Positions 1 through 64,000 of a stretch of DNA of 64,000 nt are shown one piece after another. Position numbers and translations under genes: made by a program. The DNA comes from Oopsacas minuta. Taxonomy: Eukaryota; Animalia; Porifera. Where the stretch lies: positions 620,001 through 684,000 of the forward strand of contig JAKMXF010000210.1 of the NCBI GenBank assembly GCA_024704765.1, in the 5' to 3' direction. Numbering within the stretch: position 1 is the stretch's first letter; every line of letters starts with the position of its first letter. The notes beneath the pieces are model-generated. The model searched no databases and was not told where the DNA came from. It saw nothing but the letters and a program-made list of their open reading frames with translations.

Positions 1-2
1 AG

Positions 3-734
3 ATAGTAGAGGCATTCGGTATCAATCCTCAGTTCGAAACTAACGTTCTAGCTAAGAACTTGCATATTCTGTGCATGACGCAGTATAAAGAAGATTTCCC
101 ATTCGACATAATATTCCCTCCACAAGTTAATACTAATGTAATAGCAGAATGGCTATCTGTAAATCATATCCCTCAATTCCACTGTGCAGAGACGGAGAAG
201 TATGCACATGTTACGTTCTTCTTTAACGGGGGTCAGGAGAAGCAGTTCGAGGGGGAGGAGAGATCCTTAGTCCCTTCCCCCAAAGTAGCTACATACGATC
301 TAAAACCTGAGATGAGTGTTATGGAAGTAGCAGAAGAAATGTGTAAAGCAATCAAATCTGGTAAGTACCCGTTTCTAATGTGTAACCTAGCTCCACCAGA
401 TATGGTAGGACACACAGGCAAATATGATCCTTGTGTATTAGCCTGTCAAAGCACTGACGTAGCTATAGGGATGATGCGAGAAGCTTGTAAGACTTCTGGA
501 TACACACTGCTTGTTACAGCTGATCACGGGAATGCAGAGAAGATGTACAGTGAGACAGGAGGACCCCATACAGCACACACCACTAACAGAGTACCATTCT
601 GTATGTATGGGTCTAAGAGAGAATTCAAGAAGTGTGAGCATGACCCCGCACTGTGTGACGTAGCTCCTACCATTCTAACTCTAATGGGATTTAATCCACC
701 CAAACAGATGACTGGACAGAATCTCCTTAGTTAA
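3..734 (+). CDS. gpmI: Cofactor-independent phosphoglycerate mutase (iPGM), C-terminal part; 5' end lies outside the window
   Basis: Frame is open from position 3. Motifs AETEKYAHVTFFFNGG, SPKVATYDLKPEMS, NLAPPDMVGHTG, TADHGNAE and HTAHT are typical of iPGM. Confidence 0.93.
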   Translation: MVEAFGINPQFETNVLAKNLHILCMTQYKEDFPFDIIFPPQVNTNVIAEWLSVNHIPQFHCAETEKYAHVTFFFNGGQEKQFEGEERSLVPSPKVATYDLKPEMSVMEVAEEMCKAIKSGKYPFLMCNLAPPDMVGHTGKYDPCVLACQSTDVAIGMMREACKTSGYTLLVTADHGNAEKMYSETGGPHTAHTTNRVPFCMYGSKREFKKCEHDPALCDVAPTILTLMGFNPPKQMTGQNLLS

Positions 735-832
735 GATTCAAAGATTGTGATAGTATACTTAAGAATTGGTTAATAATATTGTGTATTAGTTATGTTAATA
801 AGATTTCAGTAGTAATGTATAGTTATACTTAC

Positions 833-3800
833 CCCACAACACATGTATCCCCGCTTCTAGGAGACCACTCCAGACATCTAGCAGCAAAATTTCTCTTGTC
901 TATTTTCATCTGTAGAGCTCCATTCCACGTAGAATAAGTGCAAACTAGTCCCTCGTAATAACCGGCGAGTATAAACTGACCGCAAGGACTGAATTTAACC
1001 TTCATGGCGTATCCTGCTCCCGGGGAGGAGATTGAGAGGAGAGGTTTACCTATTAAACCAGACCAAACCTTAGCTTTGCAATCTTCACTTCCTGTAACCA
1101 GGAACTGTCCATTGGGCGTGTAACACAAGCTTGTCAGAGGTAGATTGTGTCCTATAATTGATCCCACTTGAGTCCCTGCCTTAGTTGACCATATCTTAAC
1201 CTCTCCGTTGAGTGACGCACTAGCTACATGTCTGCCTGAGGGGGCGTAGGCTACTGCTCTGACGGCTGAAGTATGCCCCTTCATGATCTTGAGTTTCCTC
1301 TGATTAAATGTATCCCACATTCTGACATTACAATCCCAGCCTCCGAATACAGCTAGCTGGTTATCAGGATGTAGTGCTACACAGTTAAGAGGTTTTACTG
1401 CTATTTTAAGTTGTGATACAAATGCACCTGTCTTTGAATTCCACACACATCCAGTACAATCCCAACTAGCTGATATTATTTGCTTGCCATTACTTCCTGC
1501 TACACATTGAGATATTTTCTTAGAATGCTTCTTCATAACTGATATTCTGTGTCCGTCTATCACATCCCAGAGACAGAGAGTCTTGTCTTCTGAAGCTGAA
1601 CACATCCTTGTATCACCTACAAACCAAATATTGCATAGATGCATATACATCATATAACAATGTGCCGTAATTACCTGAGAAACATAAACTGACGATAGGA
1701 CCAGCATGTCCTACAAATGTCTTGGCTTCTTCTCCTGTGTTTATGATGTATAGCTTGATTAGACAGTCATTTGTACCACAGGCTAAATGCCTACCATCCT
1801 ATTTGCAAATATGTTAATTAGTCATATACTATACTTTATGATATTTGATATATATTTACCTGTGAGACCGCGAGACACTTTGCGACATGTCCCTGTTGTC
1901 CAATTGTCATCTGATCTAACACCTCTCTGGAAGGCTTGTTCTCCCAGAAAGCTAACTGTCCTAAGGAGTCTCCCTTCCTTGAGGTCAATATCCGCTCTCC
2001 TGCGGTAGGAATACTGGAGAGAGGGGAATTGAGAGCCTGTTGTATCAACAGAGATGGAGTATGCCTTATGATGTGGAGGTTAGACGACACAAAGTTATGG
2101 AAATCTGTAACCTCAGGTGTACTCATGTGTTTAATATATTCTCGTGTCTGTATCTGAGGAAGATTTATAGGAGGAGAATAATCCTCTAGGAGAGAAAGGG
2201 CGTGTCCAGAATGACACTTGGCCTCTAGGAAAGTCAAGTCTGTGAGTAGAGCAAGGTTCTTCTTGAAAGCATAGCATTTGTTCAGATGGTAGTTGACATC
2301 TCTGTAAGCCCTGGGGTTACGTCCACTCCAACTCATGTTTCCGTCGGGATCTATCGTCTTCAAGAAGTAATTTGCAAGTGTTGTGTGACATTCCTTCTCT
2401 ACTTCTGCTCCCTTCATATATCTCAGTTTTACTGCTTTCCTAGCCTCTCCCTACAACATTAATAATCATATAATCAATACCACATACTAGATAGATAGGA
2501 TAAGATCCTTACATACCTGAAATAAACATATATAAGTGTTGTTAGATGAGCTAGATTCATTCTCTGTACTTTTAACAAAGTCATTCAACGCTCTTACAAG
2601 TCTCTGTAGATTAGCAGGAGCCATTTTAGGCTGAATCATTCCTAATAACTCTTCCTCGTTCAATCCATCTCTACTGCACACAATAAGACATAGAGCTTGT
2701 TTGGAAGTTTCCTTGGTGTGATCATCTTCCAGACGAGCTAGAATCTCTTGTAGAAGTAAGGGTAGTGTCTGGCTAATCCTCTTTATTCTATCAACTATCT
2801 TCTCGAATATTCCGAACACACGTAGCTCTTCACAAGCTAACTTTAAGAAGAGAGGATTATCAGACTCTTTCTTAGAGAGTAGTACTCTCATCTCTCCACT
2901 GAATGCTCCTTCATCTAACTTCTTATGATGTCTAGATAGGAGAGTATTAACTAGATTTTCTTTGTCAAACACATCTAGTCCTTTCAGACGGAACAAAGTA
3001 GGCTTGGTTAACCTCCTCCCTAATGATAATTCAATCTGAGTTCCTTCTACAGCACTGATAACAAACAAGATATTTGATGGTATAGGGTCAGGTAACCACT
3101 CGAGGGATTGAGCCATAAATGCGTGTTCTAACAGGTCCAATCCATCCAGGATAATCACTAGCGGTACTCCAGTTGTAAGGCTCTTTGAGACTTGTCTTAG
3201 GTGTTCTGGTAATCCTGCCACGAGGCTTTGGTAATCTTGCGGAATTTCACACTCAATGCTAGGAAACCTGCGATTAATTTCCGCGTAGAGTCTTATCAGT
3301 ATATTTACAACATTAGTGGATCCAGGAGCTGCTCCACAGATGTGCGATATTACATGTTTTATTCCTATCCAAGCGATCAGCTGTTGTGACAGCTGACACA
3401 TGACAGCTGACTTTCCAGAACCTGGTTTACCGTTGGCAAATATTACTCCACCTTGTATTCCATCTTGAGCTACTTTATTCATTAATTCCTTGAGCGCAGC
3501 TTTCCTACCAATGAATCCATCACTCAGATTTGCGATGAATTCCGTGTGTTCTTTGCTGATATCAACTAGCAAATACATTGTAAGTTAAATGCAATGGTAT
3601 ACATTAAGTTAATCATTTGTATTACCTTTCCTATCCGGATTTTCGTCTATTTCTGGGTATATATTTTGAATTGCATTCCAGAGATTGTTTAGAACTCTGT
3701 TACCGAACTCTGTCAGGCCGCCAGCTACTGGTACGCCCCCTACCACACCTCCCCAGGTAGCAGGATAGTTATCAAACACCTCAATACCTGATCCCCTGAC

Positions 3801-6800
3801 GCTATCTTTCAGGTCTCTTATCCGTTTAACTCTGTCCTGCTCTTTATCACTGTGATAGAAGTGAGATCTGTATTCAGGTAGTATCTACACATAATTATAG
3901 AAGTATAAAACATGATCATAATAGGTTATTACATACTTACGTCTTTGGATAGTTTAGAGTTATCTCTGAAATAAAAGAACGAAGTCTCTTGAGCTAGTTC
4001 AGGATTGTTTAGAGATGATATACAGAATTCTAGTTCTGTGATAGAAGTTTCGTTAAACCTCTTTTCATCTGATTGTATCCATGGAAACTCTGGATAACTC
4101 TTTAAATATTCGAATCCTGGTACCCATCCGTATCTCTCTCCCATCATTCCTATAAACAAGTCACATTTTTCTGCCTCAGCTAGACATAGACTGAGTGCTT
4201 GTTTGTTCTCAGATTGTTGTCTGGTTACACCCCATCTTAGGTCTACTTCATAAATTCGTACTTTTAGTTGTTCTGCTCTTGCTCTCAGCTCTGGAAATAC
4301 GAATCTAAAAGAGTATAGTTAATCAACCTTGTATATACGTATAGAGATTGAGCATGTGAACATGATAACCTTGTCAGTAGATCTCGCTCTCCGTGCATGT
4401 CTAAGAAAGTACTCGAAATAAATACTCTACAACTCCTCCAGTCACTAGTAGAGATGCCAGGGAGAGGAGCCATCTTCTTTAACCTCTGCTCTACGTTACT
4501 CTTATCCAATCTACTTACTGTCTTCTTACTATTTTCTTTCTCTTTAAGCTCGTACTTCAAGTCTATATTTTCAACATGTGTCAGCTGAGCACTATCTCCT
4601 CTCTGATTGATAAAGCTAAGAATCTGGTCACTATACCCTGACAAGTATATGTCATTCTCATGCTCTGGTGTCATACTCTCATCTAACCTAGCTCTGGGAG
4701 ATGACAGGTCTACTGAGACGAAGAGTAGGTTAGGATTAACAAACTCTCTGTACTTCCTGAGGAAAGATTTGAATTCTCTTCCAGAATTCTCCTCAGATTC
4801 ATAGTCTATAGTGTTAGATAGTACAATAAGATTGTCTATAGGGATCCTGTCCTTTAAATAGTTCTTGAGATAAGCTACAGGTAGTCCAGATGTGTTGCTG
4901 TCGAATGCTGAATTGTTTATCAGCTGCATTAGAGCAGATAGATTGTGTAGGATGGTACCTTCTTGTAAATTAAACTCTTGAAAGTCTGTAGTAAATCCTA
5001 TCAGCTTACAATCTTCACAAGAATACTTACACATTAAACCCAGCAGTAATCCAACCTACAAGTACACACATGAATACTATGTATACCAGCTCTATTTTGA
5101 GTAACTTACTTCCTTAACTGTCCTTGGGGTACCCATCCCTTTGAAAGCAGTGCACGGTACATCTAATGCTTTAGACACACAACATAATACAATAGTTACA
5201 CCAGGTATAGGCTGTATGTTGAATTTAGTAGCAATCTTAACTGCTGTGTCAAGAGCATCTCTCAATCGTTTAACAACATCTTTATCAACTCTGCTATATT
5301 TCTCTAGATCTTTGTTGTATTGTATATCTGCTTTGGCTATCTGTTTGGGGGTAGGTCCCCTCTGCATACGTCCTCCCCTTCCCCCTCTACCTCCTCTACC
5401 TCCCCTACCACCAGTACTCGGGAGATAGTCTTTGATTCTAATATCTCTAGCTGAGGCCACATTAGCTTCTAAACTCTCTTTCTTCTTCTCTACCTCTTCT
5501 AACGCCTAGTATAATTATAGATGATAAGTACTCAGCCCGTAATATAACTCCTCCTCTAGCAATAGGTTATATGTACCTGGTAAGCAGAGAAGAATCTGAA
5601 TGGGAATTGTCTACTATTAGTAACTGCATACTCATCAGTTAACTTCTTTATAACCCAGCTGAAGTACTTAGGCTGTACTCCAGCTAGTAATAGATTCCTC
5701 ATATTACGTAACATAGCCATGAATGGTAGCTTATTATGGTCAATAAGCTCCTCCCAAACTTTAGCCTTGTTCCCTCGTGTGGATATTTGAGTCTCCCAGG
5801 TTTCAGGGACAGGAAGTCTCATCCGTTTTCCAGCTTTATCCTCATCCCACATTCCAATGAGGCCTGCTCTACGGAACGCTTCTGGATCCTCTGGATACCT
5901 CTTTCCTATATAATCATAAAGTAAATGATATTATCTATGTATTAGCTAGTTGTAACGTTACCTAGTAGTGACATTACTGGTTCCACTGGCTTGCATATAT
6001 GTAGCTTTCTGATCAGCTGTTTGAGAGTGAATGACAGTTGCTGCATCTCATCTATTGTGACTGAGTAGTTCTCATCTAATTGTATCTTACCCCATTCTTC
6101 TTCTGAGTTCCATCCATCATCAGAACTACTATCACTATATGTTGTGGCATCATAGCTATCTAGCTCGTCATCACTTGACTCACTGCTAGAATCGAATAAG
6201 TTACCTAAGTTTTCTCTAAAGAATATTTGGTAAAATATGGGTTTAATAATAAGATGATCGTTGTGTGGTATAACTTACTTCGATCCTGGTGATACAGAGC
6301 GCTTCCTCTCTTTTTGTTCGGTGGGAAATCCCAGACGCTGAGGCTTACCAGCTTTCTTGTTTTCTCGCTTCTTCCTATTCTTTGCTTTATCTTTGTTATA
6401 CTTTGCCAGCTGATAGTTGTCAAAATCCTGAAACTTAGTCATCATAACCTTCCTTAGAGCTACAGGTAGGCTCTTGAACTTTATCCCTGAGTCACATAGT
6501 GTCTGATATAACTCTGCTACTTCTATCCAGTCAGAGGGGAGACGGATACAGGTAGTGTAATATCGCTTGAGATAAGGTCTACAGCTGTGGAGCATTGATG
6601 CGAATGCGAGTAGGAAATTAGAAGGGGTTCTGAGATTCAGTTCTTGTCTCGAATAGAGAACTGATTTCAAAACGAATTCTGGATCATAGAAAGCTACACG
6701 ACTAGCTATGTACATCAGAACCAATCGTCCATGGTTCTTGGGATCTTTGTAGTTAGGACCTCCAATTAGTGCTGCAGCCATTCCATGCAAGAGTTGTCTT

Positions 6801-7414
6801 TTTGCGTTAATGATATCATCAGAAGCTTTGTGTACTCCTCCTGTTAGTGACATTGATAGTTCTATTGTTGGATCTGGAAATCCAAGGATAGTCTCTTGCT
6901 CTATCTGCTCTTGAGCTAGAGTGTATAGGGGGAGATCCTCGGTAGCACAACCTAGGAAAGGGATGACCCCTCCATCCTCCTCTCCAACCAGTTTACGGGG
7001 GACACCAGGATCCTGTTTCTGTAAGGAGGTAGTGCGAAGTTTGGAGATGCTAGAAAACTCTGTGGGCTTATAAGAAGTAGTAGTTCGTGTTGATAAACTA
7101 GACAAGTTTTTGGAGGAGAGAGATCCGGTCAGAGAAGTAGAAGTAGAAGTAGAAGTAGAAGTACCCTTTGATAGAGAGCTGTATTTCCCTGCTGAGCTGC
7201 TGAGGAGAGATGGCCGGGCATGGGGCATGAGAGAAGAGCCGGATGCACGAGAAGGCCCTAAATCTGAGGACGTTCGTAGACTACTGGTTAGTTTGAGTGA
7301 GCTGTGTGTGTGTAGTGATGAAGTTCTGGAAGAGGTGAGAGAGGATTTTGATTCTAACTTCTTGGAAGTTAGAGACGAGGAACTGAGACTAGATTTTGTG
7401 TTGAAACTCGCCAT
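833..7414 (-). CDS. TEP1: Telomerase protein component 1 / vault-associated protein (TROVE, vWA, DUF4062, NACHT, WD40); multi-exon, 3' end continues leftward through an intron
   Basis: Exons include 7414-6279 (TROVE start, DPEFVLK...YSRQELNLR), ~5905-5577 (WEELIDHNKLPFMAMLRN), ~5510-5102, ~5070-4340 (FISSTFLDMHGERDLL), ~4300-3940 (DLRWGV, GERYGWVP), NACHT Walker A GKPGSGKS in 3578-2518, ~2450-1860, and WD40 exons ~1800-833. Introns are GT-AG. The last visible exon ends at a GTAAGT donor at 832. Inner boundaries are approximate. Confidence 0.9.
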
Positions 7415-7718
7415 GAGCTCAACTTCTTGATTTCTGTATAAACTTTATGAATAATAAATGAAGCTATCCTAAAATTATAACTAAACCTAACATTATAATA
7501 CACAAGTCCCTCTTATATAATGTAACAGTATTGTAACTTGAGTACTTCACAATTATTCTAATTTTAGCCTAGTTCTGTCTGGTATATTGTGATGTAGCAT
7601 CTTCTTCATTAATTAATAAGTCACTGAGGCGTTGCTTTGACAAATTTAGTATCTTGTTGATTGTTTGTTTAATCTCCGAAGAGACAATTCTTATATTATT
7701 TAATTCAATTATTTTAGA
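7415..7718. promoter_or_regulatory. Probable bidirectional promoter between divergent TEP1 and the REJ receptor gene
   Basis: 304-bp AT-rich interval between head-to-head start codons. Confidence 0.45.
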
Positions 7719-10700
7719 ATGAAGTTAGTTATTTTGATAATTTTATGTCTCATTATTACCACCTCTTTATCAATTGAGATTACTCGTATTAACCCTCTCA
7801 GTGGACCCACTAGCGGTGGTACAGTAGTCTCCGTATGGGGGACTGGCTTCATTGGAGGTGCAGGAGGAGCTGTTTGTTACTGGCAAGGTGAGGGTGGGAA
7901 CTTTGGAGCAAGCAGTGACATTACTGCAAATATCAATGACTCTTACTTAGAATGTACACTCCCGAGTCTTGAGACGATTGATAGCTTCCAGAGAATATCT
8001 GTTGGAAAAGATTATGTGGAAATAGACTTCTATATTTCTCACAATCAGACTCTGTCTGCCAATAGTTTTAGCTTTATTTTTTTCAATCTGTCTAGACTCT
8101 ACGTCACAAACTTATCCCCTCAAGAAGGGCTGTACACACAATCACAAGATGTTACTTTCTCAGTTCACAATCTCTACTACACTGATGAGCTAGTCTGTAT
8201 CTTGTTACAAGGTATCTATCCAATTACTGGTGTTACTCTTGGGTCTATTGATGTAGTGACGTGTCAGATTCCATCAGTTTCTTATTCTAGAAGAGAACAG
8301 GTGTTCTTGAGTCTGAATGGAGATGTGTTTGGTATAATACCACCTGCTGTAGATAATAGTCTATACTTTATATTCTATAACGATGCTCCTGAGGTTGTAG
8401 TTAGCTACTCAACTTCTCTGACTCTTCTCTTTCTCAATTTCGACAGAGAGGTGGAGACAGGAGGACGGGACCAGGTTAACTCTAATCTCCCTCCAGACTG
8501 TGCTCTCTTATTCACAGAACTCTCATTAAATCAGCTGGGGAGTGATGCTGTATGTAATTGGGACAACTATCATCAGAGGAGATTAGTTATAGAGCTTACA
8601 CATCTTACTTCTCTGAGAGGTGTTTCTAGAATATTCTATACTTCTACTCAATCAATACGTACTCGCTATGCAGCATACTCCTATATTTTAGAAGACAGTT
8701 CTCCTATACTACAGGACAATACCTTACCCATTCCTGCTCTACACACTTACTCTCATATCCCTACTTGTGGTAGTATGGAATTTAATGCTATTTCCTCTCA
8801 GCTGGGAGGATCACAAGATCTAGTAGCTAGCTGGAGTGTGTCAGCGGATGATCAAGTTGCTGAGCAACTGATATCTGAATTCACTTCTCAATCTGGTTTA
8901 CAATGGTCTCTCCCGGTCTCTTTATTTGAATCAGCTGTTACTTATACTGTAAATCTATCCTTGAATAACTTTATAGATAATAGTATAGTCTATTCTATCT
9001 TTCTGACCGAATCACCAGCTGATCTGCCCTCTGTTATAATACACTCTCATATCCCTGGTACGCTGTATACACACAGAGATACTCTGATACTAGTTACTGT
9101 GGATATTCCTGTTTGTCTGTCTATCACTCACTCTCCTCTCTCATTCTCTTGGACTCTCTCTAACCCGGTCACTTCTCCTCTTACTTCTAGCCTACCTGTA
9201 CTGTTTATTCCTGCTAATATGCTCAATATGTCTAATCAAATAACTTATACATTATCTGATGGTAACAAGTCTCTTACTTCTCTATTCTCTATCGATTTAA
9301 CACTGGGTGATCCTGTAGCACTAATCTTAGGGGGAGATATACGGACACACTATCTCGAAGAGGATCTTATCATTGATGGGTCTGGTTCTTTCGACCCCTC
9401 CCAACACTCTCTAACCTACAGCTGGACTTGTGTGGATACTGAAGGCCTAACACCCTGTGAAGATAACAATAATAACCTCTTGATAACACAAGATTCTAAC
9501 AAGCAATATATGTTTGAACAAGTTAAGTTAAGAGAATCAGTCATACAATTCTCTCTGGTAGTAGTAACTAGTGACTCCCGTATATCAGCTACTAGTTATC
9601 TCACAGTGCACATCAGTTCTTCTACTCCTGACCTGATTTACTTCAATCCGATATCATACCTCCGTGTCCCTGTTAATCAGCTGACACTGGTAACAGGCTG
9701 GGTGAGGTCCTCCTCTCCTCTAAATACTTTATTAATATCTACAGAGAAGGATGTAGTAGATGATCAGTACTATTATGATTACTCTCCTGATTTGGAGGTA
9801 GAATATATTTCATTTATATCACTCCCTTCTCTTTACCAGCTCCCCTATGACTCTATCTATCTACCAACCATGAGATTAACTCAATTCTCATTTCTTATAC
9901 CTCTTATATACTTAGCAACAAGACAGAAGTTCAGACTGATGGCTAGTTTAAGTTGTGATAGTATTTCTACTGCTATAGCTAAGATGGATATTCTGATTGA
10001 CTCAGCTCCTCACTTAGGGGGAATAACACACTCTAGCTATATGAATAATGGAGTTGAGGTGTATTCTATGATAGCTAGCGGGTGGATAGATACTCCAAGT
10101 GCTCTCCCTCTCAAATACAGATATGGTATCAGACAGGAGAGTGAGGTGCACTGGTTAACTCCCTCTACCACTCTCTCACAACTAGACACCCCTCTATTGT
10201 GTAGCATAAGTGGAGAACTACCATTGATATTAGAGGTAGAGAATAGTATTGGGAGTGTAGTGCTTTATCCCTACGAGATATTCATATCAACACATGATGA
10301 CGTAATAGGTGCCCTAGATAAGGTCAAACAGAAGTTGGTATATGGTTATAACGTTATGAGTGGATTGAGTATAGTAAGCAGTATTATATACTTCTATAAG
10401 ATAGAGGAACAGCTGATTCCTACAGATATAGCTGATACCCTCTGGGTGTATATAATGTCTGCTTACTGGTCTATTCTCCCTCAGGAGAGATCATTCACCA
10501 GACATGTAATATTCCTAATAACTGAGTTTATATTACAAGTTAATATACCATCAGCTACACAGACTGAAGAGATATTTGATGTTCTAGAACATTCTTTAAC
10601 TTCTGTTATCAGCTGTTCTGTTGATATCTCTGATAGAGGTATTACTACTCAGTTGTTCAACAACACATTTGCTGCAATAGCGAAACTTGACACTCCTGAT

Positions 10701-13076
10701 TCCCCTGTATGGCACAGATTACCACACCTCCTCTCAGTGTTAGCTGCTTCAACTCGTAACAAAAATTCTGATATCTTGACCCTATCTACTGGACTCATGT
10801 CTATAAAAGTATCACATACCTATCCGCTAGCTAGTTACTATGCAGTATGTAATGCTAGAGAGCAGGACTGTACAGGATCACTACCTCTAATACAGTTCTC
10901 TCAAGCTCTGTTTGATTCTTATAACAGCTGGGGTTGTTATGATCCAGATTGTATCATAGAATCTAATAGATTTGAATCTGTAGAATGCTCTGGTGTAGTC
11001 ATAACTACTTCTCAACTGGATAAACAATCCTACCTCCTACCTAATGAATATTCTACTCAGGTTCTGTCTAATATCCTGTCAGTTAGTCTATTACATCCTG
11101 CTACTTACCAACAGCTAGATGTGACAAATGTCAGTATAACCCTTCAGATTGGTATAGTCCCTTCTACCTACTTGTGTGCATTATGGAGTAGTTCTACTCT
11201 TGAGTGGGATACTAGCATGTGTGATACCTTCCCTATAGATAACTCAACTGTCAGTTGTCAATGTAAGACCTCTGGTACTGTAGCAGTAGTTACTACCTGT
11301 CCTGCAGGAAGCTATGGTTCCTTATGTTTTGACATTTGTCCACATGGTTTATGGGGAGACAAATGCACAGAGACTTGTGTTTGCTCTGAGAACTCTAATT
11401 GTCTTCCAATAGACGGATTCTGTGACTGCTTTCCTGGCTACATTGACTCAGGATGTTATACACAGTGCAATGAGTGGATGTATGGAAAATATTGTACAGA
11501 GACTTGTGATTGCTACGGAGTTAATAGCATCAGTTGTAATCACATTAGTGGAGAGTGTGATTGTAAAATAGGGTTCAGAGGTGACGATTGTGCCACTACT
11601 TGTTACCCTGGTACATGGGGGTACATGTGTGCCGAGGAGTGTACCTGTCAAAGCACTGGAGGATGTGATTTTATAGATGGTACATGTATTTGTGAAGCAG
11701 GCTACACTGGAATAGATTGTGGTACTCCTTGCTCTTTATGGAAGTTTGGTTATGACTGTGCTTATAACTGTACTTGTGATATAGATCATACCACCATATG
11801 TAGGTCTACGGATGGGGTGTGTATCTGTAACTCCTCGTATATAGGAGCTAATTGTGGTACATTACTTGTAGTTACAGAGGATCCTATTGATCCTATGATT
11901 ATTATCGTGGGTATTGTCATTATAGTGGTTGTGGTTATAATTGTTGTTATTATCCTTATCTGTGTGGTAGTCTTGATTGTGATCTGTTGCAAGAAGAGGA
12001 ATAGAAGAGTGGTAGCTATTTCTCCTGATAAAGTTCCTTTATACTACTACAAACCTGATTGGAGTAGACATTCACAAGAGAGACTTAGTCCTATCTCCAA
12101 TAAACAGGTTGATTATCAAGAATTCGTGTCTACTAAGGTGGAGAGTGAGGTGCTAGTTTCCGGTGGGAGGAAGGATAGTGATTCAATGTTAGAAGAGGAG
12201 GATTACTGGTATTTTATAGAGGTTGTAATTGTAGATGACAGAGATTGCTGGAGACCTAACTCACAGAAGGGTACCTCACAAGCCTCTGAGACACCCTTCC
12301 AAGTACCTGAGAGACCTGAGATCGGTATGCTGTCTCTATCAGGACGGTACTCAAATGAAGGGAAATATGACAATATGTTTGATAAGTTTCCAGAGCCTGT
12401 CTTGCTACCGAGAGAAGGCAATACCCTAACAGATTTAAGAGAAGCATTCGTGGATTCTGGATTGTGGTTAGGCGGACCTTTTCAGTTCTTGAAAAAGAAC
12501 ATAGCTTACATGTTTATATCGTTAGCTAACGAGGATGACTGCGAATTGTCTGCTCTGGAAGATAACAAAATATACATACAACGAGTCAAAGATGAGGATG
12601 CAGTTATGATGGAGCTTTGTGTGTGTGGGAGAGTATCGCAGTTTGACTGTCAGTGCGGGATAAGAGGTTACTGTGGAGAAGACTGTCAGACAAAAGACTG
12701 GGATGAACATCTTCCTCTGTGCTTAAAAGCGCAGAATGTTGAGGATGATGCTAACATGTCGCTTAATGTGACAATGGCTAATAGCTTGGATAACTATCTT
12801 ATAGAAGAGTCATCGCAACCAGCTGATATAAAATTAGCTCAAAGCTCTCATTTAGAGCAGATAGGAGAGAGTGATCAAGAAGGAGAGGCTATTCCTCTAC
12901 CCCCTTCTCCTATTCATGTCCTCCCTAAGGTACATGAGAAACCATCTTTCCCAGATATGGAGGAGGTACCTGTAACTAAATCTGAAGTTGATCTGCTTGA
13001 TACTAATCCTAAGACAGATGAGGTTGTGGTTATTGATGTACATGAAGACAAGAGACGACGCTTTGTTACTGACTAG
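7719..13076 (+). CDS. Single-pass receptor, 1785 aa: signal peptide, IPT/TIG, REJ/PKD-like region, GPS-like motif, laminin-type EGF repeats (MEGF10/11-like), TM, cytoplasmic MYND-like zinc finger
   Basis: Single-exon ORF. IPT: ITRINPLSGPTSGGTVVSVWGTGF. REJ-like: LIIDGSGSFDP...LTYSWTC. GPS-like: CALW...W...C...SCQC (~11170-11290). Repeats CxxGxWGxxCxxxCxC (~11295-11870). Hydrophobic TM ~11895-11990. YCGEDCQTKDWDEHLPLC at 12618-12722. Confidence 0.75.
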   Translation: MKLVILIILCLIITTSLSIEITRINPLSGPTSGGTVVSVWGTGFIGGAGGAVCYWQGEGGNFGASSDITANINDSYLECTLPSLETIDSFQRISVGKDYVEIDFYISHNQTLSANSFSFIFFNLSRLYVTNLSPQEGLYTQSQDVTFSVHNLYYTDELVCILLQGIYPITGVTLGSIDVVTCQIPSVSYSRREQVFLSLNGDVFGIIPPAVDNSLYFIFYNDAPEVVVSYSTSLTLLFLNFDREVETGGRDQVNSNLPPDCALLFTELSLNQLGSDAVCNWDNYHQRRLVIELTHLTSLRGVSRIFYTSTQSIRTRYAAYSYILEDSSPILQDNTLPIPALHTYSHIPTCGSMEFNAISSQLGGSQDLVASWSVSADDQVAEQLISEFTSQSGLQWSLPVSLFESAVTYTVNLSLNNFIDNSIVYSIFLTESPADLPSVIIHSHIPGTLYTHRDTLILVTVDIPVCLSITHSPLSFSWTLSNPVTSPLTSSLPVLFIPANMLNMSNQITYTLSDGNKSLTSLFSIDLTLGDPVALILGGDIRTHYLEEDLIIDGSGSFDPSQHSLTYSWTCVDTEGLTPCEDNNNNLLITQDSNKQYMFEQVKLRESVIQFSLVVVTSDSRISATSYLTVHISSSTPDLIYFNPISYLRVPVNQLTLVTGWVRSSSPLNTLLISTEKDVVDDQYYYDYSPDLEVEYISFISLPSLYQLPYDSIYLPTMRLTQFSFLIPLIYLATRQKFRLMASLSCDSISTAIAKMDILIDSAPHLGGITHSSYMNNGVEVYSMIASGWIDTPSALPLKYRYGIRQESEVHWLTPSTTLSQLDTPLLCSISGELPLILEVENSIGSVVLYPYEIFISTHDDVIGALDKVKQKLVYGYNVMSGLSIVSSIIYFYKIEEQLIPTDIADTLWVYIMSAYWSILPQERSFTRHVIFLITEFILQVNIPSATQTEEIFDVLEHSLTSVISCSVDISDRGITTQLFNNTFAAIAKLDTPDSPVWHRLPHLLSVLAASTRNKNSDILTLSTGLMSIKVSHTYPLASYYAVCNAREQDCTGSLPLIQFSQALFDSYNSWGCYDPDCIIESNRFESVECSGVVITTSQLDKQSYLLPNEYSTQVLSNILSVSLLHPATYQQLDVTNVSITLQIGIVPSTYLCALWSSSTLEWDTSMCDTFPIDNSTVSCQCKTSGTVAVVTTCPAGSYGSLCFDICPHGLWGDKCTETCVCSENSNCLPIDGFCDCFPGYIDSGCYTQCNEWMYGKYCTETCDCYGVNSISCNHISGECDCKIGFRGDDCATTCYPGTWGYMCAEECTCQSTGGCDFIDGTCICEAGYTGIDCGTPCSLWKFGYDCAYNCTCDIDHTTICRSTDGVCICNSSYIGANCGTLLVVTEDPIDPMIIIVGIVIIVVVVIIVVIILICVVVLIVICCKKRNRRVVAISPDKVPLYYYKPDWSRHSQERLSPISNKQVDYQEFVSTKVESEVLVSGGRKDSDSMLEEEDYWYFIEVVIVDDRDCWRPNSQKGTSQASETPFQVPERPEIGMLSLSGRYSNEGKYDNMFDKFPEPVLLPREGNTLTDLREAFVDSGLWLGGPFQFLKKNIAYMFISLANEDDCELSALEDNKIYIQRVKDEDAVMMELCVCGRVSQFDCQCGIRGYCGEDCQTKDWDEHLPLCLKAQNVEDDANMSLNVTMANSLDNYLIEESSQPADIKLAQSSHLEQIGESDQEGEAIPLPPSPIHVLPKVHEKPSFPDMEEVPVTKSEVDLLDTNPKTDEVVVIDVHEDKRRRFVTD

Positions 13077-13211
13077 AGAGAATCAAAAGTAACAACTAAT
13101 TATACTTTTATTTGATAATTTTATCTTCTTTTTATTATTTTGTAAGGTTGTATTGGATTTATAATTAACTACGGGGGAATTAGCTAGTGATACAAACTTA
13201 TAATATTAGAT

Positions 13212-14297
13212 ATGAGTTCTGAGAAGGGATCATGGTTAGAATCTAAAGAAGGTCCAAAACGTAGTTTACAGGCCGAGAAGGCGTGGTCATCTGTCGCATT
13301 CCAACAGCACCTCGATAAGCAATACAAAATTAATCTGTCTGTATCTAAAATTAATAATAAACAGGCTAGAACTAAGATCACACGCTATAACAATAGTACC
13401 AATAGAACTACATCCCGATCACTAGTGAATGCTAAATCAGCTGTAAATAATGATAATACTCCTGATTCGGAGGAGGAGTACTCCTTATCAGATCTACATG
13501 CCCAGGAACTGTCATTAGCACAAAAACTGGGACTAGTAGAGCGTCCTCCCTCTCTCCTTACAGAGGAGCAGTGGGCGGAAATAAAAGGAGTTTCCAACGC
13601 TAGACTAGACTCTGCTAACCCCTGTCCTATTTGTAAGGATCAATTCAATCTCCATGCTCAGTTGTTACTCTCATGCTCTCACATATTCCATAAGAGCTGC
13701 ATAGAGAGTTATGAGAGGTTTGTACAGCAAAAAATCTGTCCTGTTTGTAGATGTACTGAGTATCAGGCTAGAGTAGTATTTGAGGGCGCTAAGTACACTA
13801 GAGATAGAGCTGCTGTACTGATACAGTCCTGCTGGAGAGGTTACAGAGCTAAATTAGAGTATAGGAAACTACAGGATCTAAATCCTCCAAAACACCCCTC
13901 ACTTAGGAAGAAATTCTTTACACACAAACTAGCTACACTTACTGACCAGTATATGCAACAATGTGTCAAACGTGAACACGAAATAGACAGTTTTATTGAA
14001 GAGCTAGACGGCACCCTAAACTATAGCAGGAAGACTTTAGCTAGCTTTGACCAGTACCTGAATAATTTAGAACCTAGTCAGTGGGTAGTAATCAGAGATA
14101 AGGCAATGAGTAGAGGGGAGCAGGAGTGTCCTATTTGTCTCACACCGCTCTTCCATTCTAAGGAAGTTGTTCTCTTGTCATGTTCTCACTTATTTCACAC
14201 TCCCTGTCTAGATTCATTCGAACAGTTTGCAATCTTCACGCCGTTTGCATGCCCTGTCTGCAGAAGCACTTACCAGAAGATACAAGTCACTGAATAA
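13212..14297 (+). CDS. RNF32: RING finger protein 32 (RING-IQ-RING)
   Basis: LSLAQKLGLV motif, two RING-H2 domains (CPIC...LLSCSHIFH...C...CPVCR) flanking an IQ motif (AAVLIQSCWRGYRAK). Confidence 0.9.
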   Translation: MSSEKGSWLESKEGPKRSLQAEKAWSSVAFQQHLDKQYKINLSVSKINNKQARTKITRYNNSTNRTTSRSLVNAKSAVNNDNTPDSEEEYSLSDLHAQELSLAQKLGLVERPPSLLTEEQWAEIKGVSNARLDSANPCPICKDQFNLHAQLLLSCSHIFHKSCIESYERFVQQKICPVCRCTEYQARVVFEGAKYTRDRAAVLIQSCWRGYRAKLEYRKLQDLNPPKHPSLRKKFFTHKLATLTDQYMQQCVKREHEIDSFIEELDGTLNYSRKTLASFDQYLNNLEPSQWVVIRDKAMSRGEQECPICLTPLFHSKEVVLLSCSHLFHTPCLDSFEQFAIFTPFACPVCRSTYQKIQVTE

Positions 14298-14412
14298 TGT
14301 TGTGTAGCATCAATATCCTACCTATCACATTCTTATTAGGCACTTGTATAAATTCTATACTTCTATTATATTACAAACTGATTTATCAACTTTACATATT
14401 CAGAATTCAATT

Positions 14413-14778
14413 ATGTTAACAACTAGATTAGCTATTTCCCTTCAGAGAACTAAAGGTTTTCAAAAGCTTCCTAAACACTTGCGATCATATCTCCTCACTC
14501 CTGCAGGTCCTCTGACCATATTTTTCTGGGCTCCTGCTTTCAAATGGGCACTAGTAATCGCTGGGATTGCTGACCTGGCTAGACCAGTAGAAAAGATAAG
14601 TTCTACTCAATCGACAGCTCTAGCTGCTACAGGGTTTATCTGGTCTAGATACTCATTCGTCATTATTCCTAAGAATTGGCTGCTATTTACAGTCAATATA
14701 TTTGTTGGTATAACTGGGCTTACCCAGCTATCTCGTGTCTATGTCTACAGACAATCACTCAAACACAAAGATTCTTAG
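14413..14778 (+). CDS. MPC2: Mitochondrial pyruvate carrier 2
   Basis: PAGPLTIFFWAPAFKWALVIAGIADLARPVEKIS...QSTALAATGFIWSRYSFVIIPKNW. First ATG is at 14413. Confidence 0.93.
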   Translation: MLTTRLAISLQRTKGFQKLPKHLRSYLLTPAGPLTIFFWAPAFKWALVIAGIADLARPVEKISSTQSTALAATGFIWSRYSFVIIPKNWLLFTVNIFVGITGLTQLSRVYVYRQSLKHKDS

Positions 14779-15022
14779 AACAGATCTTATATAAAATACG
14801 AAAGTAAAGTGCGGGTATATATCACAGTTTTTGCATGCGCATATTATATAATTTATTGATGTAATCATTCATTCGCCAATATGTTTGTTTCCTCACGTTG
14901 TAGAATCTGTAGAAATATTATTAAACTAGTCCATATGTAGAATCTTTCCAACTACTACTATGTGATAAAACACTTTATTTCATCCACTATTAGCAGCAGT
15001 TAAGACTCATCAGCTGATAGAT

Positions 15023-16689
15023 ATGTCTACTTGGCTGAGACTGCTAAACAGCTGGAAGTTACAAACTCGCTTCACACTCCTAAATCATATCAATTGTATA
15101 AGGTATTCTAGTAGAATATCAGATGAGTTATTAGATAAGGCTAGATCTATTGTAGGAGATAATAACTTTACTATTTCAGAAGCTGCTAGACTACTGCATG
15201 GTAGAGATGAGAGTTATCACGTCCCCCTACCCCCTGACCTCATCCTTTTCCCTACTTCAACAAAACAGGTTTTCATATATAGCTATACTTATTTTATGAG
15301 CTAGTTTGTGTTATACAATCTTAGTCATATTTTAGGTGTCAGAAATCGCGAAACTTTGCACTATACACAAGATCCCTATGATTCCGTTTGGTACAGGCAC
15401 TGGACTGGAGGGGGGTGTGGGTGCTACCAGAGGAGGCGTGACGTTAAATATGACACGCATGGATCAAATATTAGAAGTTAGTACTGATGATCTATTCGCT
15501 ACTGTGAGACCAGGAGTTACTCGTAGTCGTCTTAACAACCACATACGGGATACTGGAATGTGGTTTCCTATTGATCCTGGAGCTGATGCTAGTCTATGTG
15601 GTATGGTGGTGACTAGCGCATCAGGGACTAATGCAGTGCGATACGGGACTATGAAGGAGAATGTTATTAATATGGAAGTAGTGCTGGCTAACGGTGACGT
15701 CATAAATACTTCAGGGACAGACTGTAGAGCTAAGAAGTCATCAGCTGGGTATAATCTCACTGGTCTATTTGTTGGTTAGTTAGACATAATAGATATATAA
15801 ATAATATGTATACTATAATTATGTGCTATAGGTTGTGAAGGTACGCTAGGAATTATGACAGCTGCTACATTAAGACTATATGGTATACCAGAGTCTGTGT
15901 CTAGTGCAGTATGCTCCTTCCCTTCAGTATATGATGCAATCAGTACTGCTACCATGGTAATACAAGCTGGTATACCTGTAGCTAGGTTAGAGTTCTTAGA
16001 TGATGTCATGATGTCTGCGTGTAACAAATATTCAGGTTTGTATAAATCATTATATTCCTGTGTAGCAGGCTATATTGAAATATTGTTATAGCTTATAAAT
16101 AGGATTGTCTTATGATGAAACAGCCTCTCTATTCCTTGAGTTCCATGGTTCTAGCAATTCTGTGGAAGAACAGGCAGAATTAGCCAAAGAAATTGCGAAA
16201 GATAACAACTCTGGAGAGTTCCAATGGACTACAGACCCAGAAGAGAGGAGCAGACTGTGGAAAGCTAGACACGATGCTCTATACGCATCAAAAGCCCTTC
16301 TACCTGGTTGTGAGGTATATATTACAGATGTATGTGTACCTATGTCTAATCTACCAGATGTTATAGTTAAGAGCAAACAGGCTATAAGTGAGTCAGGTTG
16401 TATAGCGCCTATTGTGGGACATGTAGGGGATGGTAATTTCCATTGCTGCTTCCTGCTGAAGCCTGGAGATAATGAGGAGCTTAAAAAGGTGAGAGAAATC
16501 GCGATGTGGATGGGTAGGCTAGCGATTAGTGCAAGAGGTACATGTACAGGGGAGCATGGGGTGGGTAGAGGTAAGATCCAGTTGGTACAGGAACAATACG
16601 GAGAGGATGGGATCAGTTTAATGAGGAACATTAAGTTTGCTCTTGATCCTGATAATATTATGAACCCTGGTAAAGTTATTACTTTATAA
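15023..16689 (+). CDS. LDHD: Mitochondrial D-lactate dehydrogenase (FAD-linked oxidase), 4 exons
   Basis: Exons 15023-15268, 15336-15774, 15832-16036, 16103-16689 join in frame at GT-AG. Motifs [55 protein letters not shown]. Confidence 0.93.
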
Positions 16690-16783
16690 TATAATACGTA
16701 TGCTGTTTCTTAGTTATATTATATGCTAGCTATATTTAATTATTATTATTATTATTGCATTATGCATTAGCTAGTTATAGTTA

Positions 16784-17731
16784 ATGGCAAATCGATTCCG
16801 TGCATTGAGTAATGATAGTCGTGACGTAAAAGAGAGCGGAATAAAGGTTAGAAACACACGTCACCCCACAGTCCCCTCTAATATAATCAGGTCAGGTTTC
16901 CTAACCAAACTGTCAGGAGGATTATTCAAGAGCTGGCAACGTAGATTCTTCGTATTAAATCCTCAATGTTTGAGTTATTTTAGAGATGAGAGAGAGGTCA
17001 GGGATCAGGGTAAAGAGCCATCTAAACGTCTATTCTTAAGTGATGTAAACTCTGTCACTGGAGAGTGTTCCGATTACAAACGATCCTTCCTTGTAGTTAT
17101 TAATCTTAACAAGGGCATGTGGGTTGTACAGGCTGCTAGTGTAGAGGATCAGGAGAAATGGATTGAAGTACTTATACATGCAATAGAGGCAGATAGAGCT
17201 GCTGAGCAGAACTGTCCTAAGAGGCTTAGCATGAAGAGAGTGAATGAAGATACCAAACGAGTACTGCTGGTTAAGGAAGAAGGGAGTATTGGCTGTACTG
17301 TTAAGAAAGCTGGAGAATTCTTAATTGTATCTAGAATTATTGAAGGTTCTTATATAGCTCGTACTGGTATACTCCGTCCTGATGATGAAATACTTGAGAT
17401 AGATGGAGATAGTGTTAAGAACAAGAGTATAGAGGAAGTAATAGATTTGATACGATCTGCTCCTGAGTCTATTCTAGCTACTATACGTCCATTTAGACCT
17501 ATACCTAGAGTACATGACACCTCTCCCTCTAGCTACACACAGGTAGCTCCTTTTTCTGTTGGAAAATCAAAGAGTGTCCCTTCAAGGGGTCCCTCCGCCT
17601 CTCTCCCTCCCATCCCCACAAACAGTTCTGTTCCCCTAAACTATGCTGATATAGACACGGAGAATTATTCAGCAGATGTACCATCTTTGTACTGTAACAT
17701 AGTTGTACCAGATGTAAAGAAGATTCTCTAA
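16784..17731 (+). CDS. PH + PDZ domain adaptor protein with a tyrosine-motif tail
   Basis: PH: GFLTKLSGGLFKSWQRRFFVL...EDQEKWIEVL. PDZ: IVSRIIEGSYIARTGILRPDDEILEIDG. Confidence 0.8.
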   Translation: MANRFRALSNDSRDVKESGIKVRNTRHPTVPSNIIRSGFLTKLSGGLFKSWQRRFFVLNPQCLSYFRDEREVRDQGKEPSKRLFLSDVNSVTGECSDYKRSFLVVINLNKGMWVVQAASVEDQEKWIEVLIHAIEADRAAEQNCPKRLSMKRVNEDTKRVLLVKEEGSIGCTVKKAGEFLIVSRIIEGSYIARTGILRPDDEILEIDGDSVKNKSIEEVIDLIRSAPESILATIRPFRPIPRVHDTSPSSYTQVAPFSVGKSKSVPSRGPSASLPPIPTNSSVPLNYADIDTENYSADVPSLYCNIVVPDVKKIL

Positions 17732-17936
17732 TTAATCAGAAATTATTCAATGTCATCCCTTTCCTTATTTGTTTATTTTCAGGTTGTGTTTGTATATTTA
17801 TATGTTTTGTTTTGATATTTTATTAGTTTATTTGATGGGTCTTTATGTCTCTACAGGAATAAGATAAATCCCCATGCAACATTAATTTATTGTAACAGCT
17901 GTTTTATACTATTTTGTTTTAACAAGTTATTTTGTA

Positions 17937-19280
17937 ATGCCAAAACGTAAGAAGCGGTCATTCTTCCTTCCAGTTAAAAGCTCAGATAAAGTGAAACAGT
18001 CTAAGGTAACTACTACTGCAGCAGGAGACCTGTCAGAAGAGATTGACAGTGACAACCTTTCAGATCTAGATACAGAGTCTAAGAGACAGGAAGACAAGAA
18101 GAAGGTGAAGAAACCTGAGTTAGTTTCTGAAGAGACTCCACAAGAGAAAAGACTAAGGCTAGCTAAACAGTACATCTCAGAACTGGGAGAGGTAGGGGAA
18201 CCTGATCATCTGGAGCAAGATGGATTTGACTCTATAGGAGAGAGACTACAGCAAGAAGCACTGGAGCAGAGCGGGAGATTGTACAGACAGCTGTCTGACG
18301 TCATAAGAATAGACCCTACACCATCACACTCTATGGGAGCACATAAAGGATCAATAACGGCATTAGTTCTATCTCCTGATGAGACTGTATTATTCTCTGC
18401 CTGTAAGGATGCTGTACTTATCAAATGGGACCTGAGAGCTGCTATTAGACTAACTACATTCAATGATCCTCATAGATCTAATATTAAGCAATATCATTCT
18501 AGTCGTATTCTATCTCTAGCAGTATCCTCAGATGGTAAGCTGCTAGCTAGCGGAGGAACAGAATGTAAAGTGGAGATATGGAATGTGTCCTCTTGTGAAC
18601 ATATTCACACCTTCTCTGGGCACAAAGGAGCCGTTACAGGACTCACATTTCGCAGAGGAAGTTGTGATCTATACAGTGCTTCTGTAGACAGGACTGTTAA
18701 GGTATGGAATGCGGAATCTCTCACGTATGTTGAGACCCTGTTCGGACATGAATCAGCTATCACTGGGATAGATAGTCTACACGCTGAGAGAGCTGTAACG
18801 TCTGGAGGTCTAGATAGGTCATTGAGGGTGTGGAAAATCGCAGAAGAAACACAGCTGTTGTATCAATCATCTACATCAGCTATTGACTGTATTAAGTTTG
18901 TCACTAAAGATATGTTCGTTGCTGGTTCACAAGATGGGTCTATATATCTGTGGGGTGTGACTAAGAAGAGACCTTTATTCGTACAGGAGAAAGCTCATGA
19001 AGGGTGGATATCATCTCTCTATGCTGTATCCAGCTCAGATGTTATTATATCAGGGTCTAATGATGGATATGTTAGAATATGGAAACTAGATCAAAGCAAG
19101 AAATCTCTTGAACTAATTCACTCACTACCTGTAACAGGGTTTGTGAATTCTATCCTGATGACGTATAATGGAGATAAGCTAATCATTGGAGCGGGGAGAG
19201 AGCATAGACTGGGGAGATGGTTTTGTGATAAATCAGCCAAGAATGTTATTTTAATTTTAGAATTTAATCAACAAACTTAG
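17937..19280 (+). CDS. RRP9: U3 snoRNA-associated WD40 protein RRP9 (U3-55K)
   Basis: ETPQEKRLRLAKQYI, WD40 repeats, YVETLFGH, ERAVTSGGLDRSLRVWKIAEETQL, GAGREHRLGRW. Confidence 0.92.
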   Translation: MPKRKKRSFFLPVKSSDKVKQSKVTTTAAGDLSEEIDSDNLSDLDTESKRQEDKKKVKKPELVSEETPQEKRLRLAKQYISELGEVGEPDHLEQDGFDSIGERLQQEALEQSGRLYRQLSDVIRIDPTPSHSMGAHKGSITALVLSPDETVLFSACKDAVLIKWDLRAAIRLTTFNDPHRSNIKQYHSSRILSLAVSSDGKLLASGGTECKVEIWNVSSCEHIHTFSGHKGAVTGLTFRRGSCDLYSASVDRTVKVWNAESLTYVETLFGHESAITGIDSLHAERAVTSGGLDRSLRVWKIAEETQLLYQSSTSAIDCIKFVTKDMFVAGSQDGSIYLWGVTKKRPLFVQEKAHEGWISSLYAVSSSDVIISGSNDGYVRIWKLDQSKKSLELIHSLPVTGFVNSILMTYNGDKLIIGAGREHRLGRWFCDKSAKNVILILEFNQQT

Positions 19281-19412
19281 AATCCATTCAATTTAGAATA
19301 ATTCTTATTTTTATTGACTCATTCTTACACATAAAATTTAGTGTTAAATATTACACATTTTTAAGCAGGTTATTTCTATAGAATTTAAAAGTACGAATTA
19401 ATTTGAACAAGA

Positions 19413-20147
19413 ATGGCAGCAAAGTCGTATTTGATACGAATCGAGCCTGAAAATGAAATCAAATTCATAGGTCCCTTCGTCAACACGATAAGCACTACTC
19501 TAAAGGTTACTAACATCACTGACAGGAAGGTGTTCTTCAAAATAAAGACAACTGCCCCTCGTTCCTACTGTGTGAGACCTAACAATGGTCTTGTGTCGCC
19601 TAATGAGGCGAGTACAGTCCAGGTGATGCTACAGCCATTTGAGTACAATGTTGACGACAAAGACAGGATGAAACATAAGTTCATGGTGCAATCTAGATAC
19701 GCCCCCGATGAAGCTACTGTTGCTGATAGTGACAACGCATTTAAGGACCTTCAAGCTGGAGTAGAGATATTCGATGCTAGACTAAAGTGTGTATTCGAAA
19801 TTCCTGCTAAATCAGATGACCACATATCATCTACAAACGATACTTCTGTTACTTCCCCTGAGAAACAGCCCAGTCAGGAGCCTATAGTCTCATCAGTGGG
19901 AGTATCATCACTTGGACGTGGTGGTTCTACAGAGGTAGATTCAACTAAAATAGCGGTTGAAATAGATACACTACGTAGACGTAATACAAGTCTATTGGAG
20001 GAGAATGCTAAGCTAAAGAAGTCTACATATGAGAACAGAGCTCGTGTTTCACAGACTCAGAAGCCTGCTAGTACATTCAGTCTCCTGAATATCCTCTTAG
20101 CTCTAATGATTCTAGTCCTGGGGTGGATTATAGGGAGGTCTTTCTAG
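19413..20147 (+). CDS. VAPB: Vesicle-associated membrane protein-associated protein (MSP, coiled coil, C-terminal TM)
   Basis: FKIKTTAPRSYCVRPNNG, VMLQPF, HKFMVQS, C-terminal hydrophobic anchor. VAPA and VAPB cannot be distinguished here. Confidence 0.88.
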   Translation: MAAKSYLIRIEPENEIKFIGPFVNTISTTLKVTNITDRKVFFKIKTTAPRSYCVRPNNGLVSPNEASTVQVMLQPFEYNVDDKDRMKHKFMVQSRYAPDEATVADSDNAFKDLQAGVEIFDARLKCVFEIPAKSDDHISSTNDTSVTSPEKQPSQEPIVSSVGVSSLGRGGSTEVDSTKIAVEIDTLRRRNTSLLEENAKLKKSTYENRARVSQTQKPASTFSLLNILLALMILVLGWIIGRSF

Positions 20148-20516
20148 CTCCTCTCCCCCTCAATGAATTTAGAGTTGAGATTGTTATTTTCTAGACTAAT
20201 AACGTTGTTGGGATGTTAGTCCTGTTGATATGTACGTGTACTCGTCTACGTAATTACTCTTTGTTTTGTACTTATTATGATATTATATTCTTAATACATG
20301 ATATTGTTTAGGAGTATAGTACACACGTTTATGGTTGTTATTTTATCCCAATTAGAATACTGTTTGTCCTATCATATCATCCCAGATTGTCCTTCTTAGT
20401 AAACAATTATTAGTCTTATTTATTCTGATTATTCTAATGTATTCCTGGATGGAAGGTTATTTTAGCGGGGTATAACTGTTATACTTCTAATAAATACATT
20501 GTTGTGTCAGTATTAG

Positions 20517-20747
20517 ATGGACGAATCCTCTTCTAACCTAGTAGATATCCCAGCTGATGGATACGTTAAGTTAAAAGGGTCTCAGCTAAAGGATTTGATT
20601 GAGTCTCTTCATAAATGTCCTTCTGTCTCTAAGGGCAAACCTGGAGATAGATTTGTTATAAAGAAGCGTAATGTTAAGAGTATTGATGTACAGTGTATGG
20701 ATTGTGATATGGAAGCTGAGATACCCATTGGGAGCGAGAATAGCTAA
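20517..20747 (+). CDS. Putative 76-aa small protein of unknown function with possible Zn-ribbon (HKCP...CMDC)
   Basis: ORF has coding-like composition between AT-rich spacers; TATTAG directly precedes the ATG; sits inside the co-directional gene run. Confidence 0.5.
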   Translation: MDESSSNLVDIPADGYVKLKGSQLKDLIESLHKCPSVSKGKPGDRFVIKKRNVKSIDVQCMDCDMEAEIPIGSENS

Positions 20748-20844
20748 CTATTTAATTGTTGTATTTATTAAACATATCCTCTTATTATCACTTAATACAT
20801 TGCTATTACTTTATTTATTATATTTTAGTTAGCAGTAGAGTAAC

Positions 20845-22446
20845 ATGACAAGAAAGATAACATTATTTATTGTTATCCTATCCTGCTGTACACTTGCTGT
20901 AAGCAGTGGATTCAGTTGGGGGTCTCTATTCTTCGCATCAGACGATGAGACAGGTCAGGAAGATGTTCACAGTGATAAAACACGAAAATCTCAGTTTGAA
21001 CTATCAACAGATCAAGATAGATTTATCCTGGCTAATTCTGAGTATTTTGATTTACCAGAACTAGATCGTTGCTTACACTCAGCAGTAGAAAGGCTATCTT
21101 CCTCGTGTAGAGACACGCAAGAGGAAGAATTGGGTAAGTTAACAGTTTGGTTATACAATTGTCATGCACAGTCTGAAGGGAGAACTACATTCATATGCAC
21201 TAAGGGCATGACACTAGCTGAGTGCACTTCTCCTATGAGTGAGAGTGCTTGGGGAACTTATCAAACCATATCTAACAGAGCTAGAGCTTTCTGTTACAGG
21301 ATGAGTCAGGATCAATTCGCTAAGAAGGTAGAAATATCCGTGAATTCTCTTACCACATCTGCTAATAATCAAATGCAGTCTATGCACGAGCTACAGCACA
21401 TTACTGATGTCATTATGGATCAGCTGGATAATAGAAATGAAGAGCTTAAGACGCAACAGATAGAAAATGCTGATAATTATGACCACTTAAAGTCTATACA
21501 TACAGATACACTGACTAAAGTAAGAGAGAAGATGTCACTTGATAACGATATGTACCAACAGACATTTGATAGAACTCTATCATTCAATCGGTTTATTGAG
21601 AATATGACTCATTCAGTTAACCTCAGTGCAATAAGTCAATCTATAGAACTTGCACAGTTGAGTAAGAATATCATACAAACTCATAAACAGTTACTGACGT
21701 TTAACACCACTCTAACTCGATGGTTCTTCCAACTTGCTGACAGGATTAATCTACAACTCTCTGACATAGAAGGAGAAGCTGCTCGACTTGTTAAGGATAT
21801 AGGAGTAATGCATAATGATGTTATAAATAAGAATAATCAGCTGCTAGTATTAGCTCAGGTATTACATACTACACTGCTTGAAGCAGAGATACAGAATAAT
21901 AAGAAAGGAACACATATGACTGCTATACCCGATCATTTAACTCTGTCATTCCTAGTACTACTACTTTCTCTTCTATTAGAACCAACCAGATTAATGAAGT
22001 TCTTTGTATTACTATCCACAAGTCTCTCCTCTGCCTTATACGTGTATCAACCTAATACAATATATCTGTCATTCTCTATTATCCTAATACCAATGTTGAT
22101 AATATGTGAGCAAATATACTTATGGCTGTTTCTTGGGAGGAAGAGGAATGTTGTTGTAGATTCACGACCTAATCACTACTCGGTTACTAAACAGCATCCC
22201 GTGGTTAATGACACCATGGAGTATCCTCCATTCACTACAAACTTCAGAGAACATCCAATATTTGAGTTGACCAGCAGCTCAGAACCAAGAGACATATCTC
22301 CTACAGGTAGTGTAGCATCCTCTATCTCTAACTCATTCGGGATTAAATGTAGCGCGGTTACTAAATCTGGTGCAAGGTGTAGAAGGAATGTAACTCACGG
22401 AGAACATTGTAATCAACACAGACGATATCCTGTAGACTTTAGTTGA
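20845..22446 (+). CDS. BMB: Brambleberry (KAR5/GEX1-family nuclear membrane fusion protein)
   Basis: Signal peptide, Cys-rich domain (C...SC...LGKLTVWLYNCH...EGRTTFIC...AECTSPM...WGTYQTISNRARAFCY), long coiled coil, three TM segments, cytoplasmic tail. Confidence 0.85.
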   Translation: MTRKITLFIVILSCCTLAVSSGFSWGSLFFASDDETGQEDVHSDKTRKSQFELSTDQDRFILANSEYFDLPELDRCLHSAVERLSSSCRDTQEEELGKLTVWLYNCHAQSEGRTTFICTKGMTLAECTSPMSESAWGTYQTISNRARAFCYRMSQDQFAKKVEISVNSLTTSANNQMQSMHELQHITDVIMDQLDNRNEELKTQQIENADNYDHLKSIHTDTLTKVREKMSLDNDMYQQTFDRTLSFNRFIENMTHSVNLSAISQSIELAQLSKNIIQTHKQLLTFNTTLTRWFFQLADRINLQLSDIEGEAARLVKDIGVMHNDVINKNNQLLVLAQVLHTTLLEAEIQNNKKGTHMTAIPDHLTLSFLVLLLSLLLEPTRLMKFFVLLSTSLSSALYVYQPNTIYLSFSIILIPMLIICEQIYLWLFLGRKRNVVVDSRPNHYSVTKQHPVVNDTMEYPPFTTNFREHPIFELTSSSEPRDISPTGSVASSISNSFGIKCSAVTKSGARCRRNVTHGEHCNQHRRYPVDFS

Positions 22447-22493
22447 ATCTACAAACATTATTTTAGATTATAGTTTGCAACTGATCTACTTCT

Positions 22494-22528
22494 ACCTCTC
22501 TTCTCCTCTCCTCTCCTCTCCTCTCTTC
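22494..22528. repeat. (CTCTC)n pyrimidine simple repeat downstream of brambleberry
   Basis: ctctcttctcctctcctctcctctcctctcttc. Confidence 0.75.
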
Positions 22529-22692
22529 TTTTCTTTATCATTTGGTTTTATCTTGAATTTATTATTTTAGAACTCTGGAGTTCATTCTCTGTTCCTGTAT
22601 AATCACAGAAATATTACATTAAGAATTGCCTGTTATTAAATATTATATTAATTTAACATTTTAATGTTACAAATAAAATAATTAGTTTTGTA

Positions 22693-23772
22693 ATGTCAGC
22701 CATTTCTCCTCTATCAAGTCCTGAGTATGTAACCCTACCATCTGTAGACAGACCTAAGGCTCGTAGACTGACACAAGATTTGCAGCAGGCAGTTAACGTG
22801 ACGTATGACAGTAATCCATTAACACTTCAATACAGCAGCTGGTCTTCTTTTTTTGATAAGTATAGTGGTGATCTAGTTGGTATAGATCAAGAAGAACTTC
22901 ATTATCCTTTTGATCCTCTCGGTGAATTACTCCCTCTCCCCTCTAGTATTCCCCGGGTATCCCCTAGCTCAGAAAGTTACAATTCTTCTAGTCAGGATAG
23001 TTATAATCAGCGTGAGGACACACCCACTATACAGAATGATCTCATGACTCCCCTCAGGGGTGGAGAGGAGGTTAGAAGAGAGCTAGGAGATACCCTAGAG
23101 TTAGGAAATTGTACCTATGAATTGGATCTTAATAACCTAACTTCTACATTATCAAAACTGAACACAACAAGAAGTGCATTTGCAGATAGTTCTATTCATA
23201 AACAATCTACTTTTGATGTTAGCTCCTCTACCCCGTTACATAACGGTAGAATTAATATAACTAGCGACCTGGTTACTTATGACGTATCTACTCCAGCAAT
23301 TAGTGTTAAGAGATCTATCAGAACTCGTATGAACTTTGATAATGAGTTATTCAAATCTCCTATTCCTTCCAAATCTCAGCTGATGGTTAAGCCAGCTGAT
23401 AGCACTGAAGATTTAGAGGGTGAGGATGTGTTTGTTAGAGCTGGGGAATCCTTTGTTACAGGGACACACCCTCCTTGTGAAATTAGAGCTAATAAGGATT
23501 CTACTGTAATTATTCAACTTCCTAAGCCTCCTGCCATCCCAGGGCCACGGACACAATCTACCAGATCTGCTCTACCAGTTACAACTAGAGTAAGCAGACT
23601 AACTTGTACCTCCTCATCTAGGTTGATGAGAGGAATGCGAGCAGCTTCAAGTACGAGCTCCTTACCTCAGCTGTCTGGTAGAGCTTCTCTACTCCCTACA
23701 TCCCACAAGAGTAAGTCTCATGAACGTATCAATACCCCAGCTACTGTAAGAGGATTTGCTTTCAAGAAATGA
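22693..23772 (+). CDS. Ser/Thr/Pro-rich protein of unknown function (359 aa, likely disordered)
   Basis: Long uninterrupted ORF with AT-rich flanks; no family recognised. Confidence 0.6.
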   Translation: MSAISPLSSPEYVTLPSVDRPKARRLTQDLQQAVNVTYDSNPLTLQYSSWSSFFDKYSGDLVGIDQEELHYPFDPLGELLPLPSSIPRVSPSSESYNSSSQDSYNQREDTPTIQNDLMTPLRGGEEVRRELGDTLELGNCTYELDLNNLTSTLSKLNTTRSAFADSSIHKQSTFDVSSSTPLHNGRINITSDLVTYDVSTPAISVKRSIRTRMNFDNELFKSPIPSKSQLMVKPADSTEDLEGEDVFVRAGESFVTGTHPPCEIRANKDSTVIIQLPKPPAIPGPRTQSTRSALPVTTRVSRLTCTSSSRLMRGMRAASSTSSLPQLSGRASLLPTSHKSKSHERINTPATVRGFAFKK

Positions 23773-24331
23773 GGAATAATTCTCAATTTATTTGCTGTTT
23801 TATTGTTTATCTCCAACTAACAAATTGTATGCATTTCTGCGGTTTTGAATGTAAGCAACAGAGAATTGTATTGGAACGTTGTGTAAATTGAACTTTATTG
23901 TTTGCAAACACGTCTCTTAGTTTATTGTGGTTGTCATGTAACGTTACCTAACAATTTTTAGTTATATAATATTTGTTACTAATTATAGCTACAATAATCT
24001 TATACATCATAGCCACATTCCATTGCATAGTTATTGTGAATTCCATTTAATTGGTGGTATAGAAATGATTCAGAATGCATGACATCGACACTATTGTGGC
24101 TGCATTCCATTTACCATAACTTAACTACAGGAATACCATCTTATTATACACCATTATCCTAGCAACCAAAGGACTGTAAAGTTATTTGACCACGAATAAT
24201 ATTATTCTCTTGTAATCTAGATAAATAAATACTTAGTAATGAATATTTTCTTATACACTTGTTTGTTGATTACACATTATACTAGTTGACTTCTGAAGAA
24301 TATTCATAATCTTCACATTCAAATAATAGAG

Positions 24332-26283
24332 ATGTCTAAAATGGATAGTCAAGTACTGGGCCCTCAGATGGAGCAAGACAAGATCTCAATTCAGTGTGAG
24401 AATCATAGATTCGCACAATACCTAGAGATTACTAGACGTATACGTGACTCTAATATGACCCTTGAGAAGGAGATTGGTATCTATCAGACCACTACAGGCA
24501 TGCAAATAAAGGAGGTCAATAATTTACTTACTTATAACTTAGCTCGATAATTATGTATGTCCTATACAGATACAAGATCAATACACACATGAGATAGAGT
24601 TAGCTGATAGAGAGCAGAAGGTAAATATACAGGAGAGAGAGCAACTTCACTCTCAGATTAAGGAGCAGGAGAAGGAACTGGAAATGTTATTGCAGATGGA
24701 AGTAGCACTTCTTGAAGAGGGAGAAGTGAGTAAAGAAAGACTCAAGAGAAATAATGTTACTCTGGTAGTTGGTGAGAAAGAGAGGGATGATACTCAGGAG
24801 AGAGTACAAGATTTGGATCAGTTTATAAGACAGCTACAAATTGAGCTAGACACTATTACTAAGTCATTGGAGACTGAAGAAAGGGAAACGCAAGTGAGTT
24901 ATTTGATTGTATTAATTAGTTATGACATCATAATTATATGTCCGTATGTAGAATGCTTATGATGAGTTGTCTGAGTTTCTAAACAACAGCGTGGATTCTC
25001 CTGAGTATTATGCTCGCCTCCTCGAGGAGAAGAGAAGAGAAAAGGATGGATTGAAGTCTGCTTACGAGCTAAGGAGAATGCAAACTATAGATGAAGTAGA
25101 AGAACGTATAGCTGATATATTAGAGGAGATACGCAAGGAGACTGAGGAGAGGGCAGAGAGCTATAGAAAGCAAATAGAAGAGGTTGGCATTATGATATAA
25201 ATCATATTTATTATAGTATCCTTATTTAATTGTTTATAGGAATATCAAATACAATTCCACAAGATCAGATCGTCTATAGAATCCAGAGAGGAGTGTGTCT
25301 CTACTCTTGAGGAGGAGGTCAGGTTAGCTTGGGAAGGACTGACAGAAACAAATAAGAGATTCAAGAGTTTGATACTGGATCACATGGAGCTGGAGAAGAG
25401 AGTCAGTAGTGATGAGAACTCTTTTGAAGATAGAAGGAGAAGTTTCTTAAATGAGACTCGTGTGCATTCAGAGGAAATAAGGAATATCAAAGATAATCTT
25501 GGAGGTAATCTCGAGAAGATACAAGAGCTTCTAGGACTTAAGGTAGGCATTATATCAGTATATTTATGCTATAGCACTATTGTTATGTGTTACTAATAGA
25601 TCCTGATATCACATGAAGTGGATACTTACCACACCCTCCTGGAAGAGGAAGAGATAAGGCTAAATCTTAACATGGACAAGCCCAGGAGAGTATTCACTAG
25701 GAAGAGAACTAGTGAAGAAGTGAAACAACAAACTAAAGTACACAAGATAGATCCCATCTTCAAATCTCCCTCTAATGAACCTGAGAGAATAGAAATGACT
25801 TCACAAACAACTGACACAATAGTAGACAATCCAGATGGATTCTTACACATTTCTAATGTTGATTCTGATGGTAGATACATACTCATTAAAAACAATAGTG
25901 ACGTCACTGAGAATCTGGGTAGTTACAAGATCAAACATTCCTCAATTGAAGAGAGTCAAATCTTCAAATTCAAGTCCTACTCCAAGCTACAACCTGGTAG
26001 AACTGTTCGTATCTGGTCCAACTGTCTCAACGCGCGAAATTCTCCACCCACAGACATAATATGGCGTAGTCAGTACAAATGGATAACTGGTCGTGTTACA
26101 AAGACTCTCCTCCTTAATCCTAAAGGTGAAAAAGTAGCTGTATTTACTCAGAGGACTAGATATGTACCTCAACAGCCTACTGCTCAGACCCTACAGTCTC
26201 AGGAACAAACTGATATAGTACCTGACCCAGTAGTAGTACAGGATCCTCCTGAACAGCTGAGAGAAGCATGCTCTATCATGTAA
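24332..26283 (+). CDS. LMN: Nuclear lamin (B-type), 5 exons
   Basis: Coil 1A-like ENHRFAQYLE, rod-end EVDTYHTLLEEEEIRL, basic NLS (RKR), lamin-tail Ig domain (FKFKSYSKLQPGRTVRIWS, LLNPKGEKVA), CaaX CSIM. Exons ~24332-24514, 24570-24892, 24951-25182, 25240-25541, 25601-26283. The first donor (GTCAAT) is weak. Confidence 0.88.
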
Positions 26284-27139
26284 CCATGTACCATCCAATC
26301 AATCTTGTATTGTATCATTTCCTTATTCTACAATCGCACAGTCACTAAGTTTTGTAAATATTCAGATTCATAGCTCCATTCAGTTTGTATACATTTGGAT
26401 TTATATTATTTGTATATTAGAATTGTTGTTAGTTGTAACTTGTAATCTGTTTGTATTGTTGAATTTCCATATTTGGTAGCTATTATATGTTATATATTAT
26501 CTTATTTATTTGAACAAATCAGGGAATTAGCAGTACTCTACGGAGATTAAATTCCTATTTTTGCTTTAGATATTACTAATAAATTATTTGACCATATAAG
26601 ACCTCATGTAATTGCAAACATAATTGCATATCTTTGTGGATTTTGTAACAGTTATCCTAGAAGATAGACTCTACATAAATAAGTATATTTGACCCTAACT
26701 TAAGAGAGGAGTATTGGATCTAGCCAATATATATAAGATAAGACAACCCTTTAGTCTGTACTTTACCCACAGATATAAACTGCATTGATTTACCTCACAA
26801 TACATTACATTGCAAGTTCTTGCAAAACTAAATCTATTATTTATCTTGCATAATTCTACGTCTTACCACCATATAGTATCAAAGTGCACATTAATCTGCT
26901 AGATACTCCGCGATTAGTTGATTATGATTAGCATTGTGAATGAATGTTGATTAATAGGATGTATTCCTAAAATGCTATTCAATTTATTCAGAAATTGTCC
27001 GAATATTGGCATAAATGTTAGGTCAGCTATAATGCCAGATATATTTACCTTTCACAAGCTTGAACCTTCGCCTTACAGACATGCACCAGTTCTAGCTGCT
27101 ATTTATACTAGAAATTAATCGAACTTTCCATCTATTGTC

Positions 27140-28905
27140 ATGACACAGGAAGCGACCGGAATCCTGGAAACAATGTGTTTCTACGGCCTTGAAGATTCTC
27201 AAAAGATGTACGCTAGATATCGCATCTCCTCACAGAATTGTATCCTACTCTTCCATTCACCACCTGCTGATGACTTTAATGATGATAAACTGGAACAAGG
27301 ATTAATCACTGATATTGTAGATCAGGATTCATTCTTCTTGCGATTGGATCTTGCTGGTATTAAAGAGATAACCAAATTAGACCAGCCAAATACCACTGAT
27401 AAGAATATGACTGATTTCTTATTGACGATAATAGAGACAGATGGAGTGAAGCATTACATGTGTTTCACTTCTCTATTAGTGAGGGATGAATGGTACTCTC
27501 ATATACAACCGAATATAGGCAAGAGAAAGAGTACTGTTTATCAAGCACTACCTATAACTGGTGTATCCCCTCATCAACCACTAGTTTTAGGGAATCCTGA
27601 AAATATAGAGACCGTGTCTACCTCAGGGAGTGATTCAGGGGATGATAAAGCTGAGGGGAAGAAGGATCAGATACCAAATAAAGCAATAATTCTTAAGGGA
27701 AATCCTCAGGATTATCCTGCTCTTGCTAACTGGAGTTTATCTCTTATTCGGTAAGAATCTATAATATATTATACGCGTACACATATATAATTATTTAATT
27801 TATACCTGTCTAGTTATGGTTACGGATATAAGAAAGGAGCCAAACGTAAGAACTGGAAGTACAGATTTTTTGTCCTAACACAACACTCATTTGCTTACTT
27901 TGAATCTGAGAAGAAGAAAAACCCTATCTGTAGTATTCCCATTAGTAATGTACGTGCTATCTACCAGAGGAAAGATCTACAGGGTCATGAGTTTGTTATG
28001 GCTATAGATACTGATGAACGTATGCATTTGTGGGAATTCCATTCAGATGAGGAGCTGAGGGGCTGGATGAAGGTATGCTACTATTTGTTTAATTACTAGC
28101 TCTCTTATCATATAATCCTATGCATTTGTGATAGGATTTCGCTGACCACGTGACTGTAAAGCCTCAATCTGTACCTCACAAGACTACAAGTCATAAGATA
28201 TCTACACAGACTTCTAACAGTCACCAACCAGCTGATACTATGTCCTCTAGTCTACCCGCTAACATACATAAAGCTGTTGAGACTCAAATATACGATGGAG
28301 CTGTTGTAAGGAAGAAGGTTGTAGGGAAATCTACTCACAAGTGAGTATGAATAAATAAATTGTATTATCATAATGCGTACTACTGATTGTTAATATTTAG
28401 AATAGACTCAGATTCAGATTCAGAAGACGACGAAGCCCCTAACGGAGATGTATCTAAGTATTCTAAAGCTCTGGTTGGAGTAGAACCAATGACTCTAGTA
28501 AAGTACGGATACTGTTTGAAGGAAGGAGGTGTAGTACACAATTGGAAGAGGAGATTCTTTGTACTGACAAGGGGAACTCTTTCTTATTTCAAAAGTCCTA
28601 ATGACTCACAAGCTCTTAAAGTTATAAAGGTTAACACTGTAACCTCTGTAGCAGAGTCCCCTCTGTATCAAGGTAGAAGCTGTGTAATTGCTATCAACAC
28701 TAATTCTAGAACTTTCTATATTCAATGTGATTCACATGCTCATGCATTGGGCTGGATTCAAGATGTGACAAAGTGTAAGGAATATCAGGACAGATTCAAA
28801 CCAACTACTTCTTCCTGTCCTGCAGACTCAGATGAGATACTCCAGTTCTCTCCTCCAGGTGATGGTAAAGGATTCGAATCCGTAGACACCATTGCTCCTA
28901 AGTAG
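27140..28905 (+). CDS. Multi-PH-domain protein (TAPP/PLEKHA1-like PH pair plus an N-terminal PH-like domain), 4 exons
   Basis: Exons ~27140-27749, 27813-28071, 28135-28340, 28401-28905. PH motifs GYGYKKGAKRKNWKYRFFVL and GYCLKEGGVVHNWKRRFFVL. Confidence 0.75.
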
Positions 28906-29089
28906 AGCTCTCATACGCTGGTGTAATTTAATTTTGAGTATTACCTAGGCTGGTTCTGTTGTATTTTATTTCTATTTTGATTTGTAAGAATATTAGCATG
29001 TATAATAATATTTTATTTCTCTGTTCATATTATTTGGTAGTTTGTTCTAACAATTTTGTTGATGTTTTTATTTGTAAAGATTGTTGTTG

Positions 29090-31159
29090 ATGGAAAACCT
29101 AATCCCAGTGATCAACAAGCTCCAAGACATCTTCAATACTGTGGGATTTGAAGCTATCCATCTTCCTCAGATCGTTGTAGTAGGTACACAAAGCTCTGGC
29201 AAGAGCTCTGTTCTAGAGAATATCGTCGGTAAAAGCTTCCTACCGAGAGGGACTGGTATCGTAACGAGGAGACCGCTAATCCTCCAGCTGATTCACAGCG
29301 AAAACATAGAGGCTAATGAAGAGTCCGGGGAGAATCCTTGGGGGTATGGAGTGTTCCTACACAGAGGGGAACATAAGTATTACAACTTTGATGATATTTG
29401 TTTAGAAATTCAACAAGATACAGATAAGGTATCAGGAGGTAATAAGGGTATTTCTGCGGAGGCTATCACCCTCCGTATATACTCTCCCCATGTCCTAAAC
29501 CTTACTCTATGTGACCTCCCGGGTATCACTAGGGTCCCTGTAGGAGACCAGCCAGAAGACATAGAGAGTCAAACCAAAGAGATCGTGTATAATTACATCA
29601 CTAATCCTAACTCTATTATATTGGTGGTACACGCAGCTAACACAGATTTAGCTGTATGTGAGGCATTGAAAATAGCACAACAAGTAGATCCTGAAGGTCT
29701 CCGTACTTTAATGGTTTGTACCAAGATAGATCTGATGGATGCTGGTACTGATGCAGTAGAGCTGCTGACTGGTAAGATTATTCCAGTTAAGATGGGAATA
29801 GTAGGTGCAGTTAACAGGTCACAACAGGATATAATATCTAAGAAGTTGATTGAAACCGCTCTTAAGGACGAGGCTGAGTTCTTCAGAAGGAAGTATCCCG
29901 GTTTAGCTGCTAAGAACGGATCCATATACCTCGCTAACCTGCTCAGTCATATGCTGATGAATCATATTCGTAAGTGTCTTCCTGAACTAAAGAGTAGAGT
30001 AACTCATCTCACCTTCACTTACCAGAACCAAATAGCTGAATTCGGATACGAGCTTACAGAGAAAGGCCCTCTCCTGTTGAATATAATTCACAGATTCTCC
30101 TCTAGCTACGCAGAGGCTATAGAAGGCAGAGCTAAGAATATAGATGTATCAAAACTATACGGAGGTGCTAGAATATGCTTTATATTTCATGAAACCTTTG
30201 CTGACAAAATTAACGACATAAAACCTCTAACCACTATAGGGTCATACGAGATTATCACTGCTATGCGGAATTCTGCAGGTACCAGGTCATCCCTATTTGT
30301 ACCAGAGGTTGCATTCGATCTGTTGGTTAAGCAACAAATAGAAAAACTGAAGGAACCTAGTCTGAAGTGTGTACAACTGATATTCGAAGAGATGCAGAAG
30401 ATATTATTGAATTGTATCAAAGGGATTCCTGAGCTGGAGAGATTTTATTTGTTGGAAGAGAAGATCTTAGACATTGTTTACGAGGTTCTAAGAGATAGAT
30501 TGCCTGTGACTAATGAGATGGTAGAGAATCTCATCAAGATTGAGCTAGCTTACATTAATACTAGTCATCCAGACTTTGAGACACTCAAATCTATTCAGGA
30601 CCCTCGTAATATAGCGCTATACAATCCTCAACCAGCTGTAACACAACTGCCTAATGAACCTAAACAATTTCCTCCTCCTGCTCAAACACAGGGCAGTAGT
30701 AGTAGTGGTTTATTTGGTTATTTCGGTAAAGCGGGAGGTGAGGATATGGAGCCACCTCAGGATACTATAGAACATGAAGCTACTGCCTCCTCTCTCTCCC
30801 AGAAGACAGAGAATGTTAGTCTTTCTATAACTGAGAAGAATACAAGAGATTGTGCAATAATCCAACAACTGATCGACTCCTATTTCAATATTGTTAGAAA
30901 AAACATTCTAGATTCTATTCCTAAGACTGTAATGCATTTCCTTGTAAACTTTGTTAAAGATAATATACAGAACCAGTTAGTAGTGCATCTCTACAAACCC
31001 AGTGTATATGAAAGTTTGTTAAAAGAGGCAGAGTATGTTACCGATAGGAGAGAAGAGGTTAGCTCGATGTTAGATGCTCTCAGGAAAGCATCACAAACTA
31101 TCAACCAACTGAGAGATCCAGATTTCCAGCATAGGAAGAATTTTAATTTCATGTCTTAG
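29090..31159 (+). CDS. DNM1L: Dynamin-1-like protein (DRP1), single exon
   Basis: MENLIPVINKLQDIFNTVG, GTQSSGKSSVLE, LPRGTGIVTRRPL, DLPGITRVPVGDQPEDIE, TKIDLMDAGTDA, middle domain and GED, no PH or PRD. Confidence 0.95.
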   Translation: MENLIPVINKLQDIFNTVGFEAIHLPQIVVVGTQSSGKSSVLENIVGKSFLPRGTGIVTRRPLILQLIHSENIEANEESGENPWGYGVFLHRGEHKYYNFDDICLEIQQDTDKVSGGNKGISAEAITLRIYSPHVLNLTLCDLPGITRVPVGDQPEDIESQTKEIVYNYITNPNSIILVVHAANTDLAVCEALKIAQQVDPEGLRTLMVCTKIDLMDAGTDAVELLTGKIIPVKMGIVGAVNRSQQDIISKKLIETALKDEAEFFRRKYPGLAAKNGSIYLANLLSHMLMNHIRKCLPELKSRVTHLTFTYQNQIAEFGYELTEKGPLLLNIIHRFSSSYAEAIEGRAKNIDVSKLYGGARICFIFHETFADKINDIKPLTTIGSYEIITAMRNSAGTRSSLFVPEVAFDLLVKQQIEKLKEPSLKCVQLIFEEMQKILLNCIKGIPELERFYLLEEKILDIVYEVLRDRLPVTNEMVENLIKIELAYINTSHPDFETLKSIQDPRNIALYNPQPAVTQLPNEPKQFPPPAQTQGSSSSGLFGYFGKAGGEDMEPPQDTIEHEATASSLSQKTENVSLSITEKNTRDCAIIQQLIDSYFNIVRKNILDSIPKTVMHFLVNFVKDNIQNQLVVHLYKPSVYESLLKEAEYVTDRREEVSSMLDALRKASQTINQLRDPDFQHRKNFNFMS

Positions 31160-31517
31160 AATAACTAGAATATTATTGTGTTGTATCAGTCATAATATTA
31201 CACTGTAGGATGTTAGTGAGTTAATTAATATTCAACTATAAAGATTCTATATTTGGCTCGTCCGTTTTCATAAAGGGTGTCTTCTTACACATCAAGTATA
31301 TTATGGAATACATAGATATTCCTTCAAAATATTATCAACAATTTGCAATATTCCGCTATGATTACTTTTGTTTACTAAAATAGAAGTATATTACATCATA
31401 CATATTTAATTGTTTGTTCGTGAGAACATGTTTACGCCTATTATTTTATTTTCTGTTACTATAATATAATTCATGTTTCCCTTTGTAGTGCTCTGTTCCC
31501 TCCGTTTTTCAGGTCTA

Positions 31518-34500
31518 ATGGCAAACCAGATTGAGTTAGATTCAATTGAGAGTAATTATATCGCTTTACCACATAATAATGTGAGTAAGCCACCTGATGC
31601 TTTATACATTGTACCATCACAGACTCAAATCGACGATATCGTGCTCAAGAAGGACGATCTGTTGATTGCAGGCTCCTCTTACAATGATAATAAATTTGTG
31701 ACTTGTTCCGCTATCTTCTCAGAAGAGACTACGTACGGTACCTTTCAGGTCCCTACGGATACCATTACCCTCCTCAAACCATTATCTCATCATTCAGTAG
31801 TAATGCGAGAACATATCCTAAAGTTCTTACTCCAGACTAACAGTACTCTTGCAGTAAGTATTGCTTACAAAACAGACCTCCTAGAGGGATGCGGAGAATT
31901 GTCACGAGGGGACACACTCAGTCACTTCATCGCACGTCACGCTAGCGATATGGTATTCTCTCATATATTCAACAAACTGCATGAGAGTTTCCCATTCGAC
32001 TTGAGAAACGGAGAGAACGCTACCATCCTACAGGTTGCAGTGCAGGATAAGAACAAGGCTACTTTTGATGGGATACTAAATCTACTGAAGTGTGAGACAG
32101 GAGACGTAAGGAAATCTGATTTTATCAATAACAGACTTGATAATACAGATACAGTACTACATATCCTAGCTTGTACTTACTCACCTGAATTTAGGATTGA
32201 TCTAACAGGACTGATGCTAGCAGGAGCTGAGTTAGAGATAGAGAGTACATTGAAGAGGACTTGCTTCCATGTAGCAGCTGAGTTCAATAATTCTGGTTTT
32301 GCTAATGCAATTTCTGAGGCTCTAACAGAAGCTCAAGGATCTGATCAAGCTAGACGTATACTACAGAAAGCTCTTGAGAAGAAGGATACTAATGATAAGG
32401 TAGCAGCATTACTAGCTGAAGAAGAAGAGACTCTTAAAGCTATTCTGAAGCTGTGTAATCTGGAGAAACCAGTCTTTGAAGACGGTCGTCTCATACACTA
32501 CGCAGCTTTCACTAATAACGTAATGTTATGTGACTGTCTGGTAGAGCTAGGGGCTGTAATAGATAGCTTTAATAACAAGAGTTTCACAGCTCTTAAGATA
32601 TCCTCTAAGAAAGGACATCTTGACGTCACGCGATCCTTGCTTAGAGCAGGAGCTAATCCTAATCTTGTCTCCAAGAACCCTGGATTTACTGCTCTTAATA
32701 ACGCAGCTCAATTCGGTCATGTAGAGTGTGTAAGAGTCCTGATAGAGCATGGTGCTAATTTAAAGAGTGACGATATGGCTACTACTCCTATTCATTCTGC
32801 TGCTTATGGAGGTCATGTTAGAGTACTGGATTATTTCCTGAAGGAGTGTAATACTGATGTTAACTTGCTTAATACTAATGGTAAAGTACCGCTATATCAA
32901 GCTACTATACAAGGACATACCTCTTGTGTACAGTTGTTGCTAAGACACGGTGCCGATGTCAACCATACTCTGAGTGATCAAGGAGAGACCTTGGTACATA
33001 TTGCAGTGAAAGAGAACAGAAGGCAGATATTGAGAGCTCTCTTAGAACATAAGGCTAAACCTGATGAAGCAATGAAGAATGGTAAGACTCCTCTGATGCT
33101 AGCTGTGGAGCAAGATAATGTAGAGTTTATTCCTCTGATTATGTCTTATGGTATTACGCTGATTAAGAAGGATACTAATGGTAATACAGTATTCCATTTG
33201 CTGGCTAAACACGGATCTATAAAGAGTAGTAAATACTTGTTACGTCGTGTATCCCTTATATCCGGTGTAACACAAGAGTATCAGCTGTATAAGAATAAGA
33301 ACAGTAATAATAAATCTCCATTTGACATAGCTCTAGAGAACAGACAAGATAAAGTTTTGGAGCAGTTTATTAGGTATATGCCTGAGCAGAAGAAGAAAAA
33401 AGATCACAAAATGTTCCATCAACTCTATGACAAAGGGCTCTACCATATAATTAAGCTGATTATACGGGAGCTACCTAGTCAAAAGAGTGGACAATACCAT
33501 AAGGTTAATAGCAGATTTGTAGATTCTAATAGTGATGGCCATATCCCTGAGGACGCTAACTTCTCTCCCTCTAAATCATCCTTCCTACACAAACTAGCTA
33601 GCTGTCCTGATTTCTCTTTGATTCTACATCCTCTCATTGATAGTATTATTAATGCTAAGTACCAGATTTATCGATGGTGGTTTGTGGTTTCCTTTTTGTT
33701 CCACTTTTTCATATTCTTACCGATATTATTTTTTGCCCTCATTCAGGGTTCCTATCTCTGTGACGATGAGGTATCAAGTTATACAACACCAGAAGATTAC
33801 GTAAGACTTGTTTGTGAGGGTTTTGTTATTCTGTATGCCTTTTTCACTGTACTGATGAACTTAGTTAATTTTGTTAGTTTCTGGCACTCACTATATCAAG
33901 ACAGTAAACAGAATCTTTGTCCAGACAACTTAATGGATGTGGAGTTTCTAAATCCTAAAACTAATATTGAAAAGTTTCCTCTCAGAGCTCCACGAGTTAT
34001 TCAGGTTGGAATTCTAAAATTTAAAGATTTGCTGTATAAACTGGATTCAAAACTTCATTTGATATTCAGTGCAGCTATGAGATACTTTTTCAGAACCAAT
34101 ACTCTATTAGGGATTATCGGTTTCTGCTCTCTGCTAATTCTAATTTCACTTAGAATCCTTAACTCCCGTTATCAATGGTTAATGGCTGCTTTCGTATTTA
34201 TGTCTTATTCACTGAGTCTATTCCGCTACGCTAAAATTAACCCTACACTAGGACTGTATATGTCTGTACTACTACGTTTGTTATACACTGAGGTTCCGAA
34301 GTTTATTTGTGCATTTATTTTGCTGTCACTTACCTGCTCAGGAGCTCTACACTTAATCGTACGATTTGAGATATCTCCTATACCCAGCAGTTCTAGTTGT
34401 AACCAGACATTAAACTTCTCTTGGTTCGGTGAGTATTATCATCCTGTCTACTCTCTGCTGGCTCCTATTTTCTTCCTCGTTAATCCTGGTATCGGAGAGG

Positions 34501-35036
34501 GAGTATTCTCACTATACCAAGCACAATCTATCACATTTGTATTGTTTTATTTGATATTCACATTTATTATTTCTATCTTCATGATAAGTCTATTTATTGC
34601 TCAGATCACAAAATCTTACAGAACTATTGGAAATTTTGAAATCTTACAATTCAAATTGGATACAATAATAGAGATAGAAAGAAACTCTATTGTATCGTTA
34701 GTATTCGGTAAATGGCTTAGGAAGAGTTCCTCAGTCATGAAGGTTTTGATACCAAAGCAGAAATGGGAAGAAGAGGTGTTGAAAGATGAGAATAACATAC
34801 CTTTATATAATTCTAATGTCGTTACGCAGGAAACGAATCGACAAGTACTGTCCAGTAAAGAACTGGTAGAAAAGAAGATGGAAGAGTTGAATAGGACAAC
34901 TGACGGGTTGTCAAATAATATTGAGTCCATGCAAGATACGCTTACTCATGTAGAACAGTTTCAAACAGACATACAGGTACAATTAGACTCAATTCGTGTA
35001 GCTCTACAGCATCTACAACAATGTTTGGTAAAGTAA
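31518..35036 (+). CDS. Ankyrin-repeat TRP-like (TRPA/TRPV-type) channel
   Basis: More than 10 ankyrin repeats, pre-S1 LHPLIDSIINAKY, about six hydrophobic segments, S6-like FLIFTFIISIFMISLFIAQITKSY, C-terminal coiled coil. The ATG at 31518 follows TTTTTCAG and is preferred over 31473. Confidence 0.75.
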   Translation: MANQIELDSIESNYIALPHNNVSKPPDALYIVPSQTQIDDIVLKKDDLLIAGSSYNDNKFVTCSAIFSEETTYGTFQVPTDTITLLKPLSHHSVVMREHILKFLLQTNSTLAVSIAYKTDLLEGCGELSRGDTLSHFIARHASDMVFSHIFNKLHESFPFDLRNGENATILQVAVQDKNKATFDGILNLLKCETGDVRKSDFINNRLDNTDTVLHILACTYSPEFRIDLTGLMLAGAELEIESTLKRTCFHVAAEFNNSGFANAISEALTEAQGSDQARRILQKALEKKDTNDKVAALLAEEEETLKAILKLCNLEKPVFEDGRLIHYAAFTNNVMLCDCLVELGAVIDSFNNKSFTALKISSKKGHLDVTRSLLRAGANPNLVSKNPGFTALNNAAQFGHVECVRVLIEHGANLKSDDMATTPIHSAAYGGHVRVLDYFLKECNTDVNLLNTNGKVPLYQATIQGHTSCVQLLLRHGADVNHTLSDQGETLVHIAVKENRRQILRALLEHKAKPDEAMKNGKTPLMLAVEQDNVEFIPLIMSYGITLIKKDTNGNTVFHLLAKHGSIKSSKYLLRRVSLISGVTQEYQLYKNKNSNNKSPFDIALENRQDKVLEQFIRYMPEQKKKKDHKMFHQLYDKGLYHIIKLIIRELPSQKSGQYHKVNSRFVDSNSDGHIPEDANFSPSKSSFLHKLASCPDFSLILHPLIDSIINAKYQIYRWWFVVSFLFHFFIFLPILFFALIQGSYLCDDEVSSYTTPEDYVRLVCEGFVILYAFFTVLMNLVNFVSFWHSLYQDSKQNLCPDNLMDVEFLNPKTNIEKFPLRAPRVIQVGILKFKDLLYKLDSKLHLIFSAAMRYFFRTNTLLGIIGFCSLLILISLRILNSRYQWLMAAFVFMSYSLSLFRYAKINPTLGLYMSVLLRLLYTEVPKFICAFILLSLTCSGALHLIVRFEISPIPSSSSCNQTLNFSWFGEYYHPVYSLLAPIFFLVNPGIGEGVFSLYQAQSITFVLFYLIFTFIISIFMISLFIAQITKSYRTIGNFEILQFKLDTIIEIERNSIVSLVFGKWLRKSSSVMKVLIPKQKWEEEVLKDENNIPLYNSNVVTQETNRQVLSSKELVEKKMEELNRTTDGLSNNIESMQDTLTHVEQFQTDIQVQLDSIRVALQHLQQCLVK

Positions 35037-35187
35037 TAATATATGATTTAGACTTTACCGACATTTTTGTCAAATTATATCTATTCCATTATTCTTTAAT
35101 TTATTCTTAAACTCTAAATCTAGAATTCTAGATTATTTAATAACTAAAAAAGCACACTTAAGTGACCGGGCTGCTCTATAGAATTAA

Positions 35188-36468
35188 CTAATGACATATA
35201 GTCCCTGCCCACATCATAATGTCCGTAGGACATACAGAGGGGTCTAGAATCCCTTTCTTGACCTGGTCCTTAGTCACCAAGGGAGCTATATTCATTGTCT
35301 CTTTGGTTCTCTTCGTCTGTCCTCCTCCCACAGGACCGAGTAGCCCTAGTTCCAGCATATGTCCCATAGCTCTTAATACCATGTCTCTAGAGAACTGGTC
35401 AATGCTACTTGACTGCTTGGTGAACTTTACGTATTCTTGGTAGACTGCTTCAAAGTTTAGCTTAGCATTGGGATTCTGTTCATATAATTTACTGGCAGAT
35501 ACCATTACACACTTCTCTAGCTGAGTTATGCTAGAGAGTGTTTCTACGTACGGATCTATATTGAGATATCTCCAAGAGTCTATAAAGTCCTGAGGATCAA
35601 ATCTGAATCCTTTTCTCATTAAACGAGAGAGAGGAGTTGTAATGAAGTTCTGTAAGATACGGACATTCTTTGAACTAGTATACACCTGCTTCATAGAGCT
35701 TATCACATTAGGATTAGATAAGATAGATTCTATGTGAACTGACCAATCCTTATCTTGCATGAAGCAGGGGTCTAAGAGCTGTCTTGCGATACGTAAGTAG
35801 TCAGGGAATGTGTAGTCTGTAGCTAAGTACAGCTGTCTATGAGAATACCGCGATTTTACTCTCTTCTCTAGCAGCTCGATGACGTCAAGCCTAGTGGTCA
35901 ATCCTACAACAGATATAGGACAGGAATTAGACTGGGAGATGTCGAATAAACTGTAGAGCAAATTCTGGTTTTTGTGTTTTGTGAAAAGATCGAAATTCTC
36001 TAGAATAAATATTATCGGTGTCATTTTCTTTTTCATTTCATAAAGATATTCTAAGAGGTGAGTTAAGGAGGTTTCAAAAGAATTAGCTTTGGACTTAGCT
36101 TCTCCTTCAATCTTCAGATCCCTCAGTATCTGCTGTACAGCTTCTTGTCCGTTCAGATGTATTAACCCATTCAATCTGACTATACACATATCTTTATCTA
36201 GTGTGTACTCTGAGTTTATTCTAGCTAACATACTGTTTGTTATGAATGTCTTCCCTGATCCAGGTGGTCCTAGCAGAAGTACAGAATTACTCTCATCCCA
36301 TTTCAAACTCCTCTCTACCAGGGTGTAGAGGGATTGATAACATCCAATTTGGTACTCAAATAATCTCTTCTCCGGTACTGCTATCTTGGGATTAGCTCCT
36401 CCAAATAGAGACTGTTGTACTGTTTGTAGCTGCTTTATTGTAAATACCTGACCTTGCTTTTCAGACAT
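35188..36468 (-). CDS. ORC4: Origin recognition complex subunit 4
   Basis: ESNSVLLLGPPGSGKT, QNLLYSLFDISQS, GLTTRLDVIELLEKRVKSRYSHRQ. Confidence 0.94.
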   Translation of the reverse strand: MSEKQGQVFTIKQLQTVQQSLFGGANPKIAVPEKRLFEYQIGCYQSLYTLVERSLKWDESNSVLLLGPPGSGKTFITNSMLARINSEYTLDKDMCIVRLNGLIHLNGQEAVQQILRDLKIEGEAKSKANSFETSLTHLLEYLYEMKKKMTPIIFILENFDLFTKHKNQNLLYSLFDISQSNSCPISVVGLTTRLDVIELLEKRVKSRYSHRQLYLATDYTFPDYLRIARQLLDPCFMQDKDWSVHIESILSNPNVISSMKQVYTSSKNVRILQNFITTPLSRLMRKGFRFDPQDFIDSWRYLNIDPYVETLSSITQLEKCVMVSASKLYEQNPNAKLNFEAVYQEYVKFTKQSSSIDQFSRDMVLRAMGHMLELGLLGPVGGGQTKRTKETMNIAPLVTKDQVKKGILDPSVCPTDIMMWAGTICH

Positions 36469-36738
36469 TTGTTCAGACTGTAAGATTAGTTGTTAGTTCA
36501 ATAATACAAGCTATTAACTAATGTATATTCAATAGAAGTACTTATTGCCCAATGTGGTTCTTGTAAGATCTAAAATAATACGTCATATGGTATTATGAAC
36601 ATATCAGCTCTGTTATCACCTGTGTGTCAGCTGATTATATTATTAGTGTTATGTCAACTAAGCTTAATTATTTGCATACATAATTTGCTAATTTCTCTAA
36701 AAATAGAATTAATTCCTAATAATTCTATTTATAATCAT

Positions 36739-38088
36739 TTAATCCTCATTATAATCAAACTTAGCTCTCTTTTTTTGTTGTTGTTGTTCAGGTTCCACTT
36801 CTGCCACTTGTTTGTGTCGGTACGCCACTTCTGGAGGAAGTTGGAAGCTAATTCTAATTTGCTCTTTAACCGTAGACACTTGTCTAACAAAGCTCGTATC
36901 ACATGTAGTTAGTCTTGAGATTAGAATTCCTTCAACTCGTTGCTTTACTTCATTTTGCGGGTCTTCTCCACTTGCGAATGAATAGCAATGAATAGTTGGT
37001 AGTTGGAAACTATCCCTCTTGTCTTCAGGTACTGATATAAATAGTCCGATAAAAGTATTCAGGAATCCTACAGCTGTTCCAGGGAGGTTCATTATTACAT
37101 GAGAATACATTGTCTTCAGTTTGCTTGCGAACCCATCCCCTGATAGCTCGCTTTGGATCAGCTGTTCTGTTAATTTCTTTATAAACACGCGAGCATCCAA
37201 GTTATAACATTCCATTCTATCAACTACTTTATTTATTTTTACATTCTCACTCATGAATTGGTAGCAATTCGGATTCAGATCGTTTGCATGTGCGAAGCAT
37301 TTCTTTTTGCAAGCAAGTATAGAGAAAGGACCGACTCCAGCAAACACGTCTAGAATGACTTGATTAGGCTTGAATAAGTCTGTGATTCTCTGTCTCTCTC
37401 CTTGTAATCTGGAGTTCCAGAAAGCTTTGAAATAGTCTAGCTTATAAGTACAGTATTGCTCTTTAACAGTTACTATTCCTGCATCTTTATCCCCTGCTAT
37501 TACCTATAGCACATATCATATACACTCTATCGTAGTTAGGATATATTAACTCACCTCCATGTCAAATATTCTGAATTCATTCTCTATCTTCCCTATCTTA
37601 TTCACTACTGTTTTGATAGGGGTCAGCTTCTGCAATATAACTTCTCCTATAACGTGTTTGTAAGGTAATTGCTCGTCTCTAAGATTCACATGAGCTATGT
37701 GTCCAGCTGTCTCGAAAGCAGTAGGCACTACAGTATTTTCTGGTAGAATAGCAGACAGCAAGGCCTTTATTCCCCAGCTGGAGAATTCTAGTTGTATTTC
37801 TCTGTCTATGAACTTCATATCCTCTGTTAGTGAGCTCTCTTCATGTGTAGATAGCTTATAATCAGGTTTCAATAAGATAGCTACTAGCTGGCTCGCACCT
37901 TCCTCTGGTGATGTTATGTCCATCACTCTACGTATATTGACTGAATCTAGAATGTTCTTCTTCAACACTTTGAGTAGTGAGTCCACTCCCTTTCTAGTTA
38001 TTTGAAGAGCTGGCACTCTTACTGTCTTCCTGAATAACTCTTTGTTCAGGATTTTCATGCCTCTTACAGCACTGGGCGGTAGCAACAT
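36739..38088 (-). CDS. TRMT5: tRNA (guanine-37-N1)-methyltransferase Trm5, 2 exons
   Basis: Exons 38088-37555 and 37503-36739 with a 51-nt intron. FETAGHIAHVNLR, VVNKIGKIENEFR, FWNSRL, DVFAGVGPF, ANDLNP, HVIMNLP. Confidence 0.94.
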
Positions 38089-38293
38089 GTGCCAATTATG
38101 CTAATTAATTAATTAATTAATGATTTTCCTAATTATAAGGCACTGAACATATTTACTAAGCCTTTTATCATATAAAAGAAGAAATAGCTCAATTCTTGTA
38201 TACCGCATATATATTTGTGTCATATTCAACACGATTAATTTTAGTACATGTGTTATTTGGCCACTAATCAGCTGGCGGAAGCATATGAATATT

Positions 38294-39361
38294 TTAAGTG
38301 GCTTGCTCTATCATAACCCAGCTACATGTTTTGTTAGATGTAGTTGCTGCTTGCATTACTCTACTGATTGAGTTCATATGTGAATGGTTAATGACATCAA
38401 TCATTTGATCTGAAACTATCTCTTTGTCTAGAGTACCAGCCAAGCAATCCATCTGTCTTAATATTCCTTCTTCAAATGGTCTGCTGAATACGCCAGCTTC
38501 TGATTGAGACTCAACATCTAAAATCTTTATTTTCCCTTCTTCTCTAGATTCTTTGATTAAGTTAACTCCATCAAAACTCAACGAGGCGTATTCTCCAATA
38601 ACTTTAATTAGGAATCTTTCTTTGCCAGGCACATTACCAATGCATTCAACGGTAGCGAAGGTGCCACTATTAGTTTTCAGTTGTAATGAGCAGAAATCAT
38701 CACTGGATATTGTACGGAATCCTTTTATCGTGTCTGTCTTCTTGAAGAATGTACACAATCTGCAACAAACTTCCTTTATATTCTCGTTACTAATGAACAT
38801 TATTGCATCTATACAATGACTTCCAAAGCAATTCAATACTCCTCCTCCCATCATGCCTTCACACATCCAATCAAAACAAGTAGTATTAAGACCCAGAGTA
38901 GTAGGCATTTCTAATCTTATCTCAAATAGAGATAATTTTCCTAGAACTCCCTCTCCCACAACTTTCCTCATCTCTTGTACAGCTCTTACCATTCTCAGTG
39001 GGTAAGATAGATACGTTTGTTTTTTCCCGAAGAAGCTAGTAATAGTAGGAGACGGAGATGTGTAGAGACTGCAGATTAAACACAGTTTTTCCTTCTTACT
39101 CACTTCAATTAGTTCTCTCTCTATCAGCTTGGGAGCTGTAGCTATAAGCACCAGATTTACATCTAGATCTGAATAGATGTGTAGTGGAGATAGAGCTGGA
39201 TATTTGACATTATAACGTATAGATAGCATATCTGTATCTTGACTGTTGTAGCAGAATAGTGTATGAATAATATGTCCATTTCCTGTAAGAGTAGATAGCC
39301 AAGCTTCTACAAAGGATCCATCTCCTATTACCCCAATCTTCAGAGGTCTACTCCCTTTCAT
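38294..39361 (-). CDS. GFOD1: Glucose-fructose oxidoreductase domain-containing protein (GFOD1/2-like)
   Basis: WMCEGMMGGGVLNCFGSHCID, TFFKKTDTIKGFRTISSDDFC. ATG is at 39361. Confidence 0.85.
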   Translation of the reverse strand: MKGSRPLKIGVIGDGSFVEAWLSTLTGNGHIIHTLFCYNSQDTDMLSIRYNVKYPALSPLHIYSDLDVNLVLIATAPKLIERELIEVSKKEKLCLICSLYTSPSPTITSFFGKKQTYLSYPLRMVRAVQEMRKVVGEGVLGKLSLFEIRLEMPTTLGLNTTCFDWMCEGMMGGGVLNCFGSHCIDAIMFISNENIKEVCCRLCTFFKKTDTIKGFRTISSDDFCSLQLKTNSGTFATVECIGNVPGKERFLIKVIGEYASLSFDGVNLIKESREEGKIKILDVESQSEAGVFSRPFEEGILRQMDCLAGTLDKEIVSDQMIDVINHSHMNSISRVMQAATTSNKTCSWVMIEQAT

Positions 39362-40337
39362 TACCAAATTCTATTAAATAAATAAAATTTAAACACATTT
39401 AAAGTTGCTGGGTAAGAGTTCGGAGTTAATTTCCTAATTCTTATAACCTTACTTGAAGCACTACTCCTACACTATACCTTGACCTTATGTTCTGTGAATG
39501 GTCATTCAATAATTACATAGTTTATATACAGAAGTAATTAGGGGAAATTAATGCCTTGAGTATTCTAGGCAGCTAAACAATTGCTAGGACCAGTGGCGCT
39601 ATAGATTCACCTCCCGCCGAGTAATTATGTAACAAACTAACAATTAAACACTTGTACAAATTTAGCTGAGAAAAACCTGCTGTATAATTTGTAAGTAATT
39701 TGGAATTATAGACATTCTCTATCTGCACCACCTAGCTTGACATTTCTCACTCATCCTATTATCTCTGTTGTTAGGCGAGTCCAACAAGCAGGTTACTAGC
39801 AAATTCAAATTCTTAGCCCAATTGTCTATACTCTAATGTAGTATCTGTCCTATGACACATACATCTACATTTGCAGATATTTCCACTTTCAACCACTAGC
39901 CCTATTCTTTGCCCATTCATTGACCTAGCTATTCATGCATCTTACATATTGAAATTTTTAAATACACTCAGATCACGCAGTAGATAATATGATAGTAGCA
40001 ATGAAGAGAAAAGCTTGAGGACATCAGTATTGGCTAGTTTCTGGCTAAGCAACATTATAATAGGCATTGCCATCAGTAGTATATTGCAGCTAAGTCAATA
40101 AATTGCTTGCATTTCTATTCTGAGTGCGTTAATAATGTAAACAAGTCTATTGGATTTATTTATTTATAAGATTTTCTATTTATTTTGACATTTCAACTGA
40201 TTACACACTTTCAAACACATCTAGCAAATCTGTGAGTTTTTTTCTGTTTTTGTATTATTGGTGAATATTATTAGTATAATTTCCAATTATCTTAATAATG
40301 AGTTCCTTCAACTTCAATTCTCTTAATACAGCACTTA
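39362..40337. promoter_or_regulatory. Probable divergent promoter region between GFOD (-) and AFF4 (+)
   Basis: About 1 kb non-coding interval between head-to-head genes. Confidence 0.4.
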
Positions 40338-43300
40338 ATGTCCTCATCACCATTGGGCACGGATTTAGACCACCCTTTCAGAAGATTAGAAAGTCGTTAC
40401 ATTTCATTTGACAGAAGCGTTCACTTTAGTGAGCCTCGTTCAACCCAACACTCCGATCCTTTGAATCTGAAAATATCAGAATTGCTCGGCCCCTATAGTC
40501 AGGTATCTCCTCATCTCCTCTCAGAGCTAAAAGACAGTAAGTTTACTAAATCTTATGACTTTAATTACTGAATTGTATTCCTATATTTCTTCCCTAGGTC
40601 CAGATAGTCTGTTTGGCATTGAACCGTTGAATACTATTTCACCAAAACATCAAAGACAGAGACCTTCATCTTCAGGTACCTACCTATGCCTTATTCAGTA
40701 TACACGTAATACTCTAATCCTTTAATCTCTCCAATCTTCCACTAGCACTAGCTGCTACTGGGTTAATTAATAGTTACCTCTAATTACATCAAAGAATAGC
40801 TCCTGCTTAAAATATTTGGAACTATATTTGCATAAAGAAGTTACAAATATCTCCTAATATGCTCGATGCTAGATTTCACTTTGTCATTATCTTGTCCTTG
40901 CTTCCTAATATATATTCATACGAACATTCCTGTACTAATCTCGTTTGTATCTCAACTCATAACACTTCCATCTTGCTAGTTTAGTTCTAGAGATTAGCAT
41001 AATGCATAATACTGTATCTCAGAACTTTAGACAGCCCTCTGTTCTTTACTTGTAATTGTAGTTTCATTATTGCCCAATGTAATTACTTATGCCAGTTTTC
41101 AATATGACTACATTAGCTTGTCATATAATTATGTAAATCGAGCACAAGCAACTTGCACTTACGACTGATGTAACCACCTGATAGCATCTGGAAATCTTAT
41201 TATGTTTACTAACACGCAGAACTTTCCTAGGAATACTTAGAATATAGATTTAACTCAGTTTATCAGTAATAAATTTATAATCTCTCATAACTACCACCTG
41301 TGTAACCTTTATTTCTTCAAAATGTGAACTCAAAAAACACAACACAATTAAGAGCATTTTGCATTTTCGCTAACGTGAACTATCCCCATTTCTAAATTTT
41401 ATGCTTATGGCCTGTTTGTGATAATCAAGTATAAATAGATGACCATTTGATGACTGAGAAATTTATCATTCTTATTCTTAGATCAAAAGCTAGGCAAAAT
41501 GATGGGCCAAAGCTCGAGGCCTGTCTCCCCCCCGGGGAAGAAACACACCCCCAGACAACCCTTTAACCCAGCCGTACAAAGACCCAACCAAATAAATAAG
41601 CACCTAAAACCGCAAAAAAATCCAGAGAACAAACCTCGGCCAATTAACCCATACCCATTGCATAATTCAGGTAAACATGGATCACGTACATTTCTTTCCA
41701 GTTCCAGTCCTAACACTAATTCACATACACACAAGAACGGTTCAATCAGTAGGAAGACTAAGTACGATACTCCAACCACTCTGCAGGATAGCAGTACTGA
41801 TATTAAGATGAAGAAGCCTATAAACAACACAGCTCCTATGTTCCCTAAGAGACCGGATAAAGTCAGGAAAGAAGAACACAACATGAACTCTAAGAAACTT
41901 CTTCATTCTGATACAGTCAATAGCTCTAGACCTGTGAATGGAGAACATCTGGATTTCTCTCAAAAGATATCTCCCAAAGAAGATACTAAAACAGCTACAA
42001 TCCTTCCGGCACGTGTCTTAAAGCCTCCTAGTGACAAACCTCGTCCCCCTACCAACAAGAATCCTGAAGAGTTCACTTCTAAGAACAACCAAGTTCCTAA
42101 TCTAGACCTATCATTATCTTTAAATAGGTCGAATTTACATGACGATAGTTTCAATGACATATTCGCTATTGGTAAGATTATTTTATTATTCTTATTAGTG
42201 ATAATGCTTATCTAAAATCGTATGGTGTGTCTAGGGATGGAGCCTCTCCCCACCCCCCTCACTGAGATACAGACACCAGTTGGTAACAAGAAGTTCCTAG
42301 CTTTCCTTTCTAACCAGACTAAACCACGTTTAGATCTACCGCAGCAAAAAGAAGCTAATTCTAATCGTTTGTTTACTGAGAAAGTAGTAGAGCAGAATAG
42401 CTCTGATTCAGAGGATAGCTCAGACAGTGATTCAGAGCATGAACACAATCATGATCAGGGGACAACTAGTAGCAGACGTGGTGATGTAAGTATATTATTA
42501 TTATTTATTTGAGGAGAGAGAGAGAGAGAGAGAGCACGGCATTGATTAGCTAGTTTCTGTTGTGTAGAACTTTCTAGACATTATTGTGAGTTCAGATTCT
42601 GAGAGCAGTGATTCCTCACCGATTCAAGCCCCCTCTTACACCAACACAGAGGACATATTCATGTCTATTCCTCCAAAAAGAGTGGATATGATAACTGAGC
42701 CAGCTCCTGTACACAACAGAGGTTGGGAGTCTAGTCCTTCTTCTGACAGCTCCAATGGAGATAGCAATATCCACTCTTGGAATAAAATGAATATTACATC
42801 TAATCACAAGTAAGGCTATTAGATTCCCTCTTCCCTTTATTTGCTGTGTATTTCATCTACTGGTACAAAATTGCTCCTTTGAATATATTCAAGTTGCAAG
42901 ACAGTCTTTTAATCGCTAATTACTGCGTACATTATTCTAAATAATTAATATACCTAATCTTACTCCTGAGTGTAGCTACGTATCACATGTACCTAAATAT
43001 TTACAAGTATTTCATTAATTGGTCTCTTTCTGTTTCAGAACTGAGTGCCCTTATTGGGACTCTCATCGTTCTACCTCTCCTCCTCGTGACTTGAATCCTC
43101 GTCTCAATGCCACCTCAGAACCAGTCATGCATCTCAAAAGCTCAATGGTAAGATAATCATATATGTGTATACATGCTGTAATATATGATAATTTATACGC
43201 CTCAGCTAATCATTACAGACAAATTTAATAATTATCTGCGTAATTCTATAAACAAGCAATCTTTGTTTACTACAACAACAAGATCTAATTTGATCTAGTA

Positions 43301-44798
43301 TAATTTTATGACTGTACACAACTATATTGTTACAAGACAACATTGAAAAGAATAACTACACTATTGTGTTATATCATAAACAATACACACTACAGAGTTT
43401 AGTATATTGTTTGTTCTACAGCCACGGAGTAGAGAGATGTCTCATGATTCCGATTCAAATTCCCCGAAACGATTGAAGATTTCAATCTCCTTAGATAAGA
43501 TTGCAATACTTGACAAGGTCAAGCCTCTAATTGTTAGCTTCCCTAGAGTGAAAATCTCTCTCCCTGGAGATAAGCCCCCTGAGAGTAGCAAGCAGATGGC
43601 ACGTGTTCAACCTATCCAGAGACTTCCTGACTCTGGAAAGGATATGTCTATTCCTCCAACTTATAGCTGTCCACATAGGTAACTAATGAACATACTAAGC
43701 ACATAACCTCTTTATTTATTTAAGTTATATCAAATATTTGTATCTTGTATTACAAACATATAAAGATGCTAATCTTATTCTATATAGAGTAGCAGAAGTA
43801 CAGCCTCAGAAAAAGATACCTCACAAAGGTGCTCGAAACATGATCAATTCTCCAGATATGTCCTGGCACATGGATGCCTGCTATGAACCCCCTGTCTCTA
43901 GTACTATGATCCCACCCACTCAAAGCTCTGCTGATGACAGATGGGGTACCAGCAGTCACACTGGCGTATCGTATCCCTCTAAAATAGCACGTCCCTCTAC
44001 CTCTCATGACTATCTCACGGTTAGTATTACGATTATATTCACCAGATTTGTTGTTTTAGCTAGATACTTTTTAGGAGGCTAAAGGTCTGAAACATCAAGC
44101 AGACCATTTCAAATGTAGCTACAAGAAAGCGCTATTCTACTGTGAAGCAGCACTCAGCTTCATGCTATACGGAGATCAGCTGGAGGACAAGACTGAGGCT
44201 ATTCCTACTTACTCAGATACATTTGATCTGCTAGAGTTTGTATTGAGACCTGCTAGCAGTAGCGGGGGTGGACTAGGATTCTCTAGCTCTAAACAAAGTC
44301 CTCAGCTGATTACTATCTGTATGAGATGTCAAGCAGTTATTCTCAATAGAATATTCGTTATTAAGCAGGATTCATTAAGGAGCACACACAAGGAGCTACA
44401 CGAGTTCTTTAGCGTTTATAAATCGGACACCAAAGCTAAGACCCCTCTGTCAAACAAATCTCCATATGCCTCTTCCTGGTCTCCCACTAACATGGTACAA
44501 GTTCCCCAGAAGATCGCTACTATGAACTCGGACTATCTCCAGGTAATTATTGACTATATAGATAACTACCATGCTGATGTGCTAGTGTAATTTATCCTGC
44601 TTTATTCAGGTTCTGGAGTATCAATTCAATAGCTTAGAGTTATGGAACAAATCACAACTATACGAAGACGATGTACTTCCATTTATTCAAAGCCTCAACA
44701 ACTCTGTTGGCAAATCAGTAGAGATTTACAGCTCCATTAAAGATATTACGACTTGGTGTAAAACCGGTTTACATTGGTTAAGGAAAGATCAGACGTGA
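40338..44798 (+). CDS. AFF4: AF4/FMR2 family protein (AFF4/lilliputian), about 10 exons
   Basis: N-terminal DPLNLKISELLGPY resembles the AFF N-terminus. Long S/P/K-rich middle. C-terminal homology domain reconstructed across introns: DYLT|EAKGLKHQAD...KALFYCEAALSF...YSDTFDL...CMRCQAVI...VQVPQKIATM...KTGLHWLRKD, stop at 44796-44798. Middle exon boundaries are approximate. Confidence 0.8.
42511..42534. repeat. (GA)n microsatellite in an AFF4 intron
   Basis: gaggagagagagagagagagagag. Confidence 0.85.
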
Positions 44799-45354
44799 CT
44801 TGTGATGTGACTGTGTACATATCCTTATTTTTAAAGCATCCTATTACAACCCTAACCTCTTTTGACGCTTTTAAATATATCAACTCGCTCCAGATATTGT
44901 ATATTAATTGACCTGCCTAATTTTACTATTTTTACTCATCACTCATGAATCTTCCTCGCCCAATCAATAGCCCTTATTAATAAATATCGCATTTGTCGCA
45001 CTCTATATGCTGGCATAGAATATATATATATATTGTATATTACAATTCTTGTGAACGCAAGAACATTTAGAAATCCTCTTGTTATTCTTATCATTATTAA
45101 TTATTTAGAAATACACCTTGTTTCAATTATTTGTTATATCGTAAGGGGTGGGACATGGTTCATGAGTACCTCTATTGAGACTTTACATTATACCCATGAT
45201 GACCATACATGGTGAACTATAAGCATTATCAGCGATTATATTATGGGAAATTGAGGGGATTTGTATCTCCTTACAAGGCATTAATTATTCTATAATTACA
45301 ATTAGCAATTAGTAATCATAATCACAACTTTATAACATCTAACAGATATTTATC

Positions 45355-45957
45355 ATGCGATATTATTTGCTACTATGCTTGCTATGTGTACTGACCTATC
45401 GAGTCTTATCACATTCGTGTAATTCTGCTCAACAATGTACAGCTACATCCTTAGTACAAAACAGCTTTCTTGTTCAATGTATTGATAATCAATGCGTTTG
45501 CGAGAGCGATTGTTTCTTCTATGATTTTTATGTTAGAGGCAACATAACAGACACTTGTATCATAAATTCAGTCTGCTACTCATATTCCTCAGAGAATGAT
45601 ACCTGTTATCTTATCACTAAGTCTGCTAACAGTGCTGTCATATACGCACTATTCCTCGGCTATGTGGGTGGTGCTAACTATTATATAGGTCGTTATGATC
45701 AAGCAATAATACAAACTATATTATTTCTTATTTTAGTCCCATTCTCTCTACTGTTATGTGCTCTTAACGTTTATTGTTGTAGAGGTCACAAACGAAGATC
45801 CTCTTTAACTATTCGTTGGTTTATCTGTAATTGTATCGGGGTAGTTATTGTTGTGCTACTGAGTGTAGTACTGTTCATTTGGTGGATTGTGGATATATTT
45901 CTGTTTGCTAACAATATGAAGCTGGACGGCAATCAATGCTCTCTCTCAGTCAGCTGA
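45355..45957 (+). CDS. TM2-domain membrane protein with signal peptide and Cys-rich ectodomain
   Basis: LFLGYVGGANYYIGRY (TM2 motif) and WWIVDIFLF...DGN C-terminal motif. Confidence 0.75.
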   Translation: MRYYLLLCLLCVLTYRVLSHSCNSAQQCTATSLVQNSFLVQCIDNQCVCESDCFFYDFYVRGNITDTCIINSVCYSYSSENDTCYLITKSANSAVIYALFLGYVGGANYYIGRYDQAIIQTILFLILVPFSLLLCALNVYCCRGHKRRSSLTIRWFICNCIGVVIVVLLSVVLFIWWIVDIFLFANNMKLDGNQCSLSVS

Positions 45958-46087
45958 GAGCCCTGTTATTTTTGAAGCAACTCTAGTAATATTTGTGATA
46001 ATACGTATATATTGTTTTGCTCTGTAATTATACAGTATTAGTAGCAGCGGAATAAGAAGCCATAATTAATAGTATCACTATATAACT

Positions 46088-46121
46088 TGCTATGTCATTT
46101 GCTTAGTCATTTTGCTGACTG
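46088..46121. promoter_or_regulatory. Two tandem ARE/MARE-like elements plus a Maf half-site
   Basis: TGCTATGTCAT (46088-46098), TGCTTAGTCAT (46100-46110), TGCTGACTG (46113-46121). Reverse complements of the first two fit RTGACnnnGCA. Confidence 0.35.
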
Positions 46122-46212
46122 TAATAATAATAATACATCAAAGGAAGCTGTATATAATTATAACATATAGAGGAAATTTATGGCATAATATTATATCCGT
46201 CAATAGCTTGAC

Positions 46213-46794
46213 ATGTCAATTGACACATCTCCTAACCTTATGACAGAATCAGCATCTACTCAACCTCCAGAAGATGCCGCTACCTTAGAGATCAAACAGA
46301 AGATGTTGTCAAACTTCTCAGTGTTTGATCACGAGAATACCAAGACTGTAGATGTTAGTGAGGTGAGGGCTATCGTAGCCTCTCTGGAGCTGTACCCCAC
46401 TCAGACAGAGCTACACGATCTGATAACTGAGATGGAGGAGGAGGAACCTACTGGTTACATACGGTATGATAGGTTTGAACCAGTAAGTGCATTAGCCATA
46501 TAAATGATTGGGTAATATACTTATAGTGTATTATAGGTAGTGTTTAAAGCTGTAGCAGAGAAGCGCTACTCTCCTGCTAGCGAGGAGATCTTATTGAAAG
46601 CATTCGAGACTCTAGACAGAGATAACAGAGGATATCTAACACCTGAGGATATTGAGGCTTACTTCACTGAGGGGGAAGATTCATTTTCTAAAGAAGAATT
46701 AGATGAGTTCTTACACTCAGCAATAGATCCTAATACTGGGAATATTAACTACAGAGATTTTGTACAATCAATGCTAGAACAGGATTCTAACTAA
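46213..46794 (+). CDS. EFCAB2: EF-hand calcium-binding domain protein 2 (DRC8), 2 exons
   Basis: Exons 46213-46482 and 46537-46794. FSVFDHENTKTVDVSEVRAIVASLELYPTQTELHDLITEMEEEEPTGYIRYDRFEP matches the EFCAB2 pattern. Confidence 0.88.
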
Positions 46795-46895
46795 CAGCCT
46801 AATCACTCAGTATATTACTATTAATAACTACACAATGTATAACCTTATTACTAAATGTTATTATGATATTCGTTAGCTGATTGAAATGCTTTAGA

Positions 46896-49800
46896 ATGGA
46901 TGATAAATCTCGGAGTGATAATAAGAACGATAACTTTAAAGTGGGTCTACGAGTTAGACCCCCTCTAACCAAGGAGTCCAATAGCAAAAGATGTGTGCAT
47001 CTGGAGCATGGAGGTGTGTCTGTATTCAGAGGGAACCTGGGATTAGACCTGAGAGGCAGGTCTCCTCAAGCTCTCATTGACGTCACTGACTTAGCAAATC
47101 TACAACCTGACCCTAAGCCTCAGACATTCTTCTATGATAGTTTGTTTGATATAACAGCATTACAGGTATAATAACCGCTATATTATAGCTATACTAGTGT
47201 TATCTATTATTAATTGTAGGAAGAAGTGTATGATACTTGTGCTCAGCCTATTGTCCTATCAGTACTGGAGGGATACAATGGTAGTGTTATAGCATACGGA
47301 CAGACTGGTACTGGTAAGACACACACGATAGAAGGGACATATAGTGAGGAGGGGAGAGGCCTGATCCCTAGGTGTTCTGAGGAGATATTTCATTTTATTC
47401 AGAATAAAGCTGACTCGGATTCTAAGTTCTTAGTAAGTTATCTAAACAAATAATAAAGAACAAACAATTCTATTATTTATTGGTGCTTTCAACTGGCTTC
47501 TTCTTGGCGGTGAGCAATACTCCCGCTACTATAACGAACACTGTAAATCCCTGAGCTGCTACACGGGCCCGCATCATCAAATTTGACTTTCTTTGATCAC
47601 CTTTAACGAACTGATATAATCCATAAGAAAGTGCTGCTACTGTCAGTCCACATCCCAGAGGTACGAAGGGGTTTTCCTTGAGTTTCCTCCAGAGCTTCTC
47701 TCTCCTGGTCTCGGGTCCTGAGTAGATATATTCAGACAGCTGATCAGCAGTTATCTTATCTGAACTCATAGCTAAATAATAAATAGAAATTAGTTTATCA
47801 ACCATAGATAAGAACTATAAATTATAGGTACGGGTCTCCTTCTTGGAAATTTATAACGAGCGTCTATTTGACCTACTGGATCCATCTCATGAAAAGCTAC
47901 GAGTACGCGAGGACGGCTCCAGCTGTACGTTTGTAGAGGGACTGAGTGAACACGTGGTTAAAGGGACCATGGATGTGAACAGACTTCTCAGGAAGGGATC
48001 AACAGCTCGTATAACAGATGGTTCTAAAATGAACAAAGAGAGTAGTCGCAGTCATGCTGTATTCACAATAGTGATAGAGCGATCTGGCGGATCATACAGG
48101 AGTAGAGTAACTATTGGGAAATTACGCTTGGTTGATTTAGCTGGCTCTGAGAGGTGAGAATTGCCGCGAAATAACGCATAGTAATTCAGTTAATTCCCTC
48201 CTAATAGATTTGATATAGAAGCAAAAGACAAACATTTAACAGAGACTAAGAACATCAATACATCTCTCACAACATTCGGTAAAGTAGTTCTAGCCCTGAC
48301 TAGCTCTGGATATCACTCCTACATACCGTACAGAGACAGTAAGCTGACTAGGATCCTACAGGACTCCCTGGGTGGTAACAGCAAGGCCTTCTTAGTATGT
48401 ACAGTCAGTCCTATGACAGATTGCTATCTGGAGACCTTAAGTACTCTAAAATTCGCTCAGCGAGCTAAACATATACAGAATAAAGCTATTGTGAATCAGG
48501 ACTTTACGAAGAAGGCAATGCTCTCTGCCTACGAGAAGGAGATAGCTCGTCTACACAAGGAACTGATCGAGAGCAGAGAGGGATGGGTATCTGCTGGGGA
48601 GTTAGAGAGAGTTAAAGAGGAGAAAGAGAGAGTTGAGTTAGAAAGAGAGGAGGTTATGCATATGCTGGCTAGACAGAACGAGCAGAGTAATCTGAAGGAA
48701 GATGAGAGAGAGAGTCTTGAGAAAAAGATACAGGAATTAGAGCTTCTTGTACTTAAGGTAATATATATCATATAATATAATATATTATTAGTTAAATATT
48801 CTTGTTCAGGGTGGTGATAAGTCTAAAGGGTCGTTAATAACTCCTGAAAGAGAGCTAGTCGATCAGAGACAAGCTCTAGAAGCAGAAAGGAAGAGATTAG
48901 AGGACGAGAGGATAGCATTTAAGCAAGAGAAAGATTCTTTCTTGAGAGCAAGAACAGCTCCTGACGGACAGACGGGATCTGATGAGGAAAATACCGACAT
49001 GACGTCACCATATCGTCGACGTGCTGGCAGTATAAGTTCATCAATCAGTTCATTACGTACTGGTCAGAACACACCAATTATGAGACAGTCTAGATGGTCT
49101 CAAAACTACGCGTCTATGTATCCAGCTGGTCCTGTAATAGGTAGGAGTCACCAAGGATGGGTAGGATATCCTGTAAGTTATCATTAATGCTTATACATTA
49201 CTCATTCTATTGATTATTAACTTTATAGCAGCAAAGAAGCTCTGTAACAGCTCTCTTAGACGCATCGTACAGGAAGTCTCTTATCACATACGTCACTGCT
49301 CTGGCTAATCCTAAGACAGGAATTCCGTGTAAACAGTTCGATAATGGTTTGTCTGTGTTCTCAGGCAGTCATGCAGTCAAATGGTTCATGGATAATATGG
49401 ATGGAGTAGGTAGTGTAAATGCTGCTGCTGACGTAGGACAGAAGTTAATGAATCTACAGGTAATATCCCTGTTCCATTAATTCATAAATAATTATTACTT
49501 ATAACAATTGTATAGGTGTTTATTAGCATGGACGGGACTCTACACTTCCTTCCTTCAGACACCAATTACTACAGATTCTCTCCTGAGTATATTCCTATTC
49601 ATTCATCCTATCCTAGCAGAGAGAGTATACACTCAATAGACAGACCTATCTCCTCAGCTGTTCCTTCTATCAGGTCTAATAAATCCAGGAGCTTATCACC
49701 TGAATCCTATCCTCTGTCAAATATGACATCTGACAACCTATCAACTAACACATACAGTCTCTTGTCTGATACGTCTTCTATTAGTAGTTACTCCTCCATG

Positions 49801-52164
49801 TCCTCAGCTACCAGGATACCTCTAATTGACAGACTGGGTTGGTCTAGTGCCTCTCTTCTACACATGACAGCTTCTCAAGTAAGTACTCTCCTCTATTGGA
49901 TATATACTAATTGTTATATCTATATGTGTGTAGGGTAACCGGAGTCTCTTAAAGAGGTTAGTAGCTACACAGAACGTGAATGAGCTGGATACAGAGAACA
50001 GATCTGCTCTTATGTATGCTTGTGTGGGAGATCAGCTAAAGGCTGCTGAGATATTAATTAAGAAAGGAGCTAATACTAACTTAGTAGATAAGGCAGGTAA
50101 CTCTGCTCTAATCTATGCTGTACAGTTCGGGAGAGATCAGGTTTGTTATTCTGTTTGATGCTCCAAATATTCTTTATAGCTTGTATTAGCTAGTTAAACT
50201 ATTATTGAAGTCATCAGCTGATTCATCTCTCAAGAATAAAGAGGGGAAGAATGCTATTCACATATGTGCAGAGATAGAAGAGAGTCTCAGATGTTTGGAG
50301 TTCTTATGCAAGTAATTATTATTCAGACATATAACTTGTAATAGTCATTCTATACATATCATATATGTATTCTACAGACATTCTAGTGTAAATAGAGCTG
50401 TTAACGAGAGAGACGGTCGTATGCAGTCTCCTCTACATATCAGTGTATTTGCTAACCTCCCTCAACACACCAGGATGCTACTAGTAGCTAGAGCTAAGCT
50501 GTGTATCAGTGATGCTGAGGGTAGGACCCCTCTACACTATGCTATTACAGCTAATTCTCTAATATGTCTTCAAATCATACTAGAGGTTGTTAATAATATT
50601 ATAACTAGTAATTACATTCTCTTTGAATCTGGTTTCTCTATTGAATTTCAGAGTATTCTCATAACATGCATGTTACCTACGTAATAGACATAATTATATT
50701 AATAATCAGTTCAGAGCACTTAGAGGAGTCCAAGTTGTCGGATAGCCTTGAACTGGTCTGGAATCTCCATGAGGGCGTGGAGTGCAAAGTTCACTTCAGG
50801 GAAGTCTTGACCCTGAGTGACCTTGTGGAAGTTCACAAATTGGAAATTATCAAAAGTTCTCTCTTTAATTCTGTCATCAAAATCCTCCATCGTATCCCAT
50901 GGTCCATCTCCTACTCCTACCATAACTATAGATAGCGGATACTTAGAAGCTCGTATTATTGCCGCGATAGTGTCTGCTTCATTTGTTACTTGTCCGTCCG
51001 CTATAATCACCAGGATATGATATGACGTCATACTCCTAACTATCTCTATTGCTTTGTCAATGAGAGGCGCAAAGTTGGTGGGACCAGAGAGGGTAATGTG
51101 TGGAGTAATCTGCTCGTAGATCTTCAAAGTGTCACTCACTCCGTTACACATTCCTCCATCTGTCTTGATGTTAAATACATTATTTCCTTTTGTTCTAGAA
51201 TCCCCGAAACCATAAACAGGTATCATATTATCGTCATCAAATGGTTCTAGCACTAATCCTAGAGTCCGTATAACTTTCTGATATGGGTTGAGGAGAGGAG
51301 GGACTAATGCGTGTAGAGAGTGTCCTCCAAAGGTCTGCTCCCCTTGTGTGTTGTTACTACGTGTATAGTCTATACCAAATATCAGCTGACTAGACTCTAA
51401 GCCCGCCTTACGCATGCTAGCTTGTAAATCCTCAAAACTTCTGTATTTGTCCTGGATCGTTAGAAGAGTGGGTGTAGATTGTTTAGGGGGTTGTTTCTTC
51501 TTCTTCTTGTTAGCAGTCACCAGATACACAATGAATAGAATTAATACGATTATCAGTAGTGTGTCCATGCTTGTATGCTGTAGAATATTTGTTATTATAC
51601 TTTAGAGTCTGATTGCTATTGTATAGTCACACACTCCTATATATTAACATGTTACAGTATGTGTTTATGCCTAATGTAGTAATTCAAGTCAGGATTATTG
51701 TCAATGATTGAATGTAGTAATTCAAGTCAGGAGTATAGTCAATGATTGAATGTAGTTTCGTCATTTATTTACTTAATAGTTAAATAGTTTGTACATTTAT
51801 TTGTTAGAATTGTGGAAGAGATGTAAATATTCCTGATACATCTGGGTGGTCTCCTCTACATCTTGCCTGTCATGACGGTACATCAGAATCTGTACAGCTG
51901 TTGATATCTTCCAAATATTGTGATGTCAATCTGTTAGACTTACACTCTGCTTCTCCTCTACACAATTGTGTGTTTGCTAATCGTCCTGACCTCATCAAGA
52001 AACTAATAGAGGCTGGAGCTAACCCTAACTGTCAGGACAAATCTAAGAGAGCTCCCTTACACTATGCCATAGAGAGGGGGTACACTGAATGTGCTCACAT
52101 GTTACAGAAGAGTAACACACCCCTCAAGGGCAAGACCCTGCTACACAACTTAAGAAATCTTTAG
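46896..52164 (+). CDS. Kinesin motor - coiled coil - DEP domain - ankyrin repeat protein, about 1069 aa, 11 exons
   Basis: Exons 46896-47165, 47220-47432, 47828-48153, 48208-48757, 48810-49172, 49229-49459, 49516-49878, 49934-50140, 50190-50311, 50378-50585, 51808-52164. All junctions are GT-AG and phase-compatible (total 3210 nt). Motifs [54 protein letters not shown]: [10 protein letters not shown]...[14 protein letters not shown]...[11 protein letters not shown]. About 9 ankyrin repeats. Confidence 0.8.
47473..47769 (-). CDS. HIGD2A: HIG1 domain family member (HIGD2A/Rcf1-like), nested antisense in kinesin intron 2
   Basis: [27 protein letters not shown]...[19 protein letters not shown] at 47769; host intron 47433-47827. 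Confidence 0.9.
   Translation of the reverse strand: MSSDKITADQLSEYIYSGPETRREKLWRKLKENPFVPLGCGLTVAALSYGLYQFVKGDQRKSNLMMRARVAAQGFTVFVIVAGVLLTAKKKPVESTNK
50720..51568 (-). CDS. Copine/RGLG-type vWA-only protein with N-terminal membrane anchor, nested antisense in the last kinesin-gene intron
   Basis: [24 protein letters not shown]...[74 protein letters not shown]. Host intron 50586-51807. Confidence 0.88.
   Translation of the reverse strand: MDTLLIIVLILFIVYLVTANKKKKKQPPKQSTPTLLTIQDKYRSFEDLQASMRKAGLESSQLIFGIDYTRSNNTQGEQTFGGHSLHALVPPLLNPYQKVIRTLGLVLEPFDDDNMIPVYGFGDSRTKGNNVFNIKTDGGMCNGVSDTLKIYEQITPHITLSGPTNFAPLIDKAIEIVRSMTSYHILVIIADGQVTNEADTIAAIIRASKYPLSIVMVGVGDGPWDTMEDFDDRIKERTFDNFQFVNFHKVTQGQDFPEVNFALHALMEIPDQFKAIRQLGLL
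51673..51756. repeat. 38-bp tandem repeat, two copies plus 8 nt
   Basis: AATGTAGTAATTCAAGTCAGGATTATTGTCAATGATTG followed by AATGTAGTAATTCAAGTCAGGAGTATAGTCAATGATTG (2 mismatches) and AATGTAGT. Confidence 0.9.
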
Positions 52165-52355
52165 AATAGAAATCCTTTACAAGTATGTAGTATGTTTTAT
52201 TGACATATATTGTTTTTATGGTTTTTATCCATTTCTACTCATGAATAATTATTTCAGTTTAATATAAGAACATTATAACACTAAGTCATTATCCTATCAG
52301 CTTTAAACATACGCTCTGTAACGAACTCAAATCTTCTCGATGGTTTGAACTATAA

Positions 52356-52826
52356 CTATTCTGTTATTTGGTTGACGGAATCAGTGATCTTAACAATATC
52401 GTCTAGTATGATAGACATCGCTACAATTAGAGCTCCTATTGCTAGTAGTATCGTGATCAGGGAAGATACTATAGCAGTGTAGGAGATTATCTTTAATATC
52501 TTGGCCCAGTAATGTGTGTTCTCTGAGTCTTTTTTGTTTTCGCTTGATCGCACTAGAAATGCTGCAATGATAGAGAATATCCCCAGACAGGGACAAGCTA
52601 TACAAGCTGATATAGACAGTATCCATACCCAGGGACCAGCAGCTGCTCCCATCCCCACATCGTATAGGTTAGGTGGTAGCATCGTGGGTTGATCCATGGT
52701 AAGCACAACTCCCGGATACATAGCTGACTCTAGGTCAGGGTACTGTAAGGCTGGAGCTGAGGGTCCCGGTGAGGTGTGGTATTCTCCTTCATAGCCGAAA
52801 GCCTCTCTCTCTTTTTCTGTAGCCAT
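52356..52826 (-). CDS. Dispanin/CD225 (IFITM/PRRT-like) membrane protein, copy 2
   Basis: WILSISACIACPCLGIFSIIAAFLVR followed by a second hydrophobic helix. The ATG at 52826 follows TTGTTAG and is preferred over the longer ORF start. Confidence 0.65.
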   Translation of the reverse strand: MATEKEREAFGYEGEYHTSPGPSAPALQYPDLESAMYPGVVLTMDQPTMLPPNLYDVGMGAAAGPWVWILSISACIACPCLGIFSIIAAFLVRSSENKKDSENTHYWAKILKIISYTAIVSSLITILLAIGALIVAMSIILDDIVKITDSVNQITE

Positions 52827-52981
52827 TAAGCTAACAATAGGTAATGAATTGATTAAAGAATACATTGTGTGGCGGTAATACAGTGTATCCCTTAATCCCT
52901 TATATGTAGAGTTCTTGTGCAATCTCTCTTTAATTGAAATGAAACACATCGTAACAAGGGCATGAAGCTTACCTGTAATAC

Positions 52982-53416
52982 TCACTGATCATTATACACT
53001 AAGTTTCGTAGTATAAAAACTATTACAATCACTGCTATTAGACTGAAACATGCTGTGTACAGCACTGTACCCGTTACTATTGCTACTAGAGCAAATCCAC
53101 GTCCGTACTTGACTTTTCTATTTGTTTCGATTGTTTTGCCTTCTTCTGCGTCTTTGCAGGCTGAGAATGTGAAAATGATAGATGGAATTCCACAGGCTAG
53201 ACAGCACACGAATGAGATGCTGGAGAGAATCCAGTCCAGAGTCTTAACTTGAGGTACCTTCTTCTGACGAAAATCGCTCAATCTTACAGCTGCTTCCTGT
53301 TGAGCTTTATAAGGATTGGTGTTTGGAGTGAATCCGTTGTCTTCGTATATCTCATATGGAGGAGGCAATGGGCACTCTTTGTTTGAATATTCGTCCAATT
53401 GCAATTCAGTATTCAT
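52982..53416 (-). CDS. Dispanin/CD225 (IFITM/PRRT-like) membrane protein, copy 1
   Basis: PPPY motif, WILSSISFVCCLACGIPSIIFTFSA, EEGK...A helix, C-terminal TM. Confidence 0.7.
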   Translation of the reverse strand: MNTELQLDEYSNKECPLPPPYEIYEDNGFTPNTNPYKAQQEAAVRLSDFRQKKVPQVKTLDWILSSISFVCCLACGIPSIIFTFSACKDAEEGKTIETNRKVKYGRGFALVAIVTGTVLYTACFSLIAVIVIVFILRNLVYNDQ

Positions 53417-54226
53417 TATACATTAATTATTTCACTGGGATATTTTATATACTTAATGCAAGTGTTTTATGAAGGCATATACATATACACGAGCAATACT
53501 CACTTGTATGTTTGAGAATTGTCTCATGGTTGCTAGTGGGCATAATATTTCTTATTCTACCAAAGGCTCTTGTATCTGATTATTTCGTAATACAAATTCT
53601 ATTGTTCTGGTGAGAATCTCAAGAGCATCTCAATGCCTCCCATACATACAATTCTCACATGGTTCTATTGAATTCTAAAGATTTACTTCGTATCATTAAT
53701 GCTTTATTTTACGATAACTCTACGCTTCGTTTCTTTATATATTCACCCTATTCTAGTGATGATTATCTCACTCTCTTTAGCTTAGGATTGTGATCTTATC
53801 TGTGTAGGTATGTAGGCTACTTTTCTGACAACAAATTTTACTTCAAAAATGGCTATTATCATTGTAGTAAATGGTGAGATTTTTCTAAGATTTGAATCTA
53901 CCTTAGTTGGGTATTTTATCTGATTTCGTTTGGATTTATAAAGCCTCTCTTAGTTGTAGTGGTAAGCTCACCAAATTTAAGTAATTCATTACGAGTTGTG
54001 ACAATAGTCACTACTGTAACTGATAGAAATTACCAATTATCAATTAAGTATTGAATTGGTTTACGAATGGTCTGTTGACACTTTGGCACAAAAGCCACCA
54101 GGTTCCATTTTCCTATTCTCACACTAATTTGATGCTTTACTCTGGGTATAAAGTTCTTTCCTATGCAATAGCCATCCAAGTAGCCTTCAATCAGGCTCTA
54201 CAATAAATAGCTGAATTGCTCCTATT

Positions 54227-55174
54227 ATGATATCTCGTGCAAAGCACAAAGTCGTTAAGAAAACTAGGTCTAAACTTTCAGGTAATTTTGAAATGAAAAC
54301 AGTTAAGAAATCTTCAGAATCAATGCCCATACACACTGATGCAGATCCTGCGGATATGCCCTTCACATCAGCCTCCAAGCGAGCCAGGACCCTCTCAAGA
54401 ATGACCAAACAGAAAAAGGCAGCGGTGACTGTTGGTCCGAGAGATTTAAATATCGCACAAGAGTCTATCTTCACAAATGATACAGTAGAAGATCTACGTA
54501 TTCCCATAGAGAAATATAATATGAGCAGTGATGAGTCTTTCCGTATTAAAATCGAGAATAACTTAGCTCAAGGGTTCGTACCAGTACATCTGTGTATTGA
54601 TGGAAATCTTAATGTAATGCCCCCTACTGGTGTTGGTATGGTGTGGAGCTCTCTGCACATTCTCTCAGACATCCTGATAGAAGATGAGATAGAGATGAGG
54701 GGGCAGAATCATACTGAAAAGGTTACATTTGAAAGGGATGCAAAAACATTTGTGAATATAGACAATCATACGATGGCATTCGAAGCGATTGCTTTGTTAA
54801 TCAGGAAGCTATTCATTGTAGAGAATCCAGCTGACTTTATATTCTACGAGCATTTACATGGAATCACTAGAAAGGTTAAAGATACGGAATTACCGCTTAT
54901 AAATATGGTGCGTTGTTCCGACAGAAGTGATTGGAAATTAATATTAAAAAGAAAACCATTTGATGATCAAATTGGCCAGTGGAGTCCCTTCACGATTCCA
55001 GAACTACGTATGTTCCTGGACATGGCAGATTTTGAGCGAGAAATGAAAGAAACAAATCTTCGCAACCTTTACGAAGAAGTTAGAATATTATTATTGGAGG
55101 AAATTGGTAGGAAAAAGCAACTGGAAGAAGAAGTATCTCTTGTAAGAATGAGGAAGAAATCTGTTCAAAGTTAG
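54227..55174 (+). CDS. RASSF: Ras-association domain family protein (RA + SARAH; RASSF1-6 type)
   Basis: TMAFEAIALLIRKLFIVENPADFIFYE (RA domain); QWSPFTIPELRMFL (SARAH). Confidence 0.8.
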   Translation: MISRAKHKVVKKTRSKLSGNFEMKTVKKSSESMPIHTDADPADMPFTSASKRARTLSRMTKQKKAAVTVGPRDLNIAQESIFTNDTVEDLRIPIEKYNMSSDESFRIKIENNLAQGFVPVHLCIDGNLNVMPPTGVGMVWSSLHILSDILIEDEIEMRGQNHTEKVTFERDAKTFVNIDNHTMAFEAIALLIRKLFIVENPADFIFYEHLHGITRKVKDTELPLINMVRCSDRSDWKLILKRKPFDDQIGQWSPFTIPELRMFLDMADFEREMKETNLRNLYEEVRILLLEEIGRKKQLEEEVSLVRMRKKSVQS

Positions 55175-55466
55175 TGGTAAGTCGCTATCTGAGTATGAAT
55201 TTGTATATATTGTATTAATTCTGTTCGCTTGCTCTTTCCCTATCTGTATGTGTATATATTAGTAATTATTAGCTGGACAGTTTTTAATAAATTGCAATTA
55301 TATAACCGTTTAAGCTCGGGGTATAATGCTAGCTCAGTTGCGAATAATTTTGTTATATTCTACTTGCTTGAACTCCATCTTCCTCCTCAAACAATTCTGG
55401 AATTTGCATCATTGAAAGCCTCTCATTAATTATTAAGCTAATTTGGTGGATTATTTGTAGACAGCT

Positions 55467-55490
55467 CTTACGTTGCCATGGAAACGTAAG
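55467..55490. promoter_or_regulatory. RFX X-box (GTTGCCATGGAAAC) within a 24-bp near-palindrome
   Basis: CTTACGTTGCCATGGAAACGTAAG; core 55472-55485 fits GTTRCCATGGNAAC; about 330 bp upstream of RBM5. Confidence 0.45.
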
Positions 55491-55811
55491 CACTATTGAA
55501 ATTGTGATTCAACTTACAACAAATTACCTTATCCCTGTGAGGGAAGGTTCCATTGTTTAATCAATTGCATCGTGAATATTTCAAACATAACTAAGCTCTA
55601 TGAAGTATCTGTTGCAGTATATGTGTGGGAATTGCTGGGGTATTATAAGGTATATTTGTGCCTACGTGCTGTGTCGTTACGCCCCTACCTGAGCTCAGTA
55701 GAGAGTAGTAGCGACTGAGGGTAGGAAAGATTGAATGGGTGAGATGGATAGTTCTTGAGAACAAACTTAACTACAAATTACATCTCAGTGCAGTATCTCT
55801 CTTGCATAAAG

Positions 55812-58306
55812 ATGACCAGAGAATCAGACTACTGGCGGTATCAAGATCATCCTTACGAGAGAGAATACGAGAGGGAGTTGAGGGAATTTGCAAATGATTC
55901 AGATTCGAAGAGAGAGGGTGGTAGAAGTCGTGCTGACGAGCGTAGAATCGAGGCTCTGGAGTTGAAGTATCGTCGGGAGCATTTGAGAGAGCGAGACACT
56001 TCTCGGAGAGAAAAGCTCCGCTACACAACCAGAAGCAGCAGGAGCAGGAGCGGGAGAGAGACTCCGGAGAGAGAGGTCAGACGAGTTAGGATTGTGGAGA
56101 GTTTGAGTCCTGAGCCCGGACTGATAGTCTCACCGGAATCAAGTCCTCACTGGAATGAGAAGTCATATTGGTCTAGATCTCACAGCAGAGAGAGAGAGGA
56201 CGCATTTTGGAGAAGGAGCAGGTCGTATTCAGAGGAAGGGAGTCCAGTTAGGAAGCGAAGGAGCAGGAGTTATTCTCGTGAGAGGAGACGAGTTTATAGT
56301 AGAAGTCCAGACCGCAAGCAGTCCAAACGTAATGACAATTGTAAGTAATATTATTTATCTATTATATAATTTGTAGATTGTTATGTTTGTTTTTTGTTCG
56401 AATTGAGAGACTTGAAATTTGGCATGTGTGTGTAATGTTATAAATATATTTATGCAAGATCTAAGATCTAAGCGATATCTCAAAAACTCTCTGAGATAGG
56501 TGTTAAAATGTATTGACCTATCAGATTTGAGTGTTACCAATTGTCCCTATCATATGATAGGCTTTAACACAGTTGAATTCGGATACAAATATTACTCAAT
56601 TGTTTTCTTAGATCGACCCAAACGTTCAGAGCATCGATCTTCAAAAAGATCCTCTCGTTCCAGGTCGAGAGAGTACAGAGAAAAGACCCCACAGCCCTCT
56701 AAAGACCCCTCCCCCTTAATCCTACTCTCCAATCTGCCCACCTCAGCTGACCGGGGAGATATCGAGGTGTCAACTCGCCCCTTCCAGACTCGCGAAATTC
56801 GCATTTTGTATGACACGGATACGAGGAAGAGTCGCGGGATGGGACTGATTGAGTTTGCTTATGAAAGTGACGCCACTGCCTGGCTGACTCAGAACAAAGA
56901 TTCCTTCTATATTTTCGGAGAGAAAATAACTGTAGAGTATACAGTACTCAAGGCTAGAGAGGGCGAATGGAAATGTGCGAAATGTAACGCTTCTAACTAT
57001 AGTCACAGATTAGTTTGTTATATATGCAGCAATCCTCTTTACGAATCTGAGGCAGTTAATCAAGGCAGTAGACCTCCTGAACTAGCACCTCCCTCTAATG
57101 TCCTCATACTACGAGGTCTTAAGTTTACAACAACTGAGGAAGTGGTTAGAGCTGCTATCTGCACTATATCAAATAACCGAGTTAAAGATATCCGTCTGAT
57201 CAGAGATAGACTTACTAAACAGTCTCGGGGGTTCTGTTTCGTAGAGTTTGTAGGAATCTCAGAGGCTACAGAGACGCTAGACACTATCTTTGGACAGGAC
57301 CCAGCCTTCTTTGTTGATGGGATAAGAACTATAGCTAATTTTGCTAGAGGAAACTTTACTTCTAACAAACCTAATCAAGCAGCTCTGTCTGCTATAGAGC
57401 AGGGGAGCTGGTCATCTGTGTCGGAGCAAGGACCAGAGGGTAAGGTAGTCACAGGTGGGAGCAAGCTAGGAGGTGAACAAGAATATTCTTCTAAACCTGT
57501 CACCTACTCGACCCCTGTCTCCAGTAGCAGTACTGAGTCTAGATACCAATACGATCCTACCTCTGGATACTACTACGATAGTGCTAGCGGTCAGTTAATG
57601 AGCTCTCTTAGTTTACTGCTTTCGATTGTAGGTTGATATTTCTGTAGGTTTGTATTACGATCCAAATTCCAAGTATCACTACGATGCTAATTCACAGAAG
57701 TTCTGCTACTACGATCCCGTACAGGGCTCTTACGTATACGTGTCTACAGCTCTACAGATTCCTACACAAACAGACACACCTGTTGTCCCTGCTCCTACTT
57801 CTGCTCCTGTAGAGACTGAGGACTCAGGTCAGCCTAAAACCAAAGATAAAAAGAAAGCTGAACTAGACAGCTTCTCTACTAGTAATACGAAGCAGGCTAG
57901 GAGGATAGCTAAAGATATGGAAAGATGGGCTCAAAAACAAAACAATACCAAATCTACAAAACCTGTAGCTGTTGTTAATCCCCAAGAAAGTGAGACTGTT
58001 CCTCCTGCTCCCCCTGTCCTGTCTGGAGATTTCACTCTAGGTCCTATCAACCTCAGCTTAGACACTCGTGCTATCCCAGAGGTAGGTATCTCCAATTATT
58101 CAAGTCAGCTGGACTTCTCTCAGCTTGGTAGCTCTGCTGCTACCAGTGCCCCTCTCTTACCGATTAATGCAGAACCTCTGTACACGGACTGGGACAGATT
58201 AGCATGTCTGCTGTGTAAGAGACAGTTCCAATCTAGAGATCAGCTGGTCAAGCACCAACAGCTGTCAGATCTCCATAAACAGAATCTGGAGAAGACGCAA
58301 TATTGA
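55812..58306 (+). CDS. RBM5: RNA-binding protein 5/10 family (RS-rich, RRM, RanBP2 ZnF, RRM, OCRE, C2H2), no G-patch, 3 exons
   Basis: Exons 55812-56340, 56612-57589, 57648-58306. [96 protein letters not shown]. Confidence 0.9.
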
Positions 58307-58518
58307 GGCGATTTCAATTGTTGTGTGACGTAAGTACTATGTCAGTGTTTTCGTATTTGTTAGTAAATCCGTATTCTAATGTCATTGTCTTGTCAGGAGT
58401 ATCATTTTACCATTATATATTACATATCATTTATTAATCCATTGAGGTGTTAGAATATGTTCCTATAGCCATTCTGACAGCTGTTGCAATAGCGTTAGTA
58501 GATTTTACTGAGTGAGCG

Positions 58519-61500
58519 ATGACTGACGTAATATTCCAAGAAATGCAAGCAACATTCATTAAAATACCGCTAACAGCTAGACCACCAACCAGAAAGAAGT
58601 TTATTAGATGTAGTAAGGATACGCTGGAGATTTTAGTCAAGCCTTCTAAAGGTGGTAAAGCTGAAGACATAATAGATATAAGAACTATTCATGAGGTGAG
58701 GAAGGGGAATGATATTCTGAGAGAAGAGAGGATTGTGGATGCCAGTGTTACTGATGCTAAAATGTGTTTTACGATTGTATATGGTTCAGAGTTTAGATTG
58801 AAATTTGGAGTCTTTATTTGCTCTAATTGGAACATTCGTGAGTTCTGGTCCGAGGGACTTTTGACTCACATGCAAACAATCGCGAAACTTGATACAAATA
58901 GTCATACTAGGATTTGGCTTATGAAGGAATTCAATGAACTGGATAGGAACCAGACCAGCACTATTGGGACTAATGATTTAAAGAAGACCTTTTTCAATAG
59001 AATTCAGCTCAAAATTCCTCGCGAAAAACAACACAAATTGATTGCAGACCTTGACACTAAGAATGTTGGTTATGTTTACTTTCCACAGTTCAGACAATTC
59101 TACCACAAAAAACTAGTATTCAACGAAGATATGATGAAGCTACTTAGTCATTGCATGTCTTTCCAGCTCAAGAATTCTTGGTATATTAGCTCTCAAGAGC
59201 TCTGTGCCTTTCTACAATCAGAACAATTCGTTCATCACATTCCTATAACCACCTTACTGGCCGAGAAAATGATCCGGCCTTATCTGCTCTCTGAGAAGCC
59301 TCTCTCCACTCCCAACTTCCCGATAGATGAATTCTTCGACTACCTCTTCTCTCGTGGGAATAGTTTATTCGATGATGAATACACCTCTAGACTCTTGGCT
59401 GCTGATCCTAACTATATGGACTACAGTATGTCTGAGTATTGGATCAATTCCTCTCATAACACCTATCTAACTGGTAACCAGTATGCATCAGAGAGTACTG
59501 TAGAGGCTTATATACGAGTAATGAGGAGCGGGTGTCGATGTATAGAGCTGGATCTCTGGGACGGAGGTCCTGATGACTTACCTTGGATCACTCATGGTCA
59601 CACCAGATGTACAAAGATAAAGTTCCGTGACATAGTAATTGCTATTCGTGAGCATGCCTTCGCTACCTCAGACTACCCCATGATATTATCACTAGAAGAG
59701 CACTGCTCTATTCCAATACAGAAGAATACTGCTTATGAGTTTAAGAAGATTTTAGGAGATCTGTTGCTTACAGAACCAGTAAAGGGCGCTACCTGCCTTC
59801 CTTCTCCCAATCAGCTGAAACGTAAAGTTATCCTAAAACACAAGAAACTCCCCGAGGGATCAGATGAGACCGTGGTCTTGACAGATACGGGAGAGGCTCA
59901 GGTCACTAAACAGCAGGACATATCCAACTCCCAGAAGAACGGATTCTTGTATCTGAAAGATCCAGGAGCTAATGTATGGACTCGTCGCTACTTTGTACTG
60001 ACAGACAAAATCCTTTCCTATTGTATAGAAGAAGATGACCAGGAACAAGACACAGAGAATGTACGGGACCACATTTATATGGAAACAGTACCTTCCCACT
60101 TAAAACATATAAATCATGTATGGTATCATGTAGTTGATAGAGATGGAGCAGTGGACAAACTGAAAGAATTTGAAGGTGGTAATGGTTCCTTCTTGGTACG
60201 TCCTAATGATAAGTATGAAGGTTATGTGTCTATATCATTTAAACATGAAAGAGAGGTTTATCACAGTCTTGTAAAACGTATACCAAGTCCTGACGGTCTG
60301 TACAACTATCAGCTGGTACATCCTATGACATTTGATGATATACCTAGTCTCGTGGATTACTACAAGTGTCACCCTTTACGAGCTTCTACCTTTGAACAAA
60401 TCTTGACTACTCCCTGTCCCTGTCCTAGCCTCAGTAACACTAACCACGAGGCTCAGCCGTGGTTCCATGCGGGTATGAAACGCTGGGAAGCTGAGAAGAT
60501 GCTGACATCTGTCCGACTAGAAGGAGCCTTTCTAGTCCGTCCCTCTGGTGAGCAGAGCACCTACACGATAACATTCAGGACTGAGAATGAGATTAAGCAT
60601 TGTAGAGTTGAGTTCAATAAAGACAGTGGTCTATACACGATAGGAACTGCTCAGTTCGAGTCTCTGAGTGAATTAGTGGTTTATTACAAGTCTCATCCTC
60701 TCTATCGTAAGATGAAACTTAAACACGCTATCAATGAGAGTATGCTCAAGAACATCGGAGTAGATGCAGAAGCCTCAGCAGAAGCTGAGTACATATCTGT
60801 TAATCCTGTGACATACAGATCTATACACGCATTCACTGCTCAGAACAAAGATGAATTGAGCTTCCCAGCTGGAGTAGAGATAACTAATGTGATAGAGCAC
60901 CAGCACACGAAGGGGTGGTTTCAGGGAGACTTTGGTGGAAAGGTTAATCTATGGTTTCCTGAAAACCACGTTAAGAGGTTCGATGCTACCACTCCTCTGA
61001 CTCCAATGGACCCACCGAAGCCTGAGCTGGATAATCAAGAGGAAACCATAAGGATCGAGAATTTGGAAGTGACTCGGGTTAGCCCACATTTAGCAGGTCG
61101 TGAGTGGGTGCTGAGACTGGTTCAAGACGTTCCAGTCGAGTACAAAACGCTAAAACCTGAATCTAGCAATGCTCTATTTGTGGGTTGTGAAAACGAAGAA
61201 GACTTCAAATCTTGGGAGTCTAAGCTTAATGAAGTGAAGAAGGAACTGACCAGAAGTCAGAGCTTGGATGCTCGTCTCCAGAAGCGGACTAGCATTGCAA
61301 GAGAGATGTCTGACTTGATCATTTACTGTAGATCTGTTCCATTCCGTGTGGAATCTATAGGGAATGGAAAGTTTAGCGAAATGTCTTCATTCCCAGAAAC
61401 CAAAGCATTTCATCACGCCCTCAATCGCGAGACAGCTCCCAAACTTGTGATTTATAACCAGCAGCAATTCAGTAGAGTATACCCCAAGGGCAGTCGTATA

Positions 61501-62286
61501 GATTCTTCCAACTACTTGCCTATTCCTCTATGGAATATGGGGTGTCAGATGGTAGCACTCAATTTTCAGACACCAGATAAAGCTATGCAAGTTAACGATG
61601 CTCGTTTTTTGGTTAACAACAAACTGGGATTCGTGTTGAAGCCTGCCTTTATGCGAATGAAAGATACCAAGTACAATCCACTAGATCCCAAGACTGTACC
61701 CACTCCCCCCACACGTATAACCATCCGTGTATTGGGTGGGAGACATCTGTTCCGAATAGGCAGAGGGTTCCCTTCCTGTCGTGTTACTGTTGAAATTGTA
61801 GGAGCAGACTATGACAATCAGTATTATATGACATCTAATATATCTGATAACTGTCTGAACCCTGTCTGGGAGTACAAGAGCTTTGAGTTCTCTGTAAAGA
61901 ACCCTGAGTGTGCTTTCCTAAGATTCGTAGTACATGATATAGACATGTTCGGAGATCCTAACCAGATAGGTCAAGCTACCTATCCATTGACTGCTATACG
62001 TCCCGGGTTTCGATCGGTACAGTTAAAAACCCCATTCTCTGAAGAGTTAGAACTCTCTTCTCTTCTTGTATATGTCATCTTAGAGAACGGCGAGAAGTCG
62101 CAGAGTGACAGTACGGAAATCAAGTCCCGCATCGACAAGCTCAAGGACGAGTTACGAGGTCTCTACTCGTCGGGAGACCTGCGCTCTGATCTAATTGAGT
62201 CCAAGAGACGGGAGCTACAGGCTGCTCAGAACCAGATGGACCGAGTCAGTCAGGAAATGAATAGAATAAATACTTTACGCAAGTAG
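58519..62286 (+). CDS. PLCG1: Phospholipase C gamma, single exon
   Basis: PH, EF, X box (YWINSSHNTYLTGNQ, GCRCIELDLWDG), split PH, two SH2, SH3, Y box (FSRVYPKGSRIDSSNY), C2. Confidence 0.95.
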   Translation: MTDVIFQEMQATFIKIPLTARPPTRKKFIRCSKDTLEILVKPSKGGKAEDIIDIRTIHEVRKGNDILREERIVDASVTDAKMCFTIVYGSEFRLKFGVFICSNWNIREFWSEGLLTHMQTIAKLDTNSHTRIWLMKEFNELDRNQTSTIGTNDLKKTFFNRIQLKIPREKQHKLIADLDTKNVGYVYFPQFRQFYHKKLVFNEDMMKLLSHCMSFQLKNSWYISSQELCAFLQSEQFVHHIPITTLLAEKMIRPYLLSEKPLSTPNFPIDEFFDYLFSRGNSLFDDEYTSRLLAADPNYMDYSMSEYWINSSHNTYLTGNQYASESTVEAYIRVMRSGCRCIELDLWDGGPDDLPWITHGHTRCTKIKFRDIVIAIREHAFATSDYPMILSLEEHCSIPIQKNTAYEFKKILGDLLLTEPVKGATCLPSPNQLKRKVILKHKKLPEGSDETVVLTDTGEAQVTKQQDISNSQKNGFLYLKDPGANVWTRRYFVLTDKILSYCIEEDDQEQDTENVRDHIYMETVPSHLKHINHVWYHVVDRDGAVDKLKEFEGGNGSFLVRPNDKYEGYVSISFKHEREVYHSLVKRIPSPDGLYNYQLVHPMTFDDIPSLVDYYKCHPLRASTFEQILTTPCPCPSLSNTNHEAQPWFHAGMKRWEAEKMLTSVRLEGAFLVRPSGEQSTYTITFRTENEIKHCRVEFNKDSGLYTIGTAQFESLSELVVYYKSHPLYRKMKLKHAINESMLKNIGVDAEASAEAEYISVNPVTYRSIHAFTAQNKDELSFPAGVEITNVIEHQHTKGWFQGDFGGKVNLWFPENHVKRFDATTPLTPMDPPKPELDNQEETIRIENLEVTRVSPHLAGREWVLRLVQDVPVEYKTLKPESSNALFVGCENEEDFKSWESKLNEVKKELTRSQSLDARLQKRTSIAREMSDLIIYCRSVPFRVESIGNGKFSEMSSFPETKAFHHALNRETAPKLVIYNQQQFSRVYPKGSRIDSSNYLPIPLWNMGCQMVALNFQTPDKAMQVNDARFLVNNKLGFVLKPAFMRMKDTKYNPLDPKTVPTPPTRITIRVLGGRHLFRIGRGFPSCRVTVEIVGADYDNQYYMTSNISDNCLNPVWEYKSFEFSVKNPECAFLRFVVHDIDMFGDPNQIGQATYPLTAIRPGFRSVQLKTPFSEELELSSLLVYVILENGEKSQSDSTEIKSRIDKLKDELRGLYSSGDLRSDLIESKRRELQAAQNQMDRVSQEMNRINTLRK

Positions 62287-62539
62287 AGATTTGTAAGTTT
62301 GTAAATTTTGTTGCTGCTTTTATTGTATGTAAATATTGATTGGATTCTTATTTTATTAGTGTATAATAAGGTGTTGATACAAGAAAGTGATTTAAATGTC
62401 TTTCTTACGTAGTTAGTGTTCTTATGATCTCGCAATCTTATGACAAACCCATCACATGATTCACGTCAATTCCTATTTGGATATAAATACTGTCGCATTC
62501 TGATTAGTTAATTTGAATCTACTTGATTATATAATTGTG

Positions 62540-64000
62540 ATGTATAAAACTACTCAAACACAGTCTGAGACTAATGCTAAGTTGGAAGTGATGATAGATC
62601 TGGAGAGTTTGGTTAGGCCAGTAGGTTCAGAGCCCCAGAAAGGATTCTCTGTAGCAGAGTATGAAATAGCTCCTCATAAGATGATAGCTGACCTGGTAAC
62701 ACTGATTTACCAGAGAGAAGGTCTCGGCATTCAAACCCCTCTATGTCAGCAACAAACACACAATTCGAAGACCAAGAGGAGGCCTTCTCTAGTCATGGCT
62801 AACTCTGTTAAAGAGTATGGAATATTTGAAGTATTCCGAGGTAAGTGGCAATCTAACGGGACTGAAATCAGAGAGCTGCTAGCAGGAGACAACAATCCAC
62901 TCATCGTGTTTGGACGGAAACTACGCATAACTAGTGTAAGATATCTAGACAGCAGTATGAAGACTCTACTGATTGATCATAGTAGCTCTGTAAGGGGAGT
63001 GGTTAGGGACATCTGCTCTATTGTTGGTATGGAGAATCCTGAAGAGGTAGGATTGATAGTGGCAGCAGACTACTCTACAACATCAGGACATCATCCAGCT
63101 ATAATTCCTCAAATAGAATCTGATACTTCTAAGAAAGGCACTTTCACAAACCTGTCAGCTGCTAAGAAGCTAGCTTCTGTGACAAATGCTAGCCTTAGTC
63201 CTGCTCAGAAGAGACGGTACATCAGTAAAACTATTGGTAAGGCAGCAGCTGACTCTAGACGTGCTAAGAGGAAGGAAGGTCGTAAGAAGAAGAAACAAAT
63301 TAGCAAGAAGAGACAGCTCAGGTTGGATACTCCATGGTTAGACCTGAATCTCAGTCTTCCAGAGCAGGACGTGTTGGAGAATGATCAGCTGATCCTAATG
63401 CATCGCTATTTCTACAACATGCAGCTGGAGAGCGGGTCTAAGCGAGCAGAACTTCTCTTCTCACAATGCAAGGCTAAGTTCCTAGCCGGAGAGTTGTTCT
63501 GCTCTCAGGAAGATTGTCATAGATTCGCAGCTCTCCTCTGTCAGATATCTTTTGGAGACCACCATCAGGATTCTCATACGGAGAGTTGGCTTATTAGTGT
63601 AAAGAAGTCTGTTCTCCCTCCCAAATTCAAAGCTAAGACTCTTTGTAAATCAATCCTCCTTCTCTACCAAGCTCTGAGAGGAATAGCGTTTGAGCAATGT
63701 CAGCTGATTATGCTCAAGCTCTGGAGCTCTATGCCTCTATTTGGATATGAATTCTTCTCTGGAACTAATTTGGATAGCAAGAAGAAATGTTTGCTCGGTG
63801 TATCCAAACAATTCGTCTTATACTCAGAGCAAGGAGAGACTTCTTTCTCCAGAACTCTACGCCTAGACTCTCTCACTTCTTGGGACTTTGAGAAGACTTC
63901 GGACTCTCTATCCTTGGTATTTCCTTCAGAATGCTTTAATATTTATCTACCAGATTACTCCGGGATAGTAGCAGATACTATCTGTTCCCATCTAGAACAT
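62540..64000 (+). CDS. Talin-like FERM head (F0-F3); ORF runs off the window end and is absent from the ORF track
   Basis: Open frame from ATG 62540 to 64000. RKLRITSVRYLDSSMKTLLIDHS (cf. talin RPLKIRMLDGTVKTIMVDDS), WLDLNLSLPEQDV, HRYFY, FAALLCQISFG, LWSSMPLFGYEFF. Confidence 0.7.
   Translation, partial: MYKTTQTQSETNAKLEVMIDLESLVRPVGSEPQKGFSVAEYEIAPHKMIADLVTLIYQREGLGIQTPLCQQQTHNSKTKRRPSLVMANSVKEYGIFEVFRGKWQSNGTEIRELLAGDNNPLIVFGRKLRITSVRYLDSSMKTLLIDHSSSVRGVVRDICSIVGMENPEEVGLIVAADYSTTSGHHPAIIPQIESDTSKKGTFTNLSAAKKLASVTNASLSPAQKRRYISKTIGKAAADSRRAKRKEGRKKKKQISKKRQLRLDTPWLDLNLSLPEQDVLENDQLILMHRYFYNMQLESGSKRAELLFSQCKAKFLAGELFCSQEDCHRFAALLCQISFGDHHQDSHTESWLISVKKSVLPPKFKAKTLCKSILLLYQALRGIAFEQCQLIMLKLWSSMPLFGYEFFSGTNLDSKKKCLLGVSKQFVLYSEQGETSFSRTLRLDSLTSWDFEKTSDSLSLVFPSECFNIYLPDYSGIVADTICSHLEH

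Follow-up and report, generated by a model that had tools for sequence, protein, structure and literature searches.

The DNA of the glass sponge Oopsacas minuta analysed here (the window, a stretch of 64,000 nucleotides) carries, at positions 7719-13076 of its forward strand (+), a real and conserved gene for a single-pass surface receptor. The gene is a single exon and consists of one uninterrupted ORF of 5.4 kb encoding 1785 aa with no internal stop, whose product contains, in this order, a signal peptide, an IPT/TIG domain, a REJ domain, a GAIN domain, four MEGF-type EGF repeats, one transmembrane (TM) helix and a 361-aa cytoplasmic tail with a MYND finger. Such a multi-domain architecture within one ORF had been proposed in a preliminary description made from the letters of the sequence, and it was confirmed by Pfam, by the AlphaFold/Foldseek match of the GAIN domain, by hydrophobicity and by a set of eight orthologs. 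Our preferred reading, which we regard as probable, is that of an intact gene for a type-I receptor in which a cleavage-dead GAIN domain is held off the membrane by an EGF stalk and a partner is recruited by the MYND finger.

The search for homologs that the preliminary description had recommended yielded seven full-length, collinear orthologs with 49-65% identity, which together with the window protein make up the set of eight used throughout. It also yielded a more distant homolog, P0186 (1794 aa), collinear end to end with the window protein (E 2e-82) and with the same domain order, and a related tail from an Aplysina metagenome. The start codon and signal peptide (aa 1-18, 7719..7772; all features lie on the + strand) were assigned from an N-terminal hydrophobic segment, and the same start is found in the seven orthologs. 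A six-frame search of the 61-Mb Oopsacas genome detected no second copy of the gene. The corresponding NCBI model, KAI6655233.1, lacks aa 1-419 of the ORF and bears the product name "MEGF10 isoform X4"; the public model is thus 5'-truncated, and misnamed as MEGF10. This disagreement between the public gene model and the ORF might suggest an annotation or assembly artefact that joined two genes, or a decaying pseudogene. Such an explanation is extremely improbable, as the frame runs through 1785 codons without interruption, seven orthologs and P0186 keep the domain order from end to end, and the structural cysteines of the EGF, GPS and MYND modules are all invariant across the eight orthologs.

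The ectodomain begins with an IPT/TIG domain (aa 21-96, 7779..8006), matched by Pfam PF01833 with 25.1 bits against a cut-off of 20.9 and present in 8/8 orthologs (best E 8.2e-8). It is followed by a probable second TIG-like domain (aa 127-222, 8097..8384), proposed from the sequence because the collinear homologs P0033, P0186 and P0040 have two TIG stretches; in the window protein itself this second region gave no Pfam match. Further downstream, a family-specific beta-rich region (aa 223-532, 8385..9314) precedes the Pfam REJ match and is collinear with an exon of an Oopsacas paralog described below (aa 180-603 against 179-605, E 3e-11) and, by HMMER, with about 20 first-exon fragments, which were found as further homologs along with 7 REJ-GAIN exon fragments. 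The REJ domain itself (aa 533-810, 9315..10148) was matched by Pfam PF02010 with 54.6 bits against a cut-off of 25 (E 9e-15) and was recognized in 7/8 orthologs, with a best value of 1.6e-25. The IPT and REJ-like domains of the preliminary description are therefore both present. In the ectodomain, Ig-like and REJ beta-sandwich domains are thus combined with a genuine GAIN fold. Searching the ESM Atlas with the whole protein returned one weak REJ cluster (score 0.77), and nothing beyond the ortholog set and one cluster came from word-index searches of proteins in which the whole protein, the REJ-GAIN region or P0186 served as query. Separate Pfam searches with the pre-MYND, GAIN and aa 126-334 sub-regions gave no match.

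After the REJ domain, a GAIN domain is predicted at aa 862-1192 (10302..11294) from AlphaFold, Foldseek and VIA-align, with a helical subdomain A (aa 862-1010) and a beta subdomain B (aa 1027-1192). The AlphaFold model of aa 831-1286 (mf99f56ce88ea) consists of seven helices with a beta sandwich after them, and its pLDDT is 80-90 over the GPS and about 90 at the motif. The top 8 Foldseek matches of this model, with E values between 1e-9 and 1e-6, were all GAIN domains of adhesion GPCRs. VIA-align against seven GAIN structures gave Z values of 13.6-17.6, with Z 17.6 and 258 residues aligned at 4.6 Å for the GAIN domain of BAI3 (4dlo_A). The two-subdomain GAIN fold is confirmed at the level of the predicted model, and it includes the segment around 11170-11290 (aa 1151-1191) where a GAIN/GPS had been suspected.

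Within this fold, the GPS motif (aa 1153-1192, 11175..11294) was identified from the translation and by aligning it to Acytostelium P0090, whose GPS is canonical. Its frame (C1153, W1156, W1163, C1168 and C1180-x-C1182) aligns with the canonical GPS and is invariant in 8/8 orthologs, and the Pfam GPS profile gave no match to the window protein. The HL-T autoproteolytic triad is absent, with T-S-G at that position and the catalytic H, L and T all replaced, as had been noticed before. The nucleophile position, Gly1186, is Gly in 8/8 glass-sponge orthologs and also in the distant homologs P0186 and P0117. Because all three catalytic residues are replaced and Gly is invariant at the nucleophile position, we infer, as the preliminary description had supposed, that the protein is probably not cleaved at its GPS, a conclusion soundly based on these residues. 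Other proteases such as sheddases may cleave the receptor. In addition, the GPS lies some way off the membrane: about 200 residues separate the end of the final GAIN strand (aa 1192) from the start of the TM helix (aa 1393).

The space between GPS and membrane is occupied by a leading two-Cys half-loop and four eight-Cys repeats of the MEGF/laminin EGF type (aa 1194-1379, 11298..11855), defined by their Cys spacing and located where EGF repeats had been reported between GPS and TM. These repeats align one by one with those of P0186, and Pfam matched EGF_PEAR1L, EGF_laminin and EGF_Teneurin in this region among the orthologs, the window protein itself matching the PEAR1-like EGF. The single TM helix (aa 1393-1424, 11895..11990), with a KKRNRR stop-transfer sequence after it, is the sole internal hydrophobic window, with a Kyte-Doolittle maximum of 4.2, and is found at the same place in all orthologs. 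It and the signal peptide are the only two hydrophobic segments of the 1785-aa protein. As Pfam also failed to match 7tm_2, PLAT or PKD_channel in the window protein, the earlier view of a single-pass protein with neither a channel nor a 7TM region holds.

Membrane-adjacent EGF repeats of the MEGF/PEAR1/SCARF type (Pfam PF23301; Foldseek match to SCARF1 8hna) in a single-pass protein, and the NCBI name, could indicate a sponge ortholog of the engulfment receptor MEGF10/Draper/PEAR1. The likeness to MEGF10, Draper, PEAR1 and SCARF1 lies in eight-Cys EGF repeats of that type placed directly above a single TM helix. However, the window protein has four repeats against about 15-17 in those receptors, no EMI domain, and an otherwise unrelated ectodomain in which some 1190 of about 1390 extracellular residues correspond to signal peptide, TIG, REJ and GAIN. 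Moreover, a regular-expression scan of five tails, that of the window protein included, found neither NPxY nor an ITAM-like YxxL pair; the NCBI name had been given to a model without the first 419 residues; and HMMER places REJ proteins nearest to the window protein. With the EMI domain, the long EGF array and the NPxY/ITAM motifs all absent, MEGF10 orthology was rejected, and we consider it very unlikely.

PKD1-like and sea-urchin REJ proteins are recognised by their pairing of a REJ domain with GAIN/GPS, and GAIN domains lie near the first TM (PMC9672506). The window protein shares with these proteins and with polycystin-1 the order REJ then GAIN in the ectodomain, with a GPS that keeps the conserved Trp and disulfide Cys. 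A true polycystin-1-family protein, cleaved at the GPS and partnered with a polycystin-2-type channel, would nevertheless be expected to look different, and this possibility is even less likely than MEGF10 orthology: the window protein has one TM and lacks both a PLAT domain and any 11-TM or channel-like region, its GPS lies far from the membrane and has T-S-G in place of HL-T/S, and its tail carries a MYND finger and not a coiled coil or a G-protein-binding region. Membership in the polycystin-1 family was rejected for want of PLAT and the 11-TM region, in spite of the REJ domain. The resemblance to the GAIN domains of adhesion GPCRs (BAI3 4dlo, BAI2 8oek, latrophilin 4dlq, GPR110 8hc0 and CELSR1 8vy2) extends over both subdomains, with 240-264 residues aligned at a sequence identity of 10-14%, whereas the 7TM region and the HormR domain of these receptors are missing. 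A tethered agonist could not operate here, since the final GAIN strand is succeeded by four EGF repeats and a single TM helix.

In the type-I receptor that we favour, the GAIN domain would act as a permanently closed structural module, with neither autoproteolysis nor exposure of a tethered agonist, and the protein has no 7TM or 11TM bundle on which such an agonist could act. To our knowledge, discussion of GAIN domains has been almost confined to their role as autoproteolytic tethered-agonist switches, seated directly on the 7TM region in adhesion GPCRs and on the 11TM region in polycystin-1. The window protein, which is single-pass, apparently retains a clear GAIN fold under selection even though this fold is cleavage-dead and lies about 200 residues off the membrane.

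The cytoplasmic part is conserved best (65-73% identity for the MYND finger and the segment ahead of it, versus 54-63% for the ectodomain), which fits the idea that this is the signalling end of the protein. Its first feature is a conserved segment ahead of the finger (aa 1495-1632, 12201..12614), with 65-69% identity across the orthologs and partial conservation in P0186, in the Aplysina contig and in the Oopsacas paralog. This segment found no match in Pfam, the PDB or the ESM Atlas. AlphaFold on the tail (aa 1425-1785, alignment of 8 sequences) gave a pLDDT of 32 with no folded finger, and below 35 in the pre-MYND segment. An alternating hydrophobic pattern in four lineages would allow a ubiquitin-like beta-grasp for this segment, which we offer as a guess.

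The MYND zinc finger (aa 1634-1668, 12618..12722; Pfam PF01753) has an atypical CxC first knuckle. In the window protein its Pfam score (aa 1635-1668) was 19.8 bits, just below the cut-off of 22.7, and across the ortholog set the domain was matched in 8/8 sequences with a best E of 5.6e-6. PDB sequence matches included ETO/CBFA2T1 (E 9e-4) and DEAF1, over a range of E 9e-4 to 7e-3. The eight ligand positions (C1634, C1636, C1644, C1646, C1652, C1656, H1664 and C1668) are invariant in 8/8 orthologs, as are Q1657, D1660 and W1661, and apart from the CxC knuckles their spacing follows the canonical pattern, with a C4-C2HC ligand set in cross-brace order. Identification as a MYND finger is thus supported at the sequence level. 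The CxC pairs of the preliminary description hold in part: all family members have CxC as the first zinc pair, but the second is CxC only in Oopsacas, by a one-residue deletion, and CxxC in the seven orthologs. With ETO/CBFA2T1, DEAF1 and ZMYND8/11 the finger shares the C4-C2HC order and an exactly spaced C-x3-C ... H-x3-C half, and it differs from them in the CxC first knuckle and in its location, on the cytoplasmic tail of a receptor where theirs is in nuclear proteins. Also conserved, as in ETO and DEAF1, are the Gln that follows the sixth ligand and the Trp four positions further on; Q1657 and W1661 correspond, by equivalent offsets from the sixth ligand, to Gln529 and Trp533 of DEAF1, which are peptide-contacting residues (PMC3555993). 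As it retains the Gln and Trp through which ETO and DEAF1 touch PxLxP-type peptides, the finger should recruit a proline-motif partner. The window protein itself has one PxLxP motif, P-V-L-L-P, at aa 1560-1564. Binding of zinc and peptide is not guaranteed, due to the CxC first knuckle and, in Oopsacas, the CxC second knuckle too.

The protein ends in an acidic C-terminal tail with a basic cluster at its end, followed by the stop codon (aa 1669-1785, 12723..13076; 48% mean identity). Three or four basic residues cluster near the C-terminus in 8/8 aligned orthologs, and a run of at least 4 Lys/Arg was present in 3/5 of the sequences scanned.

A tail composed of a conserved segment, a MYND finger and a basic C-terminus might alternatively belong to a membrane-tethered nuclear adaptor, in which ligand or force would lead to shedding and intramembrane cleavage, and the tail, released in a Notch-like manner, would move to the nucleus and recruit co-repressors. 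The reported release of the C-terminal tail in polycystin-1 and fibrocystin serves as a precedent, and the high conservation of the tail and the position of the basic cluster close to the C-terminus are consistent with it. So is the binding of nuclear co-repressor or chromatin factors by the characterised MYND domains (ETO, DEAF1, BS69/ZMYND11, ZMYND8; PMC3555993). Yet the basic cluster is a short one, with four residues in no more than 3/5 scanned sequences, and nothing in the sequence requires proteolysis, so we regard this adaptor as unlikely, though a stronger contender than the MEGF10 and polycystin readings. The wider proposal that sponge TIG-REJ-GAIN-TM-MYND proteins are in general membrane-tethered transcriptional adaptors, passing adhesion or force to the nucleus with their MYND tail as Notch does, is just as doubtful. 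Under that proposal, the GAIN domain of the EGF-bearing subfamily would moreover have given up its part as a cleavage switch and become a fixed structural module. If the adaptor reading were true, it would provide a surface-to-nucleus route built from polycystin-type parts.

For the type-I receptor with a cleavage-dead GAIN domain, we infer from the sequence a role as a non-cleaving adhesion or ligand receptor that would recruit partners through its MYND finger. The outer domains would bind matrix, a glycan or a ligand on a cell surface, in keeping with what ectodomains of the REJ, TIG and EGF kinds do in other proteins, and receptor occupancy or clustering would be read out intracellularly by the finger. 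The adhesion or mechanosensory role and the signalling through MYND put forward in the preliminary description are likewise putative. As far as we know, MYND fingers are otherwise found in nuclear co-repressor adaptors, and one on a receptor tail suggests a short surface-to-partner route in sponges. These animals are without several canonical metazoan signalling genes (PMC10280926).

The window gene belongs to a sponge family with the order TIG, REJ, GAIN, one TM, conserved cytoplasmic segment and MYND, and this TIG-REJ-GAIN-TM-MYND module with the CxC knuckle is common to the window protein, P0186 and an Oopsacas paralog at about 938-960 kb of another contig (G000:C66). Compared exon by exon, this paralog has TIG, REJ, GAIN with GPS, one TM, a pre-MYND segment and a CWCG MYND with a CxC first knuckle, and is collinear with the window protein from the second TIG into the REJ domain. 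In contrast to the window gene, it is split by introns, with numerous cadherin repeats upstream of these domains and a VSP-like stretch rich in Cys. Its cleavage position still reads H-F-T, one GPS disulfide has been lost, and the space between GPS and TM is taken by a Pro/Thr stalk and not by EGF repeats. Pfam found no cadherin repeats in the window protein, whose ORF starts with its own signal peptide and which combines four EGF repeats with a dead GPS in a single exon. One genome holds a natural pair, a dead-GPS form with EGF repeats versus an H-x-T paralog without the EGF spacer, with which one can ask what a non-switch GAIN domain does.

The claim that this receptor was undescribed needs to be narrowed. 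In the legend to Fig. 3 of Zhu et al. 2013 (PMC3620549), an Amphimedon dachsous cadherin is drawn with IPT, REJ and MYND, and the Oopsacas paralog also has this arrangement, so the window protein represents a variant, hitherto undescribed, within a family of sponge receptors and not a wholly new kind of protein. What stands as new is the cadherin-free, EGF-bearing, cleavage-dead subfamily, for which no published description was found.

Three further Oopsacas loci were discarded as family members, namely a PHD-bromo-MYND gene of the ZMYND8/11 type (C297) and two ORFs with MYND fingers of ordinary CxxC spacing (C299 and C133). An initial metagenome scan with P0186 gave no confirmed match. The related Aplysina sequence lies on contig MKWU01033039.1 (L008) of the metagenome of the demosponge Aplysina aerophoba (PMC5649159) and comprises the tail only, and P0186 has two MYND fingers.

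The receptor gene is a single open reading frame of 1785 codons on the forward strand (window 7719-13076), with no stop inside its translation, flanked by a minus-strand TROVE-domain gene and a RING-IQ gene. A six-frame search of the 61-Mb assembly of the glass sponge Oopsacas minuta, in which the window is G000:C210:620001-684000, found no second copy of the gene. The public NCBI model KAI6655233.1 (1370 aa, "MEGF10 isoform X4") consists of residues 420-1785 of the encoded protein (the query protein) preceded by four other, unrelated residues. Because the model begins at residue 420, it leaves out window 7719-8975, where the signal peptide, TIG domain(s) and first part of the REJ region are encoded, and its name is thus based on a 5'-truncated sequence. 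MEGF10 identity was ruled out on the features tested. Seven full-length orthologs from ENA assemblies (P0002-P0008, 1782-1807 aa) aligned end to end with the query protein at 49-65% identity and share one signal-peptide start, supporting the long reading frame. An artefact explanation was likewise ruled out on the features tested.

Pfam assigned a TIG domain (aa 21-96), a REJ domain (aa 533-810), a PEAR1-like EGF match and a zf-MYND finger (aa 1635-1668) to the query protein. Across the eight orthologs (query protein included), TIG and MYND were detected in all eight and REJ in seven. Hydropathy analysis revealed a signal peptide and one transmembrane (TM) segment (aa 1393-1424) as the sole hydrophobic segments. 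Membership in polycystin-1 was ruled out on the features tested. Cysteine spacing in aa 1194-1379 corresponds to a two-cysteine half-loop followed by four eight-cysteine MEGF/laminin-type repeats, confirming the earlier proposal that EGF repeats lie between the GPS and the TM; the last GAIN strand leads directly into the first repeat, with the TM about 200 residues further on.

Pfam GPS gave no match in the query protein, and the only GAIN-region match of a phmmer search against PDB was the BAI2 GAIN domain (E 0.7). An AlphaFold model of aa 831-1286 (mean pLDDT 66, 80-90 across the GPS) exhibited seven helices and, after them, a beta sandwich. When this model was used in Foldseek, each of the best eight matches was the GAIN domain of an adhesion GPCR (E 1.3e-9 to 1.4e-6). 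VIA-align against the BAI3 GAIN domain gave a Z of 17.6 over 258 residues at 4.6 Å, and Z values over seven GAIN structures were 13.6-17.6, with both subdomains covered. The GPS frame (C1153, W1156, W1163, C1168 and C1180-x-C1182) is unchanged in the alignment of the eight orthologs. The definition of a GPS used here, with its HL-T/S site and its placement near the first TM, follows PMC9672506; the canonical GPS of the Acytostelium relative P0090 reads C-x-C-N-H-L-T-x-F-A-L-L, and the corresponding stretch of the query protein C-Q-C-K-T-S-G-T-V-A-V-V. As the preliminary description had held, the HL-T site is replaced, with T-S-G at that position and glycine as the nucleophile-position residue in all eight orthologs. 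We infer that this GAIN domain acts as a fixed structural module rather than as a switch. A Notch-like release of the tail, the boldest reading, has a low probability. The overall architecture and the MYND signature were also as described, and the data establish for the query protein a GAIN fold with the triad missing, an EGF spacer and a single TM.

A second REJ-GAIN-TM-MYND region was detected on Oopsacas contig C66, at about 954.5-959.8 kb, and its exons (2081-3916, 4669-6420, 6407-6817 and 7069-7251 of L007, which is G000:C66:952500-962499) were compared with the query protein one by one, by reference. They encode, in order, a Cys-rich VSP-like stretch, a part collinear with query aa 180-603 (E 3e-11), a weakly matching REJ, a GPS (C-V-Y-T-H-F-T-Q-Y-T-V-A) that retains H-x-T as H-F-T, a Pro/Thr stalk in place of the EGF repeats, a TM, the conserved pre-MYND segment and a MYND finger (E 5.6e-9) whose knuckle reads CWCG. 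The second disulfide of this GPS is gone, both partner cysteines being replaced. The paralog thus combines H-F-T with the lack of an EGF spacer, whereas the query protein combines T-S-G with its presence; the pair fits the idea that membrane proximity and cleavage competence go together, as an observation on two genes only and not a test. Upstream of the REJ-MYND part, the same strand carries cadherin repeats (938.5-947.2 kb). Between the two, on the opposite strand, is an intact tyrosine-kinase ORF of 779 aa (L006 5236-7575, minus strand, equal to G000:C66:951235-953574; PK_Tyr_Ser-Thr, E 6e-78), which is either nested in an intron of one C66 gene or divides two genes.

The 361-aa cytoplasmic part is the most conserved region, with 65-73% identity at aa 1491-1670 versus 54-63% in the ectodomain. 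AlphaFold gave no usable model of the tail (pLDDT 32), and the evidence for the MYND finger comes purely from sequence: its eight ligands are all invariant in the eight orthologs, the C-x3-C ... H-x3-C half has exact spacing, and a sequence search of PDB matched the MYND domains of ETO and DEAF1 (E 9e-4 to 7e-3). Q1657 and W1661 are the counterparts of DEAF1 Gln529 and Trp533, which touch co-repressor peptides (PMC3555993). Of the two CxC pairs proposed earlier, that of the first knuckle is present in all family members examined, but the second (window 12648-12656, aa 1644-1646) is C-Q-C in Oopsacas and CxxC in all seven orthologs, relative to which Oopsacas has a one-residue deletion at the putative metal-binding loop. 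The pre-MYND segment (aa 1495-1632) had no match in Pfam, PDB or Atlas, and neither an NPxY nor an ITAM motif occurs in the tails of the five sequences scanned, query protein included. About 70 residues ahead of the finger, P-V-L-L-P (window 12396-12410, aa 1560-1564) fits the PxLxP pattern of MYND-domain ligands; all eight orthologs share P1560, L1563 and P1564, but the more distant homolog P0186 does not have the motif. This stretch might act as a MYND ligand, either intramolecularly or in trans, or be just a strand of the unassigned pre-MYND domain. In the mechanism we propose, the ectodomain would bind an external ligand and the MYND finger would recruit a proline-motif partner.

An HMMER search with aa 225-1195 against 1.84 billion representatives produced 222 matches at E <= 1e-3, with scores dropping from the 931 bits of family member P0008 to 135 bits; named matches were generic REJ proteins from Acytostelium, Diadema, Anneissia and Percolomonas. 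P0186 (also P0046; 1794 aa) is collinear with query aa 18-1379 (24% identity, E 2e-82) and carries TIG, REJ, a GPS with glycine at the nucleophile position, equivalent EGF repeats and a single TM, and a CVCG knuckle occurs in each of its two tandem MYND fingers. The Gly-type GPS of another distant homolog, P0117, also continues straight into an EGF repeat. About 20 fragments of about 700 aa each start with a signal peptide and TIG and are closer to the query protein and P0186 than to the C66 paralog, and six fragments of about 550 aa end inside the GPS, as expected for intron-cut exons. A pattern scan of metagenome contigs found MKWU01033039.1, in which a pre-MYND exon 51% identical to P0186 is followed by two MYND exons. 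The accession belongs to an Illumina assembly of the metagenome of the demosponge Aplysina aerophoba (PMC5649159), and its introns and homology suggest sponge-host DNA. Conservation extends across at least two sponge lineages, and, from this contig as probable host DNA, the subfamily probably spans glass sponges and demosponges. It was not found in named non-sponge organisms.

VSP, IPT, REJ and MYND domains are listed for Amphimedon dachsous in a Fig. 3 legend from 2013 (PMC3620549), the only paper in our literature search to combine "REJ domain" with "sponge"; the Oopsacas genome paper mentions neither MYND, MEGF nor polycystin. The core module of the sponge TIG-REJ-GAIN-TM-MYND receptor family was therefore already drawn in 2013, and the query protein is a new cadherin-free, EGF-bearing, cleavage-dead form of it. 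The earlier interpretation of an undescribed receptor is consequently supported in part: single-pass topology and the missing triad stand, but novelty applies to this form and not to the core.

Separately, the sequence L009 (Ga0138324_10127726) encodes at 245-904 a 219-aa soluble ORF with a coiled-coil-like start, a segment resembling the pre-MYND segment and, after it, a degenerate CTCG-type finger without some ligands. The combination of pre-MYND segment and CxC finger may not be confined to membrane receptors. The window also contains, upstream of the receptor gene, a NACHT/NPHP3-like NTPase ORF (2487-3578) and the TROVE-domain ORF (6275-7414, Ro60/TEP1-like), both on the minus strand. Several other long intronless ORFs are present, such as a 1187-aa ankyrin-repeat protein (31473-35036), and a one-exon phospholipase C-gamma of 1255 aa (58519-62286, plus strand) has PI-PLC X and Y, two SH2, SH3, split PH and C2 domains.

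Follow-up and report, generated by a model that had tools for sequence, protein, structure and literature searches.

The gene at positions 46896 to 52164 of the window (the 64,000-nt stretch of Oopsacas minuta contig JAKMXF010000210.1 analysed here) encodes a kinesin that, judged from its protein sequence, is a member of an old and unstudied holozoan branch of the kinesin-17 family common to sponges and choanoflagellates. The motor lies at the N-terminus; a neck and long helices totalling about 150 residues connect it to a tail combining a DEP domain with about nine ankyrin repeats. We put at roughly 60% the probability that this kinesin-17 member is an adaptor-bearing transport motor with the flagellum or its base as track or destination. 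For kinesin-17, unlike most ancient kinesin families, our search found no functional data, and its link to cilia comes only from species distribution. Our analysis adds the conserved DEP-ankyrin tail of the holozoan branch, its age, its split into paralogues and its survival in all four sponge classes, with no match found in any other animal.

Gene structure and expression

Joining the 11 exon intervals (Table 1) yielded a single frame of 3210 nt encoding 1069 aa, with no internal stops and with every intron delimited by GT..AG, thereby reproducing the gene model of the first-pass annotation. RNA contigs from run X4 show splice joints at nine of the ten introns, including the three that the first-pass annotation had singled out for verification: 49172/49229 (stalk to DEP), 49878/49934 (DEP to ankyrin) and 50585/51808 (a skip of 1222 nt). 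For example, contig 13 covers 48808-49172 and continues at 49229-49431. The tenth joint, 48757/48810, lies in a repeat-masked region, where a contig begins at the acceptor with 63 unplaced letters upstream. Furthermore, in the DNA of a relative (run X5), indels are confined to introns and spacers. The kinesin-DEP-ankyrin locus is real and expressed, and gives rise to one spliced mRNA. The probability that a kinesin gene and an adjacent DEP-ankyrin gene were wrongly joined is close to nil: the whole gene is not spanned by any single RNA contig, as such an artefact would predict, but overlapping RNA joints connect all exon pairs except one, and other species display the same order as single ORFs in transcriptome contigs and intronless genes.

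Table 1. Features of the kinesin locus (positions within the window)
Feature	Start	End	Strand	Details
Upstream EF-hand gene, DRC8/EFCAB2-like	46213	46794	+	two exons (46213-46482, 46537-46794); RNA joint 46482->46537
AG splice acceptor, candidate spliced-leader acceptor	46875	46876	+	20 nt before ATG; one X4 contig with 20 foreign letters (CTTTCATAAAACTAAACTAC)
Exon 1	46896	47165	+	aa 1-90; start codon, N-terminal motor including RVRP; RNA joint 47165/47220
Exon 2	47220	47432	+	aa 91-161; P-loop GQTGTGKT 47298-47321; Pfam Kinesin E 9.8e-23; joint 47432->47828
Nested HIGD (HIG_1_N) gene, fills intron 2	47473	47805	-	Pfam E 3.1e-24; nested in the second hexactinellid assembly (L001) too
Exon 3	47828	48153	+	aa 162-270; switch I NKESSRSH, switch II DLAGSE; Pfam Kinesin E 8.4e-33; joint 48153/48208
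Exon 4	48208	48757	+	aa 270-453; motor end, neck NKAIVNQD, stalk helices 1-2; Pfam Kinesin E 3.3e-30
Exon 5	48810	49172	+	aa 454-574; third stalk helix, then Ser/Arg-rich disordered linker
Exon 6	49229	49459	+	aa 575-651; DEP helix 1, shortened beta-hairpin, helices 2-3; Pfam DEP
Exon 7	49516	49878	+	aa 652-772; last DEP strands (to 49578), Ser-rich linker, first ankyrin cap; joints 49459/49516, 49878->49934
Exon 8	49934	50140	+	aa 773-841; ankyrin repeats; Pfam Ank_2 E 1.1e-11; joint 50140/50190
Exon 9	50190	50311	+	aa 842-882; ankyrin repeat; Pfam Ank; joint 50311->50378
Exon 10	50378	50585	+	aa 882-951; ankyrin repeats; joint 50585/51808; donor left unspliced in public annotation
Nested copine-domain gene, intron 10	50720	51568	-	282 aa, N-terminal membrane anchor; Pfam Copine E 2.3e-65
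Exon 11	51808	52164	+	aa 952-1069 and stop; last 3.5 ankyrin repeats; Pfam Ank_2 E 1.4e-23

The public O. minuta protein (P0186, "Kinesin-like protein KIF3A") matches residues 1-951 exactly, then runs into intron 10 and lacks exon 11. Because it reads intron 10 and omits a highly conserved ankyrin exon, the 11-exon model is the better of the two. The copine gene nested in intron 10 has an RNA depth about 10-fold that of its host and a 282-aa orthologue in L001, and is the likely reason why the annotation lost exon 11. As a practical correction, the public protein is both misnamed KIF3A and missing its last 118 residues.

The motor groups with kinesin-17 rather than kinesin-2

Pfam recognised the kinesin domain with high significance (PF00225, E 5e-104, aa 19-359 of P0186). 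The P-loop, switch I, switch II and the microtubule-binding loop are all intact, and the stalk consists of three long helices (aa 351-394, 399-453 and 465-502). The protein shares an N-terminal motor, neck and coiled-coil stalk with kinesin-2 (KIF3A/B/C and KIF17/OSM-3, the anterograde intraflagellar-transport motors), and both kinesin-2 and kinesin-17 are restricted to ciliated organisms. Identity with the KIF3A subunit of heterotrimeric kinesin-2 would agree with the automatic names ('KIF3A' at NCBI, 'kinesin family protein 3/17' at JGI). It would also agree with KIF3B/C and OSM-3 being the top solved matches of the S. kvevrii orthologue, kinesin-2 motors ranking among the nearest for some DEP-ankyrin members. 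However, the ranking of solved structures is flat for the Oopsacas motor (kinesin-1, 249.9; KIF15, 249.9; KIF3B, 247.3 bits), which has no specific affinity for KIF3 or KIF17. In addition, the DEP and ankyrin tail is unlike that of KIF3, and Monosiga has Kinesin-2A and 2C genes apart from its Kinesin-17 DEP-ANK protein. For these reasons the public name is misleading, and we regard membership in kinesin-2 as highly improbable.

In a motor tree whose outgroups were one kinesin-3 and one nematode sequence, most kinesin families being without reference sequences, the O. minuta kinesin fell in a clade (95/85) with Monosiga brevicollis 28628 (Monbr_28628, P0054; XP_001749110). Its sister clade (99/99) comprises Tetrahymena XP_001021749 together with the Paramecium cluster of XP_001450550 and XP_001437606. 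All these proteins are listed as Kinesin-17 by Wickstead et al. (2010), whose supplementary table describes Monosiga 28628 as "Kinesin-17, KISc-DEP-ANK" (ANKx6). In this tree with few outgroups, the motor thus groups with published kinesin-17 members. The family (Wickstead & Gull 2006; Wickstead, Gull & Richards 2010) has been described as confined to organisms that build cilia or flagella. For most of its members, the 2010 table lists a motor without any recognised tail domain, whereas the DEP-ankyrin tail occurs in holozoans only; compared with the six repeats listed for Monosiga, the Oopsacas protein has nine, along with a shortened DEP hairpin.

An old holozoan branch kept in sponges and choanoflagellates

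The first-pass annotation knew of no characterised kinesin with this architecture and proposed a search for it. No member has indeed been characterised, and our literature search found no functional or localisation data for kinesin-17 DEP-ankyrin members. The architecture itself is not new: it was already recorded for Monosiga in 2010, and some 40 database proteins share the motor-stalk-DEP-ankyrin order, their sources being choanoflagellates, sponges of all four classes and a single filasterean. The latter (Pigoraptor), the only filasterean among the matches listed, has the DEP architecture without ankyrin repeats. No Capsaspora protein appears among the matches listed, and the database searches found no DEP-ankyrin kinesin in any eumetazoan.

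The O. minuta model aligns collinearly with ten members of the family, and all 38 further family rows tested contain a DEP-homologous region, which is incomplete in two truncated entries (P0193 and P0017). The family has an orthologue in Salpingoeca rosetta (XP_004988173), a choanoflagellate grown in laboratory culture. From choanoflagellates to each of the four sponge classes, the domains follow the same order. The DEP-ankyrin branch is at least as old as the common ancestor of the filasterean, choanoflagellates and animals, and had already divided into two paralogues when the sponge and choanoflagellate lineages separated. An orthologue with all exons was found in L001, with dN between O. 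minuta and L001 ranging from 0.09 to 0.36 and dS saturated. Exon 6 has a dN of 0.14 (dS saturated), and exon 11 is 84% identical (dN 0.09).

The DEP domain and the ankyrin repeats

A DEP domain had been proposed at 49229-49580 from the letters alone. Pfam PF00610 confirmed it with 34.9 bits (gathering score, 32.7; aa 616-672 of P0186); exon 6 alone scored 27.6 bits in the per-exon scan because an intron splits the domain. The AlphaFold2 model (mean pLDDT 85.7, core 93-98) places the fold at 49244-49578, with a three-helix bundle, a shortened beta-hairpin arm and C-terminal strands, and DEP-containing proteins account for all of its best 46 Foldseek matches in the PDB. The DEP domains of RGS7/RGS9, DEPDC5, pleckstrin, Dishevelled-2, Epac2 and P-Rex1 adopt the same winged-helix fold (Foldseek probability 1.00, about 85-118 aligned columns), but share only 17-25% identity with the sponge domain, and none of these proteins has a motor. 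Within the sponge clade, a deletion has shortened the beta-hairpin by four residues and its basic residues are gone, hence classical docking on lipids or receptors may be altered.

Nine ankyrin repeats can be counted in the tail, in agreement with the earlier estimate of about nine, and Pfam Ank domains were detected in exons 8-11; the solenoid that they form shows strong conservation. As a lead only, the nearest Atlas clusters of this region are generic (ANKRD16 and others) and do not include inversin. We found no IQ motif in the O. minuta protein.

Axonemal neighbours and the 5' end of the transcript

The first-pass annotation correctly placed the kinesin start 101 nt after the stop of a gene that it named EFCAB2/DRC8. 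The best solved match of exon 1 of this gene is human DRC8 (8j07, 70 bits vs 42 for centrin); exon 2 gave generic calmodulin-like matches only. A DRC8-like gene also lies upstream of the kinesin orthologue in L001, and an intronless hexactinellid paralogue adjoins a tektin gene on the same strand.

A trans-spliced leader has been reported in the glass sponge A. vastus. At the candidate acceptor upstream of the O. minuta kinesin, the leader-like join was seen in a single short X4 contig whose 20 foreign letters (CTTTCATAAAACTAAACTAC) were not found anywhere in the window; L001 has an acceptor-like 'tcctag/ctg' 7 nt before the kinesin ATG. The co-transcription with DRC8 suggested earlier is plausible because of this join 20 nt before the ATG and of the conserved DRC8-kinesin linkage. 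The spacer between the two genes is covered by an RNA contig at depth 462, but contig coverage cannot prove a polycistronic precursor. In a genome that trans-splices, a spliced leader is probably added at this acceptor to form the 5' end of the mRNA, which would permit joint transcription with DRC8.

Proposed function and alternatives

From the domain order and helices, the protein would be a plus-end-directed, probably dimeric transport motor whose own tail replaces separate adaptor subunits. DEP domains dock on a membrane surface or a receptor in RGS7/9, Epac and Dishevelled; the sponge domain would do likewise, while the ankyrin repeats would bind protein cargo. More tentatively, the flagellum or its base would be the track or destination, since kinesin-17 occurs only in cilia builders and both hexactinellid paralogues lie beside same-strand axonemal genes (DRC8 and tektin). 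The argument from axonemal neighbours is post hoc and draws on two cases.

The first-pass annotation tied the tail to Dishevelled and inversin, in which case a planar-polarity-type module would connect the motor to Frizzled/Dishevelled signalling. The fold matches do include Dishevelled DEPs, O. minuta reportedly possesses a Frizzled B gene, and Inversin, Diego and ANKRD6 likewise combine a run of ankyrin repeats with a possible role near cilia. However, the evidence does not support this analogy. According to its genome paper, O. minuta has no wnt, wntless or dishevelled, and the DEPs of RGS7/9, DEPDC5 and pleckstrin match equally well or better than that of Dishevelled, which is no closer to the O. 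minuta domain. In sponges and in S. rosetta, true inversin orthologues have been reported, encoded by genes of their own. Inversin has N-terminal repeats, IQ motifs and no motor, whereas the generic ankyrin array described above lies C-terminal to a motor. Moreover, DEP-ankyrin kinesins occur outside animals, in choanoflagellates and one filasterean. We therefore consider a planar-polarity module very improbable.

Alternatively, the protein would be a general cytoplasmic transport motor, for instance for vesicles or organelles carrying a DEP-binding lipid or receptor, with no special link to the flagellum and with coincidental axonemal neighbours. DEP and ankyrin modules serve widely as adaptors for membranes and cargo, and gene order in a compact genome may not mirror function. 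Eumetazoans retain cilia yet appear to lack the subfamily, so that it cannot be a core ciliary motor. Against a purely cytoplasmic motor stand the confinement of kinesin-17 to organisms that build cilia and the position of two independent paralogues next to axonemal genes. Glass sponges, choanoflagellates and Pigoraptor, the only filasterean listed, are all flagellated, and Capsaspora has no protein in the list. A link of the O. minuta kinesin to cilia is plausible, and a motor devoid of any special flagellar link seems to us doubtful.

On a broader and still less probable view, DEP-ankyrin kinesin-17 would have served the first animals and their unicellular relatives as a transport system associated with the flagellum or collar. 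The motor, with its built-in tail for docking on receptors or membranes, would be co-expressed with DRC8 and tektin, would have existed as two pre-animal paralogues, and would have been retained by sponges alone after its loss in the ancestor of the other animals. If this were true, it would offer a molecular marker of collar-cell biology and a first functional handle on kinesin-17. Taken together, the distribution pattern and the axonemal neighbours in glass sponges single this protein out as a concrete, testable candidate motor of flagella or collar cells.

Structure, splicing and expression of the kinesin gene

The kinesin gene is a real gene. The first-pass annotation had predicted eleven exons encoding a motor, a DEP domain and about nine ankyrin repeats, and we found that the 11 joined intervals form an intact 3210-nt frame of 1069 aa with no internal stop. 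All introns have GT..AG ends and most measure 49-66 nt; introns 2 and 10 are long because each encloses an entire antisense gene. Splicing was examined in contigs of X4, which among the public runs containing window DNA behaves as an RNA run from the same organism. The predicted introns were skipped exactly at 9 of 10 positions, including the three junctions that had been proposed for verification (49172/49229, 49878/49934 and 50585/51808). The tenth junction (48757/48810) lies inside a repeat-masked stretch, where an X4 contig begins at the acceptor, preceded by 63 unplaced letters, and goes on to cross 49172/49229 into the DEP exon; this contig fits the gene model and does not prove that joint. 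No one contig covers the whole gene, so it is the succession of joints that points to a single continuous mRNA. Contig depth, although a poor measure, was similar in magnitude throughout exons 1-11 (~640-1750) and did not drop past the stalk.

The eleven-exon gene model is more correct than the deposited Oopsacas minuta protein model P0186 ("Kinesin-like protein KIF3A", 983 aa). Over model residues 1-951 P0186 matches with 100% identity, but it is unspliced at donor 50585, where it reads through 32 intron-10 codons until a stop near 50681 and omits exon 51808-52164. The copine gene nested in intron 10 is the likely cause of this loss. The last exon is real, because it is joined in RNA, codes for 3.5 canonical ankyrin repeats and ranks with the most conserved portions of the protein in a comparison with L001, the syntenic locus of another hexactinellid assembly (84% identity, dN 0.09). 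In Ephydatia muelleri, the NCBI protein P0193 (732 aa) stops where the DEP region begins, and EukProt P0357 (Em0002g757a) has 1076 aa; P0193 is a second truncated public model in the family. Furthermore, the public names of the family are automatic and mutually inconsistent (KIF3A, KIF3/17, KIF11-A, "transcription factor inhibitor ECI-6").

Conservation in glass sponges

In L001 (ENA ERZ25766962) the 11 exons are all present and collinear, along with the two nested genes and the upstream EF-hand gene. Protein identity to L001 reached 80-83% in motor exons 3-4, 76-78% in the DEP exon and 79-84% in the last two ankyrin exons, with ~50% in the linkers. dN ranged from 0.09 to 0.36, and dN/dS was not computable for most exons because synonymous sites were saturated. 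DNA contigs of the public run X5, from an 'organism B' that is a closer relative than L001, covered 46450-51360 at 95-99% likeness, and all six listed indels fell in introns or intergenic spacer, none in exons.

Domain organization

Domain tests were run on single exons and on P0186:1-951, which is identical to the model over that length. The motor (aa 19-359, Pfam E 5e-104) has an intact P-loop, switch I, switch II and microtubule-binding element, and is directly followed by the neck NKAIVNQD. For aa 350-575, AlphaFold2 run on the single sequence predicted three long stalk helices (aa 351-394, 399-453 and 465-502) and then a disordered Ser/Arg-rich stretch. The DEP domain, which the annotation had made dependent on HMM support, scored 34.9 bits against a Pfam gathering score of 32.7, and its model built from a 33-sequence family alignment was confident (mean pLDDT 85.7, core 93-98). 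DEP-containing proteins accounted for each of its best 46 Foldseek matches in the PDB. These included DEPDC5, RGS7, RGS9, pleckstrin, Dishevelled-2, Epac2, P-Rex1, DEPTOR and GPR155, each at ~14-25% identity, with no preference for Dishevelled. Used as a database query, the DEP region of P0007, a protein from our searches, retrieved four family members alone and did not reveal the origin of the domain. Nine ankyrin repeats are countable within aa 766-1069, as had been estimated.

Assignment to the kinesin-17 DEP-ankyrin subfamily

Exon 4 served as query for an exhaustive HMMER scan, and ten full-length hits were then aligned into a search profile. These searches revealed ~40 proteins with Kinesin, DEP and Ank in identical order, past which scores fell to plain kinesins. 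Choanoflagellate members were found in Salpingoeca rosetta, S. kvevrii, S. urceolata, Monosiga brevicollis, Choanoeca flexa, Mylnosiga fluctuans, Hartaetosiga gracilis, Stephanoeca diplocostata and Didymoeca costata. Sponge members came from all four classes (Oscarella pearsei, O. lobularis, Corticium candelabrum, Sycon ciliatum, Amphimedon queenslandica, Halichondria panicea, Ephydatia muelleri and Oopsacas minuta). The filasterean Pigoraptor chileana has the motor and DEP domain, its ankyrin repeats not being detected, and the remaining members come from assemblies that are environmental or carry no label. Among the 8000 scored candidates, those sharing most words, no family member came from a ctenophore, placozoan, cnidarian or bilaterian. 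A profile built from choanoflagellate and environmental proteins only still recovered every sponge class, hence orthologues in other animals would probably have surfaced, and the subfamily is probably absent from non-sponge animals as judged from these sequence searches. Our literature search found nothing on a kinesin with a DEP domain and ankyrin repeats, on choanocytes with such a motor, or on the accessions or locus names of the members. The first-pass annotation knew of no characterised kinesin with this architecture; it is unusual yet previously recorded, being present in public databases and, for the Monosiga member, tabulated in 2010.

In a tree of 52 motor domains (IQ-TREE, LG+C20), the DEP-ankyrin proteins formed one clade (95/85). 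Sponges of four classes, including the Oopsacas query, formed a 100/99 group whose sister was a 100/99 choanoflagellate group (S. rosetta, S. kvevrii and others), both making up clade I (100/99). M. brevicollis belongs to a second choanoflagellate clade (97/93), and Oscarella lobularis and Corticium to a second clade of sponge and environmental proteins (94/83); these second clades point to an older duplication. Two large assemblies, one of which (ERZ25766962) also contains L001, supply intronless genes among the environmental members of the second sponge clade.

Kinship with kinesin-2 was first proposed since KIF3B/C and OSM-3 were the top solved structures for the S. kvevrii orthologue. However, the ranking of solved structures was flat for the Oopsacas motor (kinesin-1, 249.9 bits; KIF15, 249.9; KIF3B, 247.3) and the presumed kinesin-II outgroup was only weakly KIF3-like. 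The decisive evidence came from a supplementary table (Wickstead, Gull & Richards 2010) that assigns the relevant sequences to Kinesin-17, and the kinesin-2 reading was dropped. In that table, Monbr_28628 (our P0054, MONBRDRAFT_28628) is the sole KISc-DEP row, and Tetrahymena XP_001021749 and Paramecium XP_001450550 and XP_001437606 are listed as Kinesin-17. XP_001021749 falls in the sister clade of the DEP-ankyrin clade in our motor tree, and both Paramecium proteins are cluster-mates of the Paramecium protein P0249. The same table gives Monosiga separate Kinesin-2A and 2C genes and Nematostella no Kinesin-17. The Oopsacas gene adds a new sponge member to the kinesin-17 DEP-ankyrin subfamily. 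The "kinesin-17" of several papers is KIF17, which is distinct from the Wickstead family.

Predicted function and possible flagellar link

From established knowledge of N-terminal kinesins, the motor is probably plus-end-directed and dimeric. By analogy with known DEP and ankyrin modules, its own tail would serve as adaptor: the DEP domain would dock on a receptor or membrane surface, and protein cargo would bind to the ankyrin repeats. This scheme builds on the intact N-terminal motor, the neck and stalk helices, the genuine DEP fold and the conserved ankyrin solenoid.

Dishevelled and inversin had been suggested as models for the tail, an analogy that is unsupported for the Oopsacas gene. 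In the O. minuta genome paper, wnt, wntless and dishevelled genes are reported as absent; a glass-sponge transcriptome study likewise reports that Dishevelled is absent, and it describes true inversin orthologues in sponges and S. rosetta. The family extends to non-animal holozoans (choanoflagellates and one filasterean), and the ankyrin region of the Oopsacas protein lacks an IQ motif and showed generic similarity alone (generic ankyrin clusters in an Atlas feature search).

The DEP beta-hairpin arm differs between family members. In clade I sponges, including Oopsacas, it has a 4-residue deletion and its basic residues are gone (columns ~41-48 of the DEP family alignment A2; window 49340-49370). 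A second, intronless sponge group (P0172, P0175, P0051 and P0016) has a 5-9-residue hairpin deletion, and the full basic hairpin is kept in choanoflagellates, Pigoraptor and the homoscleromorph second paralogue. In Dishevelled, this arm touches the membrane or Frizzled.

More weakly, family distribution and gene neighbours suggest a flagellar role. Kinesin-17 is restricted to organisms building cilia or flagella (Wickstead, Gull & Richards 2010), an argument restated in later papers. DRC8 lies 101 nt upstream of the kinesin gene in O. minuta and 81 nt upstream in L001, and tektin is a second axonemal neighbour of the family, with open reading frames just downstream of the intronless paralogue (P0174, P0175) in two assemblies. 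A core ciliary role is opposed by the other animals, which retain cilia without this gene. No functional data on kinesin-17 existed as of 2010 (Wickstead, Gull & Richards 2010) and we found no functional study in the literature. The subfamily is of interest for this complete lack of functional data, for a distribution limited to holozoan protists and sponges, and for its axonemal neighbours.

Nested genes, flanks and a candidate leader

Coordinates of nested and neighbouring genes.
Feature	Sequence	Coordinates	Strand	Remarks
HIGD gene (HIG_1_N), complete	window	47473-47805	-	nested in intron 2 (395 nt)
HIGD counterpart	L001	7237-7527		likewise nested
Copine-domain gene, 282 aa, membrane-anchored, complete	window	50720-51568	-	nested in intron 10 (50586-51807)
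Two adjacent small membrane-protein genes	window	52356-53416	-	downstream; weak CD225-like Pfam matches (sub-threshold)
200-aa Cys-rich protein	window	45355-45957	+	upstream; weak TM2-domain Pfam match (sub-threshold)
Tektin ORF	L003	4947-5237	same as intronless paralogue
Tektin ORFs	L005	9704-10057, 11097-11615	same as intronless paralogue

The nested copine protein combines an N-terminal hydrophobic anchor and a run of lysines with a copine (vWA) domain, and has no C2 domains. A 282-aa orthologue occupies the corresponding L001 intron, and RNA contig depth over the O. minuta gene was ~10-fold that of the host kinesin gene. For the upstream EF-hand exon, the Atlas feature search returned generic EF-hand clusters only.

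Co-transcription with DRC8 had been suggested from the 101-nt gap. One X4 contig joins 20 letters foreign to the window at AG 46875/46876, 20 nt upstream of the ATG. A trans-spliced leader has been reported from the glass sponge Aphrocallistes vastus, and L001 has an acceptor-like site 7 nt upstream of its ATG. This is the pattern expected of a downstream operon gene, and an operon with DRC8 is a plausible candidate. A two-codon upstream reading frame (ATG CTT TAG, 46886-46894) lies between the leader acceptor at 46876 and the main ATG at 46896. Another X4 contig has a loose end, GTAAGTTTTTT, at 51672, just outside the minus-strand copine gene on its 5' side. Read as reverse complement, this end (AAAAAACTTAC) is loosely similar to the end of the kinesin leader and may be a leader on the copine gene.
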